Source: a virus | Lineage: Duplodnaviria > Caudoviricetes | Length of the DNA: 62,525 bases | Reading direction: 5' to 3' (one strand) | Virus record (IMG/VR): IMGVR_UViG_3300032224_000950 | Location: 1-62,525 of that record | In this document: positions 1 to 62,525 of the stretch, one piece after another | How positions within the stretch are numbered: position 1 is the first letter of the stretch | Layout: each line of letters opens with the position of its first letter | Made by a program: the position numbers and the translations under genes | Notes under the pieces: generated by a model | Databases searched by the model: none | What the model was told of the DNA's origin: nothing | The model's input: only the letters and a program-made list of their open reading frames with translations

Positions 1-1370
1 ACTTCTTAGTGTATGACAGTGCTGTTAGCAACACAGGTGGAACTACTGGTGGTTGGAGAAACGTAAGTATTCCAACAGGTGATGTTAATACAACATTCAA
101 TGCAGGCGCTGGTACATTAACAACAGCTATCCAATCTGGTGTAATCGTTAATAGTATGGTCAGTGCTAGTGCGGCGATTGCACAAAGTAAATTGTCAATG
201 ACTGCGGCCAGCACCCGTGCTAATGCCACTGGTATCACACAAACTGATCTAGGTCTAGCAAGTTTTAGTAATACACAGTTTACAGCATCAAGTGGCTGGA
301 TCACTTTACAGACTTCAACTAATACAACTACTGGCGTTACATATAATAAGATTCAATATGTAAGCGCGGGTACTATACTTGGTAATAGAACAGGTTCTGC
401 GGCTGCGCCGAGCGAAATGACTCCTGTACAAGTAGTAACAGATGGTAACGGTGTAAGCAATGCTCCGTTTACAACAGCCGGAGCAATGACTGTTGTGACA
501 AGCGGTGATAGTACATTTAACTCTGTAACTAACACAGGCGGTGCAAATACTTACACAGTAACGCCAGTTTCAGTTGCTAACGCGGTAAGCAGTATTGTTA
601 AGAGTTCAACAGATAAGAGCGTTGACGTTGGCAGTTTAAAAATTGCAACATACAGTACATTAACTATTACTGGTGGTACAACATTAAATATAACGACTCC
701 TGGAGCACAAACAATATTAACTGCTAGCGGTACTAATGCAAGTAACGCAGTTATTACCACTACAGGTACACTTGATACTAGCACAGGTACATTAAAAGTA
801 ACAGCAATTACTACAGGTGCACCGTCGACTGCTGGTACTATTACCGGTCAGTGGGCTGTACAAGCAAGTAGTCAAATTGATTTTAGTTTAGGAACATTAA
901 AATCAACAACGCTTACAACAGGTGCAGATGCTACTAGCGGTACTATCCAAGGTACATGGTCATTAACCGGAGCAAGTAAATTCCAAGCTACCTATGCTGA
1001 CTTAGCTGAATTCTATGAAGGTGATCAAGAATACGAACCGGGCACAGTATTAGTGTTCGGTGGTGATAAAGAAGTTACTTTAACAAATATATTTGGTGAT
1101 GCACGTCTAGCAGGTATTGTAACGACTGATCCAGCATATGTCATGAACAAGGATCAGACGGGTATTGCTGTATGTCTAGCACTAGCAGGTCGTGTTCCAT
1201 GTCGGGTAGTCGGTCGTGTTAAGAAAGGCGACTTGTTAACAACAAGTGCAACTCCCGGATGCGCAGTTAAAGCAACAGATCCGAAACTAGGTAGCATTAT
1301 TGGTAAAGCCATAGAGGATAAAGACTACGATAGTGTAGGGGTTATCGAAGTGGCGGTAGGGAGATCATAA
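1..1370 (+). CDS. Tail fibre/spike protein, 5'-truncated by window; C-terminal intramolecular-chaperone (Peptidase G2/S74-like) domain
   Basis: Frame is open from the window edge; Thr/Ser/Gly-rich beta-type repeats; C-terminal YADLAEFY...GTVL...LAGRVPCRV domain, also present in 56301..57776. Confidence 0.75.
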   Translation, partial: FLVYDSAVSNTGGTTGGWRNVSIPTGDVNTTFNAGAGTLTTAIQSGVIVNSMVSASAAIAQSKLSMTAASTRANATGITQTDLGLASFSNTQFTASSGWITLQTSTNTTTGVTYNKIQYVSAGTILGNRTGSAAAPSEMTPVQVVTDGNGVSNAPFTTAGAMTVVTSGDSTFNSVTNTGGANTYTVTPVSVANAVSSIVKSSTDKSVDVGSLKIATYSTLTITGGTTLNITTPGAQTILTASGTNASNAVITTTGTLDTSTGTLKVTAITTGAPSTAGTITGQWAVQASSQIDFSLGTLKSTTLTTGADATSGTIQGTWSLTGASKFQATYADLAEFYEGDQEYEPGTVLVFGGDKEVTLTNIFGDARLAGIVTTDPAYVMNKDQTGIAVCLALAGRVPCRVVGRVKKGDLLTTSATPGCAVKATDPKLGSIIGKAIEDKDYDSVGVIEVAVGRS

Positions 1371-2209
1371 TGGCACGTTTAAATATAAACATCGGGCAGT
1401 CGGCGAACGACAAGAACGGCGATCCGTTGCGCACAGCTTTTGAAAAAGTCAATGCTAACTTTACTGAATTGTATGCTGGGGGCGCAAGTGAGACACAGTT
1501 GACCAATGGTGCATATACACTTGCCCTTGGATCAACTGGTGTGCTAACGTTTCCTAATAATTATACATTTACTGGACAGACCCTAACAGACACTTCAGGA
1601 ACTACAAACTATTCACTAAAAATTGCCAATGGAACTACCGGTTCAATATTTGCCGTTGGTACTGGTACTGATGCATATGGTGTTGCTAATGATTCCTTGA
1701 ATCATCTCGGTACAGGATATGTTCCTTACAACGCAACAGCCAGCATTATGAGTTTCAACGTGCCTGGATATGCTGGCAGTTTAACTATAAATGGTGCCGG
1801 AGTTGTCACTGTGCCAAACGGATTTGTTATTAGCGGAACTGGTAACTTAACATTCCCAGACGCCACAGTACAGACCACAGCGTATACCGGGACAAGTATT
1901 ACTAGAAGTGCAGGATCAATTGCAGGTGCAGGCACAGTTACTTTAAATTATAGCACTGATAGACTAGTCCGGGCCACAGCCGCAGGCAGTACTTTAACCA
2001 TAGCACATAGTAATATTGCCGCAGGTAAGGTAGTAGATTTAGTGATATCAAATACCAGCGGTTCGACTTGTATAGTTACATACGGTGTTGGGACCGGCAA
2101 CACCGTCAATGGTAGTGCAACTACTGCTGTAGGAGCTGGTACTACCCGTGTATTCACTTGCAGAAGTTTTGGAACAACAACCACTGACGTGTATGTCACA
2201 ATAGTCTAA
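1370..2209 (+). CDS. Baseplate/tail-fibre-associated structural protein with T4 gp9/gp10-like N-terminus
   Basis: N-terminal INIGQSANDKNGDPLRTAFEKVNANF motif; T/G-rich body. Confidence 0.7.
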   Translation: MARLNINIGQSANDKNGDPLRTAFEKVNANFTELYAGGASETQLTNGAYTLALGSTGVLTFPNNYTFTGQTLTDTSGTTNYSLKIANGTTGSIFAVGTGTDAYGVANDSLNHLGTGYVPYNATASIMSFNVPGYAGSLTINGAGVVTVPNGFVISGTGNLTFPDATVQTTAYTGTSITRSAGSIAGAGTVTLNYSTDRLVRATAAGSTLTIAHSNIAAGKVVDLVISNTSGSTCIVTYGVGTGNTVNGSATTAVGAGTTRVFTCRSFGTTTTDVYVTIV

Positions 2210-2214
2210 TACGG

Positions 2215-2220
2215 TAAATA
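2215..2220 (+). promoter_or_regulatory. Putative T4-type late promoter core (TAAATA)
   Basis: TAAATA 19 nt upstream of ATG 2240; the same motif recurs at a similar distance before many structural genes. Confidence 0.55.
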
Positions 2221-2239
2221 TTAAGAGAGAGCAAACATT

Positions 2240-4141
2240 ATGGCAATTCAAACAATTAATTTAGGTAACTATGCAAATGATGGCACTGGTGACGATCTCA
2301 GAGTCGCATTTACCAAAGTTAATGCAAACTTTGCTGCCTTAGACAGCGCGGCAGCGATCGTAAATGGGGTTAATCTCGGTAGTGGTGCTGTAATTTTTGC
2401 ACAAAAAGATTCTACTAATTTACAATTTAAAACACTAACAAGTACCAATAGCTCAGTAGCATTTTCTAGTACCGATACTACAGTTAATTTAACAGCTCGT
2501 ACTAAATTACAAGACGATATTTCCCCTACATTAGGTGCTAATTTAAATCTCAACAATCACTATGTATACGGTGGAGATATCCAAAGCACAGTATATGGTT
2601 ATAGTGTACCGGCATCTGCAATGTTACATTCGTTACTTGTTGAATCGAATAATTTAAATGTTGACTTAGGATCATTTTTAACCCCGACAGGATATGAAAC
2701 AGATGGCCTAGCTGGTCGTAAAGGTTACTTATTAGACTATGGATTATTTTCCGATGCTCAGATTAATGATGAATTAAATTTTGGAACATTCAACGATCAT
2801 ACAGTAGGTGGTATCGGTCAAATAACCCTAGCCGGAAATTTAACTACTACCGGTGCTTATAATTTAACCTTAGCTACTACTGCGAACACTAGCCTAACAC
2901 TACCAACTAGCGGAACATTGACTACTACTGCCAACAATCTTAGTGCGTTTGCCGCCACTACTAGCGCACAACTAGCTAGTGTTATCAGTGATGCAACTGG
3001 TACTGGTAATTTAGTATTTTCGATCAATCCAACGATTAGCGGAGCATCGTTAACTAATGGTGCTACAATATCAAGTGGTAGTTTAACATTCTCAGGGGCT
3101 ATTTCTGCACCAGCCTGGACTACTTCAGGAATTAGACACGTATCAAATCCAAACATATTAACTGATACAACTAGTACAGGTACAGTAGCCAATGCATATA
3201 CTAACAGCTTTGGTGGTAATACTATTGCCGCAACCAATGCTACGACATATACCAATTATGCAACTATGTTTGTTAATAGTCCGACAGCAGGTACTAATGT
3301 AACATTTACAAATACATGGAGTATTATCACAGCTGGTAATATTCTGTTACGTGGGAGCACAATAGATGGTCCAGCTAGCACCACAGCATTCCCTTCAGCA
3401 ACTACATTAAGCATCGGTGCTAGCAGTGGAACATTGACTATTGGCAATGCTACTATTACCGCTACTAATGCCACAGCATTAAATTTGAATGGCACAAGTC
3501 CTGCTATTGTTACAAGTGATACTGGAACTGTCGCAGTATTCAACACAAATGCCCTAACTGGTAACTTGTTTGGTGCAGCCACAAGCGTTACAATTGGCGC
3601 GGCAAGCGGAACATTAAACTTACGCAATGCTACAATCACTGCCGCTAATGCTACTGCATTAAATTTAAATGGTGCAAGTCCCGGTATTGCAACATCAAGT
3701 ACTGGCACAGCAAGTGTATTCAACACAAATGCCCTAACTGGTAACTTGTTTGGTGCGGCAACTACTATAAGCATTGGCAATGCGTCTGGTACTACAACTA
3801 TCGCTGGCAGAACTTCTACAACTAACCTAAGCCGTAGTGGATTAGAAATCGTAGTTCCAAACTATATTACTGTTAGTTCAACAACGACCTATGCGTTAAG
3901 CACAACCGTTACTGAGAATATTTTATTAGTTACAGCAGGTGCGTTGACTGCAACATTAACATTCCCAAGTGCATCACTAATTGATGGACAACGATTACGA
4001 TTTACAGTTACAACAAATACAGTAACACTTGCATTGACCGCAGGTCCGACTCTAGTTGGAACATTTGCTGGCTCAGTAACTGCTCCAACAACATTTACCT
4101 ACGTTTACAGAACCAGCAACACTACATGGTACAGAATTTAA
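2240..4141 (+). CDS. Tail fibre/baseplate protein with gp9/gp10-like N-terminus and an internal 60-aa duplication
   Basis: INLGNYANDGTGDDLRVAFTKVNANF motif; T/S/G/A-rich; tandem repeat. Confidence 0.7.
   Translation: MAIQTINLGNYANDGTGDDLRVAFTKVNANFAALDSAAAIVNGVNLGSGAVIFAQKDSTNLQFKTLTSTNSSVAFSSTDTTVNLTARTKLQDDISPTLGANLNLNNHYVYGGDIQSTVYGYSVPASAMLHSLLVESNNLNVDLGSFLTPTGYETDGLAGRKGYLLDYGLFSDAQINDELNFGTFNDHTVGGIGQITLAGNLTTTGAYNLTLATTANTSLTLPTSGTLTTTANNLSAFAATTSAQLASVISDATGTGNLVFSINPTISGASLTNGATISSGSLTFSGAISAPAWTTSGIRHVSNPNILTDTTSTGTVANAYTNSFGGNTIAATNATTYTNYATMFVNSPTAGTNVTFTNTWSIITAGNILLRGSTIDGPASTTAFPSATTLSIGASSGTLTIGNATITATNATALNLNGTSPAIVTSDTGTVAVFNTNALTGNLFGAATSVTIGAASGTLNLRNATITAANATALNLNGASPGIATSSTGTASVFNTNALTGNLFGAATTISIGNASGTTTIAGRTSTTNLSRSGLEIVVPNYITVSSTTTYALSTTVTENILLVTAGALTATLTFPSASLIDGQRLRFTVTTNTVTLALTAGPTLVGTFAGSVTAPTTFTYVYRTSNTTWYRI
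3406..3790 (+). repeat. 180-bp-period tandem duplication within the fibre gene
   Basis: 41 identical bp at 3536-3576 and 3716-3756; protein repeat ...ATALNLNG.SP.I.TS.TGT..VFNTNALTGNLFGAAT. Confidence 0.9.
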
Positions 4142-4163
4142 TTAACCTAAGGGAATTGGTACA

Positions 4164-6749
4164 ATGGCTTTAAATGTTTGGAATCAACCGTCAGGTTACA
4201 GCTTTGGTACATTTCCAGAAGCAGTTAGTCTCACGCTTGCACTACCACTAGTACCGTCCCCAGGCGCTATTACTCTAAAAGTTATATCAGGTTCATTACC
4301 TCCAGGTCTACGTATTAAAGGAAATACAATTACAGGTGCACCTAATATTGTTAATGATACTAGAACATTTTCATTTTGCATAAGAGCGGGTAACGGATCT
4401 AGCGTTTCTGATAGAACTTTTTATATGAATATCACCGCCAACAATCTTCCAACATTCCTAACACCCCCAGGTGAATTGGCTTTTGGAACACAGTTATATG
4501 CGCTAGATCAAACTTATATTAATTATCAATTAGAAGCGTTTGATTTAGGAACTGCTGTAGGACAAACATTAAATTATTCAATTGCATCAGGAGATGGCGA
4601 ATTACCTCCCGGATTAACATTAAGCGACAACGGTATCATATCTGGATTTATCAAACCAGTACTTCGAATTAACGTGTTTGACGGAAGTGGAACATACGAC
4701 GATACATTTTTCGATGCTGTTGCTTATGATTTCGCCTCATTACCGACTAATGGATATGATAGTTATATCTATGATAATGTATTTTATGATTACAGTCTGG
4801 CTGAAAAAAGACCAACTAGTCTAAGTAGAAATTTTCAATTTAAAGTTACACTAACTGATGGGTACTTGTATTCACAGCGAACATTTAGAATATTTGTTAT
4901 TGGTGATGATACATTTAGAGCTGACAGTACTGTATTAGATGGTCTTGCAGGAACATTCACTGCTGACGCTACCTTCTTAAGACAACCAGCTTTTAAAACT
5001 CCGAATAATTTAGGATCATATAGAGCGAACAACTATTTGACTATTCCTATCGAACTATATGAATCAAGTAATGTGATCCTAAGATTAGAAGCTACTAATG
5101 AAGAAATATTTGCTAATACTTCACAAGTATCATTAACTGATAATATCAGAGGCGGAAACAAACTTACTATTAAAAATACTAGTGGGACTCCTATTGTTAA
5201 TCAATGGTTAACTTTTTCAAATTATTATGACCCAGCTGAAGGCATAAATTATCAAATTACCGCAGTTCAAAGTTTAGGTAATGGCAATTATAGATTAACT
5301 CTGAATCAGAATTTAACTGTAAACGTACCAGATAACATTGCATTTTACATTGGAACACTTAGTATATTACCGCCCGGTTTAAACTTTGATGTTAATACAG
5401 GTGACCTTTATGGCAACGCACCTTATCAACCTGCAATTACAAAATCATATAAATTTACTATAACTGCTGTAAGATTTAGTGACAATAATGAACATGTAAA
5501 TTCATCAAGAACATTTACAATTAGTCTTATCGGAGACATCGATAGTGTTATTAAATTTAAAACATTAAACAATCTAGGATCAATTCCTGCAGAATATAAT
5601 AGTGATTTAAGAATCGAAGCCACAAGTACAGTTACAGGTGCGCAGGTTATATATACATTAATAGGTGGAAAACTTCCGCCAGGCTTAACATTAAATCTCG
5701 ACGGAGAATTAATAGGTCGTGTAAATCAATTTTATTCAGCTGCCAAGGGCGGCGGATTGATTACTATTGATAACGGTAATACGACATTTGACGGTGGCAC
5801 TACTAGTTTAGATCGAAGCTATACCTTTACAGTACAAGCACAAGATCAATATAATTATAGTGCAGTAACTAAAACCTTTACAGTAAAAATCATCACTCCG
5901 AATACTTACAGTTATAGTAACATTCGTGTACAACCGTATTTAAAATCTGATCAACGATCTTCTTGGCAAGCATTTATTAATGACAATAATATTTTTACTC
6001 CAGAAAGCATTTATAGAACGAATGATCCAAACTTTGGAATACAAAGCAATCTTAGTATGATTGTATATGCCGGTATACAAACCCAGGAGGCATCTGCATA
6101 TGTAGGAGCTATGGGGTTAAACCATAAGAAAAAACGTTTTGTATGGAGCGGGATTCATAAAGCTGTTGCTATTAACCCGATAACTAAAAAACCAGTTTAT
6201 GAAGTAATTTATGTTAAGATGGTAGATCCGATGGAACCAAATGGTGAGCATCTTCCAATTAAAGTATTTTTGTCTAGACTCGGTGTTGCAACAGAAAAAA
6301 TAACAACAGATAGCAGTACAAACTTTTGGTCTAGAAGTTTAGGAAATTTAGGAGCTGATGTGCCAACAAATCATCGCCCGGAACCAATTGTCACTGTAGA
6401 CAGCACAGGTTACCAAATAAGCAATCCTAATCCAGGAAATTACTATCCTAACAGCATTACTAATTGGCAAAGTAGATTAGAAAATGTCGGTGCTAGTGAG
6501 CGTAACTATTTGCCTCTTTGGATGCGTAGTATACAAGCTGGCGCGAAAGAAGAATTAGGATACACATTAGCTGTACCTCTATGCTACTGTAAAATTGGTA
6601 CAGCCGATACTATACTTTTAAACATAAAATACAGTAACTTTGACTTTAAAAATCTAGATTATACCGTAGATCGATACATAATAGATTCTGTCACTGGTTA
6701 CACAAGCGATAAATATCTAGTATTCAGAAACGATAGGATAACCGTATGA
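4164..6749 (+). CDS. Virion structural protein with repeated putative Ig-like (He_PIG-type) domains, probably baseplate wedge
   Basis: Four LPPGL repeats, mostly followed by G-x-(I/L)-x-G and F-T-(I/V)-x-A; located in the tail module. Confidence 0.65.
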   Translation: MALNVWNQPSGYSFGTFPEAVSLTLALPLVPSPGAITLKVISGSLPPGLRIKGNTITGAPNIVNDTRTFSFCIRAGNGSSVSDRTFYMNITANNLPTFLTPPGELAFGTQLYALDQTYINYQLEAFDLGTAVGQTLNYSIASGDGELPPGLTLSDNGIISGFIKPVLRINVFDGSGTYDDTFFDAVAYDFASLPTNGYDSYIYDNVFYDYSLAEKRPTSLSRNFQFKVTLTDGYLYSQRTFRIFVIGDDTFRADSTVLDGLAGTFTADATFLRQPAFKTPNNLGSYRANNYLTIPIELYESSNVILRLEATNEEIFANTSQVSLTDNIRGGNKLTIKNTSGTPIVNQWLTFSNYYDPAEGINYQITAVQSLGNGNYRLTLNQNLTVNVPDNIAFYIGTLSILPPGLNFDVNTGDLYGNAPYQPAITKSYKFTITAVRFSDNNEHVNSSRTFTISLIGDIDSVIKFKTLNNLGSIPAEYNSDLRIEATSTVTGAQVIYTLIGGKLPPGLTLNLDGELIGRVNQFYSAAKGGGLITIDNGNTTFDGGTTSLDRSYTFTVQAQDQYNYSAVTKTFTVKIITPNTYSYSNIRVQPYLKSDQRSSWQAFINDNNIFTPESIYRTNDPNFGIQSNLSMIVYAGIQTQEASAYVGAMGLNHKKKRFVWSGIHKAVAINPITKKPVYEVIYVKMVDPMEPNGEHLPIKVFLSRLGVATEKITTDSSTNFWSRSLGNLGADVPTNHRPEPIVTVDSTGYQISNPNPGNYYPNSITNWQSRLENVGASERNYLPLWMRSIQAGAKEELGYTLAVPLCYCKIGTADTILLNIKYSNFDFKNLDYTVDRYIIDSVTGYTSDKYLVFRNDRITV
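6710..6715 (+). promoter_or_regulatory. Putative late promoter core (TAAATA)
   Basis: GATAAATA 30 nt upstream of ATG 6746. Confidence 0.45.
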
Positions 6750-7843
6750 GCAATATAAACTATGCATCTATTAGCACAACATACCCAGTAGCGGGTGTTG
6801 ATAATGACAGTCAAGGATTCCGTGATAATTTCACGGCGATATCAGCTGGACTTGCTGTAGCAAAAACAGAACTTACAGATCTTCAAACAAAAGCTGTTTT
6901 AAAACAAGCGTTAACTGGCGGAACCTTAGATAATAATATGCTAGGTAGTACAACATATAACGGATTATACTATCAATTTAATGGTGTTTATTTTGATGGT
7001 GGAACTGTTCCAACTAGTGCAAACATTGACTTAAACAACGGTCCTGTACAAAAATTTAATTTAAGTGGTACACCTACATTAACATTTACAAATTGGCCGA
7101 CTTCGGGACAATCAGGTTGTGTTAGGGTACAATTTTCAAGTGATCAAAACGGAGTACGTTACCCTGTTCTTGCAACTAGTAATGCTGGAACCATACGCTA
7201 TGACACAAGTTTCCCGACTAATCCTGTAACTTCGTCAAAAGGATTCGTAATAGGCGGAGAAAGTGTAACTACTGTTACTGTTACTAACCCAGGTTCGGGA
7301 TATACTACTGCCGCTGGTATTTCATTTACAGGCGGTAGTCCTATTACTGGTGGATTTGTTCCAACTGCAACACTTTCATATACCGTAGTTTCAGCTACTA
7401 TCTCAGGAGGAACTGCTGGAACAGGTTATGCAGTTGGTGATGTATTAGGAATTACTGCAAATAGCGGAGTTGTACTTACTGTAGCAAGTATTTCAGGTGG
7501 TGGTGCAACTGGTCCTATTGTAACAGTTTCAGTATCAAGTGGTGGTACATGGACACTACCCGTTACATATGTTGCTAATACATTTCCTATTAGTAGTGCC
7601 GCAGGAACTGGTGCTAGGCTAGTTCTAGTATTCGGTATTGGTGCTGTTAATCTTACCGGTAACGGAGATGGTTATACTACCACTCCTCCAGGAGTTACTA
7701 TAACTTCACCGGGCGGTGGTGGCACAACTGCACTAGCAAGTTGCACATTGTCTACTAACACATCAACCCGTATTAGAGTTATCGAAGCATGGTCTAATAA
7801 CGGTGGTGCTGATGTCTATATTCGATATTTGGGTGAATACTAA
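6746..7843 (+). CDS. Virion structural protein
   Basis: YPVAGVDNDSQGFRDNF N-terminus; repeated G-S/T-GY motifs; tail-module context. Confidence 0.6.
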   Translation: MSNINYASISTTYPVAGVDNDSQGFRDNFTAISAGLAVAKTELTDLQTKAVLKQALTGGTLDNNMLGSTTYNGLYYQFNGVYFDGGTVPTSANIDLNNGPVQKFNLSGTPTLTFTNWPTSGQSGCVRVQFSSDQNGVRYPVLATSNAGTIRYDTSFPTNPVTSSKGFVIGGESVTTVTVTNPGSGYTTAAGISFTGGSPITGGFVPTATLSYTVVSATISGGTAGTGYAVGDVLGITANSGVVLTVASISGGGATGPIVTVSVSSGGTWTLPVTYVANTFPISSAAGTGARLVLVFGIGAVNLTGNGDGYTTTPPGVTITSPGGGGTTALASCTLSTNTSTRIRVIEAWSNNGGADVYIRYLGEY

Positions 7844-8073
7844 TGCATCCTTTAGTTGGTGATATTTCCGATTTAAAGGATTCTGAAATAGAAAGTAAGG
7901 TTTCTGACCTTACTAAAAAATATTTTATAACTAGCAATCCTGGGATTAAAGCTCAAATTGCGGCTGTGTTAGAAACTTATAAAAGCGAAATTAGTCGTCG
8001 ACGAGCAGTTGAATGGCAAAAAATGATGGAAACTCGAGATAAAACTCTTGACAAACTTATTAATATAAGTTAA
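7843..8073 (+). CDS. Hypothetical small helical protein
   Basis: Translationally coupled (TAATG) to the upstream gene. Confidence 0.7.
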   Translation: MHPLVGDISDLKDSEIESKVSDLTKKYFITSNPGIKAQIAAVLETYKSEISRRRAVEWQKMMETRDKTLDKLINIS

Positions 8074-8076
8074 ACT
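8048..8076 (+). promoter_or_regulatory. Sigma70-type promoter
   Basis: TTGACA(8048)-17 bp-TAAACT(8071); spacer is an inverted repeat, AACTTAT-taat-ATAAGTT. Confidence 0.65.
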
Positions 8077-8082
8077 TAGGCA

Positions 8083-8595
8083 ATGCGCCTAGACAAATAT
8101 TCTAATCCGATTTTAAACGAAACTGATCTTTTTGAAGCCTTATATAAAGGTTATGAATTTTCTGCCGATGATACATTACTAATCGAACAACGTAATGACA
8201 CTATCAAACAATTAGAAGCACAGCTAGGTTTTAAATTCTTAGAACCGTACGAAACTCATTTTGATATAATAAACTATGATCAGGCTTGTCAAAGTAATTG
8301 GAATATGCCAGACGAATACAAAACGCTGGATATAGAAACATGGTTATTTGAACAAATTCCTCCTTGGGATCCGGAACATACTAGAGTATCAGAAGAATTG
8401 GCGGAATTTAAAGAACGAAATATGATAGATTTATTGCGGTGGCTCAAATATTTCGTAGATACTTGTACAAAAGAAGGGGTTGTTTGGGGCATTGGACGAG
8501 GATCGAGTGTTGCTAGTTATGTATTATTTTTAATAGGTGTACATAGTGTAAACAGTATCAAATATAATTTAGACTGGCGGGAATTCCTGAGATAA
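8083..8595 (+). CDS. Stand-alone fragment of DNA polymerase III alpha (DnaE-like)
   Basis: RVSEEL...GVVWGIGRGSSVASYVLFLIGVHSVNSIKYNLDWREFL matches DnaE RL..EL...VGPGRGS.AGSLV.Y.LGIT.IDP..Y.L.FERFL; ends before the PDIDxD catalytic motif. Confidence 0.75.
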   Translation: MRLDKYSNPILNETDLFEALYKGYEFSADDTLLIEQRNDTIKQLEAQLGFKFLEPYETHFDIINYDQACQSNWNMPDEYKTLDIETWLFEQIPPWDPEHTRVSEELAEFKERNMIDLLRWLKYFVDTCTKEGVVWGIGRGSSVASYVLFLIGVHSVNSIKYNLDWREFLR

Positions 8596-8621
8596 GTAGT
8601 ATTATAATCGAGGAGATTAAT

Positions 8622-8945
8622 ATGGCAATGAAAGAACAACAAAGACAAGTATATCGTTCGATGAACGGCAAAGAAGTTGATATGAATCGACTTATCAATA
8701 TTAACGAACTAACTCCAGCAGTTGGGAATATGCGTGTAAATGCACGTGGTGACGAATTAGGTGCAGGCGGTCAAATTATTCGAAAACGTGAAGAAATTTT
8801 GGCTGCGGCAGTACCTGAAAATCCAATACCGGATCAAATTAATGTTAGGCCGGCACCAGTTGACACCCAAACTCCTTCTACATCAAAACCGACTACCGTA
8901 GCTGTTAAGAACGTAGCTAATCAGGATCCAGAAGGAAAAGAATAA
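8622..8945 (+). CDS. Hypothetical protein
   Basis: GAGGAG RBS; TAAGTA at 8593 is a possible late-promoter variant. Confidence 0.7.
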   Translation: MAMKEQQRQVYRSMNGKEVDMNRLININELTPAVGNMRVNARGDELGAGGQIIRKREEILAAAVPENPIPDQINVRPAPVDTQTPSTSKPTTVAVKNVANQDPEGKE

Positions 8946-9361
8946 TGGATTTAAAAGGCATTGGACATTCGGGTATTAAGCCCGCAGTAACAGGTAAACT
9001 TATTCCTCTACACAAAAATGTATTTGTTACTGATATGAACTTTGATGAACAAGTATCAAAAGGTGGAATTATTATCCCCGGTGATGATGGAAAGACTGAG
9101 GGTATTAAACCTCGATGGGCTCGTGTGTTTGCAATAGGCCCAGAGCAAGAAGATGTCAAAGTAGGGCAATGGATTCTTATAGAACATGGTCGGTGGACTC
9201 GGGCAATTAATTATGTTGAAGCTGACGGAACACAACGTAAGATATTTAGAGTAGACATTGATTGCATGTTAATGGTATCTGATGAAGAACCCAAAGAACT
9301 ATCATTTGGGCTATCATCAATCGATCTAAGTCCGCCCGAATATGATTTTACTCCACAATAA
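8945..9361 (+). CDS. groES: GroES/Cpn10-like co-chaperonin
   Basis: LIPLHKNVFV...SKGGIIIP...VFAIGP...VKVGQ pattern of Cpn10. Confidence 0.8.
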   Translation: MDLKGIGHSGIKPAVTGKLIPLHKNVFVTDMNFDEQVSKGGIIIPGDDGKTEGIKPRWARVFAIGPEQEDVKVGQWILIEHGRWTRAINYVEADGTQRKIFRVDIDCMLMVSDEEPKELSFGLSSIDLSPPEYDFTPQ

Positions 9362-9376
9362 ATAAACCGTTTGAGC

Positions 9377-9406
9377 AACAGGGCCATTGACAGGCCCTGT
9401 TTTCTT
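9377..9406 (+). terminator. Intrinsic terminator with a -35 box in its loop
   Basis: AACAGGGCC-attgaca-GGCCCTGTT followed by a T-rich tract. Confidence 0.7.
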
Positions 9407-9415
9407 CTATATACT
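9387..9415 (+). promoter_or_regulatory. Sigma70-type promoter
   Basis: TTGACA(9387)-17 bp-TATACT(9410). Confidence 0.75.
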
Positions 9416-9434
9416 ATACGAAAGGAGATCTCGA

Positions 9435-9575
9435 ATGTTTTGGATTAATCTAATAATAACGATTATTACAGCAAGTTTTACATACCAAGAATACAACAAA
9501 GGACGTATTAGTTGGGCTATTTTTTGGGCCTTCTTATTCGGATGGGACCTCCATACAGTATTAATAACTTTATAA
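9435..9575 (+). CDS. Small membrane protein (46 aa)
   Basis: AAGGAG RBS before ATG 9435; two hydrophobic segments. Confidence 0.6.
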   Translation: MFWINLIITIITASFTYQEYNKGRISWAIFWAFLFGWDLHTVLITL

Positions 9576-9584
9576 GGAAAAATT

Positions 9585-9842
9585 ATGAGTACGCACAGTG
9601 AAGCATTAGAAGATATTAAAAAAGCAAAAGATGCATTAGATTCAGTTAGTTCTACAAAAGAAGCTAGCTATCCGGATCCTACTAAACACAAATACATTAG
9701 CTTTATCAAAAGCGGATTTAGAATCGTAGCCGGATTGGCGCTTGCAGGTGGCGGCTGGCTAGAAATGAATCCGTATTTACAAGGCGCAGGTCTATTGCTA
9801 GTATTGGCAGAAATACTAGGTATCGCTGAGGAATTAGTGTAA
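9585..9842 (+). CDS. Hypothetical membrane protein
   Basis: AAGGA RBS; hydrophobic C-terminal half. Confidence 0.7.
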   Translation: MSTHSEALEDIKKAKDALDSVSSTKEASYPDPTKHKYISFIKSGFRIVAGLALAGGGWLEMNPYLQGAGLLLVLAEILGIAEELV

Positions 9843-10084
9843 TGGATATGGATCAAGCGGCCGTATTCCTAGCCGGTAGTATATTAACAATGCTAGGATT
9901 TGTTATAGTTGTTGCTGGGTTTGTTGTCATCAACAACATCATACACAAATATTGGAAGCCTGTCAAAATATTTACACCAGATAGTTGGTCAATGATTAAT
10001 CCTCCTTTAAAGTTTGTTAATCAGGATGAGTTAGATCGTGTTGCACCTAAATTAGAAGCATTAGATAAAAAGGAAGTTAAATGA
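9842..10084 (+). CDS. Hypothetical membrane protein
   Basis: Coupled start; single N-terminal TM segment. Confidence 0.65.
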   Translation: MDMDQAAVFLAGSILTMLGFVIVVAGFVVINNIIHKYWKPVKIFTPDSWSMINPPLKFVNQDELDRVAPKLEALDKKEVK

Positions 10085-10995
10085 AAGATTTATGGGTAGA
10101 AAAATACCGACCTAATACAGTCGACGGATACGTTTTTCGAGATACCCATCAAAAAGATCAAGTTAAACGTTGGATCAAAGAAGGATCTATACCGCACTTG
10201 CTTTTTAGTGGTAATGCTGGTATTGGTAAAACTACGCTGGCCAAGCTCTTGTTTAATGAGCTTGAACTTAACGACTTAGATGTATTAGAAATTAACGCAT
10301 CGCGCACTAACTCTGTAGAAGATGTTCGAGATAAGATTGTAAACTTTGTCCAAATGATTCCGTTCGGTGACTTTAAAGTAGTACTGCTAGACGAAGCAGA
10401 TTACTTATCTCCTAATGCTCAAGCGGCACTTCGCGGTGTTATGGAAACATATCATACAACTGCACGATTCATCCTTACTTGCAATTATCCTAACAGAATC
10501 ATTCCTGCACTACATAGTAGATGTCAAGGCTTCCACATCGAGCGTGTGGACATTACAGAGTTCACTGCACGAGTAGCGACTATTCTTGTAGAAGAAAACA
10601 TTGAGTTTGATCTCGATACTCTGGATACGTTTGTCAAAGCAACTTATCCGGACTTACGTAAGTGTATCAATACAGTACAGATGAACTGCTTAGAAGGAAA
10701 TTTACATACTCCAGAAAAAGGTGATACAGGTGAAGCAGATTACAAAATTGAAATGGTACAGTTATTCAAAGCGGGTAAGATCACAGAAGCCCGTAAGCTC
10801 GTCTGCTCACAGGCTCGCCCAGAGGAGATGGAAGAAATTTATCGATGGTTGTACGATAACATCTCCATTTTTGGAGACGAAGAAAAGCAGAACAAAGCTA
10901 TACTCATTATCAAGCAAGGTCTTGTTGATCACACATTGGTTATCGATCCCGAAATAAATCTAGCGGCTACCTTAATTAGACTAGCTTATCTATGA
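10081..10995 (+). CDS. Clamp loader ATPase subunit (RFC small/T4 gp44-like)
   Basis: LWVEKYRP, Walker A GNAGIGKT, Walker B LLDEAD, SRC motif. Confidence 0.92.
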   Translation: MKDLWVEKYRPNTVDGYVFRDTHQKDQVKRWIKEGSIPHLLFSGNAGIGKTTLAKLLFNELELNDLDVLEINASRTNSVEDVRDKIVNFVQMIPFGDFKVVLLDEADYLSPNAQAALRGVMETYHTTARFILTCNYPNRIIPALHSRCQGFHIERVDITEFTARVATILVEENIEFDLDTLDTFVKATYPDLRKCINTVQMNCLEGNLHTPEKGDTGEADYKIEMVQLFKAGKITEARKLVCSQARPEEMEEIYRWLYDNISIFGDEEKQNKAILIIKQGLVDHTLVIDPEINLAATLIRLAYL

Positions 10996-11432
10996 AAGAA
11001 AAGTTTGTAAGTGCTTACATGGATGTCGCTGAACGATTTGCACAATTAAGTTCAGCACGTAGACTTCATGTAGGTGCTATTGTGGTCAAGGATGATAGAA
11101 TTATTAGTATTGGCTATAACGGTATGCCTAGCGGTTGGAACAACAACTGTGAAGACGTTATTCAACATAGTGATGATACTGTTACATTAAAAAGTAAACC
11201 AGAGGTGCTTCATGCTGAAACTAATGCGATTGCCAAGTTGGCTAAATCTAACGAATCTGGTATGGGTGCTACTATGTTTATCACCCATGCTCCATGTCTG
11301 GACTGTGCAAAACTTATATACCAAAGTGGTATTAGCAGTGTTCTATATAGGAACTCTTATAGGGATACTAGTGGTATCATGTTTCTTGAAAAATCGGGAA
11401 TAGAAGTTATACAGGTGGAAAAGGGCTCCTAA
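10992..11432 (+). CDS. dCMP deaminase
   Basis: GYNG, HAETNAI and PCLDC zinc-deaminase motifs. Confidence 0.9.
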   Translation: MKEKFVSAYMDVAERFAQLSSARRLHVGAIVVKDDRIISIGYNGMPSGWNNNCEDVIQHSDDTVTLKSKPEVLHAETNAIAKLAKSNESGMGATMFITHAPCLDCAKLIYQSGISSVLYRNSYRDTSGIMFLEKSGIEVIQVEKGS

Positions 11433-11443
11433 GAGCCCTTTTC
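11418..11443. terminator. Bidirectional intrinsic terminator between convergent dCMP deaminase and phoH genes
   Basis: Perfect 11-bp stem GAAAAGGGCTC-ctaa-GAGCCCTTTTC. Confidence 0.85.
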
Positions 11444-11452
11444 TACATCTTA

Positions 11453-12172
11453 TTAGTCTCCATAAACCGCTAACACCTCCTTCACGGCATTATGGCGTTC
11501 GATGTCTTTAGCGTCAAACTGTACAATATCTATATGTTTGAGCCCGGGCTTATTTGTAATTAGATTACAAAAATTAATCAAGCCATTATCGTTTATTCTA
11601 TCTGCTTGTGCTAGATCGCCTGTCACTACCATTGTGGAACCCTCTCCTAAACGGGTTAGTAGCATTTTCATTTGATTTACTGTAGCATTTTGCATTTCGT
11701 CTGCAATAATGTATGCGTTTTTAAATGTGCGGCCTCGCATATAGGCCAGTGGGCTTATTTCGATAGTTCCTTCCTCTAGCATTTTAGCTATGTCTTTTTG
11801 TTGATAATACTCTGAAAAGACGTCGAATATAGGCCTAGTCCATGGTGCCATTTTTTCATTTAATGTACCTGGTAAAAATCCTAAATCTTCGTCTACGGAA
11901 ACGGCGGGTCTTGTTACCACGATCTTGTCAACTTTTCCTTCCTGAAACAGTTTAATGCCATTCTGTACGGCCAACAAAGTTTTACCTGTACCGGCTGGGC
12001 CGATAGCAAATATAATACTCTTTTGTTCGTCGTGTAGTTTGCTAAGATATAGCTTTTGATTAGCATTACGTGCCTGAATTACGACACGCTGTTTTTTTGC
12101 CGGTAGATACGTCGGAAAATCAATGATATTAACTTCTGATGTAAAACGCTTTTTCACTCGTTGTTTACTCAT
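11453..12172 (-). CDS. phoH: PhoH-family ATPase
   Basis: GPAGTGKT, LGFLPG, YMRGRTF, DEMQN, LLTRLG, GDLAQ. Confidence 0.95.
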   Translation of the reverse strand: MSKQRVKKRFTSEVNIIDFPTYLPAKKQRVVIQARNANQKLYLSKLHDEQKSIIFAIGPAGTGKTLLAVQNGIKLFQEGKVDKIVVTRPAVSVDEDLGFLPGTLNEKMAPWTRPIFDVFSEYYQQKDIAKMLEEGTIEISPLAYMRGRTFKNAYIIADEMQNATVNQMKMLLTRLGEGSTMVVTGDLAQADRINDNGLINFCNLITNKPGLKHIDIVQFDAKDIERHNAVKEVLAVYGD

Positions 12173-12247
12173 CTAAAGTGCTCCTACTTTAATAAAAAAG
12201 TAGAACTTGTAGTGACCGCCTCGATAACTACAGAGGTCCTACACTAT

Positions 12248-12253
12248 TATTTA
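12248..12253 (-). promoter_or_regulatory. Putative late promoter core for phoH, followed by a structured leader
   Basis: TAAATA on the - strand, 75 nt upstream of the phoH start. Confidence 0.4.
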
Positions 12254-12300
12254 ACGAATACACAAAATAATAAAGTGATACGTTATGATTTTAAACCAGC

Positions 12301-12306
12301 TAAATA
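12301..12306 (+). promoter_or_regulatory. Putative late promoter core (TAAATA)
   Basis: 25 nt upstream of ATG 12332. Confidence 0.55.
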
Positions 12307-12331
12307 AGTATAGAGAACTCTGGAACCTACT

Positions 12332-12916
12332 ATGCATGATATTTTAGACGTTATACGCAACATACAGGATCTATACGAAAACAACAGCTCTTTAGCCGTG
12401 CTAAAAGACTTTGAACGTGTATTAGATGAAATGGATATGTATGTATACGAGAACTGGGAAGATGGCGAATTAGCCTATGGTCCCAAAGTTGATCGCCACT
12501 GGATCACAGCTGGGTTTATGTGGCCGCAAGATAAGATGCCTAATCCGATAGCAGCCAAGCGTTTAACAGAATTAGGTTGTAAGGTACTGTATCAAAAAAG
12601 CCATTTAATTGAACCTCGTAAAATTAAAACAGAAAGCGACTTGCGCCCAGGTACTAAGAAAGGTAAATTAGATCGTAACCCAATCTGGATTGTAGAAATT
12701 CAAATGCCTAAAAAAATAGCATTTGATATCTATAGAGGTTATATGGATAAATTAAAAAATGAAACTCAAACTTCTTCAGCTTCTAAAGGCGGAGCAACGC
12801 CTCCAGGGGCGAATGCAGGAGCATCAGGTGGGGCACCTCCTCCAGGTGGGGCAGCTATTCCCGGTGGGTCACCTCCTCCAGGTGGGGCAGCTATTCCCGG
12901 TGGAGCACCTGCATGA
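12332..12916 (+). CDS. Hypothetical phage protein with Pro/Gly-rich C-terminal tail
   Basis: Long ORF after a late promoter; PPPGGAAIPGG repeats. Confidence 0.75.
   Translation: MHDILDVIRNIQDLYENNSSLAVLKDFERVLDEMDMYVYENWEDGELAYGPKVDRHWITAGFMWPQDKMPNPIAAKRLTELGCKVLYQKSHLIEPRKIKTESDLRPGTKKGKLDRNPIWIVEIQMPKKIAFDIYRGYMDKLKNETQTSSASKGGATPPGANAGASGGAPPPGGAAIPGGSPPPGGAAIPGGAPA
12834..12903 (+). repeat. 36-bp-period tandem repeat (34 bp identical)
   Basis: CACCTCCTCCAGGTGGGGCAGCTATTCCCGGTGG at 12834 and 12870. Confidence 0.9.
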
Positions 12917-13641
12917 AAATAACAGAAAGTCTACGTCCGGGTGATTTACGACACATGATTAATCACGTGTTTGGAATTGATAGCCACAAAAGTAAAATAG
13001 GTAATGACGAAGATACTGTTGTATTAAGTTTTATTGTTGATGATGAAGATTCTGCAAAAGACCTTGAAAATTTTATTGAGATGGGTTACAGTTGTGTACT
13101 TGACGCAGATGTAACGCCAGGCGAAGGTGACGATGGAAAATATCAAGTGTTTGTTGAATTAGAAAGAAATAAAAAAGTTTCAGAGCAAGTATATGAAATT
13201 ATAGAAGGAATTAAAAAATTAGCCGATCTCGATGAAATGAGATTCCGTTTTTTTAAAAGTTTTAAAAGCCACCCGGCTACATTGGATAGTTTGTATGCTT
13301 TGATTCCTAAGGATCGAAATTCGTATGAAGTAGCTACTAAAGAATATAGATTAAATAATTTTAGCGAATTCTTTAAAAATAGTTATGCTGAAAAAATGTT
13401 AGTAGATGAAAGTTTACAATTTAAGAGTACATACGGCGAGAGAGTTAAGTTTGAAATCGTAAACAGTGGACCTAAGAATGAAGTTTACGATAGCATAAAA
13501 GGTCCTATTATGTTAGAGCATAGGGATATTTCAGAAGTATTGTTTTTGACTAAATTAATTGGTAATTACAATATAACTAAAATTAGTGATACATTTATAT
13601 TTGAAAACAGCGGATGGGCTGTTGCACTTAAAAGGAAATAA
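12913..13641 (+). CDS. Hypothetical protein, possibly head-associated (MKITE|S N-terminus)
   Basis: ATGA-coupled; N-terminal I-x-E motif like the 20-28 kb proteins. Confidence 0.7.
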   Translation: MKITESLRPGDLRHMINHVFGIDSHKSKIGNDEDTVVLSFIVDDEDSAKDLENFIEMGYSCVLDADVTPGEGDDGKYQVFVELERNKKVSEQVYEIIEGIKKLADLDEMRFRFFKSFKSHPATLDSLYALIPKDRNSYEVATKEYRLNNFSEFFKNSYAEKMLVDESLQFKSTYGERVKFEIVNSGPKNEVYDSIKGPIMLEHRDISEVLFLTKLIGNYNITKISDTFIFENSGWAVALKRK

Positions 13642-13643
13642 TA

Positions 13644-14273
13644 ATGAGCGACGGATTTAAATTTGATTTTACACTAGCGAAATTTAAAGCAATTATCGGT
13701 AATAACTCTTATGCTGATCATTGGTATGAAGCACTATGCGAAATACTTCCAGACTATGAAATCGACACCACACAGCGTGTTGCGGCTTTTTTAGCACAAA
13801 CAGCACACGAGTCGGGTGGTTATACTGCAATTAAAGAAAATTTAAATTATAAAGCAGAAAGCCTGTGTAAAGTTTGGCCGCGTTATTTTAATCCTAGTAA
13901 TGCAAATGAATATGCTCATCAACCAGAAAAGATTGCCAACAGAGCATACGCAAACCGTATGGGCAATGGTCCAGAAGAGTCGGGCGATGGTTGGAAATTT
14001 TGTGGACGTGGACTTATCCAGTTGACTGGTAAAGACAACTATAGTCGTTATGCACAAGCAACAGAACAAACTCTAGATGAAGCAAGTGAACATTTAACAA
14101 CATTCGAAGGCTGTGTTCAAAGTGCCGCTTGGTTTTGGGAGGCAAACAACTTAAATCAATACGCAGATTCAGGCGATATATTAACAATGACCAAACGTAT
14201 TAACGGCGGAACATTAGGTCTAGAAGATCGTCAAAAGCATTATACTCACGCATTACATGTCCTAGGGGCTTAA
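13644..14273 (+). CDS. Endolysin, glycoside hydrolase family 19
   Basis: FLAQTAHESGG, ENLNY, GRGLIQLTGKDNY, SAAWFW, INGG..GL.DR. Confidence 0.92.
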   Translation: MSDGFKFDFTLAKFKAIIGNNSYADHWYEALCEILPDYEIDTTQRVAAFLAQTAHESGGYTAIKENLNYKAESLCKVWPRYFNPSNANEYAHQPEKIANRAYANRMGNGPEESGDGWKFCGRGLIQLTGKDNYSRYAQATEQTLDEASEHLTTFEGCVQSAAWFWEANNLNQYADSGDILTMTKRINGGTLGLEDRQKHYTHALHVLGA

Positions 14274-14274
14274 G

Positions 14275-14739
14275 ATGGGTCAAATTGGATGGATGTTAAG
14301 TCTTATTCCAGATAGCATTTTTGTTTGGGTCTACTATATACTTACAATAGTAGGAATTAGTCTTTACATTGGTAGTAAACTTGTAAGATGGATTCCTATG
14401 ATGGGACAATACAAATTACCTGCAGAAATAGTCGGGGTTGTATTGTTAGTAGTAGGTGCGTATCTGTTTGGTGGTTACGGAGTTCAGAAGGCATGGCTAG
14501 ACCGAGTGGCAGAACTAGAAGCTAAAGTAAAAGCGGCTGAATCTAAATCACAAGAAGTTAACACTGTAATAGAAACTAAAATTGTAGAACGTGTTAAAGT
14601 TGTAGAAAAGAAAGTTGAAGTTGTTAAAAAAGAAATCGAAATTCAGAAAGAAGTTATCAATGCTGAATGTAAAATTAACGACATTGCCATAGAACTTTAT
14701 AATAAAGCAGTAAGCGATCCAACAGAGGTTAAAAAATGA
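14275..14739 (+). CDS. Putative i-spanin (Rz-like)
   Basis: N-terminal TM segments plus periplasmic coiled coil; lies between the endolysin and a lipoprotein gene. Confidence 0.7.
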   Translation: MGQIGWMLSLIPDSIFVWVYYILTIVGISLYIGSKLVRWIPMMGQYKLPAEIVGVVLLVVGAYLFGGYGVQKAWLDRVAELEAKVKAAESKSQEVNTVIETKIVERVKVVEKKVEVVKKEIEIQKEVINAECKINDIAIELYNKAVSDPTEVKK

Positions 14740-15008
14740 AAAGAATACTTTTAATTATTTTCATTTCCACTTTAACTGCATGTAGTACAACTGCACCGGT
14801 AGCAATGAAATTCCCTGATGTACCGCAGGTGCTTAAAGAACCTGCTGGTAAATTATCACCATTAGATACCAGTAAAAAAGTAGAATTAAGCGATATCATA
14901 GAAAATGCCAACGAAAATGCTGGTAAATACTATGAGCTACGCGAGCGATATAATGCGTGGATAGAATGGTATACTGAGCAGAAGAAAATATTCGAATCAG
15001 TTAAATAA
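14736..15008 (+). CDS. Putative o-spanin lipoprotein (Rz1-like)
   Basis: Signal peptide with lipobox LTAC (Cys16); Pro-rich segment; 4-nt overlap with the i-spanin gene. Confidence 0.75.
   Translation: MKRILLIIFISTLTACSTTAPVAMKFPDVPQVLKEPAGKLSPLDTSKKVELSDIIENANENAGKYYELRERYNAWIEWYTEQKKIFESVK
15002..15007 (+). promoter_or_regulatory. Putative late promoter core (TAAATA)
   Basis: 31 nt upstream of the holin ATG. Confidence 0.45.
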
Positions 15009-15038
15009 TATTACAATAGCCAAAAAGGAGCGAACTAG

Positions 15039-15560
15039 ATGGCAAACGAAATAACAAGCGAAGCAAAAAAAGAAGATTGGATGAATTCAAAATGGCGTCC
15101 AATGATGGGTTGGATGTACATGTTAGTCTGTATGATGGACATGGTTGTATTTCCGATCTTATGGAGTCTATTACAGACATTTACCCATACCCAAATAACA
15201 CAGTGGAATCCATTGACCCTACAAGGTGCTGGATTATTCCACATTGCTATGGGTGCAGTTCTTGGTATTGCGGCATTTGGTCGTACACAAGAAAAACTAA
15301 ATGGAGCAAACAATGGCGGAGCACAATTACCATCAAGCGGGTTTACAGCACCTAGCGCACCTGCGACAGGATTTGGTGCACCGACAGGGGGCTTCAGTTC
15401 TCCAGCACCAACAAGTAGCTTTGGCGGAAGCGGGTTTGGAAGCACACCTCCAGCACCAAGCACAAGTTTTGCACCAGCACAAAGCTGGGGAACAACACCA
15501 ATAGCAACAACAGCTAGCGGTAAGAAAATGGTTCCTGATGAACCGCAACCAGCAATTTAA
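15039..15560 (+). CDS. Putative holin (GTA_holin_3TM-like) with low-complexity C-terminal tail
   Basis: WRPMMGW motif, TM segments, LG...GRT.EK; lysis-cassette position; AAGGAG RBS. Confidence 0.7.
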   Translation: MANEITSEAKKEDWMNSKWRPMMGWMYMLVCMMDMVVFPILWSLLQTFTHTQITQWNPLTLQGAGLFHIAMGAVLGIAAFGRTQEKLNGANNGGAQLPSSGFTAPSAPATGFGAPTGGFSSPAPTSSFGGSGFGSTPPAPSTSFAPAQSWGTTPIATTASGKKMVPDEPQPAI

Positions 15561-15570
15561 GGAAAACATT

Positions 15571-15762
15571 ATGAAACTATTATTAGCATTAGTAGCCAGT
15601 TTAGCATTAATTGGTACAAGTCCAGCTTTTGCAGGTGGTGAAAAGAAAGAAGTTTGTGAAACTCAAAAAGATAAAAAGACAGGCAAAGAAAAACAAGTTT
15701 GCAAAACAATTAAAGTTCACAAGAAAGTAGAAGGCGATAAGGTTCCAGAAAAGAAAAAGTAA
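15571..15762 (+). CDS. Small secreted Lys-rich protein with two Cys (candidate lysis regulator)
   Basis: AAGGA RBS; MKLLLALVASLALIGTSPAFA signal peptide with AxA cleavage site. Confidence 0.65.
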   Translation: MKLLLALVASLALIGTSPAFAGGEKKEVCETQKDKKTGKEKQVCKTIKVHKKVEGDKVPEKKK

Positions 15763-15770
15763 TCAAATAC

Positions 15771-15799
15771 TTGACAGGCTCCATTTAAGATAGTATAAT
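15771..15799 (+). promoter_or_regulatory. Consensus sigma70 promoter of the dnaJ-def-clpA operon
   Basis: TTGACA(15771)-17 bp-TATAAT(15794). Confidence 0.85.
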
Positions 15800-15825
15800 T
15801 ACTATTATTAATTGGAGCCTTTTTT
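15776..15825 (+). terminator. Long hairpin plus T tract ending the lysis operon and overlapping the promoter
   Basis: AGGCTCCA...ATAGTA-taat-TACTAT...TGGAGCCT followed by TTTTT. Confidence 0.6.
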
Positions 15826-15831
15826 ACGACT

Positions 15832-16692
15832 ATGACTGATTATTACCAAACACTAGGTGTTAGCGAAGGTGCTAGCCCAGATGAAATTAAAAAAGCATAC
15901 CGAAGCTTGGCTAATAAACACCATCCAGACAAGGGTGGAGATCAAGCCAGATTCAAAGACATAAGCGTTGCTTATGAAAATCTAAGCGATCCACAAAAGA
16001 AAGCCGAATACGATCAACAACGCATGTACGGTGGTGGTCCTCAAGTACGATTCACTACAGATGGATTTGATCCATTTGGTCATATGTTTGGTCAAGGATT
16101 TCCGCAAGGACATCCGTTCGGAGATATATTTGGACAGATGCACCGTAATCAAATAAGACGAAATAGAGATTTAAATATTCAATGTAGTGTTTCATTTATA
16201 GATTCTTACAACGGAAAACAATTAGAAGCAAATTATCGATTACCTAGCGGTCGAAATCAAAATGTAGTTATTAATGTTCCACCCGGGGTAAATCATGGGG
16301 ATACAATTCGATATCCGGGTCTAGGTGATGATAGTGTTTCAAATGCTCCACGCGGTAATCTTAATGTAACTATACTAGTAACTCCGGATCCTATCTACAA
16401 AAGACAGCACGACGATGTATACATGACTGTGGATATTACACCAATCGAATCAATGATCGGTTGTAGGAAGACAATTAAGACATTATCAGGCCAAACTATG
16501 GATCTTGATATACGCCCTGGGGTAGAAACCGGTGTTGAATTTGCTAGCCAGGGACACGGTTTTCCTAATGTAAATAACGGACATCTTGGTCGATTTGTAT
16601 CTGTTATCAACATAAAGCCGCCGGCTATTACTGATCAATCATTGATAGGAAGATTAAGGCAACTAGATGTTGAAATTGCACAAAGAAGATGA
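15832..16692 (+). CDS. dnaJ: DnaJ/CbpA-type (class B) co-chaperone
   Basis: DYYQTLGV...HHPDKGG J-domain, G/F region, C-terminal domain, no zinc finger. Confidence 0.9.
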   Translation: MTDYYQTLGVSEGASPDEIKKAYRSLANKHHPDKGGDQARFKDISVAYENLSDPQKKAEYDQQRMYGGGPQVRFTTDGFDPFGHMFGQGFPQGHPFGDIFGQMHRNQIRRNRDLNIQCSVSFIDSYNGKQLEANYRLPSGRNQNVVINVPPGVNHGDTIRYPGLGDDSVSNAPRGNLNVTILVTPDPIYKRQHDDVYMTVDITPIESMIGCRKTIKTLSGQTMDLDIRPGVETGVEFASQGHGFPNVNNGHLGRFVSVINIKPPAITDQSLIGRLRQLDVEIAQRR

Positions 16693-17155
16693 TCCGATTC
16701 TTAAACAGACGGCAGAAAACTGGGACTTTGAAAATCATGTTAATGCGGCTGTTATAGAACGCGAAATGCTAGAATTAATGAAGGCTAGTAAGGGAATGGG
16801 ACTAGCTGGCAACCAAGTTGGACTACTACGCAGAGTATTTGTTATGCGTACGACAGACGGTCGCGAATTTGGATGTTTTAATCCATGGATCATGTTTGGT
16901 GATAATGATTTCATTACAGGTGATGAAGGGTGTTTAAGTTTCCCAAATCTATGGCTTAAAGTTCCACGTCACAATAAAATCACTGCCAGCTATCTTGACA
17001 ATACAGGAAAACCATGTATAATAGAACTTGAAGGCTTAGATGCTAGATGCTTCCAGCATGAATTAGATCATTTAAATGGAATAACATTTACAGAATATGT
17101 AAGCGATTTAAAATTAACAATGGCCAGAAAAAAACAAAGGAAATTAAATGGTTGA
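16667..17155 (+). CDS. def: Peptide deformylase
   Basis: GMGLAGNQVG, EGCLS, QHELDHLNG. Confidence 0.95.
   Translation: MLKLHKEDDPILKQTAENWDFENHVNAAVIEREMLELMKASKGMGLAGNQVGLLRRVFVMRTTDGREFGCFNPWIMFGDNDFITGDEGCLSFPNLWLKVPRHNKITASYLDNTGKPCIIELEGLDARCFQHELDHLNGITFTEYVSDLKLTMARKKQRKLNG
16995..17022 (+). promoter_or_regulatory. Possible internal sigma70 promoter for clpA inside def
   Basis: TTGACA(16995)-16 bp-TATAAT(17017). Confidence 0.5.
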
Positions 17156-19421
17156 ACCAAGCGACAATCTACAAGCAGTGTTTGAACGTGCAATTGAAAC
17201 TGCTAAGAAACTGCATCATGAATATCTTACGATAGAGCATTTATTGTGTGCGATGTTGATGGAGGAATCTTTCTTTACAACCTTGCAAGAGTTTGGTTCT
17301 AAACCAGACAATTTAAAAGCTCAACTCCTTGATTATTTGCAAAATAAGTGCGGTGAAATTACTGTTCAAGATGTTGTTGTGAAACCTAAAAAGACACAAT
17401 CTGTTGAGCGTGTACTTAATCGTGCATTTACACAAGTATTGTTTAACGGTCGTCAACGTATTGAACCTACTGACGTATTTTTAGCTATGCTAGGTGAAAA
17501 ACGTAGCTGGGTATTTTATTTTGTTGCTCTTGCTGAAATTGATAAAGACAAATTTGCTAGTTTTTTAAATTCTTCAAATGAAGAAGTAGAAGAAGAACAA
17601 GAGTCCGGTGGACAAAGTGGAAAGATCCTTAACTCATACACTACTAATCTAAATGAAGCTGTTAAAAAAGGTAAAGTAGATCCAGTGATTGGTCGCATCG
17701 ATGAATTAGAAAATATTGCATTAGCATTAGGACGACGTAGTAAAAATAATGTAATCTTAGTCGGTGATCCAGGTGTAGGTAAAACTGCTATAGCAGAAGG
17801 ACTTGCTTACAATATTGTTAAAGGCGCTGTACCGGATTTTCTAAAGGACTATACAGTTTATAATCTAGATATTAGTGCTATGCTTGCCGGTAGTAAGTAT
17901 CGTGGAGATTTTGAAGAACGCTTTAAGATGATTCTAAAAATACTTACTAAGAAAGGTAAGACTGTCTTATTCATTGATGAGGCACATATGATTAGTGGTG
18001 CTGGTAGTGCCGGTAATTCTGCTAACGATCTTGCTAATATGATGAAGCCAGCACTAAGCAAAGGTAACATTAAAGTTATCGCATCAACTACTTGGGAAGA
18101 GTATCGTAAGCACTTTGAAAAGGATCGTGCGCTGATGCGTCGTTTCCAACGCATTACTGTTGACGAGCCGACTCAAGAAGTTACTATGCAGATTCTTAAA
18201 GGTATTAAGAAATACTATGAAGGATTCCATAATGTTAAAATCCGCAGTGATGCACTTCAAGCGGCTATTAAACTAAGTGTAAAATATCAAACAGATAAGA
18301 AGCTTCCAGATAAAGCAATTGACCTTATCGACTTGGCTTGTTCACGTTTCAATTTAAAACTGTCCGATGAACGAATTATCGGCGAACGTGAGATTCAGTT
18401 TGAACTAGCTAAGATGGTACAAATGCCCGAAGAAAAGATCATGGAAACTGAGAGCTCTACTATGTCTACATTACAAGACAACGTACAAGCAGATGTATTC
18501 GGTCAAGATCAAGCAGTGATTGAAATCGTAGACAAAATTATTGTTGCCCAAGCTGGACTTAAGAGTGATAATAAACCTATCGGATCATTCGTGTTTATGG
18601 GGCCAACTGGCACTGGTAAAACTGAAACTGCTAAGTCATTGAGTAAGCACTTAGGTGTTAAGTTACTACGGTTCGATATGAGTGAGTATCAAGAAAAGCA
18701 CAGTATCAGTAAGTTGATTGGTAGCCCACCAGGTTATGTTGGCTTTGAAGAAAATGCTGGATTGTTAATTACACAGGTCCAAGAGAACCCTAATGCTGTT
18801 TTGTTGTTTGACGAAGTTGAAAAGTCACATCCAGATGTTTCGACAATCTTGTTGCAGATGATGGATAATGGTTTTATCACCGGCTCAAATGGAAAACAAG
18901 CAGATTGCCGTAACTTGATCTTAATTCTTACTACTAATGCTGGTGCTTCCGATGCTGATAAAAATGCTATTGGCTTTGGCGCACAAGAAAAAGACTACAG
19001 TGATAAAGATCTTAAAAAGTTCTTTACACCTGAGTTCCGCAATCGTTTAGATGCTGTCATTACATTTAATAAACTACATCGTGATACAGTTGTTAAAGTG
19101 GTTGAAAAATTCCTTGAAGAATTACGTTCACAAGTTAAAGATAAAGGTATTAAAGTCAAGGTTGATCGTGATGCTATTAACTGGCTAGTGGACAACGGTT
19201 ACGACAGTAAAATGGGTGCTCGTCCGTTGCAACGTGTGATCGATAAAGAAATCAAGAAAGATCTTGCTAAAATGATGTTGTTTGGTGAGTTGCGAGGAGG
19301 CGGGTGGCTAACTGTAAGTGTAGTTGATAATAAGATTACACTTGCGGCAAAAGGGAAGATATTAGATGTACCTTTACTAGCTATCGAAGAAAGTAAAGAA
19401 AATGCTAATCAAGACAACTAA
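17148..19421 (+). CDS. clpA: ClpA-type Clp protease ATPase subunit
   Basis: Clp N-domain; two AAA+ modules (GDPGVGKT, GPTGTGKT); IGF ClpP-docking loop; no ClpB middle domain. Confidence 0.9.
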   Translation: MVEPSDNLQAVFERAIETAKKLHHEYLTIEHLLCAMLMEESFFTTLQEFGSKPDNLKAQLLDYLQNKCGEITVQDVVVKPKKTQSVERVLNRAFTQVLFNGRQRIEPTDVFLAMLGEKRSWVFYFVALAEIDKDKFASFLNSSNEEVEEEQESGGQSGKILNSYTTNLNEAVKKGKVDPVIGRIDELENIALALGRRSKNNVILVGDPGVGKTAIAEGLAYNIVKGAVPDFLKDYTVYNLDISAMLAGSKYRGDFEERFKMILKILTKKGKTVLFIDEAHMISGAGSAGNSANDLANMMKPALSKGNIKVIASTTWEEYRKHFEKDRALMRRFQRITVDEPTQEVTMQILKGIKKYYEGFHNVKIRSDALQAAIKLSVKYQTDKKLPDKAIDLIDLACSRFNLKLSDERIIGEREIQFELAKMVQMPEEKIMETESSTMSTLQDNVQADVFGQDQAVIEIVDKIIVAQAGLKSDNKPIGSFVFMGPTGTGKTETAKSLSKHLGVKLLRFDMSEYQEKHSISKLIGSPPGYVGFEENAGLLITQVQENPNAVLLFDEVEKSHPDVSTILLQMMDNGFITGSNGKQADCRNLILILTTNAGASDADKNAIGFGAQEKDYSDKDLKKFFTPEFRNRLDAVITFNKLHRDTVVKVVEKFLEELRSQVKDKGIKVKVDRDAINWLVDNGYDSKMGARPLQRVIDKEIKKDLAKMMLFGELRGGGWLTVSVVDNKITLAAKGKILDVPLLAIEESKENANQDN

Positions 19422-20031
19422 TCGATTATTTCATAACAAATACAAATACAAGATAGTCTTAACCTGTGGTGGAGCTTCTTTATTAAGAAATAAAAAGTTC
19501 GATGAGATTTTAGAAAGATTAAATGATATTAAATTTGATGATGCTAAAATCTCTCACTACAGAGGTTCAGTAATTAAGAGCAAAGAAGAATTAGATTGGA
19601 CTTTTAAACTAGTTAATTCATTACAACTAATGAATGATATCGATTTACGAGTAGAGCAACCATGGATTTCAATTTATACAAACATCAAAGGTCATATTGA
19701 TAAACTATCTAAACTTGATAGCACAAAAGTCAAATACATCAGTATGCCCCCTAGTGCAGGCACTCTAGTTGAAAATACTATAATTTCAAGTAAAATTAAC
19801 TTTGAATACCGAATTACTCTGGGTAAAACAACCCATGAACATTCGACTTTTATTAACTGGGCTAACAACAATAAAAAACTCAAGCTAACTAAAAGCTGTA
19901 TCAAAGCACTCAATAGTCCTCGCAGTTGGGGTGGGACTTATTTCTACATTACCGGTGATAATAACCTATTATTAGCTAAAATGCACTTAGGGGAAGCTAT
20001 TAATAGGGTTGATCGCATTGTCAAAGCCTAA
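19402..20031 (+). CDS. Hypothetical protein
   Basis: 209-aa ORF overlapping the clpA end. Confidence 0.7.
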   Translation: MLIKTTNRLFHNKYKYKIVLTCGGASLLRNKKFDEILERLNDIKFDDAKISHYRGSVIKSKEELDWTFKLVNSLQLMNDIDLRVEQPWISIYTNIKGHIDKLSKLDSTKVKYISMPPSAGTLVENTIISSKINFEYRITLGKTTHEHSTFINWANNNKKLKLTKSCIKALNSPRSWGGTYFYITGDNNLLLAKMHLGEAINRVDRIVKA

Positions 20032-20051
20032 CACGTAGATCCATTAAGCGA

Positions 20052-20057
20052 TAAATA
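20052..20057 (+). promoter_or_regulatory. Putative late promoter core heading the internal-protein cluster
   Basis: GATAAATA, overlapping hairpin AATACTCT-aaccgc-AGAGTATT. Confidence 0.55.
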
Positions 20058-20103
20058 CTCTAACCGCAGAGTATTCTGCTGTCTTTCAATTACGGATCAA
20101 AAA

Positions 20104-20475
20104 ATGCGCATACAAGAACTGCTAGAAGGCAAAATTTTCAATGATTTAGACTTTGTTAAACATGGCGAGAATGGCCGTGAGTTAGACTACGATTTAGTAG
20201 AAGATCTAGCATATTTTATGAATCATGATGATGAAGCATATCGCCGTCATACTCATCCTGCTGTAATGCATTGCATTGACAGCATGAAGCATCATATTAA
20301 ACCTAAAGCAGACGTATTTGCGCCTTCTATCAAAGAATGCTATAAAATGTATGTTAAAAAATTCCCGATCCGTGAATTACCGAACGAATTAGACGAAGAG
20401 ACTACTAAACAAATTTGTGATAAGATGCACGAAGACGTTATACAGCACATTGGTGACGGAAAGTACAAGGACTAA
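20104..20475 (+). CDS. Putative capsid-internal protein
   Basis: N-terminus MRIQELLE|G resembles the T4 capsid-targeting sequence. Confidence 0.6.
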   Translation: MRIQELLEGKIFNDLDFVKHGENGRELDYDLVEDLAYFMNHDDEAYRRHTHPAVMHCIDSMKHHIKPKADVFAPSIKECYKMYVKKFPIRELPNELDEETTKQICDKMHEDVIQHIGDGKYKD

Positions 20476-20477
20476 CC

Positions 20478-21638
20478 GTGAGATTACGTGAGCTGTTTAT
20501 TCGTGAGACTGTCGCTACTGCTCAAAAACAACTAGGCAGAGCATTCAACCATCCAGAGCATTTTGTATTCTTTCACGGTGCCGCAGGTACATTAGAAGCA
20601 CTACAGCATTTTGAAGAAGTTGCTGTTGAAAAACCCGGTGCAACTACTGTACGTAAAAAATGGGATGGTAATCCTCAAATCTATTGGGGTAGAGAACATA
20701 AGGGCGGTCCACTTATACTTGCCGGGCATAACGGTTGGAGTCGTGGTGCTAAGACCACTAGTCCAGAAGAAGTAGCTGATTTTATCGCTAACAAGAGCGG
20801 CAAGCCCGGAACACCTGAGCAAGATGCTGAACGTAAACGTTTTGCACAAGAGTTTGCTAGCTTATATCCTATATTCGATCGTGCTACTCCTACAGACTTT
20901 GAGGGATTTGTCTATGCAGACGGGTTATTCCTTAAACGCCCGGCATTGGGTAAAGATGGTGTTTATACATTCTGTCCTAATCCTAATAGTAACACTTGTT
21001 ATCATGTAAGAAGTGACAGCAAGCTAGGTCAGCGTATTGCTAATGCACAGGTCATGGTTACTGGGCATGGATATTTTCCGCACTTTGGAATGCCTGATAA
21101 TCAACAAAAACCCAAAGATGACTTTAGTGAGTTTAATGGCACTGCACCATTAATAGTACAAGGTCCTATTTACAATCCCACTGCACCTCAACATGATATT
21201 AGTGTTATAAAACCTTTAAAAGATTATGTAACCAAGCATGGTCGTGTAATAGATGCGTTTATTAACAGTATTCCGCCAACTGATAAAGAAGGTATTTTTT
21301 ATAAATTTGCCAATGCTATGAGCAAAACTGGTGCATTTGATAGTATTACTAATCAAGGATTCTTCAACTGGCTAGCTGATCCTAAAAATAAGATCAGTAA
21401 CAACAAGCGTATGCACATTGAAGCTATGAGTAAACAGCATCTTGGAGCATTAGATGGGATTTGGCATTTAATGAAGAAGATAAGACACTTAAAAGACCAG
21501 CAACACGGTGCTTTAGAAGCACAGCCTAAGCCGGATATATGGGACACAAACGGTGAGGGCAATGTAAGATATGCCCAGCCAGGAAAGCATAAATATGGTA
21601 ATGTAAAGTTCGTACCTACAAGTTGGACACCTAAATGA
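20478..21638 (+). CDS. Putative ligase-like nucleotidyltransferase (KWDG motif; DUF6267-like), probably virion-packaged
   Basis: GTG start; MRLRELFIRE| leader; TVRKKWDG.P motif; C-terminal GEG.V...VKFV resembling ligase motifs IV/V. Confidence 0.55.
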   Translation: MRLRELFIRETVATAQKQLGRAFNHPEHFVFFHGAAGTLEALQHFEEVAVEKPGATTVRKKWDGNPQIYWGREHKGGPLILAGHNGWSRGAKTTSPEEVADFIANKSGKPGTPEQDAERKRFAQEFASLYPIFDRATPTDFEGFVYADGLFLKRPALGKDGVYTFCPNPNSNTCYHVRSDSKLGQRIANAQVMVTGHGYFPHFGMPDNQQKPKDDFSEFNGTAPLIVQGPIYNPTAPQHDISVIKPLKDYVTKHGRVIDAFINSIPPTDKEGIFYKFANAMSKTGAFDSITNQGFFNWLADPKNKISNNKRMHIEAMSKQHLGALDGIWHLMKKIRHLKDQQHGALEAQPKPDIWDTNGEGNVRYAQPGKHKYGNVKFVPTSWTPK

Positions 21639-22969
21639 AATTAAGACAGTTATTTGAAGCACATAATCACGGAGCGGCCATTATATTTGGACGTTTTAAT
21701 CCGCCACATTTCGGTCATAGTAATGCATGGGATAAAGCCTCAAAGTTTCCAATTTGGTATGTTGGTACGAATCAAAGCACACAAGGTCCTAAAGATCCAT
21801 TGCCGTTTGAAGTCAAAGTAGAAGCTATGAAAACTATTATGCCCGGAATTGAAGGACATTTAGTTGCAGAGCAAAGTTGGTGGACGCTGGCTACTATGGT
21901 TTATAAAAAACATGGTGGAAATATGATCTTACATGTTGTTACTGATCCAACTGATAAAGAAATATTTGTACCAGGATTAAAAGGTTCCAACGGAGTTGAA
22001 GGCCCGCATGGTTACTATAAATTTATAGATGTAGTATGGGAGCCTGCTACTAGAGATAGTACAGCCACAGCCTTACGTGCCGCAGTTGAGCATGATAATC
22101 CAAAAGCGTTTTCTAAAGCCGCAGGCATTGATGCCGATACTATGATCGCAGGAAAACCATTTTTTGAGTTAGTTAAACACTATATGACACCGTACTTACA
22201 TGCGGCAGCAGAAAAAGAAAGATTAAAAGCAGAAAAAGAAAGATTAAAAGCAGAAAAAGAAGCGGCTAAAGCTAATAAAAATAAAGTAATAGCAGAAAAA
22301 AGTACTAGTGAAAAGCAAGCTCGCTTTATGGCCGCTGCCGCTCACGATCCTGCATTTGCCGCACGTACTGGCATTAAGCAAAGCGTAGCTAAAGAATTTA
22401 ATAAGGCAGATACTGGCACTAAGCAGTTGAGCAATGCAATGAAGCATAAAAAGAAAATGGAAGATGCCGCAGGCGTAGGCACTATTGATAAACAAAATTC
22501 AACTGTGGATGTAAATAAAACAACCCCTGCAAAGAATCTACGAGCATTTAATCTAATCAAAGAAACCAATAAAAAAATTAGAGAAAGAAAACGAGCGGTA
22601 GCAGAAGGTGCTAAGGCACACGGTTCATTTATAGGTATCGGTGCTGATGTTGATGCAGCCTTGCCAGGTGTTTGGCTACAGCGTCAATTGCGTAACACTG
22701 ACCCGTATATGCAATACCGTTACGGGCTAGCATTGGCGGCAGCTCGCGCAGATGCAGCCGGCCATGTTGATTTCGAACAAGAAAGTGGTTGGGCAGAAAA
22801 CTTAACAATCGTCGGCTTTACTCCCGAAGATGCAGAAGTAATTAAGATGGCAGACAAATTAATGGGTGTACATGGTACTAGAGTTGCTGACGATAAAAGC
22901 AGAGAAGCCAAAGGTACATCAACTCAAAGTGTAGTTGCCAAACCAAAACGCAACCGATACGGGATATAA
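21635..22969 (+). CDS. HIGH-superfamily cytidylyl/adenylyltransferase-like domain fused to short head-protein modules
   Basis: IIFGRFNPPHFGH, DPLPF..K, SxTxxR-like STATALR; MKLRQLFE| leader. Confidence 0.7.
   Translation: MKLRQLFEAHNHGAAIIFGRFNPPHFGHSNAWDKASKFPIWYVGTNQSTQGPKDPLPFEVKVEAMKTIMPGIEGHLVAEQSWWTLATMVYKKHGGNMILHVVTDPTDKEIFVPGLKGSNGVEGPHGYYKFIDVVWEPATRDSTATALRAAVEHDNPKAFSKAAGIDADTMIAGKPFFELVKHYMTPYLHAAAEKERLKAEKERLKAEKEAAKANKNKVIAEKSTSEKQARFMAAAAHDPAFAARTGIKQSVAKEFNKADTGTKQLSNAMKHKKKMEDAAGVGTIDKQNSTVDVNKTTPAKNLRAFNLIKETNKKIRERKRAVAEGAKAHGSFIGIGADVDAALPGVWLQRQLRNTDPYMQYRYGLALAAARADAAGHVDFEQESGWAENLTIVGFTPEDAEVIKMADKLMGVHGTRVADDKSREAKGTSTQSVVAKPKRNRYGI
22208..22261 (+). repeat. 21-bp tandem repeat (about 2.6 copies) encoding AEKERLK heptads
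   Basis: GCAGAAAAAGAAAGATTAAAA repeated. Confidence 0.9.
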
Positions 22970-22970
22970 T

Positions 22971-23321
22971 ATGCGAGCCAAAGAATTTATCAACGAAGCA
23001 CAAGAGTTATCCAAGGTAGTTCGGCAGGCTGGTATATATGCCAAACGATATGACAATCTCGATCAATACTATGGCATGTATCGATTGGGGTTGGCTATTG
23101 CCGCAGGAGATAGAAACCCACTTGACGGCAAAGGACCTACACGTGATAATCCCACTTTATGGATGTACACACCAGAAGAAGCTGAAATGGTTGCAAAGGC
23201 TGAAAAGCGTCAAGGCGTAAAAGGCACTACTATCATAGGTGATGGGCAAAGTACTGAATTAGATTCAATCAATAAGAAAAGTCCAACTGCGACTCGTAAA
23301 ACAAACAAATATGGTGTATAA
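22971..23321 (+). CDS. Putative capsid-internal protein, paralog of the C-terminal domain of 21635..22969
   Basis: MRAKEFINE|A leader; shared YRxGLAxAA, TPExAE and NxYG(I/V) motifs. Confidence 0.7.
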   Translation: MRAKEFINEAQELSKVVRQAGIYAKRYDNLDQYYGMYRLGLAIAAGDRNPLDGKGPTRDNPTLWMYTPEEAEMVAKAEKRQGVKGTTIIGDGQSTELDSINKKSPTATRKTNKYGV

Positions 23322-23324
23322 AAA

Positions 23325-23765
23325 ATGGATATCAATAAATATCATCTATCATTAAAAACTGCTTTCGCAAGCGAATTTAGTTTTTATCTAAAAACACACA
23401 ACTTCCATTGGAATGTGGAAGGGCCGTTGTTCGGCCAGTTACACAAATTATTCAAGACCATATACAAAGAAGTGTATGGCGCTATTGATCCATTTGCTGA
23501 ACATTTACGTTATCTTGAGTTATATGCTCCGGCTAGTCTGCACAAGTTCAGTATGTTGACCACAGTAGACGACCAAAATGACGTACTAGAGTGGAAACAG
23601 ATGCTAGAAATGTTGCTGGCTGACAGTGAAAAAATGAGTGAGATATTCCGTATCTGTTTTGAAATGGCAGAAGCCAACGGTGATCACGGACTAAGTAATT
23701 TCTTAGCTGATCGTCAAGACGCACATAAAGCTCACAGTTGGATGTTGAGATCCAGTTTAAAATGA
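23325..23765 (+). CDS. dps: Dps/ferritin-like protein
   Basis: HNFHWNVEG..F.QLH.LF...Y......D..AE; C-terminal WMLRS. Confidence 0.9.
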   Translation: MDINKYHLSLKTAFASEFSFYLKTHNFHWNVEGPLFGQLHKLFKTIYKEVYGAIDPFAEHLRYLELYAPASLHKFSMLTTVDDQNDVLEWKQMLEMLLADSEKMSEIFRICFEMAEANGDHGLSNFLADRQDAHKAHSWMLRSSLK

Positions 23766-24055
23766 AACAGTATAGGATCACTACAGAGCACTTAAATCAA
23801 GACAGTCCAGACGACTGCTATCTTGCTCCAGACGATCCTATTAATGAATTGAAAGCTATACAACATCTAGCAGGACTAGGTAGCGATGCAAGACTACACG
23901 AACTTAGGGTTAAACAGGGTAGCAACATCAGCGTAACTGGCAGCGACAAAGGTCGCATACAACGAGAAAAAAATATTAAGGCCGGAACCCCTGAATGGTT
24001 CCAACTGTGGTTTAGCAAGCCATATTTGACAGGCGAAAAGCCAGTGGGAAAATAA
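23762..24055 (+). CDS. Hypothetical protein
   Basis: ATG 23762 overlaps the dps stop; GTPEWFQLWF motif. Confidence 0.7.
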   Translation: MKQYRITTEHLNQDSPDDCYLAPDDPINELKAIQHLAGLGSDARLHELRVKQGSNISVTGSDKGRIQREKNIKAGTPEWFQLWFSKPYLTGEKPVGK

Positions 24056-24056
24056 T

Positions 24057-24632
24057 ATGAAAATGTACGAATTAGATGAAAATTACAATCACGGTCACCC
24101 CGATCCACGTGCTCCACAATTAGGAAGTCACGAAAAACGTGAGTTCAAACGTGCTGAATTACAACACGAATTGGGCCACGAAACTAATAATATTGCCATC
24201 GATATCAATGGTAAAACTTGGAAAGTAGTACCAGGCAAGGGTTATGCTGATAGTCATGAAGAACGTGCATATCTACGTCATATGCAATCATGGGCTGAAA
24301 AGAAATCAGCCAGTTCAGGCAAAAAGTGGTCAGTACACTTGACAGGCGCTGAGCCAACCAATGAAGGCGCACAAAACGCCGCTATCGCCATCGCCAAAAG
24401 AGAGTCAGGAAAGTACACCAAAGACGGTAAGCGTATCAAAGAATCAGCCACAGTAGGTGCTACCAGCAGTGCAAATATTGCTACAGTAGCTAATCCGGAC
24501 CAAGCGTATAACAAAAAATCAGTAAAAAGCGTAAGTGCGCTAGATCAAGACGAAGTTAGCTTGTTCGGTGCACCTATGGAAACAGTTAAAAATACAGCGG
24601 GTAAAAAAGCCGCTATCATCAAAAGACGATAA
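24057..24632 (+). CDS. Putative capsid-internal protein
   Basis: MKMYELDE| leader; internal TNE|G and IKE|S motifs. Confidence 0.6.
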   Translation: MKMYELDENYNHGHPDPRAPQLGSHEKREFKRAELQHELGHETNNIAIDINGKTWKVVPGKGYADSHEERAYLRHMQSWAEKKSASSGKKWSVHLTGAEPTNEGAQNAAIAIAKRESGKYTKDGKRIKESATVGATSSANIATVANPDQAYNKKSVKSVSALDQDEVSLFGAPMETVKNTAGKKAAIIKRR

Positions 24633-24635
24633 ATA
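24630..24635 (+). promoter_or_regulatory. Putative late promoter core (TAAATA)
   Basis: GATAAATA 24 nt upstream of ATG 24660. Confidence 0.55.
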
Positions 24636-24659
24636 TAATAAGATAAACGGAGTATACTC

Positions 24660-26078
24660 ATGCCATTAGAATTAGACCAACCAACACCAGATATGTCACA
24701 ATCAGCCGACCAGCCAATCGGCGCACACGGTCAAATAGATCGAGAAGGCGAAATGGCCAAGCAAGATCTAGAAAAAATCTCAGGATATGCACAAAAGCTA
24801 GATGATAGATTACAAGATACTGATCAGCTAGAAGCTTGGGTACAGAAGAAGATTGCTGTGGCTGCTGAAAACCTAGCTTCAGTATATCACTATCTAGCTT
24901 ATGAAATGACAGTTAATGAATACGCTGAGTACTTGAGAAAAAATGGTCTACTAAGTGAAGGCACGAATCATCCAGCTGTACGTAAGTTGATGGAAGCAAA
25001 AGCCAAGATCAAAGAACTTAAGAAAGCACAAGTTGAAAAGCAAGCTGATAAGAAAGTTGCTGAAGGTATTCTAAGTGGTGGTGAGCGTCCTTGTACAGAA
25101 TGTGGCGGAACAGGTATGGTTTATGAAGAGCCAAAAGCGATTCCAGATCATGTTAAAGGTAAAGTTGGCAAGTATAATACAATGGTTAAGGCTACTAGAG
25201 CCGCTCACAAGCGTATGGAAGAAGAAGGTGAGATGGACGAAGACTTCGGTAGTAGCGACAAAGAAATGAAAGTCGGCGATAAGAAAAAGACTCGTACTGG
25301 TGAATTAACAAAAACATCAACAGGTGTTGTTCATAAGAATACTAGCTATCATGACGATGGCGAAGCTGAAGAAAAATCAGGTAAGGGCATTAAGAGCCAC
25401 GCTAAGTCACAATCAGCCGCAGAAAAGAAAGAAAAAGCTCCAGCACAGAAAAAGTCTAAGACCGGTACTTGGGGAATGGAAAACGGCGAGAAGTTTGACA
25501 ACCGTAAGAAAGAAAAAGAAGTTGATGAAACTTACGGCCGCGGTGTTTATGAAGCTAAAGGTAAATGTTGCTGTGAAGAAAAAGGCAAAGCTAAATGTCC
25601 TGTACATGGTAAGGTTGCAGAATCATCTAAACCAAGTGCAGGATTGAGTGCCGCTAAGAAATCAGCTACAGTTAAGAAAGCTAAAGCAGGTGGCGATATT
25701 GGCAAGCCAGGTAAGGGTTTTAAGAAAGTAGCTGACAAGGCCGCTAAGGAATATGGTAGCAAGGAAGCAGGTGAAAAAGTAGCCGCTGCCGCTATGTGGA
25801 AAAACATCAAAGAAACTACCGCTTACATGGCAGAAAAGAAAGCCGCTGGTAAGAAACCAGAGTGGTTAGAAAAAGCAGAAGTTAAAGCAGAAATTAAATC
25901 AGGACAAAAAGTTAGTCCGGCAGAAGAAAAGAAAGTTGGCATTAAGAAAGAGTCGACTGATCTTACACGTATGCAAGATCAACTAGCACGTTTAAATCGT
26001 AACGAAACTAAAACTACAATCAATGAAAGTAGTGAAGTAAATCGTATCCGTGCATTAGCTAATATGCTTAAAGGCTAA
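24660..26078 (+). CDS. Lys/Glu-rich modular putative head-core/internal protein
   Basis: About 10 (I/L/V/M)-x-E sites; CxxCxGxG and CCC...CPVH motifs; C-terminal INES.EVNRIRAL. Confidence 0.65.
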   Translation: MPLELDQPTPDMSQSADQPIGAHGQIDREGEMAKQDLEKISGYAQKLDDRLQDTDQLEAWVQKKIAVAAENLASVYHYLAYEMTVNEYAEYLRKNGLLSEGTNHPAVRKLMEAKAKIKELKKAQVEKQADKKVAEGILSGGERPCTECGGTGMVYEEPKAIPDHVKGKVGKYNTMVKATRAAHKRMEEEGEMDEDFGSSDKEMKVGDKKKTRTGELTKTSTGVVHKNTSYHDDGEAEEKSGKGIKSHAKSQSAAEKKEKAPAQKKSKTGTWGMENGEKFDNRKKEKEVDETYGRGVYEAKGKCCCEEKGKAKCPVHGKVAESSKPSAGLSAAKKSATVKKAKAGGDIGKPGKGFKKVADKAAKEYGSKEAGEKVAAAAMWKNIKETTAYMAEKKAAGKKPEWLEKAEVKAEIKSGQKVSPAEEKKVGIKKESTDLTRMQDQLARLNRNETKTTINESSEVNRIRALANMLKG

Positions 26079-26082
26079 TACT

Positions 26083-27012
26083 ATGGATTTGACAGTAAAC
26101 GGTTTACATCTATCTGAAGCTATTCTACAAGAGTTTAGCCTAGGCGGCAATGATCAAGACCAACCCCAAGTGAAGGCGTTGAATCAGTTCTTGTTAACTG
26201 CCAAAGAGCCGTGGGACAAGAACTTATATCAGTGGCGTCTCGATCGGTTAAAAGATCAAATTTCAATGGCTGGAGAACCCGGTGCTGGAAATGGGGCTCC
26301 AGTCGATAGTAAAGGCAATTACATTCAAGTGTTACCTAATAGTGAATGGCTTAAAAAGAATACAAGTCTTATCAAAGAGATACCTAATGATTGTTTACCT
26401 CCAGAAATGCGTAAACCAAATATGATGGATAAGGTCAAAGGCGTATTCGGAATGAACGAAGGTGCTGTTGGTGAGTTCGGTGATCCTAGACAACAAGCAG
26501 AACAATTCCTACGATTCAGTTCTGGATTATATGACTCTAGTAAATTGCCAAAAGATATGGTAATTACTCCTACATTAAAATTGGCTCCTACAGCAACACC
26601 TTTCAAACAAGATGTAGATATGAACGACTGGATCATGTCTAATTTAAAAGCAGCCAACGAAAAGTTACCTAAAGAATTACAAGTTACTGATGATAAATTG
26701 AGCCAGATAGGCGGTCTTAGTACATATGTACCACACGCTGATGCTTCGAATTTATCAAACTTACAAGCCCAACTTGCTAGTGCTAAAAGCAAAGGCTACG
26801 GTCCTGAAGTAACTGATACACTACAAGCACAGATTGATTCAATATCTCCACAAGATACAGATACTACATCTCCTCAGCCTTTACCCCAATCAATCGATCC
26901 GAATAATACACCAGATACTATTAGTAACGCTACTAATTCTGAGTCATATAATGCAGTTAACGAAAGTTTGGATCGAATCAAATCTTTAACAAGCCGTGTA
27001 TTAAGAGGTTAA
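26083..27012 (+). CDS. Putative capsid-internal protein
   Basis: C-terminal VNESLDRIKSL resembles the 24660 C-terminus. Confidence 0.6.
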   Translation: MDLTVNGLHLSEAILQEFSLGGNDQDQPQVKALNQFLLTAKEPWDKNLYQWRLDRLKDQISMAGEPGAGNGAPVDSKGNYIQVLPNSEWLKKNTSLIKEIPNDCLPPEMRKPNMMDKVKGVFGMNEGAVGEFGDPRQQAEQFLRFSSGLYDSSKLPKDMVITPTLKLAPTATPFKQDVDMNDWIMSNLKAANEKLPKELQVTDDKLSQIGGLSTYVPHADASNLSNLQAQLASAKSKGYGPEVTDTLQAQIDSISPQDTDTTSPQPLPQSIDPNNTPDTISNATNSESYNAVNESLDRIKSLTSRVLRG

Positions 27013-27016
27013 TACA

Positions 27017-28330
27017 ATGGACATGAAACGTATTCTGCAAGCTATGGATGGAGTTACTAGCAAGCCTGCAGAGGGTGTTGATAGCATGGCCAAGTTTCTT
27101 CGTACAGTAACTGAAGCTGAGATAAATCCACCAACTGCTCAAATACCTGCAATGCCGGATATTACAGGATTGCAAGCTGGTCAACCTAAAGATATGGGCG
27201 ATGGATCAAAAGTTACAGTCAATGCAGATGGGACTGTGTCATACCAAGGCGGTTGGGGCACTTATGTTTATAATGCTCAAGGTCAACATATTAAAACACA
27301 AAGCCCGTCGATGGCTGGTTATAGTCAAGAAACAGATCCAACAGGAAATGTAACTCAACAAAACTACAATCAGGGTCCTATGAATATCCAGAAAGGGCCA
27401 CAGGGTACTACTGCTAATTATCAATTAGGTGCAGACAAGTTACAAACATCTGTACAAGAAGGCATAGATAAGTTTTTGTCCATTGTAAAAAAGAATGATG
27501 TTAGTATTCTTAATGAAGGATCAAACCCACATAAAGTAGCATTGCCTGTACAAATGGCCATGCAACATTATCAACAAGCCGAATTGACTACTAATAACGA
27601 ACCTAGTCTACTTAAAAAATATTTTCACAAAGTAGAAGAAGAAGTTGTAGAAGAAAAAAATTCTAAAACTCAATTAATTCATCAATATGCCAGCACTATT
27701 GCTAAACGTGTGTTAATGAAAGAAAATACTGTTCCTGGGCACAGCATGGGGTTTGAACCAGGGCCGGGTCCTGGTATGGGCGACTACGAAGTAGATGAAA
27801 TGTCTACATGGCTTAAGAATGATCCAGATGGACATACATTAATACCACACGGAGGCATGGGGTCAGGCAAAGAAGAGACTTGGAAAATTGTAAGTACTAA
27901 AAAACTACAACAGGTTATCGATATGATCAATTCTGGAAATTATTCCGGTGCAGAACATACACTATATAAAAATGGTTACCTTGAAGGTGCTATAAAAGCA
28001 CTAGCTCGTTACGAAGAATTTAAAATTAAACAAGGGAAGCGTCCAATTGCCAAGGGTAAAGAAATTGACCTCGGCGAAGGTCCATTTGGAAAAGTTATTA
28101 GCAAATATATAGCTAAGGGATTACCTAGTGAAGTTAAACTAAGTGGCGGACTGTACAATAATCGAGATCAAAAGGTATTCCAACAATTTGGAGTATTTCC
28201 TGATGAAAAAGCCGCCGAAGAATTTATCAGAAGAAATAATATACAAGACCCGATGATCGATCCGATTAAAAAAACTCCAGTTGATCCACAACTTAAATTA
28301 AAATTTGAAGAACTGCTCTCTAAATTTTAA
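27017..28330 (+). CDS. Putative capsid-internal modular protein
   Basis: VTE|A, VQE|G, LNE|G, MKE|N, VDE|M and LGE|G sites delimit segments. Confidence 0.6.
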   Translation: MDMKRILQAMDGVTSKPAEGVDSMAKFLRTVTEAEINPPTAQIPAMPDITGLQAGQPKDMGDGSKVTVNADGTVSYQGGWGTYVYNAQGQHIKTQSPSMAGYSQETDPTGNVTQQNYNQGPMNIQKGPQGTTANYQLGADKLQTSVQEGIDKFLSIVKKNDVSILNEGSNPHKVALPVQMAMQHYQQAELTTNNEPSLLKKYFHKVEEEVVEEKNSKTQLIHQYASTIAKRVLMKENTVPGHSMGFEPGPGPGMGDYEVDEMSTWLKNDPDGHTLIPHGGMGSGKEETWKIVSTKKLQQVIDMINSGNYSGAEHTLYKNGYLEGAIKALARYEEFKIKQGKRPIAKGKEIDLGEGPFGKVISKYIAKGLPSEVKLSGGLYNNRDQKVFQQFGVFPDEKAAEEFIRRNNIQDPMIDPIKKTPVDPQLKLKFEELLSKF

Positions 28331-28353
28331 TCAACCAAATCCAACATAAACGC

Positions 28354-28382
28354 TTGACAATTTATTATATATAATATATAAT
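28354..28382 (+). promoter_or_regulatory. Consensus sigma70 promoter
   Basis: TTGACA(28354)-17 bp-TATAAT(28377); AT-only palindrome 28363-28383 over the -10. Confidence 0.85.
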
Positions 28383-28406
28383 AGGCATGTAACTTAGGAG
28401 ATTTAA

Positions 28407-28664
28407 ATGTCAGGTCGAAATTATGGTCCAGAAGAAAAGGCAAAACTAGAAAGATTAATCAGCGAAGGATCAACTGTTCTTCGTGAAATTGAAGATTTAA
28501 ATGAAGGCTTGAAAGATACAGTTAAGGCAGTAGCAGAAGAATTGCAAATTAAGCCAAGTGTTATTAACCGTGCAATTAAGATTGCACATAAAGGCGATTG
28601 GTCGGCTCATAATGAAGATTGGGCAGAAATTGAAGCTATTTTAGATATCACTAAAAAGATCTAA
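28407..28664 (+). CDS. T4 DsbA-like double-stranded DNA-binding protein
   Basis: 85-aa helical protein with L...I.E......I......KD....V.EEL.I....NR.I...HK pattern recalled from T4 DsbA; AGGAG RBS. Confidence 0.6.
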   Translation: MSGRNYGPEEKAKLERLISEGSTVLREIEDLNEGLKDTVKAVAEELQIKPSVINRAIKIAHKGDWSAHNEDWAEIEAILDITKKI

Positions 28665-28677
28665 TAAGTAGTATATA

Positions 28678-28737
28678 GAAAGGTCAGCGGGCCATAATCC
28701 GCATGAAGGTATTTGTCAGCCTCAAATGATAAAGGAG
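28678..28737 (+). promoter_or_regulatory. Structured leader (two hairpins) abutting the polymerase Shine-Dalgarno
   Basis: GCGGG-ccataa-TCCGC and TTTGTCA-gcctcaaa-TGATAAA immediately before GGAG. Confidence 0.5.
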
Positions 28738-28747
28738 AAGAAAATTT

Positions 28748-31414
28748 ATGTCTTATGTAGACGCATGGTTTGATCGCGAAAACGATGTCATCAAGATCGT
28801 TGAACGCAATAAAAAAGGTGAAAGGGAATTTAGAAACATTCCTGTACGCCACACATTTTATGTAAAAGACCCTAAGGGTAAACATCAATCAATTTATGGA
28901 GATCCTGTACAACGGATCGTCTGTAAAAATACTAAAGAACTTCGTAAAGAACAAGCAATCAATTCAGGTAAGCAGTTATTTGAATCAGACATCAATCCAA
29001 TCTTTGTAACCTTAAGTGAAAACTATCTTAATGCAGATGCTCCAAAACTAAATGTAGCATTTTTCGATATTGAGGTAGACTTCGATCCAGAACGTGGCTA
29101 TGCATCACCCGATGATGCGTTCATGCCAATTACTGCTATCGCTGTTTACCTACAATGGATGGAGACCATGGTATGTCTAGCAGTTCCGCCAAAGACTATT
29201 ACAATGGAAACTGCATTGGAGCAGGTTAAAGAATTTCCAAACACTATGCTGTATAAAACAGAAGCAGAAATGCTAGATGTCTTTTTAGATCTTATCAAAG
29301 ATGCAGATATATTAAGTGGTTGGAATTCAGAAGGTTTCGATATTCCTTACACCACTAATCGTGTTACTAAGGTATTAAGCAAAGAAGATACTCGACGCTT
29401 CTGTTTGTTTGATCAATTTCCTAAACGCAGAGAATATGAAAAGTTTGGTCGTGATAGTGTAACCTATGACTATATTGGTCGCGTTCACTTAGACTATCTT
29501 GAGCTGTACCGTAAGTATACGTATGAAGAACGCCACAGTTATAGACTTGACGCCATTGCGGAATATGAGTTAGGTCAACGTAAAACACAATATGAAGGTA
29601 CGCTCGACCAATTATACAACAATGATTTTAAGACATTTATTGAGTATAATCGCAATGACTGTAAACTATTAGACGACTTAGATAAGAAATTAAAATTCTT
29701 AGATCTTGCTAATACACTAGCACATGAATGTACAGTATTGCTACAAACAACAATGGGTGCTGTGGCTGTTACTGAACAGGCTATTATTAACGAAGCCCAT
29801 AGACGTAATATGCAAGTGCCAAACCGCACTAAGATGGATGAACGTGAAGATAACTCTGCGGCAGGTGCGTATGTAGCGTATCCTAAAGAAGGTATTCACG
29901 ATTGGATTGGCTCACTAGACATTAACAGTCTATATCCAAGTGCCATTCGTGCGCTTAATATGGGTCCGGAAACTATTATTGGTCAATTACGTCAAACTAT
30001 GACTGACGAATATATCGAATTACAAATGGCAAAAGGTAAAAGTTTTGCCGCGGCATGGGAAGGTATGTTCGGTAGTCTAGAGTATACTGCTGTTATGAAT
30101 CAGGAGATTGGAACAGAAATTACGATCGACTGGGAAAACGGCGATGTTGATGTACTAAGTGCCGCAGAAGTATATAGACTTATATTTGAAAGCAATCAAC
30201 CTTGGATGATAAGTGCTAATGGTACTATTTTCTCGCATGAAACAGAAGGTGTTATACCTGGATTACTCAAGCGTTGGTATGCAGAACGTAAGGAAATGCA
30301 GGCTAAACTTAAAGAAGCTATCAATGCTGGTAATAAGATCGAAGAAGAATACTGGGACAAGCGACAGTTAGTTAAGAAGATTAACTTGAACAGTTTGTAT
30401 GGTGCTATTCTTAATCCCGGCTGTAGATTCTTTGACAAACGTATTGGACAATCAACTACTTTAACAGGTCGTCAGATTGTTAAACATATGGCGGCTAAAG
30501 TAAATGAGATTGTTGCTGGAGAATATGACTATCGCGGCAAAGCCATTATCTATGGTGATACTGACTCATGTTACTTTAGTGCTTATAAGACCCTGCAAAA
30601 AGACATCGATGCTGGTCATATTCCCTGGACTAAAGAAAATGTCATACAGTTGTATGATCAAATCGGAGAAGAAGTTAATCAAACATTCCCTCAGTTTATG
30701 TTAGATACATTCCATGTACCAAAGACCCGCGGTGAAGTTATTAAAGCAGGTCGTGAGATTGTTGGCAGTAAGAGTTTGTTCATTACTAAAAAACGTTATG
30801 CTGTTCTTTACTACGATAAAGAAGGCAAACGTGCAGACGTAGATGGTAAACCAGGTAAGATCAAGGCCATGGGCTTGGATTTGAAGCGCAGTGACACTCC
30901 TGAATTTATTCAGAACTTTTTAAGCGATGTTCTTGAAATGGTTCTAATGGGCAAAGAAGAACAAGATGTGTTGGATATGATTACAACGTTTCGTACCCTG
31001 TTCAAAGGTCGACCTGGTTGGGAAAAAGGTAGTCCAAAACGTGCAAATAAGATAACCGAATATCAAGGTAAAGAAACTAAAGCAGGTAAGACTAACATGC
31101 CTGGACATGTTCGAGCTAGTATTAACTGGAATACACTCAAACGTATGTATGGTGACAAGTACAGTATGGGTATTACTGACGGTGCAAAAGTTATCGTATG
31201 TAAACTCAAACCCAATCCGCTGGGATTTACATCAGTTGCATACCCAGTAGATGAGCTAAGACTGCCACAATGGTTTAAAGATTTACCGTTTGATCACGCA
31301 GAGATGGAACAGACTATTATTGACAACAAGTTAGATAATCTAATCGGTGTTCTAAAATGGGACATTAACAGCACTGAAGAAAAGAATACTTTTAATTCAC
31401 TATTTGAGTTTTAA
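28748..31414 (+). CDS. Family B DNA polymerase with 3'-5' exonuclease (T4 gp43-like)
   Basis: FDIE, GWNSEGFD, YN..D exonuclease motifs; DINSLYPS, K...NSLYG, YGDTDS, KKRY. Confidence 0.97.
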   Translation: MSYVDAWFDRENDVIKIVERNKKGEREFRNIPVRHTFYVKDPKGKHQSIYGDPVQRIVCKNTKELRKEQAINSGKQLFESDINPIFVTLSENYLNADAPKLNVAFFDIEVDFDPERGYASPDDAFMPITAIAVYLQWMETMVCLAVPPKTITMETALEQVKEFPNTMLYKTEAEMLDVFLDLIKDADILSGWNSEGFDIPYTTNRVTKVLSKEDTRRFCLFDQFPKRREYEKFGRDSVTYDYIGRVHLDYLELYRKYTYEERHSYRLDAIAEYELGQRKTQYEGTLDQLYNNDFKTFIEYNRNDCKLLDDLDKKLKFLDLANTLAHECTVLLQTTMGAVAVTEQAIINEAHRRNMQVPNRTKMDEREDNSAAGAYVAYPKEGIHDWIGSLDINSLYPSAIRALNMGPETIIGQLRQTMTDEYIELQMAKGKSFAAAWEGMFGSLEYTAVMNQEIGTEITIDWENGDVDVLSAAEVYRLIFESNQPWMISANGTIFSHETEGVIPGLLKRWYAERKEMQAKLKEAINAGNKIEEEYWDKRQLVKKINLNSLYGAILNPGCRFFDKRIGQSTTLTGRQIVKHMAAKVNEIVAGEYDYRGKAIIYGDTDSCYFSAYKTLQKDIDAGHIPWTKENVIQLYDQIGEEVNQTFPQFMLDTFHVPKTRGEVIKAGREIVGSKSLFITKKRYAVLYYDKEGKRADVDGKPGKIKAMGLDLKRSDTPEFIQNFLSDVLEMVLMGKEEQDVLDMITTFRTLFKGRPGWEKGSPKRANKITEYQGKETKAGKTNMPGHVRASINWNTLKRMYGDKYSMGITDGAKVIVCKLKPNPLGFTSVAYPVDELRLPQWFKDLPFDHAEMEQTIIDNKLDNLIGVLKWDINSTEEKNTFNSLFEF

Positions 31415-31415
31415 T

Positions 31416-32195
31416 ATGAAAATTATAATTGCAGGTTATGGATTCGTAGGCAAGGCTGTTGCTAATTCTCTGAAAGAAGATAATGATCTTGTAATCGTAG
31501 ATCCTAAATATACCGATGATAAGATCGTCGATCATTATGATGCAGATGGTATTATCATTTGCGTTGGAACTCCTAGTACCCCTAGCGGTAATTGTGATAG
31601 CAGAGATGTATGCGGAGTACTTGATGAGGTTCCGATATCAATGCCAGTATTAATCAAAAGTACCATAAGCATTGATGTTATAGAAGCATTAAAATTAATT
31701 TATCCTCAGCATGAAATTTGTTATAGTCCAGAATTTTTACGTTCGGCAACTGCTGATAAAGACTTTGCCGATCAGACTTATATGATTCTAGGCGGTGTAG
31801 ATTCAAATAGGGTATGGGAGAATTTATTTAAAAACTCATTAACTAAACTTAAAAGCATATTCTATTGCTCTGTTGAAGAAGCAAGTATAACAAAGTATAG
31901 TATCAATTCTTTTTTAGCGACCAAAGTATCTTTTTTTAATCAGATATATGATGTATGTCAAGCTAGTGGAATCAATTATGATACTGTACGTAGTTTGATT
32001 ACACAGGACAAACGGATTGGCGGATCACATACGCAGGTTCCTGGTCCAGATGGAGGTCGTGGGTTTGGCGGACATTGCTTTCCAAAAGACACAAAATCAT
32101 TTAGAAAATATGCCTACGGCCTAAATAAACCTATTACTGTTTTAGATTCAGCAATAGATTATAACGAAACGGTAAGAAAAGACGTTGACCTTTAA
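31416..32195 (+). CDS. UDP-glucose/GDP-mannose dehydrogenase-like protein lacking the C-terminal UDP-binding domain
   Basis: IAGYGFVG, IKST, SPEFLR, K...N..LA.K..F.N, GFGGHCFPKD. Confidence 0.85.
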   Translation: MKIIIAGYGFVGKAVANSLKEDNDLVIVDPKYTDDKIVDHYDADGIIICVGTPSTPSGNCDSRDVCGVLDEVPISMPVLIKSTISIDVIEALKLIYPQHEICYSPEFLRSATADKDFADQTYMILGGVDSNRVWENLFKNSLTKLKSIFYCSVEEASITKYSINSFLATKVSFFNQIYDVCQASGINYDTVRSLITQDKRIGGSHTQVPGPDGGRGFGGHCFPKDTKSFRKYAYGLNKPITVLDSAIDYNETVRKDVDL

Positions 32196-32213
32196 TAAAA
32201 ATCTAAGTATAAT
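32185..32213 (+). promoter_or_regulatory. Sigma70-type promoter for the clamp/dpdA operon
   Basis: TTGACC(32185)-17 bp-TATAAT(32208). Confidence 0.75.
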
Positions 32214-32235
32214 CATAACACATGGAGAATCATAA

Positions 32236-32967
32236 ATGAAAGACTTTTTACAAGACCTAGTAGCCCATACACATAGTTTGGGCTTTTTACCTCTGGTCAA
32301 GGTAACTGCATCAGATAAAGAAACTAAGATTGAATCGATGGCAGAGGATCGTTCAGTAATATTAAATGCAACTACACATAATCCTGTAGATAATCTTGAA
32401 GGTACATTTGGTATGCCGAATCTTAATAAATTAGATTTGCATTTAAAGTGTCCTGAATACAAAGAGGGTGCAGGCATTAGCGTAGTTAAGCAAAATAGAA
32501 ATGGTGATGACATTCCGACAGGTCTACATTTTCAAAATGCCAGTGGCGACTTTGAAAATGACTATCGTTTTATGAATCAAGATATTATTAACGAAAAACT
32601 AAAATCAGTAAAATATAAAGGATCAGGATGGGATGTCGAATTCCAACCAACTGTTTCTAGTATACAGCGTTTAAAATACCAAGCGGCGGCACACACTGAG
32701 GAAACAACATTTCAAGTTAGTACTGATAGTAATAATCTAGTTTTTAGTTTCGGTGATGCAAGCACACACGCAGGATCATTTACTTTCCAAAGCGGTGTTA
32801 CAGGTAAATTAAAACAAAAGTGGTCTTGGCCTGTTAATCAAGTGCAAAGTATTTTAGGTCTCAGCGGCGATATTACAATGCGTATTGCTGATGCAGGTGC
32901 ATTACAAATTACAGTAGACAGCGGTATCGCTATGTACGATTATATCCTTCCAGCACAAAGCAAGTAA
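32236..32967 (+). CDS. Putative DNA sliding clamp (gp45/PCNA-like)
   Basis: 243 aa; two-domain beta/alpha pattern; ends YILPA like PCNA/beta clamps; near polB, and a clamp loader is present. Confidence 0.7.
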   Translation: MKDFLQDLVAHTHSLGFLPLVKVTASDKETKIESMAEDRSVILNATTHNPVDNLEGTFGMPNLNKLDLHLKCPEYKEGAGISVVKQNRNGDDIPTGLHFQNASGDFENDYRFMNQDIINEKLKSVKYKGSGWDVEFQPTVSSIQRLKYQAAAHTEETTFQVSTDSNNLVFSFGDASTHAGSFTFQSGVTGKLKQKWSWPVNQVQSILGLSGDITMRIADAGALQITVDSGIAMYDYILPAQSK

Positions 32968-33170
32968 TGGAAACTAAAAAAAGAACAATAGTAAGAATGT
33001 TAACATACAGACTTACTGCTTGGTTGTTTACTATTTTTTGGACATACTTGTTTACCGGAGATATCGGTAGTGCTACAGGGTTTGCCACGGCACTACATAT
33101 TCTTCTAAGCATAGATTACTACATACACGAAAGAATTTGGTTAAAAATTAAGTGGGGTCGAATTGAATAA
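32967..33170 (+). CDS. DUF2061-like small membrane protein
   Basis: ET.KRT....TYR...YY.HER.W..I.WG pattern. Confidence 0.7.
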   Translation: METKKRTIVRMLTYRLTAWLFTIFWTYLFTGDIGSATGFATALHILLSIDYYIHERIWLKIKWGRIE

Positions 33171-34872
33171 AAACTTAACAGCTACACAAAATGACTATGC
33201 ATATTTTTTACCAGCAACATCTGGTTTCTATAGTACGTTCATAGGCAAACAACGTTACGGCAACTATGTTGATCCGGCACGTTTGCCTCAATCTTTTACT
33301 AATGGTGTTGAAGGTTTAAATTATCTTGAACCTGATAAGGGTATGTTTTATTATGATCATTGCTTGTATTCAGCTGGTCATGCTAATCTAGATTTATCTA
33401 AACAAGATGACAGTGAAGATATGTTTCGTAACAGAGATCGTACTACTAGTTGGGTACTAGGTGATTCTGGAGGATTCCAGATTGGTAAAGGTGTATGGGA
33501 AGGCGAGTGGAATGATCCTACAGGACCAGTAGTTGCACAACGTATGGCTGAAGCGATTGCCAAAGGTGTTGAACTAGTTCCACAAGTACATCCTACAGGT
33601 CATCCTAAAACAGATAAGAATGGTAATCCAAAGCATACTAAAGTTGATCATGTTAAACTTTATCAAGCACAATTAGATGCCGCACAGAAAAAACGTGAAC
33701 TAGTGTTAAACTGGATGGATACCCTTATGGACTATGGTATGGTCTTAGATATTCCAGCGTGGGTATGCCGTAGTCCGGCTGGCATTAGGGCTACTGGTAT
33801 TTCAACTTATCAAGAAGCTGTAGAAGCTACAAAGTATAATAATGAATATTTCATTAAACATCGTACAGGCGCTTGTAAATTCTTAAATGTATTACAAGGT
33901 GAAAATCATATCGATGCCGAAAACTGGTATGATGAAATGAAAAAATTCTGTGATCCTAACCAATATGATAAACCATTTAATGGTTGGGCAATGGGTGGAC
34001 AGAATATGTGCGATGTTCATCTAGTATTAAAAAGATTAGTAACATTACGATTCGATGGACTTCTTGAAAAAGGTCATCAGGATTGGATGCACTTCTTGGG
34101 CACTTCTAAATTAGAGTGGGCAGTTCTTTTAACCGATATTCAACGTGCTGTTAGGAAATACCATAATGAAAACTTTACCATCTCTTTTGATTGCGCATCA
34201 CCGTTCCTTGCCACAGCAAATGGACAAATCTATATGGCAACGGAAACTCCCGACGGTGACAAATGGGTTTACCGTATGCAGGCTTCTGCAGACGACAAAA
34301 AATATTCGACAGACACAAGATTATTCAAAGACGCAGTAGTACAAGATAATATCTTTGATAGGTTTGAAACCAGTCCGATTATCGATCAAGTAGAGATGAA
34401 AGACATTTGTATCTATGCACCCGGTGACCTAAATAAAGTAGGTAAAGAAGGTCGTACAAGTTGGGATAGTTTTACCTATGCAATTATGATGGGTCATAAT
34501 GTTTGGATGCATTGTAATGCCGTACAAGAAGCTAATCGCCAAAGTGATGCTGGAATAATTCCAGCTATGTTAAGTGCTACTACCGCAGATAGGTCGCATA
34601 GAGATTATAGTCCTGCTCCAAATAAATTTAAAGATATCGTAGATTTAATATTTTCTATCGATAACAAACAAGATGCGCTCGATTTGGTTGAATTTTATGG
34701 ATCATATTTTGATAGCATAATCGGTACTAGAGGTAATACAGGAGATCGAATTACCAATGCTAGTGCCAAAGCAGACGAGTTTGGCTTTCCTGCGGTTGAC
34801 TTTAGTGACCTAAAAGCTGTAAAATCAGAGAAAGCAACACCTATTTTAAACGATTCACTTTTTGAGTTTTAA
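33163..34872 (+). CDS. dpdA: TGT-fold DNA guanine transglycosylase (DpdA-like)
   Basis: TGT motifs in order: GDSGGFQ, MVLDIP, NVLQG, GWAMGG, MHFLG, ISFDCASP, HN; no CxCxxC zinc site; clustered with folE/queE; TTG start. Confidence 0.8.
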   Translation: MNKNLTATQNDYAYFLPATSGFYSTFIGKQRYGNYVDPARLPQSFTNGVEGLNYLEPDKGMFYYDHCLYSAGHANLDLSKQDDSEDMFRNRDRTTSWVLGDSGGFQIGKGVWEGEWNDPTGPVVAQRMAEAIAKGVELVPQVHPTGHPKTDKNGNPKHTKVDHVKLYQAQLDAAQKKRELVLNWMDTLMDYGMVLDIPAWVCRSPAGIRATGISTYQEAVEATKYNNEYFIKHRTGACKFLNVLQGENHIDAENWYDEMKKFCDPNQYDKPFNGWAMGGQNMCDVHLVLKRLVTLRFDGLLEKGHQDWMHFLGTSKLEWAVLLTDIQRAVRKYHNENFTISFDCASPFLATANGQIYMATETPDGDKWVYRMQASADDKKYSTDTRLFKDAVVQDNIFDRFETSPIIDQVEMKDICIYAPGDLNKVGKEGRTSWDSFTYAIMMGHNVWMHCNAVQEANRQSDAGIIPAMLSATTADRSHRDYSPAPNKFKDIVDLIFSIDNKQDALDLVEFYGSYFDSIIGTRGNTGDRITNASAKADEFGFPAVDFSDLKAVKSEKATPILNDSLFEF

Positions 34873-35124
34873 ATGACACTACCTGATGAACGATATCGAG
34901 CAGTAATGCAGACCCAGAGGTTTCTCTTAAGGTTATTAACTACTCCCCGAGTTCCTAAAGCCGTTAAAGATGAAGCTAGAGCTTGTTTACGACATTATCC
35001 TAGCGAATACGATATGAAAAAAGTATCGCAAACAAGTGCTGACATATTTGCTGAACGTATGGAAGATGTTGAACGTATGTTTAAACGATACGAACAATTA
35101 CAGGCAGAAAAAAATGAAACGTGA
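34873..35124 (+). CDS. BPSL0761-like small protein
   Basis: MTLPDER.RA.....FL..L...P.VP..V...A...LRHYP pattern. Confidence 0.6.
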   Translation: MTLPDERYRAVMQTQRFLLRLLTTPRVPKAVKDEARACLRHYPSEYDMKKVSQTSADIFAERMEDVERMFKRYEQLQAEKNET

Positions 35125-35665
35125 TTATACTAGTGGTACAAGCGAAGGCGTCACCTTTTTTATTGGTTCAGAAATAGAGCGTACTCCTGCATTTGGTATG
35201 CGTACACTATTTGTAGTAGGCACACACGATCCTCAAACAGTATTACATATTGCAAATGATACACAGACTTATCTTGACGAAAGCAAACGTATCAAGCATA
35301 TCTACTTTGGTGCTAATCAAAGTTTTAAAACTAAAGGTGTAAATGATGTAGAAGGTTGGCGACCTTGGGAAGACATGATTAAAAGCTGTTTAGATGCAGG
35401 ATACTGGTGTACTTTAGACTTTGACGTGTGCGAACATGAAGGTCTTCTCGAGAGCGGTTTAACCGAAAATCGTAGATTTATTCCACAAATTAGTGTAAAA
35501 TTGCCTTATCTAAGTCAACTAGGCTATAATGCTACAATTAAAATTGATGATAAAGATTTTGATGCAACTAATCCAGGTGTATGGTGTATTCCAATTGGTG
35601 CTATTACACAACGCAAGTATTTTACCAATTGGGATGAATATACAAACGATGAAATCATAAAGTGA
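35114..35665 (+). CDS. Hypothetical protein in the modification cluster
   Basis: Likely start ATG 35114; IYFGANQSF and KIDDKDF..TNPGVWC segments; no family recognised. Confidence 0.7.
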   Translation: MKRDYTSGTSEGVTFFIGSEIERTPAFGMRTLFVVGTHDPQTVLHIANDTQTYLDESKRIKHIYFGANQSFKTKGVNDVEGWRPWEDMIKSCLDAGYWCTLDFDVCEHEGLLESGLTENRRFIPQISVKLPYLSQLGYNATIKIDDKDFDATNPGVWCIPIGAITQRKYFTNWDEYTNDEIIK

Positions 35666-36309
35666 TAAATTATAAAGTCCATCCGATACCTAATCGAGGC
35701 TTCTTGTTAGCCGATATTCCTGCTGACGTTCTTTCTTTTGTAAAAAACGAAATTGACAATATTTCAAACAACAGAACTACTGCTAAAAAGATGACTAGTG
35801 AACTTGTTGGTCAAATCGCAAATGAATTTGAAATGTTCGATTCAAGATCGATTATTGAACAACTATCATTAGAATTAGTAAATGAATATGAAAGGCATTT
35901 TAAACATGCCGGTATAAGATGTGATGTTTTGCAAAATCTTAAATTAAATCCATCATCATTTGAGCTTGGCCCATTATGGGTGAACTTTCAAAAGAAACAT
36001 GAATACAACCCTCCGCATAAACATTCGGGCGTATATAGCTTTGTAATGTGGATTAAAATCCCTTATAATATAAAAGACGAAAGGATAGCAGAAAATTCAG
36101 TTAACTCATTTAGAAATAGCAACGGAATTTTCTATTTTCAATTTATCGATTCGTTAGGTGATATCAATAAGTTTTCAATTGATGCTGATTCATTATACGA
36201 AGGTAAAATGTTATTTTTTCCTGCAGAGATGTGGCATGGTGTGAATCCATTCTTTTCATCAGATGACGAAAGAATTTCAATTAGCGGCAATATATTTTTA
36301 AAGGTATAA
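35662..36309 (+). CDS. 2OG-Fe(II) oxygenase-like protein
   Basis: WVN......YNPPHKH...SFV; distal H (WHGV); RISISGN. Confidence 0.75.
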   Translation: MINYKVHPIPNRGFLLADIPADVLSFVKNEIDNISNNRTTAKKMTSELVGQIANEFEMFDSRSIIEQLSLELVNEYERHFKHAGIRCDVLQNLKLNPSSFELGPLWVNFQKKHEYNPPHKHSGVYSFVMWIKIPYNIKDERIAENSVNSFRNSNGIFYFQFIDSLGDINKFSIDADSLYEGKMLFFPAEMWHGVNPFFSSDDERISISGNIFLKV

Positions 36310-36310
36310 G

Positions 36311-36706
36311 ATGAATATTAAGCAAGACATACGACCAAACAAAATGATCTGGGTTACTTTCCGCAAAGAAGGTATTCATAAATATCCTGCGGCACTAACA
36401 GATCCAGCATTAGCTACAGGAGATGAATATGATGTATCGTTTTTGGGTTACCCTCATCGCCACATCTTTCATTTCAGGGTGTGGATCAGTGTGCAACATA
36501 ATGACAGGGACATCGAGTTCATCCAGTTCAAACGATGGCTCGAGTCGCTGTATAATGGTCAAGGTTCCACTCTAAGCCTTGACTACAAGAGTTGTGAAAT
36601 GATGTCAGACAATCTGTTTGATGTTATTTCCAATAAGTATCCAAGTCGAGAGATTTGGATTGAGATCTCCGAAGACGGAGAAAATGGTAGTTTTATCAAA
36701 TACTAA
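36311..36706 (+). CDS. QueD-like T-fold protein of DpdL type
   Basis: EGIH...LGYPHRHIF...IEF..FK...SCE...EISED; QueD CxxxHGH replaced by LxxxHRHxF. Confidence 0.7.
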   Translation: MNIKQDIRPNKMIWVTFRKEGIHKYPAALTDPALATGDEYDVSFLGYPHRHIFHFRVWISVQHNDRDIEFIQFKRWLESLYNGQGSTLSLDYKSCEMMSDNLFDVISNKYPSREIWIEISEDGENGSFIKY

Positions 36707-36717
36707 AAGAGGCTGCA

Positions 36718-36957
36718 ATGGCTAAGAACTATAAAGAATATAATTATTTTGAAAATCGTCCCGATGTAGTAAAGGTCTTTGAAGACCTTGAGACATATCA
36801 TGATTTTTGTCGCTTGGAAATGTTTCCATTCGATGAAAGTCATCTCTACAACAGAGACAGTTGGGCATGGCGCAATTACGAAAAAAGCAAGCGTCCAAAA
36901 AAAGCGTTCAATGGCGAACGTAAACCATATCAAGGTAATAAGCCACGGTACAATTAA
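36718..36957 (+). CDS. Hypothetical protein
   Basis: GAGG RBS; coupled to the downstream gene. Confidence 0.65.
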   Translation: MAKNYKEYNYFENRPDVVKVFEDLETYHDFCRLEMFPFDESHLYNRDSWAWRNYEKSKRPKKAFNGERKPYQGNKPRYN

Positions 36958-38054
36958 TGACAATTTTTTTAATTGATCTAGAAGCAGTCGAGACAAGGTA
37001 CACGGGTCAGTGGAAGACTCATGTACCTGCTCTCTTACGAAAGGCAGGACACAATGTTCAAATTATCTCTGGGCCTACGGATATTCCTACAGCCACTACT
37101 CCTGGTGCTTTTCTTAATTTTGGTGGCACCAATATATACAAGTCTGCTCAAGTTGAACAAATGGGCCGTTTATTTTGTAGCGGATCCGTTCATCCCGGCG
37201 ACCACTTTATTTTTACTGACGCTTGGCATCCGGGCATTATAAATTTAAAGTATATGAGTGAGTTATTGGGCATCCCAGTAACAACACACGGCTTGTGGCA
37301 TGCTGGATCATATGATCCTCAAGACTTTTTAGGCAGACTAGTTGGCAACAAGCCTTGGGTTAGAAATGCTGAAAAAAGTTTCTTCCACGCATTTGATCAC
37401 AACTACTTTGCCACAGACTTTCATATCCGAATGTTTGTTACTAATCTATTAAACGATTATCCTACAGAAAATCCGTGGCTAGAAGAAGACCTAGCAGATA
37501 TTATTGCAGGAGAAGATCCTAGATTTGTGCGCACAGGCTGGCCAATGGAATATATGGCTGATACATTAACCATGTATAAGAATATGCCCAAACGTGATCT
37601 TATTCTTTTTCCGCATCGCATCGCACCTGAGAAGCAAGTTGAGATTTTTCGAGACCTAGCTACACACTTACCGCAGTATGAATTTGTAGTGTGTCAGGAT
37701 CAACAACTAACAAAAAATGAATATCATAACCTGTTAGGCGAAGCGAAGATGGTGTTTAGTGCTAACTTACAAGAAACTCTAGGCATTAGTTGCTATGAAG
37801 GTGCGGTGGTTGACGCTATTCCTATGGTTCCGGATCGTTTAAGTTATACTGAGATGTATTATGATACGTTCAAGTATCCGAGTGTGTGGACTAACGACTA
37901 TGATACATATACTGTATATCGTCCAGATTTATGTCGTAGAATAATAGAACATATGGATAACTACTCCACTAGAATTCCACAAGTTCGCAAACAGACACAT
38001 GATTTAACTGAAAACTTTTTCTCAGCACACGCATTATTAGAAAGAATCAAATGA
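36957..38054 (+). CDS. GT-B fold glycosyltransferase (GT4-like)
   Basis: FPHRIAPEKQ and QETLGISCYEG (E-x7-E) donor-binding motifs. Confidence 0.75.
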   Translation: MTIFLIDLEAVETRYTGQWKTHVPALLRKAGHNVQIISGPTDIPTATTPGAFLNFGGTNIYKSAQVEQMGRLFCSGSVHPGDHFIFTDAWHPGIINLKYMSELLGIPVTTHGLWHAGSYDPQDFLGRLVGNKPWVRNAEKSFFHAFDHNYFATDFHIRMFVTNLLNDYPTENPWLEEDLADIIAGEDPRFVRTGWPMEYMADTLTMYKNMPKRDLILFPHRIAPEKQVEIFRDLATHLPQYEFVVCQDQQLTKNEYHNLLGEAKMVFSANLQETLGISCYEGAVVDAIPMVPDRLSYTEMYYDTFKYPSVWTNDYDTYTVYRPDLCRRIIEHMDNYSTRIPQVRKQTHDLTENFFSAHALLERIK

Positions 38055-38509
38055 TACTTAAACTTTTAGAACGTCTTGGCCGTAAACGTATTATCATGGA
38101 TCGAGTAGATAACGAGCCGTATTTAGAACGTTACTACCTATTTCTTAAAGAACGCAAGACTTTTCCGTTTAATATTTTTTTACATAAGTTTTTAAAAGGT
38201 GATCCGGACGATGTTCATGATCACCCGTGGCCATACGCCACGTTAATCTTAAAGGGCGGCTATTACGAATGGATTCCCCAATTCAATGCAGACGGTACAA
38301 AGTCTTGTGAAATTCGTAAATGGCGTGGACCCGGACATTTCCGTATTTGTAGTCCCAACAGTTATCATCGTATTGAATTAAAAGAAGGTGTAACTGCTTG
38401 GACATTGTTTATGCCCGGACCACAAACGAGAGAATGGGGTTTTTTCGTTAACAACAAGTGGATACATAATGACTTATACTTATACAGTAGGAAACGGCAC
38501 AATAACTAA
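38051..38509 (+). CDS. Cupin-fold protein
   Basis: HDHPW....ILKGGYYE...YHRI...WTLF. Confidence 0.65.
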   Translation: MILKLLERLGRKRIIMDRVDNEPYLERYYLFLKERKTFPFNIFLHKFLKGDPDDVHDHPWPYATLILKGGYYEWIPQFNADGTKSCEIRKWRGPGHFRICSPNSYHRIELKEGVTAWTLFMPGPQTREWGFFVNNKWIHNDLYLYSRKRHNN

Positions 38510-38888
38510 TGGCGGTGGATTAACCGGTAGTTCTGGAACTATAACATTATCTAATACTACCGGATCTACCTATACCCTTGCATCGGGTACAGGCGGTGCC
38601 GGACAAATTTATACATCTACAGGAATTAATGGTGCAACATGGGCCAATCCAACTGACAATGTAATGATTGTTAAACAAAATCCTGCTAGTTTAGAAGTAA
38701 AGGGTAATGTAGTAATAAACGGAAGAGATCTAGAAGAACGGTTAAAGACAATGGAAAAACTCTTGCAAATCCCAGAAAGAGATGTTAAACTAGAAAAAAA
38801 GCACCCAAAGTTAAAGAAGTTATACGATGACTACATTAATGCTTTGGGAAAATACAGAACATTCGAAGCAATTAAAGGAGATGAATGA
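38469..38888 (+). CDS. Hypothetical protein with T/G-rich N-terminus and coiled-coil C-terminus
   Basis: ORF continuity; coupled to the next gene. Confidence 0.65.
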   Translation: MTYTYTVGNGTITNGGGLTGSSGTITLSNTTGSTYTLASGTGGAGQIYTSTGINGATWANPTDNVMIVKQNPASLEVKGNVVINGRDLEERLKTMEKLLQIPERDVKLEKKHPKLKKLYDDYINALGKYRTFEAIKGDE

Positions 38889-39124
38889 TGAAAGAATTAC
38901 ATGAATCAATAGCGCATACTGCAACAGAAGTGACTATTAAAGAGAATTCTGGTTTTAGAATTCGTTTAGAAAAACACGAAGTAGTTGCGCCTAAGGGATT
39001 GTTTAGCCTTGACATTATTCAAGAGTCATTAGATGAAGACGGACTAGTTCGTGATTCGCAAACTTATAATTTCTTTATGACTAAAGAAGAATTGCAATCA
39101 TTAGCTAACGGTTTAACTGCATGA
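38885..39124 (+). CDS. Hypothetical protein
   Basis: AAGGAG RBS. Confidence 0.65.
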   Translation: MMKELHESIAHTATEVTIKENSGFRIRLEKHEVVAPKGLFSLDIIQESLDEDGLVRDSQTYNFFMTKEELQSLANGLTA

Positions 39125-39612
39125 AAAAAGTTTACTATACTTGGCAACAAGTAGAGGGTGCGTGTTTAGACATTGCTCGACAAATGAGCAATCATAATTG
39201 GCGACCTGATTATATTGTTGGCATTACTAGAGGCGGCCTTGTTCCTGCTAACTTGCTTAGTCAATATACAGGTATTAAAATGAACAGCTTAGACATTAGT
39301 CTGCGTGATGGTGGAGACACTGTTAGCAACTGTGGCATGGCAGAAGATGCATTCGAAGGCAAAAAGATCCTTGTTGTAGATGATATCAATGATCAAGGAT
39401 CTACTGTTAATTGGATTAAGCATGATTGGGAATCGAGTGCATTGCCTGGTCATCCTAATTGGGAAACTATTTGGGGGGATTCGGTTCGCTTTGCGGTTTT
39501 AACACATAATCTTAGCAGTCAATTTAAAGATCCAGATTATTATGTTTGGACTGTGAATAAAGCAGAAGAAGATTGTTGGTTAGTTTATCCTTGGGAGGAT
39601 TTTTGGTTATGA
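39121..39612 (+). CDS. Purine phosphoribosyltransferase (xanthine/guanine PRT, Gpt-like)
   Basis: GITRGGLVPA, LVVDDINDQGST PRPP-binding motif, WLVYPWE. Confidence 0.85.
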   Translation: MKKVYYTWQQVEGACLDIARQMSNHNWRPDYIVGITRGGLVPANLLSQYTGIKMNSLDISLRDGGDTVSNCGMAEDAFEGKKILVVDDINDQGSTVNWIKHDWESSALPGHPNWETIWGDSVRFAVLTHNLSSQFKDPDYYVWTVNKAEEDCWLVYPWEDFWL

Positions 39613-39806
39613 CATCAGCATTAATTAAATTAATTTTAGGCATTACATTAATTGCAATTGCCGTTATATTTGGACCGTTGCTCGGCATTTGGTCCTTGAA
39701 TATATTATTTCCAGTACTTAATATTCCATATACATGGGAAACATGGCTGGCTTACTTTTTAATATTTGGTAGTTTGACTGGATTACGGTTTGGATCTAAA
39801 AAATGA
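39609..39806 (+). CDS. Small membrane protein
   Basis: ATG 39609 coupled to the PRTase stop; hydrophobic. Confidence 0.6.
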   Translation: MTSALIKLILGITLIAIAVIFGPLLGIWSLNILFPVLNIPYTWETWLAYFLIFGSLTGLRFGSKK

Positions 39807-39982
39807 GACAAGTGGATCAATTAAATCAGATATCTATAGAAAATCTCAAAGAAAAAATCGAACAGGTAGAATCCGATATTAAAAAAATGGCTGCCGAATC
39901 TGGAAATGATAAGAAAATTTCATTACTGATTGAATATAAAGATTATCTTAATGATGAACTTAAGGCATTAGAAAACAAATGA
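39803..39982 (+). CDS. 59-aa coiled-coil protein absent from the ORF track
   Basis: MRQVDQLNQISIENLKEKIEQVESDIKK...ENK*; ATGA overlaps at both ends fill the gap exactly. Confidence 0.7.
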   Translation: MRQVDQLNQISIENLKEKIEQVESDIKKMAAESGNDKKISLLIEYKDYLNDELKALENK

Positions 39983-40197
39983 CAGAAAATACTGTTACTA
40001 CAGTATGGGAAATTGTAATACCCTGGCATAATCAAGATAATAATTGGTGGAATGAAACTTGTGCCAGTGTTGTAGAAGTATTTGGATTACCAGGAGATCG
40101 ATATACATATAATCCACGATATGAAGATATGCGATTTCTTTTTACCTCAAAAAAGGATTATCAATTATGCAAGATTCTATTATCAGACAAAATTTAG
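39979..40197 (+). CDS. Hypothetical protein
   Basis: Coupled ORF; WWNETCA..E.FGLPG.RY. Confidence 0.65.
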   Translation: MTENTVTTVWEIVIPWHNQDNNWWNETCASVVEVFGLPGDRYTYNPRYEDMRFLFTSKKDYQLCKILLSDKI

Positions 40198-40394
40198 ATT
40201 TTTATAGCGTCGTAGTATTGGGTATTATAGGTTTTATTTTTGCGATCTGGTGGAATTATTCAAATCCGCATATGATTGTCAAATATGATTGTTCAATTGC
40301 AGAAATAAGTCCAGACTATCCTATTGCAGTAAAAGAAGGCTGTCGTAAACTTCGAGCAGAAAATGCTAAGGAAAACTTGCAAAAACCTAAATAA
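40167..40394 (+). CDS. Small membrane protein
   Basis: One TM segment followed by a YDC...PDYP...C segment. Confidence 0.55.
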   Translation: MQDSIIRQNLDFYSVVVLGIIGFIFAIWWNYSNPHMIVKYDCSIAEISPDYPIAVKEGCRKLRAENAKENLQKPK

Positions 40395-40405
40395 AACTGT
40401 ATACT
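40377..40405 (+). promoter_or_regulatory. Sigma70-type promoter upstream of folE, with TAAATA in the spacer
   Basis: TTGCAA(40377)-17 bp-TATACT(40400). Confidence 0.6.
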
Positions 40406-40446
40406 AATACAAAGACATCCACGTCATTAACTCGGAGAATAATAAA

Positions 40447-41184
40447 TTGACTGAATCAGTAACATATAAAAACATAGACGACAAGGGCTATGAAGAAGGC
40501 TATCTAGGCGATGCCATACGCTTTAAGATGAAACGTGACCGGAAACGCTTTTGGGCGGGTGATAATATTAGTGATTACTTGCACGAGGGCGATGTAGAGA
40601 AACTAATCGATGAAGCAACAGAAGCATTTGAAGTTGTACTTGATCGATTGCTTATTGATCGTGAAAATGATCCTAACTCGCATGGTACTGCGAAGCGACT
40701 TGCTAAAATGTACTTTAATGAAATAATGGCAGGAAGATATGAACCAGCACCAGACGCAACAGCGTTCCCAAATGATTCAGAGGACCGTTACGAAGGTATG
40801 TTGGTTGTCCGTAGTGAGCTTCGCAGTATGTGTAGCCATCATCACCAACCCGTTGTTGGCGTTGCTTATATTGGTATTATTGCGGCTGAGAAACTCATCG
40901 GACTTAGCAAGTATACGCGGATCGCTCAGTGGTGTGCCCGTCGAGGTACTCTCCAGGAGGAACTTTGCAATGACATTGCTAGGGAAATCCAAAAAGCCAC
41001 AGGCGCAACAGACTTAGGCGTGTACATTCAAGCAACACATGGTTGCTGTGAGAATCGCGGCATTATGGCACACTCTAGTCTAACACAGACTACTGTACTT
41101 AAAGGTGCATTTACCAACGATGCTGGTACAAAGAAAGAATTCTTTGACAATATTAAAATGCAACAGGAGTATGCGTCAAAATGA
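40447..41184 (+). CDS. folE: GTP cyclohydrolase I
   Basis: SMCSHH, GLSK..R, LQE, HGC...RG; TTG start after GGAGA. Confidence 0.93.
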   Translation: MTESVTYKNIDDKGYEEGYLGDAIRFKMKRDRKRFWAGDNISDYLHEGDVEKLIDEATEAFEVVLDRLLIDRENDPNSHGTAKRLAKMYFNEIMAGRYEPAPDATAFPNDSEDRYEGMLVVRSELRSMCSHHHQPVVGVAYIGIIAAEKLIGLSKYTRIAQWCARRGTLQEELCNDIAREIQKATGATDLGVYIQATHGCCENRGIMAHSSLTQTTVLKGAFTNDAGTKKEFFDNIKMQQEYASK

Positions 41185-41579
41185 CATCATTAGAAATACA
41201 AGTACCTGCCGAAGGCATTATGAAAACAAACGATTGGGGAGACTCAAAAGTTTATCGTGTTACTTGCAACTGTGGCGCTGCCGATCACGATCATCATGTA
41301 TGGGTAGAAGCAGATGACCACGAAGTCAGTGTTACTATCTATACAACTGTAAAAAGCAATTGGTGGAGTAAAACTCGCTGGCATGCTATTTGGACACTGT
41401 TAACCAAAGGCTACATCGATACAGAGTCTACTGTAATTATGCATAAACAACAGGCTTTCAATTATGCACATACACTACTAAGTGCTGTAGAAGATGTTAA
41501 TATGTTTCGTAATACTAGACAAAATAAAGAAGAACGTGCTACAATAAAGAAAATGGCAAATGAACAGGATTGCGTATGA
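41181..41579 (+). CDS. Hypothetical protein with a CxC...H motif
   Basis: VTCNCG...HDH; coupled between folE and queE. Confidence 0.65.
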   Translation: MTSLEIQVPAEGIMKTNDWGDSKVYRVTCNCGAADHDHHVWVEADDHEVSVTIYTTVKSNWWSKTRWHAIWTLLTKGYIDTESTVIMHKQQAFNYAHTLLSAVEDVNMFRNTRQNKEERATIKKMANEQDCV

Positions 41580-42439
41580 GTAAAATCAAAATAGCAGAAT
41601 TATTTTATAGTGTGCAAGGTGAAGGACGTTACATGGGTGTACCGTCTGTTTTCTTACGTACATTTGGTTGTAACTTTAAGTGTGCTGGATTTGGTATGCC
41701 ACGTGGCGAATTAAGCATGGAGGCCGCTGGTATTGCGGCTACACATAGTCTGGTTACACCTTTTCAAAAGTACGAAGAGCTTCCGCTTGTTAGTACAGGC
41801 TGTGATAGTTATGCAAGCTGGATGCCAGAGTTTAAAGATTTAAGCCCAATGCTTACCAGTGAAGCGATTGCAGATCGCATTATGGAAATTCTTCCGCAGG
41901 ATCATTGGAAAGACGAGCACTTGGTAATTACAGGTGGCGAACCTTTACTAGGTTGGCAACGTGCTTATCCAGACTTGTTAGATCATCCTAAAATGTCAGG
42001 CTTAAAAGAAATTACATTTGAAACAAACGGCACTCAAAAGCTAACAGAAGAGTTTAAAGAATATCTAGTAAAATGGCAAATGCCTAATTTAGATTTTGCT
42101 AGAGAAGTTACATTTTCAGTAAGTGCTAAACTTCCGTGTAGTGGCGAGAAGTGGGAAGACGCAATACTTCCAGAAGTAGTTTGTGAGTACGAAGACTTTG
42201 GTACAGCATATTTGAAATTTGTTATTGCTACAGAACAAGACTTTGCTGATGCAGAATGTGCTATTGCGGCTTATCGTACGGCAGGATTTAAAGGACATGT
42301 TTATTTAATGCCAGTAGGTGGCGTAGAAAGTGTGTACGCAATGAACAATAAAAATGTAGCAATATTGGCTATGAAAAACGGCTTACGTTATAGTGACCGT
42401 TTACAAGTGCCATTATTTAAAAATGAGTGGGGGACTTAA
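41576..42439 (+). CDS. queE: 7-carboxy-7-deazaguanine synthase (radical SAM)
   Basis: ELFYSVQGEG, FLRTFGCNFKC...CDS, ITGGEP, ETNGT. Confidence 0.88.
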   Translation: MSKIKIAELFYSVQGEGRYMGVPSVFLRTFGCNFKCAGFGMPRGELSMEAAGIAATHSLVTPFQKYEELPLVSTGCDSYASWMPEFKDLSPMLTSEAIADRIMEILPQDHWKDEHLVITGGEPLLGWQRAYPDLLDHPKMSGLKEITFETNGTQKLTEEFKEYLVKWQMPNLDFAREVTFSVSAKLPCSGEKWEDAILPEVVCEYEDFGTAYLKFVIATEQDFADAECAIAAYRTAGFKGHVYLMPVGGVESVYAMNNKNVAILAMKNGLRYSDRLQVPLFKNEWGT

Positions 42440-42870
42440 TGATTAAAAATTTGTTTAAGAAGATGTTAGGTATCGATAAGTTAGAAGAAAACTTAAAGAC
42501 TCTTAAAGATATGGAAGCCAAGGCAGTAGCATCTGCTGCCGAGGCACAGCTTGCCGAACAAGAAGCAAAGGCAACACCAAAAGAAAGAGCTACGCTACGT
42601 GGTGAACCCTATGTAGCAGTTTTAGATACACATGTCAATAAAGACAATGTTAGAAACGGCTTTTTTGAACTTGACTGGAACAGTGAATTTATAGTACAAT
42701 TGAAACAAGCTGGTTACGGTTTCGACGGTGATCCAGAAGAGGAAATCGTAGATCGCTGGTTCAGAGATTTGGCTAGCAATATGCTAGTTGAAGAAGGACA
42801 AAGTCCGAATCGCGGGGCCGGTTATATTAACGTAAGTAGATTGCCTAATGGCAAGGCGCAGGTAGAATGA
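42439..42870 (+). CDS. Hypothetical protein
   Basis: Coupled ORF; GFFELDWN..F motif. Confidence 0.7.
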   Translation: MIKNLFKKMLGIDKLEENLKTLKDMEAKAVASAAEAQLAEQEAKATPKERATLRGEPYVAVLDTHVNKDNVRNGFFELDWNSEFIVQLKQAGYGFDGDPEEEIVDRWFRDLASNMLVEEGQSPNRGAGYINVSRLPNGKAQVE

Positions 42871-43853
42871 CATATATTATAGTTGATACTGCTAACACGT
42901 TCTTTCGTGCTAGACATGTGGTACAAGGTAGTGCTGATATTAAACTTGGCATGGCTTTTCATATTACTTTCAACAGCATTAAAAAGGCGTGGCAAGACTT
43001 CGGTGGTACTCACGTAGTGTTCTGTCTCGAAGGTCGTAGCTGGCGTAAGGATTTTTATAAACCTTATAAAGCTAACAGACAAGAAACACGAGATGCAATG
43101 ACACAAAAACAACAAGAAGAAGATAAACTGTTCTGGGAAGCATTTGACGAATTTAAAAATTTTATTAACGAAAAAACAAATTCTACAGTATTACAACACC
43201 CTAATCTAGAAGCAGATGATTTAATTGCAGGATGGGTACAGACCCACCCCGATGCTAAACACGTTATTATTTCGACAGACGGTGATTTTGCACAATTAAT
43301 TGCACATAATGTTAGTCAATATAACGGTGTAGGCGATTTACATATTACACACGAAGGAATATTTGATGCCAAAGGCAAACCCGTTAAAGACAAAAAGACA
43401 GGCGAAGCAAAGCCAGCACAAGATCCAGAGTGGATGCTGTTCGAGAAATGTATGCGTGGTGATACCAGTGATAATGTCTTCTCGGCGTATCCAGGTGTGC
43501 GTACTAAAGGTTCTAAAAACAAAGTTGGTCTTACTGAAGCGTTCGAAGATCGTAACAGCCGCGGATATGCGTGGAACAATCTCATGTTGCAGAGATGGAC
43601 TGACCACAATGGAGTAGAACATCGTGTGCTAGAAGATTATCAACGTAATGTACAATTATGCGATTTAACAGCACAACCCGCTGATATTAAAGAAAAGATT
43701 GAAGCAACAATTAAGGCAAATGCAGTACCTAAAACTATAGACCAAGTAGGTATTCGTATGCTTAAATTCTGCAATACATGGGACATGAAAAAGATTGCAG
43801 ACAATATACAATCGTATGCTGAACCGTTTCAAGCCAAGTATAAGGAGATATAA
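42867..43853 (+). CDS. 5'-3' exonuclease / T4 RNase H-like flap nuclease
   Basis: IVD..N, WRK..Y..YKANR, EADD, STDGDF.QL, GDTSDN..PGV. Confidence 0.9.
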   Translation: MTYIIVDTANTFFRARHVVQGSADIKLGMAFHITFNSIKKAWQDFGGTHVVFCLEGRSWRKDFYKPYKANRQETRDAMTQKQQEEDKLFWEAFDEFKNFINEKTNSTVLQHPNLEADDLIAGWVQTHPDAKHVIISTDGDFAQLIAHNVSQYNGVGDLHITHEGIFDAKGKPVKDKKTGEAKPAQDPEWMLFEKCMRGDTSDNVFSAYPGVRTKGSKNKVGLTEAFEDRNSRGYAWNNLMLQRWTDHNGVEHRVLEDYQRNVQLCDLTAQPADIKEKIEATIKANAVPKTIDQVGIRMLKFCNTWDMKKIADNIQSYAEPFQAKYKEI

Positions 43854-45047
43854 ATGGCAACTAAAGAAGAAAAACATGAACTGATGGAAATCCTTAAATT
43901 CACTCCACGTACATATAAAATTAGCATGTGGGGTTACGGCGGTGAAAAAGTCATGGGTACTACTAGTCGCGAAGTATACGATTACTGTTTAGAAAATTGT
44001 GTTAACTTGTCTGATATTGCCTGGGGAGATGAGGATCGTGTAGAAGAAATGGAACTTGACATTGACATGTTGCCATTCCATCCGGGACAATGGTATGAAT
44101 GTGATGACATGGCGCATACTAACGGTGTTAGCCGCAACGCCGGTACACTACAAATCGAAGACGAAAACGGTAATGTAGTGTTTGAAAAATCATTAGAAGA
44201 TTGCGATGGAGGCAGTGAAGATAGCCCTTGCTGGTCATGTAATGACGAAGCATGGATTGGTAGTAAGCCTGCTGGCACTGTAGTATTCATTGGTAGCAGT
44301 AACGAAAAGGGCACATTCTTTGAAGGTGAGATAGAACTTACACAACCGTTTAACATTGAAAAACTAGTATTAGGATACGATGAAATTGACGGTGAAGAAT
44401 TAGTTAATAGTGTCGAATACGACGGCGAGGACATTGATAACTTTGGTGGTAGCACAGATGGCAAGAGTTCAGACTTTGGTATGTATCTTGTAAAAGATAG
44501 CAACTCGTGGGAAACGTATAGCCCAGAGGAAAAAGATTGGGGTCATCCTCCGTATGGTATAGGGCCAAGCACATGGGAAAAGTCAGAAACATTCAAATTT
44601 AAGAAAGTTAAACCTACTATCCCAGGTTATTATAGTTGTACATGGAAACACTTTGGTACAACATACGGGTCAGCATATTGGGACGGCTCACAGTTTGGTG
44701 AATGGGAGTATGGTCAGTTTAAACCAATTACTGGTGAAGTTCTTACTTGGTCAGGATATAATTGGGACACTAGCTCGTGGGTTAATCAACCGCCTGAACC
44801 ACCAGACCAAACATGTGACAATAAAGCATGTGGATGGATCGGCATGGCCGATGACTGTCGTCAGGACGAAGAATATGATCGTCATTGTCCAGAATGCGAC
44901 GGTAAAGAGTTTACTTACATAGACTACGATCCAGACTCAGCTAAAGGTCGTGCTAATCGTAAGAAATATTGTAAAGACTGGGATCCCGTTAAATCGTTAG
45001 AAAGAATAGTAGTAACTAAAGAAAAAGAAACATCATGGCCTTTTTAA
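43854..45047 (+). CDS. Acidic hypothetical protein with C-terminal zinc-ribbon-like motif
   Basis: AAGGAG RBS; C.N..CGW...CPEC. Confidence 0.7.
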   Translation: MATKEEKHELMEILKFTPRTYKISMWGYGGEKVMGTTSREVYDYCLENCVNLSDIAWGDEDRVEEMELDIDMLPFHPGQWYECDDMAHTNGVSRNAGTLQIEDENGNVVFEKSLEDCDGGSEDSPCWSCNDEAWIGSKPAGTVVFIGSSNEKGTFFEGEIELTQPFNIEKLVLGYDEIDGEELVNSVEYDGEDIDNFGGSTDGKSSDFGMYLVKDSNSWETYSPEEKDWGHPPYGIGPSTWEKSETFKFKKVKPTIPGYYSCTWKHFGTTYGSAYWDGSQFGEWEYGQFKPITGEVLTWSGYNWDTSSWVNQPPEPPDQTCDNKACGWIGMADDCRQDEEYDRHCPECDGKEFTYIDYDPDSAKGRANRKKYCKDWDPVKSLERIVVTKEKETSWPF

Positions 45048-45137
45048 TTTGTAATCTAATTAAAAAAATATTTAAAGATGGATGTTCAGGTAACTGTTAT
45101 CAGGGCAGATTACCCTGCGACTGTAAAGGAAAATAAA

Positions 45138-45617
45138 ATGACAGAGATACATGCTAAACCGATCGTAGATGGTAAATTTTGGATTGTTGAAAAAGACGGT
45201 TCTAAGATTGCCACTCTACACAAAAAAGAAAATAATAAGTTTATCTTATCGAGCACGAACGGAGAAGTTATGTTTAATAAAAAACAAGACTTAACAAAAC
45301 AGTTTGGCGAAGGATTTTTCTTAACTGGAACAAAAGTTAAAGTTACACAGTCAGACACATATGAATGTCATGGATATCCAACTAGTTGTAAACCGTTTAA
45401 CGCAATGTATGATGTGAGACGCAAATTACCATTATTTACAAAATCAAATGCTAGTAAAAGTTTATATTGTGCAGGATACTATACAATTAAATTTGATAAA
45501 GGATGGGTTAAAAGTTTTTGTCCAAAAGCAATTACTATTGAAAGATATCCTTCTAAAGGACCTTTTAAATCAGAACTAGAAATGAAAACGGTACTAGCCA
45601 ATGCAAAATCAGATTAA
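45138..45617 (+). CDS. Hypothetical protein
   Basis: AAGGA RBS favours ATG 45138 over 45078. Confidence 0.7.
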   Translation: MTEIHAKPIVDGKFWIVEKDGSKIATLHKKENNKFILSSTNGEVMFNKKQDLTKQFGEGFFLTGTKVKVTQSDTYECHGYPTSCKPFNAMYDVRRKLPLFTKSNASKSLYCAGYYTIKFDKGWVKSFCPKAITIERYPSKGPFKSELEMKTVLANAKSD

Positions 45618-45849
45618 TCTAAGTCCTATTACACAATTTGTTCAATCTTTAAGATCTGCTGAATTGTCTCAACAAAAAGAGATTAAAATAAACATTCAAC
45701 AGGCTCGATTACTACACTTGGCATTAACTGAAATTTTAGATAAAATAAACCAGGATTACGAGTCCTTATATAATGATTTAAAGAATAGTGTAGACAACGG
45801 TGTCGTGCAAGTATCTATGGACGGTGGCGGATTTGATGAGAACAAATAG
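45601..45849 (+). CDS. Hypothetical protein
   Basis: Helical ORF ending MDGGGF. Confidence 0.65.
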   Translation: MQNQINLSPITQFVQSLRSAELSQQKEIKINIQQARLLHLALTEILDKINQDYESLYNDLKNSVDNGVVQVSMDGGGFDENK

Positions 45850-45851
45850 GA

Positions 45852-45883
45852 TAAATATATGCGTATATATCTCGGATACGCAT
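45852..45883 (+). promoter_or_regulatory. Late promoter core plus hairpin covering the translation initiation region
   Basis: TAAATA 45852; ATGCGTAT(45859)-9 nt-ATACGCAT(45876) ends 1 nt before ATG 45885. Confidence 0.55.
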
Positions 45884-45884
45884 T

Positions 45885-46169
45885 ATGTCAAGACCAAAAC
45901 CTAAAGTACTACTAGAAAGCGTTAATAAAAAAACGTATAAAGCAGAACAAATTTTAGAAGCAGAAGCCATTTGGGCTGTATTCTATAAAAACGAGCCCTT
46001 TAATCTAAAGAGCTTTAATAGTCTCACATCATATCCAGGACCCAAATATAAAAAAGTTAGTTTTTCAAATCCGGGTCATGCACATAATTTGGCAAAAAAA
46101 TTAAATCTAACTTTTGGTACAAAAGATTTCCAAGTTGTCAAATTGACATCTGGCACAATAGTAGCATGA
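45885..46169 (+). CDS. Hypothetical basic protein
   Basis: [10 protein letters not shown]...[18 protein letters not shown]. Confidence 0.7.
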
Positions 46170-46573
46170 TTGATAGAGATACCCTAACTAAAATTTTTTT
46201 ACAACAGTGGGGCAAAAGTACTGACCAAACAAATGTAAATCTATATTCACACCAATGGTGGCAATCGAATAGAGTTAATAAAAAAAATGCATTCCGATTA
46301 AGCGATGACGGTTATGATTTTTTGATTAATACGTTGGAACTAAATGCTTACGAAGTTCCATTTACTGAGCCAATTGAATTAAGTCCGCAAACAATTATCT
46401 TTTTGGAAAGATATTTGGATAGTCCTTACTATCTAACAAAAGAAAGTATTACCGTTTTCACAGAACGTAAAAGTTTTGAGCTATACATGTTTTCTGACGA
46501 CATAAGAAAATTTGGACTAATTAAAGCCATGAATGAGCGTGAAAAAGATTTAGATAGTCAGAATAATGATTGA
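46166..46573 (+). CDS. Hypothetical protein
   Basis: ATGA-coupled ORF. Confidence 0.7.
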
Positions 46574-46598
46574 CATTCTAAGCTAACGATACTATAAT
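46570..46598 (+). promoter_or_regulatory. Consensus sigma70 promoter
   Basis: TTGACA(46570)-17 bp-TATAAT(46593). Confidence 0.85.
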
Positions 46599-46652
46599 AC
46601 TTACATAGACAGTTTAAACCCACCCGCAACTTACTTAAGATAGGAAACAAAG

Positions 46653-47753
46653 ATGAGCGAAGTTATTAGCCGCACCGTTGGTCCCAAAGGTGCAAAAAAA
46701 TCTCTCCGTAAAGCGTTTAAAAATAAACGTCCAATTTTCATGTGGGGTCCTCCCGGAATTGGTAAATCAGACATTATCAAACAACTTGGTACAGAGCTCG
46801 ATGCTCATGTGATTGACGTTCGTTTGAGTTTGTGGGAACCTACTGACATTAAAGGTATTCCATATTTTGACTCAAATACTAGCAAAATGGTTTGGGCTCC
46901 TCCTAGCGAATTGCCAGATGCAGAAATGGCAAAACAGCATAAGACTATTATCTTATTCATGGACGAAATGAACTCAGCGGCTCCTAGTGTACAGGCCGCG
47001 GCTTATCAGTTGATTTTGAATCGCCGTGTTGGTACTTACTCATTGCCAGACAATGTTGTAATGGTAGCGGCAGGCAATCGTGAAACTGACAAAGGTGTTA
47101 CATTCCGTATGCCTGCTCCGCTAGCTAACCGTTTCGTTCACTTAGAACTAACTGTTGATTGGGATGATTATTTCGAGTGGGCTACTGAAAATAAGATCCA
47201 CAAAGATGTAGTTGGTTTCTTGTCTTTTAGCAAGAAAGACTTGTACGACTTTGATCCGAAATCTAGCTCACGTGCTTTTGCTACACCACGTTCTTGGTCA
47301 TTTGTATCTGAGCTACTACATGATGACGATACTGATGCAGATACACTAACTGATTTAGTGAGCGGTTCAGTTGGCGAAGGTCTTGCTATTAAGTTTATGG
47401 CGCATCGTAAACATGCTAGCAAGATGCCGAACCCGACAGATATTCTGATCGGTAAAGTTAAGAAAATGGATTCAAAAGAAATCTCAGCTATGTATTCTTT
47501 GACTATTAGCCTGTGCTATGAACTTAAAGATGCATGCGATAAAAATGCTAAAAATTGGAATGATCAAGTTAATAACTTTTTCCAATTTATGATGGATAAT
47601 TTTGAAACAGAATTAGTTATCATGGGTACTAAATTGGCATTATCTACTTACAAACTGCCGTTAGATCCAGATGAAATCAAATGTTTTGATGCATTCCATG
47701 CGAAATTTGGCAAGTATATTGCGGCCGCTACTGACAAGGAATCTCGCAAATAA
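46653..47753 (+). CDS. MoxR-like AAA+ ATPase
   Basis: GPPGIGKS, FMDEMN, AAGNR, PLANRF, TPRSW. Confidence 0.88.
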   Translation: MSEVISRTVGPKGAKKSLRKAFKNKRPIFMWGPPGIGKSDIIKQLGTELDAHVIDVRLSLWEPTDIKGIPYFDSNTSKMVWAPPSELPDAEMAKQHKTIILFMDEMNSAAPSVQAAAYQLILNRRVGTYSLPDNVVMVAAGNRETDKGVTFRMPAPLANRFVHLELTVDWDDYFEWATENKIHKDVVGFLSFSKKDLYDFDPKSSSRAFATPRSWSFVSELLHDDDTDADTLTDLVSGSVGEGLAIKFMAHRKHASKMPNPTDILIGKVKKMDSKEISAMYSLTISLCYELKDACDKNAKNWNDQVNNFFQFMMDNFETELVIMGTKLALSTYKLPLDPDEIKCFDAFHAKFGKYIAAATDKESRK

Positions 47754-47769
47754 TTTGATTTCGTAGTAT

Positions 47770-47798
47770 TTGACACCTCCTTCGGGAGGTGTTATACT
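47770..47798 (+). promoter_or_regulatory. Sigma70 promoter whose spacer is a cUUCGg hairpin
   Basis: TTGACA(47770)-17 bp-TATACT(47793); ACACCTCC-TTCG-GGAGGTGT. Confidence 0.8.
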
Positions 47799-47827
47799 AT
47801 ATACATAGTAACAATTTAGGAGCAATA

Positions 47828-49015
47828 ATGTCACATTTAGATCCGATTATCGATAAAATTATCGTAGCCCGTGTGGGTCTACTACTTCGCCATCCATTTT
47901 TTGGTAACATGGCTACCCGTCTTAAAATTGAAGAAGGTAGCGATTGGTTGCCAACTGCCGCAACTGATGGACGTACTATCTTTTTTAATCGCGAATTTTT
48001 TACACCGCTTAGTATTAAACAAGTAGAATTTGTTATTGCACACGAAATTCTACATAACGTGTTTGATCATATGGGTCGACGTGAAGGGCGTGATGCTAAA
48101 ATTTTTAATATCGCCGCTGACTATTGTGTTAACGGGCAATTAGTACGTGACCATATTGGTGATCATCAAATTAAAGATATTAAAATTTTTCATGATCCAA
48201 AATACTACGGTATGGGTGCTGAAGAAATTTATGACAAGATTTATGATGAAATGGACGAAGAGCAATTAAATGCGCTCGGTCAATTGTTAGATGAACATAT
48301 CGATTGGGGTGATAAAGATTCCAATGGTAATCGCCCAAGCTATAGCAAAGAAGAATTAAAACAAATTCGCGATGAAATTCGCGAAGCTACACTACAGGCG
48401 GCACAGGCCGCAGGTGCCGGTAATACTCCTGCAAATATCCAACGCATGATTAAGGAACTTACAGAACCGAAAATGAATTGGCGTGAAATCATCCGTCAGC
48501 AAATTCAAAGTACTATTAAAGATGACTTTAGTTTTATGCGTCCTAATCGTAAAGGCTGGCATATGGGTGCTATTCTTCCAGGTACTAATTTTAAAGAAAC
48601 AATTGATATTTGTGTAGGCATCGACATGTCAGGTAGTATTGGCGATGAGCAAGCCAAAGATTTCCTAAGTGAGATTAAAGGTATTATGCAAGAGTATCAA
48701 GACTTTAATATTAAAGTTTGGTGCTTTGATACTCGTGTATACAATGAAGCAGACTTCAATGGCTACTCAATAGACGAGTTCGATGAATACGAACCAATAG
48801 GCGGTGGCGGAACTGAATTCGATGCTAACTGGGAATACATGAAGGAAAATGATATTCACCCTAAAAAGTTTATCATGTTTACTGACGGGTATCCTTGGGG
48901 TAGCTGGGGTGACGAAAACTACTGTGATACAGTATTCATCATCCACGGCAATGACAAAATTGTTCCACCATTTGGCGAGTACGCTTACTACGAAGAAGTC
49001 AAGGAACTGGCTTAA
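47828..49015 (+). CDS. Metallopeptidase-like (HExxH) plus VWA domain protein (DUF2201-like), MoxR partner
   Basis: TAATDG, AHEILH, MIDAS DMSGS, GGGT.F, FTDG; AGGAG RBS before ATG 47828. Confidence 0.85.
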   Translation: MSHLDPIIDKIIVARVGLLLRHPFFGNMATRLKIEEGSDWLPTAATDGRTIFFNREFFTPLSIKQVEFVIAHEILHNVFDHMGRREGRDAKIFNIAADYCVNGQLVRDHIGDHQIKDIKIFHDPKYYGMGAEEIYDKIYDEMDEEQLNALGQLLDEHIDWGDKDSNGNRPSYSKEELKQIRDEIREATLQAAQAAGAGNTPANIQRMIKELTEPKMNWREIIRQQIQSTIKDDFSFMRPNRKGWHMGAILPGTNFKETIDICVGIDMSGSIGDEQAKDFLSEIKGIMQEYQDFNIKVWCFDTRVYNEADFNGYSIDEFDEYEPIGGGGTEFDANWEYMKENDIHPKKFIMFTDGYPWGSWGDENYCDTVFIIHGNDKIVPPFGEYAYYEEVKELA

Positions 49016-49302
49016 TGGCTTTAAAAAATGGCAAACCTAATCCTTTAGATTATTTTGATCTACGCAGGGTTGAGTTTGCTTGCCCGCATTTTAAATATAC
49101 ATCCATTGAGCGATATAATCCCAATCTACTCAAATCCATCGACCTTTGGATACGTAAAAATTTAAATAATAGGTATTATGTTGGGCAGAGCATAACCTTA
49201 GATAACACAAATACATTTGTGTATACTACTTTAATAGGTTTTGAAAGTGAAAAAGAATTAAGTTTCTTCACGATTGCTTGCCCACTTTTACAAACCAGAT
49301 AA
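49015..49302 (+). CDS. Hypothetical protein
   Basis: Coupled ORF; IGFE..KEL.FF. Confidence 0.65.
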   Translation: MALKNGKPNPLDYFDLRRVEFACPHFKYTSIERYNPNLLKSIDLWIRKNLNNRYYVGQSITLDNTNTFVYTTLIGFESEKELSFFTIACPLLQTR

Positions 49303-49330
49303 TTAAATATGTACATATTAAGGAGATATT

Positions 49331-49579
49331 ATGTCAGAAGAACAACAACAAAGTACTGCAACTGCTGAACAACCAGCGGCGGCACCAGAACAAACAAATG
49401 ACTTATCTATTAATGACCTTCAAGCAATGAAAGTTATTATCGACATTGCAAGTTCACGCGGTGCTTTTAAACCAAACGAAATGGTTGCAGTAGGTCAAAC
49501 TTACACTAAACTTGAAGCATTTCTAGGCAATGTAGCAAAACAAGCAGACGCACAAAAAGCATCCGCACCAGGAGCATAA
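49331..49579 (+). CDS. Hypothetical protein
   Basis: TAAATA at 49304; AAGGAG RBS; IID.A..RGAFK..E motif. Confidence 0.75.
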   Translation: MSEEQQQSTATAEQPAAAPEQTNDLSINDLQAMKVIIDIASSRGAFKPNEMVAVGQTYTKLEAFLGNVAKQADAQKASAPGA

Positions 49580-49580
49580 T

Positions 49581-50213
49581 ATGGCCGATCTAAAACACGT
49601 TGGTAGAATTATTTCTACCAAGCAAAGAGTGTTAGTAGCATATAGAACACTACCAGGCGAGGCATCTTCATGCTTGGTTATTCCAACCGATAGCTTATCT
49701 GATTCATATCATAATTCTATCATCAATCTAGTAGAAGGTCAAGCATCACAGGATGCATATGAATTTGCCGAGGTTCTAATGCGTTCAACATTTACTGATG
49801 GCAATAATATGTTAAAGTGGTTACACTCATCTGGATTACTTCTTAAGATGGGCACAAGTTCTATTGAGCTTGTTCCAAACCCATCGACTACTATACAATT
49901 AAGTGAGCTTAATCAGATTATTGCAGAACAACGTGGTATCTCAGTTGATGATCTAGCTGTTAGACCCGATTCAGGATCAACACCGGAAAATCAAAAAGCA
50001 GAAAGTGTTATTGAAGAAAAGAAAAAAGCAAAATCTGAAGCTACTCCAAGTGCAACTTTTATCGAATCGACTGATGTAGTTGATCCAGGATCAAATGCAA
50101 CACCCGAAGCAACTGCAAAATTCTATCGTAGTCAAGCAGATAAACTAGCTAAAGAGGCGGCAGCATTCCGTCGTAAAGCTGAGGAGTTGGTTCCGACCAA
50201 AAAAGCTAAGTAA
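49581..50213 (+). CDS. Hypothetical protein
   Basis: AGGAG RBS; KHVGR N-terminus. Confidence 0.75.
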   Translation: MADLKHVGRIISTKQRVLVAYRTLPGEASSCLVIPTDSLSDSYHNSIINLVEGQASQDAYEFAEVLMRSTFTDGNNMLKWLHSSGLLLKMGTSSIELVPNPSTTIQLSELNQIIAEQRGISVDDLAVRPDSGSTPENQKAESVIEEKKKAKSEATPSATFIESTDVVDPGSNATPEATAKFYRSQADKLAKEAAAFRRKAEELVPTKKAK

Positions 50214-50533
50214 TGACCAAATCGGGAAAAATACTTCCCAAGGATGTCATTGCGTGTTGGCCGGAGGTATTTGGTGAGGTTGAACTTAATGTGATGCCTC
50301 TCAAATATTTACATACCGTCTTGGTCAATTTTAAAGATGGCAAAACTTGGGAAATAAAAATAACAGCTAAGACCAAGAAAGAAGGATGGGTCGCTTTTGA
50401 AAGAAACTTGTCAGAACTTATCAGAAATTACGAAGATAAAGTTGAAGATGTAGATTTCAAATTAGATACACCTAAAGTTCGTGAAGATATAGAAAAATCT
50501 ACTCAACGTTTTTTAAAGAAAAAGAAGTTATAA
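50213..50533 (+). CDS. Hypothetical protein
   Basis: Coupled ORF; WPEVF motif. Confidence 0.7.
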   Translation: MTKSGKILPKDVIACWPEVFGEVELNVMPLKYLHTVLVNFKDGKTWEIKITAKTKKEGWVAFERNLSELIRNYEDKVEDVDFKLDTPKVREDIEKSTQRFLKKKKL

Positions 50534-50536
50534 ATA

Positions 50537-51205
50537 ATGAATGTTCGACTACTCAGTTACTCCCAGCCTACACAGGAATTCTCAAATCTTGGTATCTCGG
50601 ATGCACAAGAACTCATTGCGTATTGCGCCCGTGTCAGCAATCCCTCCAATCAGCTCAACACAGACACATCCGAAAAACTCATCCGATACCTCATCAAACA
50701 CCAGCACTGGAGCCCACTCGAAATGGTCTCCGCCTGTATCGAAATTACCACAACAAGAGATATTGCACGACAGATCCTCAGACATCGTAGCTTTAGCTTT
50801 CAAGAATTCAGTCAGCGATATGCTGACCCTACTAAAGACTTGTCGTTTGTATTGCGAGAAGCACGACTCCAAGACACAACAAATAGACAGAACAGTATCT
50901 CTACAGGCGATACAGAGCTACAAGCATGGTGGGATGCCAAACAAAAGCTCATCATTGAACATAGTCGCTTAGTCTATCAAGAAGCTATCGAACGTGGTAT
51001 TGCAAAAGAACAGGCTCGTGCTGTACTACCCGAAGGACTTATCGAAAGTCGTTTGTATATGAATGGTACACTACGTAGTTGGATTCACTTTATTGAATTG
51101 CGTAGTGCTAATGGTACACAAAAAGAACACCAAGAAGTTGCTATTGCATGTGCTCAGGTGATAGCCGAGATCTTTCCAATGACCACTGATCTTGTAACCA
51201 GTTAA
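50537..51205 (+). CDS. thyX: Flavin-dependent thymidylate synthase
   Basis: HWSPLE, RHRSFSFQEFSQRY (RHRx7S), AR.VLP, LR......Q.E. Confidence 0.95.
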   Translation: MNVRLLSYSQPTQEFSNLGISDAQELIAYCARVSNPSNQLNTDTSEKLIRYLIKHQHWSPLEMVSACIEITTTRDIARQILRHRSFSFQEFSQRYADPTKDLSFVLREARLQDTTNRQNSISTGDTELQAWWDAKQKLIIEHSRLVYQEAIERGIAKEQARAVLPEGLIESRLYMNGTLRSWIHFIELRSANGTQKEHQEVAIACAQVIAEIFPMTTDLVTS

Positions 51206-51833
51206 AATCGTTTATCTTACACAATGCCTCTTTATTAGAGGCATTTTTTTCACCGTATACTCGACCTGCAAGTGCGCCCAAATAAGCATAAAATCCATAA
51301 GGGGCAGTATCAATTAATTTGCACCATACATCTAATCTCTCTAAAGATTCTCGGTTATTAATTACTACTAATTTACAACATTCTCTAAATGCACTACGCC
51401 ACGTGCTAAATGCATCTGTATTAAATGCTGTAATATTACTAACTGATTCCATTGCTTTAAATTTACTACTAATACTCATAGTCATGTCTGTTGTATTAGT
51501 ATCTATGTTTATAGTTAATTGTTTCGGTAACAGTTTCACTCCACCATATCCATAACTTAAACTGTTAATCGGATTGATACTACGCCATACATGAACTACA
51601 TCCAGATCCCATTCAGGTACACTGTAATCAAATTTAAAGTCATTAAGTATAACAGCATCACCGTCTACTACCCAAAACATTTTAGTAAATGATTTTTTGG
51701 CAGCGGCAATATGAGCTTGATGTATTCCCTTAACTCCGTGTACACGTTTAGCTAAAGGAAACCGTGCTTTTAAACTAGCAAAGTTATCATCTGCATCCGA
51801 CTCTTGGTAACTAATAAAGACTATATCATACAC
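51141..51833 (-). CDS. GT-A fold glycosyltransferase-like protein
   Basis: DIVFISY.E, FWVVDGD (DxD), YGYGGVKL, WRSAFRE; paralog of 51826..52719. Confidence 0.7.
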   Translation of the reverse strand: MYDIVFISYQESDADDNFASLKARFPLAKRVHGVKGIHQAHIAAAKKSFTKMFWVVDGDAVILNDFKFDYSVPEWDLDVVHVWRSINPINSLSYGYGGVKLLPKQLTINIDTNTTDMTMSISSKFKAMESVSNITAFNTDAFSTWRSAFRECCKLVVINNRESLERLDVWCKLIDTAPYGFYAYLGALAGRVYGEKNASNKEALCKINDFNWLQDQWSLERSRLSPEHMQ

Positions 51834-52719
51834 GTTTGCGAATTATCCTTGGGGTATTTTGATAAACAGTTTTAAAGAATTTACTACCTGCTGGGTCCAA
51901 ATTAGCGATTTCTAGTCCGCACTTATCTTTAAGTTCTTTAGCCAGAAAATTAATATGTGCTGTAGTATCTTCTGGATCTTTGCCATCATGCTGTCTTTTC
52001 CAATGATCGGTTAGATATTCAAAATCACGCACATTGGCATAATCCCAATCTGTACAATTAGTTAAATAGGCGCCTTCTCTAGCTCCTAGAATTGACCATA
52101 TACCGTTTTCAACATCTGTACCTACCGAGGACCAAATAAGCAATCTATGATAATTTTGCCACCAGATCGATTTAAGATCTTTTATCCTTGCACCTTGATC
52201 TAATGACATTTTTACACCTTCACGGAAGCCTGCTCTCCATGCTTGGAACGGTGTTGCATTAGTAAAGCTCTCTGAGTAATTTTCGTTAAACTGATAATAA
52301 CGATCATCAAAACAAAATTCTACTTTACCTTTTAAATCTGTAGGATCCGAGTTTTCATGAGTTCGCATTTCATTAACGAATTTGCGTGTCCATAATTTAA
52401 GGCCGCCATTGCCGTACATAAGTCCATTAACATGAACTCGACCGCACCAGCTGAAGACATTTTCGCTAGTTAGTCCGAGTGCGGATAAATCAATTTCTAC
52501 TTCTAAAAATTTAGGGTCAACAATATTGTCTGCATCTACAGTGACAAAATATTCTGTATCGCTTAATGCGGCGCATGCTTTGTGTGCGGCATCACTGCCT
52601 TTAATTCCGTGAATACGTTTAGCCCACGGTACTTTAGCACTTAAATCTGCATAATTTTTTTCTGCATTTGGTTCGTCATAACTTAGGAAAATAATATCCT
52701 GTTCTATAATTTTAATCAT
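51826..52719 (-). CDS. GT-A fold glycosyltransferase-like protein
   Basis: DIIFLSYDE, VTVDADN (DxD), YGNGGLKL, WRAGFREG. Confidence 0.7.
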   Translation of the reverse strand: MIKIIEQDIIFLSYDEPNAEKNYADLSAKVPWAKRIHGIKGSDAAHKACAALSDTEYFVTVDADNIVDPKFLEVEIDLSALGLTSENVFSWCGRVHVNGLMYGNGGLKLWTRKFVNEMRTHENSDPTDLKGKVEFCFDDRYYQFNENYSESFTNATPFQAWRAGFREGVKMSLDQGARIKDLKSIWWQNYHRLLIWSSVGTDVENGIWSILGAREGAYLTNCTDWDYANVRDFEYLTDHWKRQHDGKDPEDTTAHINFLAKELKDKCGLEIANLDPAGSKFFKTVYQNTPRIIRKRV

Positions 52720-53302
52720 TTATTTTTAATCCATAACTTTGAAATACTATCGTCGACGCTATTGAAATTTTATCTATATTTTTTTCTATCTGTGATTTAA
52801 ATGGTTTCTTTATATTATCAAATGTAACTAAATCTTGCATACTAATAAAAATAGTTCTAATTAAAAAATCAAAATCATTTGATAACATAACAAAAAATGG
52901 TAGTACATCAGATGTAACATTATCTTCTATACGTTTTTTACAGTTATCTGATAAGGAAAATATCCACCATTCATTTTCCTTATCCCACGTAACAACTAGC
53001 TCAGTATCTTTAGTCGGTATATCTGAAATCCATTCAAAAATGTTATTCTTAAAAGCGTAGCCTTTATCAGCTTTAGGAGCAAGTGCTAATACTGTTTTAT
53101 TATCAATGGTTCTAATATAACCTATGAGATAATCAGAAAATTTTTCGTGTCCATATAAAAATTTATCATGATCTTCTTGAGTTATTTCAATTCTATTATC
53201 ATATACATTACTAACTTCGTTTCCAATGGAATATATCTCACCAGTCTTTTTATCATAGTGAGCATAAAATTTAGACTGCACAAATTTAGGTTTACGAGCC
53301 AT
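52712..53302 (-). CDS. Hypothetical protein in the glycosyltransferase operon
   Basis: Overlaps both neighbours. Confidence 0.7.
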   Translation of the reverse strand: MARKPKFVQSKFYAHYDKKTGEIYSIGNEVSNVYDNRIEITQEDHDKFLYGHEKFSDYLIGYIRTIDNKTVLALAPKADKGYAFKNNIFEWISDIPTKDTELVVTWDKENEWWIFSLSDNCKKRIEDNVTSDVLPFFVMLSNDFDFLIRTIFISMQDLVTFDNIKKPFKSQIEKNIDKISIASTIVFQSYGLKIND

Positions 53303-54131
53303 TACATAAATCCTCTAATTTTGATAAGATTTTTTTAGAGATAAAGTTTTTTTCTACATAATGAAATAGCTTAGTTTGTTTGATATTACCAACAACTAGA
53401 TTTGCTTTTGAATTAAGTACAAATGGTACAGTATCTTGCCAGCTTACTGGAATAGGTGACCATCCTTGTACGGGAGTTTTCATATGGACAAAATCTAAAG
53501 GGCTACAATTATCTAATGCAATTTCATGCATTCCAGATATTTCAATAGCGATAGCAACTGCTAGATCCATACTTAACCAATTTTGATATTCGACTGGAGC
53601 AAACTGCGAGTAACACCATTCCCAATTATTACAAACAAATTCTAATACTTTATAAAATTCATGAGAGCTCGGTCTCTTTTTAAAATAATGTAAAGCGAAA
53701 TATGGGTTAGTTAATTTGTTTTCTATAAATGCTTTTCTGTGATATGTATCATTAACAGTTTCTAATTTGTAATTTTTAATCCTATTACAAAATTTAATAT
53801 CATAGTTACTACAATAATCCCACCATATACTAATATCATCTAATAATAGCATATCTGAATCTAACACAATAGTTTCTTCGTATGGACTTGCATGATATAA
53901 TTTCCAGCGATGCTCTCCTGCTAAACTTGAAGTAATGTCAGTAGTCCAAGGAATCGGAATAATTTGATCAAAAACTTTTTGATATTTTTTAGGAACTAAA
54001 TTATTAGTCATTAATGAAACTTTAGATACAGTTTTTTGGCTAATTACAATACTTAATGCTAACGCATATGCCTGTGTAATATAATCTACTGTATCAGTAT
54101 TTTGTGCAAATAATAAGAATCCTTTAGACAC
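53292..54131 (-). CDS. GT-A (GT8-like) glycosyltransferase
   Basis: GFLLFAQN..VDY...A..LA.SI; SPYEETIVLDSDML; FVHMK. Confidence 0.7.
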   Translation of the reverse strand: MSKGFLLFAQNTDTVDYITQAYALALSIVISQKTVSKVSLMTNNLVPKKYQKVFDQIIPIPWTTDITSSLAGEHRWKLYHASPYEETIVLDSDMLLLDDISIWWDYCSNYDIKFCNRIKNYKLETVNDTYHRKAFIENKLTNPYFALHYFKKRPSSHEFYKVLEFVCNNWEWCYSQFAPVEYQNWLSMDLAVAIAIEISGMHEIALDNCSPLDFVHMKTPVQGWSPIPVSWQDTVPFVLNSKANLVVGNIKQTKLFHYVEKNFISKKILSKLEDLCNGS

Positions 54132-54972
54132 CTAAACCTCCATCGATGTATCGACTAAGACTTAATTTATTCATTACATGCATATCAATTCCCGAAGTTT
54201 TTGATGCTATATACTCACCCGGATGATTTTGTTTTTCTAATAAAAAATGTAATTTATTATCATCTATTTTTATTAAAAAATCCTTGTCAGTAATGTATGA
54301 CATTGTTCCTGGAAGATCTATTGCAAATCCTCCCGCAGATTTTTCATTCATTATATGTATAGCTATGCTAAACGCAAAATCGTTTCTAAAAATATTATTT
54401 TCAATACTGTACAAGTTCCTAAAATATAACCAATTAGTTTTAATGTATGAAACTAAATTAAAAAAACTTTCCGTTATGGAATTTTTATTAAAGATAAAAA
54501 CAGTAGCCCAATAAAATGGAATACTGTATTGATTAATGCGTTTGAACTCACTAGTGTTTCTCCATCCGGCGAGGTCAAAACTATTTCGATATATTTGAAA
54601 ATCGTATTCATTATCTAATGCCGGAACTAATACATTTGAATTTATTAAGTAGTCGCTATCAATAACTAACGTCCTGTCATACGGTGTAAGATTATAAACA
54701 CTACTTCTAGTTTGATTCTTCCAATCTAGTCGTTGTGAAGATAACGTCCCATCATGAAAATATTTCTTTTGTATTGCTATATCAACCGGAATTTCAATAA
54801 TTTGATCAAACGGGTTATCAGGATACATTTTTTGTACCCAATCTTTAGAATCAGTAATTAAGCTAACTGGGATACTTAGATGTTGTTTAATTTTATTAGC
54901 AGAAAAAATTGCTAATTTAACATAGTCGATAGTATTGTTATTTTGAGCGAAAATTACAGAACCGATATTCAT
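54124..54972 (-). CDS. GT-A (GT8-like) glycosyltransferase, paralog of 53292..54131
   Basis: IFAQNN..IDY..LA; TPYDRTLVIDSDYL; RND.AF.IA; HVMNK. Confidence 0.7.
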   Translation of the reverse strand: MNIGSVIFAQNNNTIDYVKLAIFSANKIKQHLSIPVSLITDSKDWVQKMYPDNPFDQIIEIPVDIAIQKKYFHDGTLSSQRLDWKNQTRSSVYNLTPYDRTLVIDSDYLINSNVLVPALDNEYDFQIYRNSFDLAGWRNTSEFKRINQYSIPFYWATVFIFNKNSITESFFNLVSYIKTNWLYFRNLYSIENNIFRNDFAFSIAIHIMNEKSAGGFAIDLPGTMSYITDKDFLIKIDDNKLHFLLEKQNHPGEYIASKTSGIDMHVMNKLSLSRYIDGGLGV

Positions 54973-55319
54973 AGCTCAACTATATCTGAAATTTTTCTTT
55001 TGCTTTTTAGCTCTGTGAATTTAACAGAGTAATCATTTGTTGCTTCGAAATACTTTGATGTTATCTCATCAAAAAACTTTTGAACGTCATTTATTGTTAC
55101 AGGAAAACTGTTGGTATCTAAAAAAGCAACATCGTCCACGTGTCCTAAGTCTAAAACAGTTTTTACAAAATTAATTAATTCTGGAGTTATTTTAAATGTG
55201 GCTCCATTAATATAATACATTAATTTTTGATTGTATTCTTCTAATATTATTCTGCGTTGATTTGATAGTGTAGCCATATAATTGGCTACTGCAAACGCCT
55301 TTTCAATCTTTTCGTCCAT
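54969..55319 (-). CDS. Hypothetical protein, first gene of the GT operon
   Basis: GGAG RBS; own sigma70 promoter. Confidence 0.75.
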   Translation of the reverse strand: MDEKIEKAFAVANYMATLSNQRRIILEEYNQKLMYYINGATFKITPELINFVKTVLDLGHVDDVAFLDTNSFPVTINDVQKFFDEITSKYFEATNDYSVKFTELKSKRKISDIVEL

Positions 55320-55339
55320 AGATAACTCCGTAATGTATT

Positions 55340-55368
55340 ATGATACACTACAGTAGTTATCTTGTCAA
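55340..55368 (-). promoter_or_regulatory. Sigma70 promoter of the GT operon, embedded in an 18-bp hairpin that covers the SD
   Basis: - strand TTGACA(55368-55363)-17 bp-TATCAT(55345-55340); hairpin 55321-55361. Confidence 0.75.
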
Positions 55369-55380
55369 CTAGTTAGGGGA

Positions 55381-56268
55381 TTAAGGTCCTGAAGAACTTG
55401 CAGTAGGTGCTGTAATTGAAACATTTGCACCGGATGGTCGGTAACCTTGAACTAGACTTGTAAGAGTACCAGTTATATCCTCATCAACACCAAACCCGCC
55501 TGGGGCTGATTGATCTTGAAATTGTATGCTAAATGTGACCACTGAACCAGTACCGTTTACATTAGCATAAATGTCATATTGATTTGGACTGTATGTGGGC
55601 TGTTCAGTTAATTTTTGGAATATTAATTGTGCGCTAGTTGTTAATTGCTGGTAACCAATCGCCGTAGTTGTTACCCCAGTTCCGCTACCCGTATTAGTTG
55701 TACCGTTATATGTCATCTTAACAGTCCCCATGTTATTCAACATGGTTTGCCAACTGTTATTTTTTAAATTACTAGTATCAGGTGCTTCACTTCCTGATAT
55801 TTGTATATTTCCGCCAGCATTAAAAAATGATCTAGCAGTATTAGCATCAGCAAATGTTAGAATAACTGTATGTGTAATAGTTCCGTTCCAGGCTGCTGTT
55901 CGAGTGCCTGTAGCATAAGTTTCCAATGTAGCTTGACCAGACGGTGGTGTAACTAATCTGTTTGTATCAATGGTATTAACATATGTTTGATATGCCGCTC
56001 TGTCACTTTCTTTAATAGTAGTACTAGTAGTAGGATATGTTAAATTACCAGTTTCGTTTGCACCTGTTTGATGTCCTCGAGCAGAGATCAAATCAGTGTA
56101 TAAATTTTGCCATTGCACAGCGGTAATTTTTTGATTTACTGATACTTGGCTACTTAGAACAGTTTGATTGTAGCCGTAGGTACCAGAACCTACACCTAAA
56201 ACTTGTGAAATTTTAGATTGTATGTTATTATAATCTAATGCTAATATATTAGTTCCTACGCCTGCCAT
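55381..56268 (-). CDS. Virion structural (tail) protein
   Basis: T/G/S-rich; GYNQ...W..L..D and FFNAGG motifs; TAAATA at 56296-56291. Confidence 0.65.
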   Translation of the reverse strand: MAGVGTNILALDYNNIQSKISQVLGVGSGTYGYNQTVLSSQVSVNQKITAVQWQNLYTDLISARGHQTGANETGNLTYPTTSTTIKESDRAAYQTYVNTIDTNRLVTPPSGQATLETYATGTRTAAWNGTITHTVILTFADANTARSFFNAGGNIQISGSEAPDTSNLKNNSWQTMLNNMGTVKMTYNGTTNTGSGTGVTTTAIGYQQLTTSAQLIFQKLTEQPTYSPNQYDIYANVNGTGSVVTFSIQFQDQSAPGGFGVDEDITGTLTSLVQGYRPSGANVSITAPTASSSGP

Positions 56269-56300
56269 TCTGTGTCCTTTTCTAGTTGTCTATTTATTTT

Positions 56301-57776
56301 TTATAAGATCACACATTCAACAAGTTTGATACTTGTATCGTCATTTGATTCTAGTGCAATAGCAAATACACCGTTTGCATGAGGCGCAGCCATTACTGCA
56401 CAGCCATTATCTGATGCAATTAATTCATCACCTTTCTTAATACTTCCAATTACTTTAACTGGAATGCGACCTTTTAGTGCAACAACTGTTCCGCCTTCTA
56501 AGTCTTTATTCATTAAATATGCTGGATTTGCAGATACTGCTCCAATTGCACGTTTACCCCATGTACTGGCAGTAATTTCTTTTTCTCCGCCGACTACTAC
56601 AACAGTACCAACTTCATATTCGGAATCTGCAAGATAAAGTTCGGCTAAGTCAGCATAATTAGCCGCTGAGGCGATTCCTGAAAATATAGTTGCTGTTAAA
56701 TTACCAGATGCATCACGGGTAGCAATAGTATTTGCGGTTGCAGAAGTTGATGCTGTTCTGTAATTTCCGCCAACGTTTAATGCATCAGCTTGCTGTGATG
56801 TACCATAATAATAGTTAGCATAAACATTATTCCATTGCAATCCGCTTGAACCTAAGTTGCTTGTTAGTGTAACACCTGGAAGTACATCAGCACCTACAAG
56901 TTGTAATGGATACTTAGTTGTTGAGCTGACTGTAGTTTGGAACTGAATTGTGCTGTTAACTTGGTTGGCAATAGTCGGTGTTGATGCACCTTGATTAAAG
57001 ACTGCTAATCGAGCAATCGGATTGCCTACTGTAAAACCGACATCACCGAAGTTAACTTGTGATGAAAATTGCGGAGCACCTGTTGATTGAACAAAATTAC
57101 TAGCACTTAATCCACCTAACCTATCAGCATTAGTAGCTGTACCATAGAATCTATGGCTACTTGTTGTTTGACCAGGTTGTGTATTGTTGTTAGTGTAACA
57201 TAGTGTTACACCTTGATGTACTACTGAGAAACCAGTAATAGGATTGATAGTAGCATCAAGTGTGAAATCACTATCTGAACTTACAATAAAAATTACATTA
57301 CCATTGTCAACTGCTTCAATAACAGCATGAGTATTACCTAAAATGTCAGTTAAACTGACGCTACGCATTTGTGTAGTAGCTGATCCTGCTACTGCTTGCG
57401 GTCCAATCAGTGTAAAGCTAGAACCGTTGTAAGCATATAGCTGTTGATTTGTAGAATCGTACCAGAAATCGCCAATTGTTAAACCAGTAGGTGCCGTTGA
57501 TCCAATTTCTGCGCCGCCTGTGGTACGGAACTTGCTTCCATCATAAAATTTTAATTTACTATTACCGCTATCATACCATATTTGTCCAGGTAGTGGTTTT
57601 GGAGGTTGAGTAGTATTTGCAAAATTTTCTAATAGGTATACAAAGTTTTCGTTTTGTACTCCACCGTAGCCTGCATAGTTTTTACCGATCAGTTTAAGAT
57701 CAATAGTAGCATCAATTGTGCCGTCCGCAACTACAGCAATTTGTGTTCCGTTATATCTGTTTATAGTGTATGACAT
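56301..57776 (-). CDS. Tail fibre protein with shared N-terminal anchor domain and C-terminal chaperone-like domain
   Basis: LIGKNYAGYG...NFVYLLENFA...GQIWYD; C-terminal YADLAELY; TAAATA at 57806-57801. Confidence 0.78.
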   Translation of the reverse strand: MSYTINRYNGTQIAVVADGTIDATIDLKLIGKNYAGYGGVQNENFVYLLENFANTTQPPKPLPGQIWYDSGNSKLKFYDGSKFRTTGGAEIGSTAPTGLTIGDFWYDSTNQQLYAYNGSSFTLIGPQAVAGSATTQMRSVSLTDILGNTHAVIEAVDNGNVIFIVSSDSDFTLDATINPITGFSVVHQGVTLCYTNNNTQPGQTTSSHRFYGTATNADRLGGLSASNFVQSTGAPQFSSQVNFGDVGFTVGNPIARLAVFNQGASTPTIANQVNSTIQFQTTVSSTTKYPLQLVGADVLPGVTLTSNLGSSGLQWNNVYANYYYGTSQQADALNVGGNYRTASTSATANTIATRDASGNLTATIFSGIASAANYADLAELYLADSEYEVGTVVVVGGEKEITASTWGKRAIGAVSANPAYLMNKDLEGGTVVALKGRIPVKVIGSIKKGDELIASDNGCAVMAAPHANGVFAIALESNDDTSIKLVECVIL

Positions 57777-57818
57777 TTCGCCCGTTTCCTTATTCTAGTG
57801 TATTTATGCTAGTTTGGT

Positions 57819-59618
57819 TTACAAATAACTCTGATATGCCCAATTACCTGAAACTAGCTGGAATACGCGAATTACTGGGGCCGCTGTACCCGAACCGCTA
57901 CCTATTCCAGAAGCAACAAAAATTGTTCCTGCTGTGTTCGCATTAGCACCAATACTAGTAAATGTAGTGCTTCCAGGGCTAACTATTTGATAAACACTAC
58001 CAACTACAAAACTACCTGCGCTAATAGTCTGGGTAGACCCCGAATCTATGCAAAATGCTCTAATTGTAGCAGTATTTTGATGTTCAGCTGTTGGAAATAG
58101 TTTAGTTATAAAATTAGTTGCTATTTGAGCATTAGTAAATCCAGTTGTAGTTAAATTAATTGCTTGCGGGGCAGTTTGTGTACTTGCATCAACATAGGAT
58201 TTGTTTGCTCCATCAGTTCCAACTGTTGGAGTAGCTACACTGGTTATTTTTTTACTAGATACATCAACTGATCCTGTGCCGTTTGGTGCTAAAACAACAT
58301 TACTATTTGTTTGTGTAGCACTAAGAGCATTAGTTGTAATAGTTAATGTGCCAGCTGTAAGAGCTGTTAAATTCCCAACACTAGTAAGTCCAGGCGCACT
58401 TACAATAGTGCTTCCTAAACTGGTAGCTGTTATAACATCAAAATTGTTTATCTTATAAGTTTTTCCTGATACTAAGTTAAGATTTTCAGAACTAGTCCAA
58501 GATACTGTAGTATTATTATAGGCAAAAGATTTATTAGTAGCACCTGCGACCTCAATACCTCCGCCATCAGCCGTAGAATCAGTTGGGGATGCTGTTTGAC
58601 CTAGTGTTATTAACTTGTCTTTAATAAGAAGATTAGTTGTATTAACAGTAGTTGTAGTACCAAGTACAGTTAAATTACCCTGTACTGTTAGATCTCCGTT
58701 AACATCTAGTGTAGATGAAGGAGTATTTGAGAATATACCAACACGCTGACTTGTTGCATTAACAAATATAGCTGGATATACTGTACTACCGATTAATGTG
58801 CTAACTTGAAAATTCTGATTTGATGTATTTGATTTAATAGTAAAAGACGTATTTCCCACATTAAACTCAGTATTAGCATTTGCACCTAATATTAAAGGTG
58901 TTGCATTTTGAATTGACAATGCACCAGTCATACTATTAGTACCTGTATTGGTTACAAAGTTACTAGTAGTTTTAAGATCACCGTTTGGTGCTATTAAAGA
59001 ATACGCACTAGATACAGGAACATTAAATTTAATACCGGTAGCACCGGCAACATTGAACCCGACAACAATGCTTCCGCTAAAACCAGCTATTGCTGTCGCA
59101 GGAGTAAATGCATCCTTACTGAAAATTCCTAGTAAAGTTTGACCTACGTATAACTGAACTATCGTACGGCTAATACTGTTAGTATCTAATATTGTGTCTA
59201 CAATAAACCCTGATTGTCCTTGAGAAGATGTATAGATCGGCCCTACTAAGCGTGTTTGCAGACCATCATTAAAAAATAACTGTTCAGTAGTACTATTAAT
59301 CCATATATCGCCTGTAGTAATGCCGCTTGGTACTGAACCTGAAACGATTGTACCGCCGCTAACCTTAAACGCAGTTCCGTCATATACTTTTAATCGATTT
59401 TCTGTTGTGTCAAACCATAACTGTCCAGTAATCGGATTATTAGGTTGGCTACTGTTGGCAAAGTTTTCTAATAACCAAACAAAATTATCATTAATATAAT
59501 TGCCGTAGCTACTTGAATTTTTTCCGATTAGTACTAAATCAGTTGTTGTTTGATCCACTGATCCGTCAACAACGCTAGTTAGTTGAGACCCGTTACTAAG
59601 ATTTATTGTATAGCTCAT
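57819..59618 (-). CDS. Tail fibre protein (paralogous N-terminal domain)
   Basis: LIGKN...NFVWLLENFA...GQLWFD. Confidence 0.78.
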   Translation of the reverse strand: MSYTINLSNGSQLTSVVDGSVDQTTTDLVLIGKNSSSYGNYINDNFVWLLENFANSSQPNNPITGQLWFDTTENRLKVYDGTAFKVSGGTIVSGSVPSGITTGDIWINSTTEQLFFNDGLQTRLVGPIYTSSQGQSGFIVDTILDTNSISRTIVQLYVGQTLLGIFSKDAFTPATAIAGFSGSIVVGFNVAGATGIKFNVPVSSAYSLIAPNGDLKTTSNFVTNTGTNSMTGALSIQNATPLILGANANTEFNVGNTSFTIKSNTSNQNFQVSTLIGSTVYPAIFVNATSQRVGIFSNTPSSTLDVNGDLTVQGNLTVLGTTTTVNTTNLLIKDKLITLGQTASPTDSTADGGGIEVAGATNKSFAYNNTTVSWTSSENLNLVSGKTYKINNFDVITATSLGSTIVSAPGLTSVGNLTALTAGTLTITTNALSATQTNSNVVLAPNGTGSVDVSSKKITSVATPTVGTDGANKSYVDASTQTAPQAINLTTTGFTNAQIATNFITKLFPTAEHQNTATIRAFCIDSGSTQTISAGSFVVGSVYQIVSPGSTTFTSIGANANTAGTIFVASGIGSGSGTAAPVIRVFQLVSGNWAYQSYL

Positions 59619-61741
59619 TAGATAACCCCAGTAAAGATAATATAATTAATTGTAGTATATGGATTCATAACATTAACTGCTTGGCTTGATTGTGAAGTAA
59701 TTACACTTCCGCTATTTGGCAATCCAGAACCAGTACTTGAACTTGGCAATCCGAGTCCAGGAATAGCCGACGGATCTGATGCCGCGCCCGGCAAACCGGC
59801 AGCGTAATACTGTGCTGAACCACTACTTAAATTATGCTTATGGTCTGGAAGATTAGATGTAGTTAACGTTACACCCTGTGTACCTGAACTTGTTCCCAAT
59901 GTAGATGCAGTAACATCAGTTACTCTACTAGCAGTGCCACCGCCTGCGCTTACTAGCACTCCTGAACCATCTTTATATGGAACACTTAGACTATTGTTCA
60001 TATTATCTTTACCAAGAGCAAAGCGTCCACGTAAGTCTGGTATAGCAAACGTTCCAGCACCTTGTAATAACACTGCGGCTTTATAGGTATATCCAATAAT
60101 ACTATATAATGTTGCATAATTTGCAATTAAAATTTCGCTACCATCACATAATAAATATCCGGTCGGGGGAGTTGCTCCGGCATATGGGAGTATTGTTCCA
60201 ACAGGCATTGTAGCTATGTGATTAAAAAATATCTGTTTAGACATTTGCAATAGTCCAGTACCAGATCGATAAACTAATAATTTATCAGTAGGTTGACTAT
60301 CTGCGGCGATATCTTTATTTGTAATAATACCTTGATTGATAGCAGTTGTAAAAATTGCAGTTCCAGTGCCGCTTTGTCCAGTAAAACTTATTACATTACT
60401 AGTAACATCACCTGTTAGGCTAAATGCTGTTGGACTTGCAAGTCGTGCCGCAGAGCCAGTAATATTACCGCTTAGGCTTCCTGCAAATGTTCCGTTAAAA
60501 CTACCTACAAAACTCTGAGCATATATGTTTCTAAAAGGCCTTGTAGCTGTACCAATATCGTATAGATTAGCGGCAGAATCTGTTCCAGGCTGTATTACTG
60601 CGGCAGCTACCGGGCTACCTGTGCCATCTAAATAATTTAAAAAATATTGTCCGTAACTAGTAATATCGTCGCCAAAATTAGATTTTTTTGCAACACTTAA
60701 ACCACCTGCTGTCTTAATACTGCCGGTACCTAATACAGAACTATCAACTGTACCAGTATCAATTAAGCCAACCCTAGTTGTAATTGTTCCAGCCACATCC
60801 AATGCTGTTGTTGGGCTAGTATTGTTACTACCAATACCTACTTTGCCTGTCGGATCAATATGTACTACAGTATTAGTAGACCCGGCATTATTCAATTTAA
60901 TATCAATAGAACTACCACTAGTCTTATTATAAATGATAGCAGTACTGCCGTCTGTACCTAAATTAAAACTTAAATTACTACCGAGACTAATACCACCATC
61001 GCTTCTTACACTAAATGGTACTGTTGCAATAGGTGATTGATCACTTCTTAAAAAATTTGATGATGCAACTGTTGTACCATTGACTAATAATGCATCTGCA
61101 GCCGTAGCTGTTCCATAAAAGCGTGTAGGATTCGTTGAACTTGAGCTGTTGACGGTACTTAGATTAAATCCTTCATTGATAAAACTAAATCCAGTAATGG
61201 TAGATTTTGGAGTAAATGAATCCTTACTTATAATTGCAATTCTATAATTATTAGAATACATAGAAATAACATTATGGCTGATATTACTAGTATCAATTAT
61301 TGATTCTACTTGAGGACCAGTCAGTGTTCCTGCACTAAATTGCGGGCCAACTAATAACCAATTAGAACCTGAATACAGATAAAGTTGACTATTTGTTGTA
61401 TCAACCCATAAGTCGCCTGCTGTACTCGAAGCCACCGATGGAGATGTACTGGCTTTCTTAACTGATCCTGCGGCATTCCAATTGCCAGCACCGTCATAAA
61501 CTTTTAAAATTCCTGCACCATTATCGTACCATAGCTGTCCTTGTACAGGACTTGTTGGAGCTGTAGGACTTGCAAAATTTTCCAACATATGTAGCATGTT
61601 ACTTGCTACAATCGGAGCATATCCTGCGTAATTTTTACCTACAAATGTAATACTTGTTTGAGTATTAAGACTTTGATCAGCAACAGTAAGGGGAACTTTG
61701 CTTGGATTAGTTGTTTCAGTATAAGTGACTTGATAAGCCAT
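59618..61741 (-). CDS. Tail fibre protein with tail-collar domain (short-fibre-like)
   Basis: Shared N-domain; PVGTILPYAG...GYLLCDG...PDLRGRF; C-terminal NPY..INYII. Confidence 0.82.
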   Translation of the reverse strand: MAYQVTYTETTNPSKVPLTVADQSLNTQTSITFVGKNYAGYAPIVASNMLHMLENFASPTAPTSPVQGQLWYDNGAGILKVYDGAGNWNAAGSVKKASTSPSVASSTAGDLWVDTTNSQLYLYSGSNWLLVGPQFSAGTLTGPQVESIIDTSNISHNVISMYSNNYRIAIISKDSFTPKSTITGFSFINEGFNLSTVNSSSSTNPTRFYGTATAADALLVNGTTVASSNFLRSDQSPIATVPFSVRSDGGISLGSNLSFNLGTDGSTAIIYNKTSGSSIDIKLNNAGSTNTVVHIDPTGKVGIGSNNTSPTTALDVAGTITTRVGLIDTGTVDSSVLGTGSIKTAGGLSVAKKSNFGDDITSYGQYFLNYLDGTGSPVAAAVIQPGTDSAANLYDIGTATRPFRNIYAQSFVGSFNGTFAGSLSGNITGSAARLASPTAFSLTGDVTSNVISFTGQSGTGTAIFTTAINQGIITNKDIAADSQPTDKLLVYRSGTGLLQMSKQIFFNHIATMPVGTILPYAGATPPTGYLLCDGSEILIANYATLYSIIGYTYKAAVLLQGAGTFAIPDLRGRFALGKDNMNNSLSVPYKDGSGVLVSAGGGTASRVTDVTASTLGTSSGTQGVTLTTSNLPDHKHNLSSGSAQYYAAGLPGAASDPSAIPGLGLPSSSTGSGLPNSGSVITSQSSQAVNVMNPYTTINYIIFTGVI

Positions 61742-61744
61742 TGA

Positions 61745-62356
61745 TTAAACTCCTACTAGACCAGTTAAGCTCTGAATTCGAACTGTGTAATCTATTTGTA
61801 TAAGCCTGTTTAATGACTTCTGTACAGGGTGAAAAATTACATGAGTTAACAATAATGGAGTGCCTGATGCGCTGTAACTTTGTAAACCTAGTTCATCAAA
61901 TACAAAACCGCTGGTATTACTTGTAGCATTATCAAATGCTGATTGTCCTAATGTGCTTCCGTCACCGTAATCTAACAAACATGTTACAAATACATCAGTA
62001 TAGTTGGTACCGGTTACGTGGCGTGTTTCAATATAGTTCCTTGTAGGATCTGTATTTGTGCTAGAGTTAGCGTTGACTACTTTTACATATTGTTGATTGT
62101 ATAAACCAGCATTACTACCGCTACTGTTTGGAGTTAAATATGTAATAATTCCGGTAGGGTCAATAGTGGTTCCGCCATTACCAAAGGCCATTTGTTGGAT
62201 AAAACCTTGACCGCTGTTGGCTAAACTCTGTGCGAGAGCATTACTCATATTTTCATAGTGAATAGCATTACGCTTGTTTACATAGATTTCCTTACTTTCG
62301 GGATCCCAGATCTTGATATGACCTTCTATGTGAACTCCTGTTTGATCTTTATGCAT
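61745..62356 (-). CDS. Baseplate/tail structural protein
   Basis: MAFGNGG, FDELGL, LTHVIF.P..K...I.YT motifs; TAAATA at 62382-62377. Confidence 0.65.
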   Translation of the reverse strand: MHKDQTGVHIEGHIKIWDPESKEIYVNKRNAIHYENMSNALAQSLANSGQGFIQQMAFGNGGTTIDPTGIITYLTPNSSGSNAGLYNQQYVKVVNANSSTNTDPTRNYIETRHVTGTNYTDVFVTCLLDYGDGSTLGQSAFDNATSNTSGFVFDELGLQSYSASGTPLLLTHVIFHPVQKSLNRLIQIDYTVRIQSLTGLVGV

Positions 62357-62412
62357 AGTTAACTCTCTTTATCTAATATTTATCAATGTTTATTATCTGC
62401 TAGTTTAATCTC

Positions 62413-62525
62413 TTAGAACGGTTTAGTTGCTGAAGTTGTTACTGACCCCGTATTTGTTACTGTATCAACACCACTAGAATCAGTAGTTGCAACCGCGCCT
62501 AACATTAGGTATTTGGTATTTGTGA
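62413..62525 (-). CDS. 3' end of a gene extending beyond the window
   Basis: Open frame ...TNTKYLMLGAVATTDSSGVDTVTNTGSVTTSATKPF* from the window edge. Confidence 0.6.
   Translation of the reverse strand, partial: TNTKYLMLGAVATTDSSGVDTVTNTGSVTTSATKPF

Follow-up and report, generated by a model that had tools for sequence, protein, structure and literature searches.

The run of co-oriented genes that follows polB in this phage DNA raises the question of which modified base, if any, ends up in the virion. The window, which is the whole record of 62.5 kb and covers about 17% of the genome, originates from a jumbo phage with Pseudomonas phage PA5oct and Sinorhizobium phage Phosso as kin. The gene cluster is real, and the gene identities, homologies and synteny are the demonstrated part of the module reading given here. 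An initial annotation had described a cluster for deazaguanine modification of DNA that lacks QueC and includes a DpdA-type transglycosylase, and the present analysis supports that description. The best explanation, which is tentative, is a DpdA3/DpdL-type module for 7-deazaguanine in DNA that includes a conserved glycosyltransferase (GT) as an additional component, which would give a sugar-bearing deazaguanine in the virion. The TGT-fold, FolE, QueE, QueD-variant, oxygenase, cupin and phosphoribosyltransferase (PRTase) genes listed in that annotation were all located on the + strand downstream of polB, in the following arrangement:

28748-31414, + strand: polB (PF00136, 133 bits), with the module genes, all on the + strand, downstream
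31404-32195, + strand: truncated nucleotide-sugar dehydrogenase-like gene, a doubtful member
33163-34872, + strand: DpdA3-like DNA guanine transglycosylase, long form, 569 aa (TGT fold, DpdA3 homology)
35114-35665, + strand: conserved protein travelling with the module (AF2 pLDDT 85)
35662-36309, + strand: 2OG-Fe(II) oxygenase (PF13759, phrog_81)
36311-36706, + strand: DpdL, a QueD paralogue and proposed decarboxylase of 7-carboxy-7-deazaguanine (CDG), with LGYPHRHIF
36718-36957, + strand: conserved 79-aa protein in the interval from DpdL to GT
36957-38054, + strand: GT4-type (GT-B) glycosyltransferase, two genes downstream of DpdL, assigned via homologues
38051-38509, + strand: cupin-like phrog_4786 protein
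39121-39612, + strand: purine (xanthine/guanine-type) PRTase, a frequent accessory (PF00156, E 7e-14)
40447-41184, + strand: FolE, GTP cyclohydrolase I (PF01227, 131 bits)
41181-41579, + strand: 132-aa protein between FolE and QueE, with a CGAADHDH motif
41570-42439, + strand: QueE, CDG synthase (radical SAM; QueE NCBIfam models)

The presence of each gene was counted among viral relatives whose loci span its position, and the denominators vary from gene to gene. Five isolate loci (PA5oct, Phosso, ACP17, BUDD and BCSR5) were also compared, and a 98%-complete relative, G001, was used to look beyond the window ends. FolE is present in 54/54 relatives and QueE in 51/52. Five NCBIfam models of QueE match the gene product (E 1e-11 to 1e-14, each under its curated cut-off), and PA5oct and BUDD carry homologues annotated as QueE; in the window protein C34 and C38 are invariant, and the third Cys lies within GCDS past an insert, as in Cellulophaga phage phiST. 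QueC, QueF and ArcS/DUF5591 gave no match at E<=1 within the window, in agreement with the initial annotation. Because the window holds only about 17% of the genome, absence of a gene from it proves little by itself. In G001, QueF and ArcS were not found, and profile searches returned for QueC only a 26-bit match confined to the PP-loop. A canonical QueD (CxxxHGH or PF01242) was not found in the window; G001 carries one (PF01242, 52 bits) about 14 kb left of the window start.

The QueD variant is DpdL. Its LGYPHRHIF agrees with the published DpdL signature LxxxHRHxF, it is 54.5% identical to the DpdL of ACP17 and 31% identical to CGPG_00067 of phiST, and it is kept in 72/73 relatives; an hhalign comparison with QueD was partial (87%). 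The TGT-fold protein contains a DSGGFQ motif at 33463-33480, and residues D101, S102, G104, P198, H310 and D343 are invariant among 78 sequences, none of which matched PF01702 (HMMER). Its AF2 model (pLDDT 91, pTM 0.88) returned tRNA-guanine transglycosylases (TGT/QTRT) as all 11 best Foldseek PDB matches (best E 5.9e-8), and hhalign against a DpdA3 set from ACP17, BUDD, BCSR5 and phiST gave a probability of 97.8% and E 1.1e-12.

A QueC-less set of FolE, QueD and QueE with DpdL and DpdA3 has been published by Cui et al. (2023), who have reported 2'-deoxy-7-deazaguanine (dDG) in the DNA of phiST; Table 1 of that paper lists 302,000 dDG per million nucleotides and zero dG (PMC10516641). The earlier idea that the base inserted here is a decarboxylated 7-deazaguanine agrees with this DpdL/dDG system. 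Like the window phage, whose QueD is placed outside the window on the basis of G001, phiST has FolE, QueD, QueE, DpdL with LxxxHRHxF and a distant TGT-fold DpdA3 beside a DNA polymerase gene, lacks QueC, and likewise has a purine PRTase homologue in its genome. The two differ in the length of DpdA3 (259 aa in phiST, 569 aa in the window), in the MazG-like gene that adjoins DpdL in phiST, and in the GT and the 35114 protein, for which homologues are absent from phiST. Among DpdL systems the product is proven in phiST alone. The locus also resembles those of PA5oct, Phosso and Acidovorax phage ACP17, which have in common with it the order polB, clamp-like gene, DpdA3-like gene, GT, DpdL, QueE and 5'-3' exonuclease, with the DpdA3-like gene of Phosso about 170 kb away from the locus. 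Identity to the window is about 50% for polB in PA5oct and Phosso, and 36-50% for GT and 54-66% for DpdL; in PA5oct a homing endonuclease splits polB. The FolE/QueD/QueE, DpdL and DpdA3 core is thus of an already known kind, and the GT is the new part.

In the preferred scheme, GTP would be converted to CDG by FolE and QueE together with a QueD from another part of the genome. The CDG would be processed by DpdL, for which Cui et al. have proposed decarboxylation to 7-deazaguanine (PMC10516641). The long DpdA3-like transglycosylase would then swap guanine in the phage DNA for the deazaguanine base, and the GT would move a sugar from a nucleotide-sugar to the deazaguanine, either before insertion or already in DNA, and virion DNA would contain sugar-bearing deazaguanine instead of plain dDG. 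The PRTase would most likely salvage the released guanine, or alternatively activate the deazapurine base. We infer that the GT acts in the deazaguanine pathway, and likewise its sugar and acceptor atom. Plain 7-deazaguanine offers no hydroxyl handle, which counts against glycosylation, so that naming N2, O6 or, in a C-glycoside, C7/C8 as the acceptor is guesswork. A sugar-bearing deazaguanine is plausible, if unproven, as the final base in this DNA.

The GT-B glycosyltransferase of the initial annotation stood as to position and family; the window protein itself had no Pfam GT match at threshold, which counts against the GT reading, and the assignment stands on its homologues. PF00534 is matched by 5/6 members of the family (best E 6.8e-12), and the family profile matches the GT4 enzyme WlaC in the PDB (E 8e-4). 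Members are only 25-50% identical and keep E273-x7-E281, R221 and K226 invariant, which makes the family catalytically plausible as judged from sequence. The GT family adjoins DpdL in six cultured phage lineages, with a spacing of 0-1.4 kb in Phosso, PA5oct, ACP17 and BUDD, 2.7 kb in BCSR5 and, from match coordinates only, about 1.5 kb in X1. Clusters of GTs sampled from isolates and viral contigs had DpdL in the flank in 31/31 cases at 70% identity and 11/11 at 50% identity, and DpdL was near the GT in 76/80 viral-contig loci picked with a divergent GT query; in three of the four misses the locus has <400 bases ahead of the GT and thus lacks upstream sequence. The GT therefore holds strongly in the synteny test that the initial annotation had set, in which the oxygenase and cupin fail. 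On the other side, DpdA3 was inside the fetched flank for just 7/11 GT clusters, which counts against the GT-module reading. Among phage records with a GT homologue, 17/22 also have DpdL; the five with a distant homologue (25% identity) and no DpdL count against the linkage, and in the one examined, PhiXhv-12, the homologue lies beside GlmS and a deacetylase.

T4 beta-glucosyltransferase, which has a GT-B fold, and other phage DNA glycosyltransferases decorate a non-canonical DNA base after replication and so evade restriction. Their acceptors, as far as known, are pyrimidines with a hydroxymethyl or hydroxy group, in contrast to the deazapurine proposed here, and a purine acceptor was not found in the literature searched. 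HuiG of huimycin biosynthesis has been reported to glycosylate a free 7-deazaguanine-derived base with UDP-GlcNAc, and, within the huimycin cluster family, PF13439 glycosyltransferases are reported among the decorating enzymes (10.64898/2026.04.15.718813). As in the present module, a glycosyltransferase gene stands beside deazapurine core genes, and the acceptor class proposed for the window GT is the one on which HuiG acts. HuiG differs in that it acts on free O-methylated preQ0 and belongs, as far as the cited part of that report describes it, to an actinomycete secondary-metabolite cluster with QueC and without DpdA.

A somewhat unlikely alternative is that the module yields plain dDG as in phiST and that the GT serves something else, as a structural helper of DpdL/DpdA3, in making a transient sugar-linked intermediate, or on another target, the gene being merely inherited along with DpdL. 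DpdL occurs without GT in 11/28 phage records, phiST among these. In phiST, the sole DpdL lineage with measured DNA chemistry, FolE, QueD, QueE, DpdL and DpdA3 give dDG for all G (PMC10516641), so the GT is unnecessary for a working DpdL/DpdA3 system. Also in favour of plain dDG are the want of an obvious O-glycosylation site on 7-deazaguanine (DG) and of a donor-sugar pathway conserved with the module, as no conserved nucleotide-sugar synthesis gene was found among the relatives or the five isolate loci. However, catalytic-type GT residues that remain invariant at 25-50% identity argue for an active enzyme, and adjacency to DpdL in 31/31 clusters is hard to attribute to drift. Cui et al. have also reported that E. 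coli with ACP17 dpdA and dpdL, and without GT, made no dDG, and have suggested that further enzymes may be needed; this argues only weakly against plain dDG because the phiST pair likewise failed (PMC10516641). The literature records no reconstitution of either DpdA3 or DpdL activity, which counts against the best explanation.

An improbable third reading places the modification in the nucleotide pool. The PRTase would turn the CDG or DG base into a ribonucleotide, in the manner of TubC in tubercidin biosynthesis; reduction and phosphorylation would then yield a 7-deaza-dGTP analogue for incorporation by polB, with DpdA3 in a secondary or proofreading role. Homologues of the PRTase occur in 15 phage-database records, of which 12 belong to phages of Cellulophaga (5), Campylobacter (6) and Synechococcus BUCT-ZZ01 (1), and the Cellulophaga phiST group and Campylobacter CP220 have been reported as fully substituted DpdA3 phages (PMC10516641). 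In addition, earlier work cited by Cui et al. had detected an ADG nucleoside in the cytoplasm of cells infected with CP220 (PMC10516641), and the PA5oct module holds a weak syntenic PRTase homologue. The QueC-less tubercidin pathway resembles the module in starting from CDG, with a PF00156 phosphoribosyltransferase and a decarboxylation step (10.64898/2026.04.15.718813); it differs in having a UbiD-family decarboxylase rather than T-fold DpdL, no transglycosylase, and a free nucleoside antibiotic as product. Against this reading, the PRTase is found in just 47/70 close relatives and had no match at the ACP17, BUDD, BCSR5 and Phosso loci. It matches salvage enzymes for xanthine/guanine best (XPRT model E 1.3e-12, under its cut-off), which fits recycling of excised guanine, and DpdA is present in every deazaguanine phage, a pattern taken in the literature to mean insertion after replication.

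The initial annotation had also proposed an oxygenase-made handle and a uronic-acid donor, such that the oxygenase or the cupin would hydroxylate deazaguanine, the dehydrogenase would supply UDP-uronic acid and the GT would attach it. In the window the four genes run in one direction within a 7-kb stretch, and UDP-glucose dehydrogenases often adjoin glycosyltransferases in other phages, e.g., Microbacterium phages. The scheme is nevertheless very unlikely and is largely refuted by synteny, as the five isolate loci keep the GT-DpdL pair without a match to any of the three genes. The 2OG oxygenase is in just 2/73 spanning relatives, there about 7 kb off its window position, and is probably a local insertion outside the module. 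The cupin is kept in 61/72 close relatives, and its phrog_4786 family occurs in 105 phage records from mostly unrelated hosts (53 from Mycobacterium phages); it is conserved locally and is not pathway-specific. For the nucleotide-sugar dehydrogenase, homology and position hold; it covers only positions 75-297 of 413 of TIGR03026, has no UDP-binding domain at its C-terminus and occurs in 37/60 relatives. A pathway that ends in a huimycin-like, diffusible glycosylated deazapurine, produced in the course of infection to act on host or competitors, instead of in a DNA base is equally remote: such clusters do join deazapurine core genes to a free-base glycosyltransferase, but in the part of the report cited they are without nucleic-acid insertion enzymes (10.64898/2026.04.15.718813), whereas the module includes a DpdA3-like transglycosylase that retains its catalytic motifs, and the DNA of GT-bearing PA5oct carries a modified G, the base being left unidentified in the relevant part of PMC12191111.

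Three small neighbours accompany these genes. The 132-aa protein is in 29/54 relatives and had no match in Pfam, NCBIfam or the phage database. The 79-aa protein had no Pfam or PHROG match and is in 71/76 spanning relatives. The AF2 model of the 35114 protein gave no confident fold match. Its co-occurrence with dpdA, raised in the initial annotation, was borne out, with the gene in 65/68 spanning relatives, elsewhere in the genome in 11 PA5oct-group records, and between FolE and DpdA3 in ACP17.

The deazaguanine module of the window is real and well conserved, and every gene that the initial annotation had named in it was found in its place on the + strand. Conservation was counted in 80 close relatives, and only loci spanning the position of a given gene were counted for that gene.

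Genes of the module (coordinates, strand, product) and loci retaining each among those that span its position
31404..32195, + strand: dehydrogenase-like protein; 37 of 60 loci
33163..34872, + strand: DpdA3-like transglycosylase; 62 of 66 loci
35114..35665, + strand: 35114 protein; 65 of 68 loci
35662..36309, + strand: 2OG-Fe(II) oxygenase; 2 of 73 loci
36311..36706, + strand: DpdL; 72 of 73 loci
36718..36957, + strand: 36718 protein; 71 of 76 loci
36957..38054, + strand: predicted GT4-type (GT-B) glycosyltransferase (GT)
38051..38509, + strand: cupin; 61 of 72 loci
39121..39612, + strand: purine phosphoribosyltransferase (PRTase); 47 of 70 loci
40447..41184, + strand: FolE; 54 of 54 loci
41181..41579, + strand: 41181 protein; 29 of 54 loci
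41570..42439, + strand: QueE; 51 of 52 loci

The gene at 36311-36706 had been described as a QueD variant, and it is DpdL, both by its signature and by homology to proteins so named. Cui et al. (2023; PMC10516641) have defined DpdL, a proposed 7-carboxy-7-deazaguanine (CDG) decarboxylase, by the signature LxxxHRHxF. The window protein has LGYPHRHIF at 36443-36469, which fits this signature and replaces the CxxxHGH of QueD; 2 of 10 aligned homologues have HFH at this place. In tblastn searches it was 54.5% identical to the DpdL of phage ACP17 (E 1e-34) and 31% identical to CGPG_00067 of Cellulophaga phage phiST (E 4e-9). Alignment to QueD profiles with hhalign reached 87% probability, limited to 43 C-terminal columns, and HMMER did not find PF01242 (QueD) in the protein. 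The gene context is also that of DpdL, with FolE, QueE and DpdA3 in the window, QueD in relatives, and QueC absent from the window. In the published work neither DpdA3 nor DpdL activity has been reconstituted; the decarboxylase activity of DpdL is predicted only, with unsuccessful heterologous tests, and ACP17 dpdA and dpdL in E. coli produced no 2'-deoxy-7-deazaguanine (PMC10516641).

The transglycosylase is a more distant case. Sequence searches with the 569-aa protein gave nothing in Pfam, PHROG, NCBIfam or PDB (phmmer against PDB was empty), and by HMMER none of 78 members of its family, taken as representatives of 50% clusters, matched the Pfam TGT model (PF01702). Family profiles searched against PDB TGT sequences gave a best E of 0.3 (profile A2) or no match (A3), and the 78-sequence profile gave a chance match only. 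Because the published DpdA3 assignment also required HHpred, the missing PF01702 match reflects distance and not exclusion. An AF2 model built from the 78-sequence alignment had a pLDDT of 91 and a pTM of 0.88, and its best 11 Foldseek matches in PDB were all tRNA-guanine transglycosylase chains, bacterial or eukaryotic, the best being 1wkd (E 5.9e-8, probability 1.00, TM 0.37 when scaled to the query and 0.53 when scaled to the target). The fold predicted by the model is a TGT-type (beta/alpha)8 barrel. The proteins named DpdA3 in the literature are phiST CGPG_00065 and its ACP17 homologue, and hhalign of the 78-sequence profile against DpdA3 of ACP17, BUDD, BCSR5 and phiST gave a probability of 97.8% (E 1.1e-12, 174 columns). 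The protein carries DSGGFQ; all 78 sequences share D101, S102, G104 and D343, at least 90% of them have D196, and we take the conserved Asp residues to correspond to D102, D156 and D280 of TGT. Single-protein scans of viral contigs with three divergent DpdA3-like representatives recovered no locus.

FolE was clear by profile (131 bits). QueE matched five QueE NCBIfam models at E 1e-11 to 1e-14, all below their cut-offs (54.8 bits against 206), and the Radical_SAM model at 24.5 bits (cut-off 29.5). The CxxxCxxC motif is not present in QueE of the window; its first two Cys, C34 and C38, are invariant, and the third sits in GCDS beyond an insert (alignment A9). This C-x3-C arrangement with an insert before the third Cys is common to the window, where the insert has 39 residues, and to PA5oct, BUDD and phiST, and the canonical C-x3-C-x2-C is retained in Phosso, ACP17 and BCSR5. 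As the initial annotation had stated, the window nowhere matched QueC or QueF, nor did it match the core domain of ArcS. Canonical QueD is also missing from it, and the 132-aa protein at 41181-41579 was rejected as a hidden QueD, having no Pfam, NCBIfam or phage-database match and merely a loose CGAADHDH motif. The near-complete relative G001 does encode canonical QueD (PF01242, 52 bits), at a position equal to about 14 kb left of the window start, and QueD was also found in three of four other large relatives (G002, G003 and G005). Neither QueF nor ArcS was seen in the 98%-complete G001. Its sole QueC signal, 26 bits over the first 68 model positions (PP-loop), was in a 310-aa protein with an SGGADS motif (locus L087, G001:69937-73134, ORF 991-1923, minus strand), which adjoins a fatty-acid desaturase and lies about 75 kb away from the module. 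This protein had no PDB match and an E of 0.005 against a QueC-like PHROG, and with only the first third of QueC matched it was not called QueC; an unrelated ATP-pyrophosphatase and an amidotransferase of high divergence are both possible identities. With QueD in the relatives, no QueF or ArcS, and only a partial QueC signal, the lineage is best read as having FolE, QueD, QueE, DpdL and DpdA3 without QueC, which is the architecture published for phiST. Cui et al. have reported that all G in phiST DNA is replaced by 2'-deoxy-7-deazaguanine, for which they give an [M+H]+ of m/z 267.109 (PMC10516641). The CDG-DpdL-DpdA3 core is thus of an already known type, with the lineage of the window as a further case, and it is very probably a DNA G-replacement system.

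The glycosyltransferase is the constant partner of this core. The 365-aa window protein reached no Pfam GT threshold; five of six members of its family matched PF00534 (Glycos_transf_1; best E 6.8e-12) and two matched PF13692, and in PDB the family profile matched two enzymes of the GT4 type, WlaC (E 8e-4) and 8xsg (E 3e-3). In the six sequences, which are 25-52% identical, E273 and E281 (E-x7-E), R221 and K226 are invariant. The E-x7-E motif and basic residues serve donor binding in the C-terminal domain of GT4 enzymes. In the phage collection a GT homologue was found in 22 records and DpdL in 28, and the 17 records with both represent six lineages: Phosso, the PA5oct group, ACP17, BUDD, BCSR5 and X1, the last assessed through match coordinates alone. 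In the five isolate loci (PA5oct, Phosso, ACP17, BUDD and BCSR5) the gap between GT and DpdL is 0 to 2.7 kb, and GT directly adjoins DpdL or DpdA3. A viral-contig scan ranked by likeness to the divergent BUDD GT had DpdL near GT in 76 of 80 loci, and three of the four others begin less than 400 bases upstream of GT. Clustering of 164 GT sequences (5 from isolates, 158 from contig loci and that of the window) placed DpdL in the GT flank in 31 of 31 clusters at 70% identity and 11 of 11 at 50%, and DpdA3 was present in 7 of the latter 11. Since the two scans share some contigs, the cluster counts and not the locus counts are the fair measure. The association of GT with DpdL is strong, and the proposal in the initial annotation that a glycosyltransferase belongs to the cluster is borne out by this partnership across all sampled GT clusters.

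The converse association is partial, as GT is missing from 11 of the 28 DpdL records (the phiST group, RHph_I1_18, Ahp1, D479, Bakedbeans, BUCT-ZZ01 and MA9V-3), with RHph_I1_18, Ahp1 and D479 inspected directly. In Rhizobium phage RHph_I1_18 (L094 6971-8232), DpdL is 58% identical to that of the window, and the gene after it encodes a macro-domain (Appr-1-p processing) protein, possibly another partner for DpdL chemistry. Five records have a 25%-identical GT homologue without DpdL. One such distant GT (25% identity), in Xanthomonas phage PhiXhv-12 (L093 4819-8053; no DpdL match), directly follows GlmS and an LmbE-type deacetylase, a context which hints at GlcNAc or GlcN-type sugars as substrates across the wider GT family.

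GT probably works in the deazaguanine DNA pathway. A pyrimidine hydroxymethylation pathway would be another source of acceptors for it, and none was found among 20 further ORFs of the window. That the base in virion DNA carries a sugar is possible, at somewhat short of even chances. The fuller proposal, that the GT-DpdL pair is a second branch of deazaguanine DNA modification in which a sugar-bearing, N- or C-glycosylated 7-deazaguanine replaces guanine, is doubtful on present evidence. We know of no glycosylated purine in any DNA, and a sugar-bearing deazaguanine would be the first. A literature search, with subscription journals largely outside its scope, found no glycosylated deazaguanine in DNA. 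Huimycin biosynthesis offers a precedent for a glycosyltransferase acting on a deazaguanine-derived base (10.64898/2026.04.15.718813). PA5oct DNA has been reported to resist five G-containing restriction enzymes and to be attacked by nucleases sensing modified G, a report in which the base is not named (PMC12191111). Among the data presented by Cui et al., the measured product in the DpdL branch comes from the GT-less phiST group only, and the six viruses for which their Table 1 gives MS data are all missing from the GT matches (PMC10516641). The term "glycosyl", like "phosphoribosyl", has 0 occurrences in the main text of that paper, supplementary tables aside; those tables list DpdL/DpdA3 phages and may already note neighbouring genes (PMC10516641). 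On the main-text literature, the constant GT partner is an unreported variant of the known core.

Deazaguanine DNA modifications govern the exposure of phages to restriction enzymes, CRISPR nucleases and modification-sensing defence nucleases, and less is understood of the DpdL branch than of any other such system. As GT accompanies DpdL in each GT lineage sampled, it is a concrete candidate for the missing enzyme of this branch, and the link is directly testable in phages already cultured, PA5oct included. If the sugar-bearing branch exists, it would span an abundant uncultured clade of jumbo phages of about 350 kb and also cultured phages of Pseudomonas, Acidovorax, Xanthomonas, Burkholderia and Sinorhizobium. 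A real sugar would take DNA glycosylation beyond the pyrimidines, to an analogue of a purine, and would be relevant to sequencing and therapeutic phage design across a large phage group.

The other sugar-related genes fared differently. The initial annotation had proposed an oxygenase-made handle, a uronic-acid donor and a role for the cupin, and of that scheme only the GT part stands. The oxygenase was matched in just two relatives, both about 7 kb off the window position, and oxygenase, cupin and dehydrogenase are each without a match in the five isolate loci. The dehydrogenase-like protein has N-terminal and central domains only (PF03721, PF00984), matching positions 75-297 of 413 of TIGR03026 at 134 bits (cut-off 189.8); the C-terminal UDP-binding domain of the three-domain UDP-glucose 6-dehydrogenases is missing. 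A GGHCFPKD stretch, presumably the catalytic Cys motif, is present centrally. Neither an oxygenase-made handle nor a uronic-acid donor is therefore supported by these data. The cupin belongs to phrog_4786, a widespread family found in 105 phage records, mainly from Mycobacterium phages.

The 35114 protein, which had been singled out for co-occurrence with the system, does accompany it, in the close relatives as well as in ACP17 and the PA5oct group. The homologue in ACP17 lies between FolE and DpdA3, and in 11 PA5oct-group records it lies elsewhere in the genome. Its profile search gave unnamed relatives only. An Atlas feature search gave chance-level scores of 0.80 or less. With its confident model (pLDDT 85), Foldseek returned nothing at E<=0.001, and the best VIA-align Z of 6.8 (STAS domain), with QueE chains at 5.4-6.1, is inside the noise range of that tool.

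Homologues of the PRTase were found in 15 records of the phage collection, 12 of them from the Cellulophaga phiST group (5), Campylobacter phages (6) and Synechococcus phage BUCT-ZZ01 (1), and a weak homologue is inside the PA5oct module. Cui et al. have described full substitution in DpdA3 phages of the phiST group and in Campylobacter phage CP220, also a DpdA3 phage, and their main text has no discussion of a link between these and a PRTase (PMC10516641). The simplest role would be guanine salvage, in which the PRTase recovers guanine excised by DpdA3. Alternatively, by analogy with tubercidin, it may activate a deazapurine base.

The window takes in the whole of the public record. This is a linear viral contig, 62,525 bases long, estimated by CheckV to be 17% complete, and since relatives reach 353 kb it is a fragment of a jumbo phage genome. 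G001 (353 kb, 98% complete) is collinear with it, offset by 110-112 kb. Metagenomes hold the clade in great abundance: 6947 of 8000 scored candidates matched the 569-aa protein at E<=0.001, and over 599 stretches of viral contigs matched the GT patterns. In the phage collection, megablast found nothing that matched the region. The polB product (28748-31414) has about 50% identity to its counterparts in Pseudomonas phage PA5oct and Sinorhizobium phage Phosso, and the three share the gene order DsbA-like gene, polB, clamp-like gene, deazaguanine genes and 5'-3' exonuclease. In PA5oct (L001 2608-7834) polB is annotated as two pieces around a Hef-like homing endonuclease, and in the window it is a single intact frame of 888 aa. 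The phrog_12062 protein after polB (32236-32967), which 61 of 65 relatives keep, carries the annotation sliding clamp in Phosso and virion structural protein (MS-detected) in PA5oct. A MoxR-like AAA ATPase (46653-47753) and a DUF2201 metallopeptidase/VWA protein (47789-49015) form a conserved pair. A full DnaJ (J domain and C-terminal domain; 15832-16692) is separated by about 0.5 kb from a 757-aa ClpB/Hsp104-type double-AAA chaperone (17148-19421).
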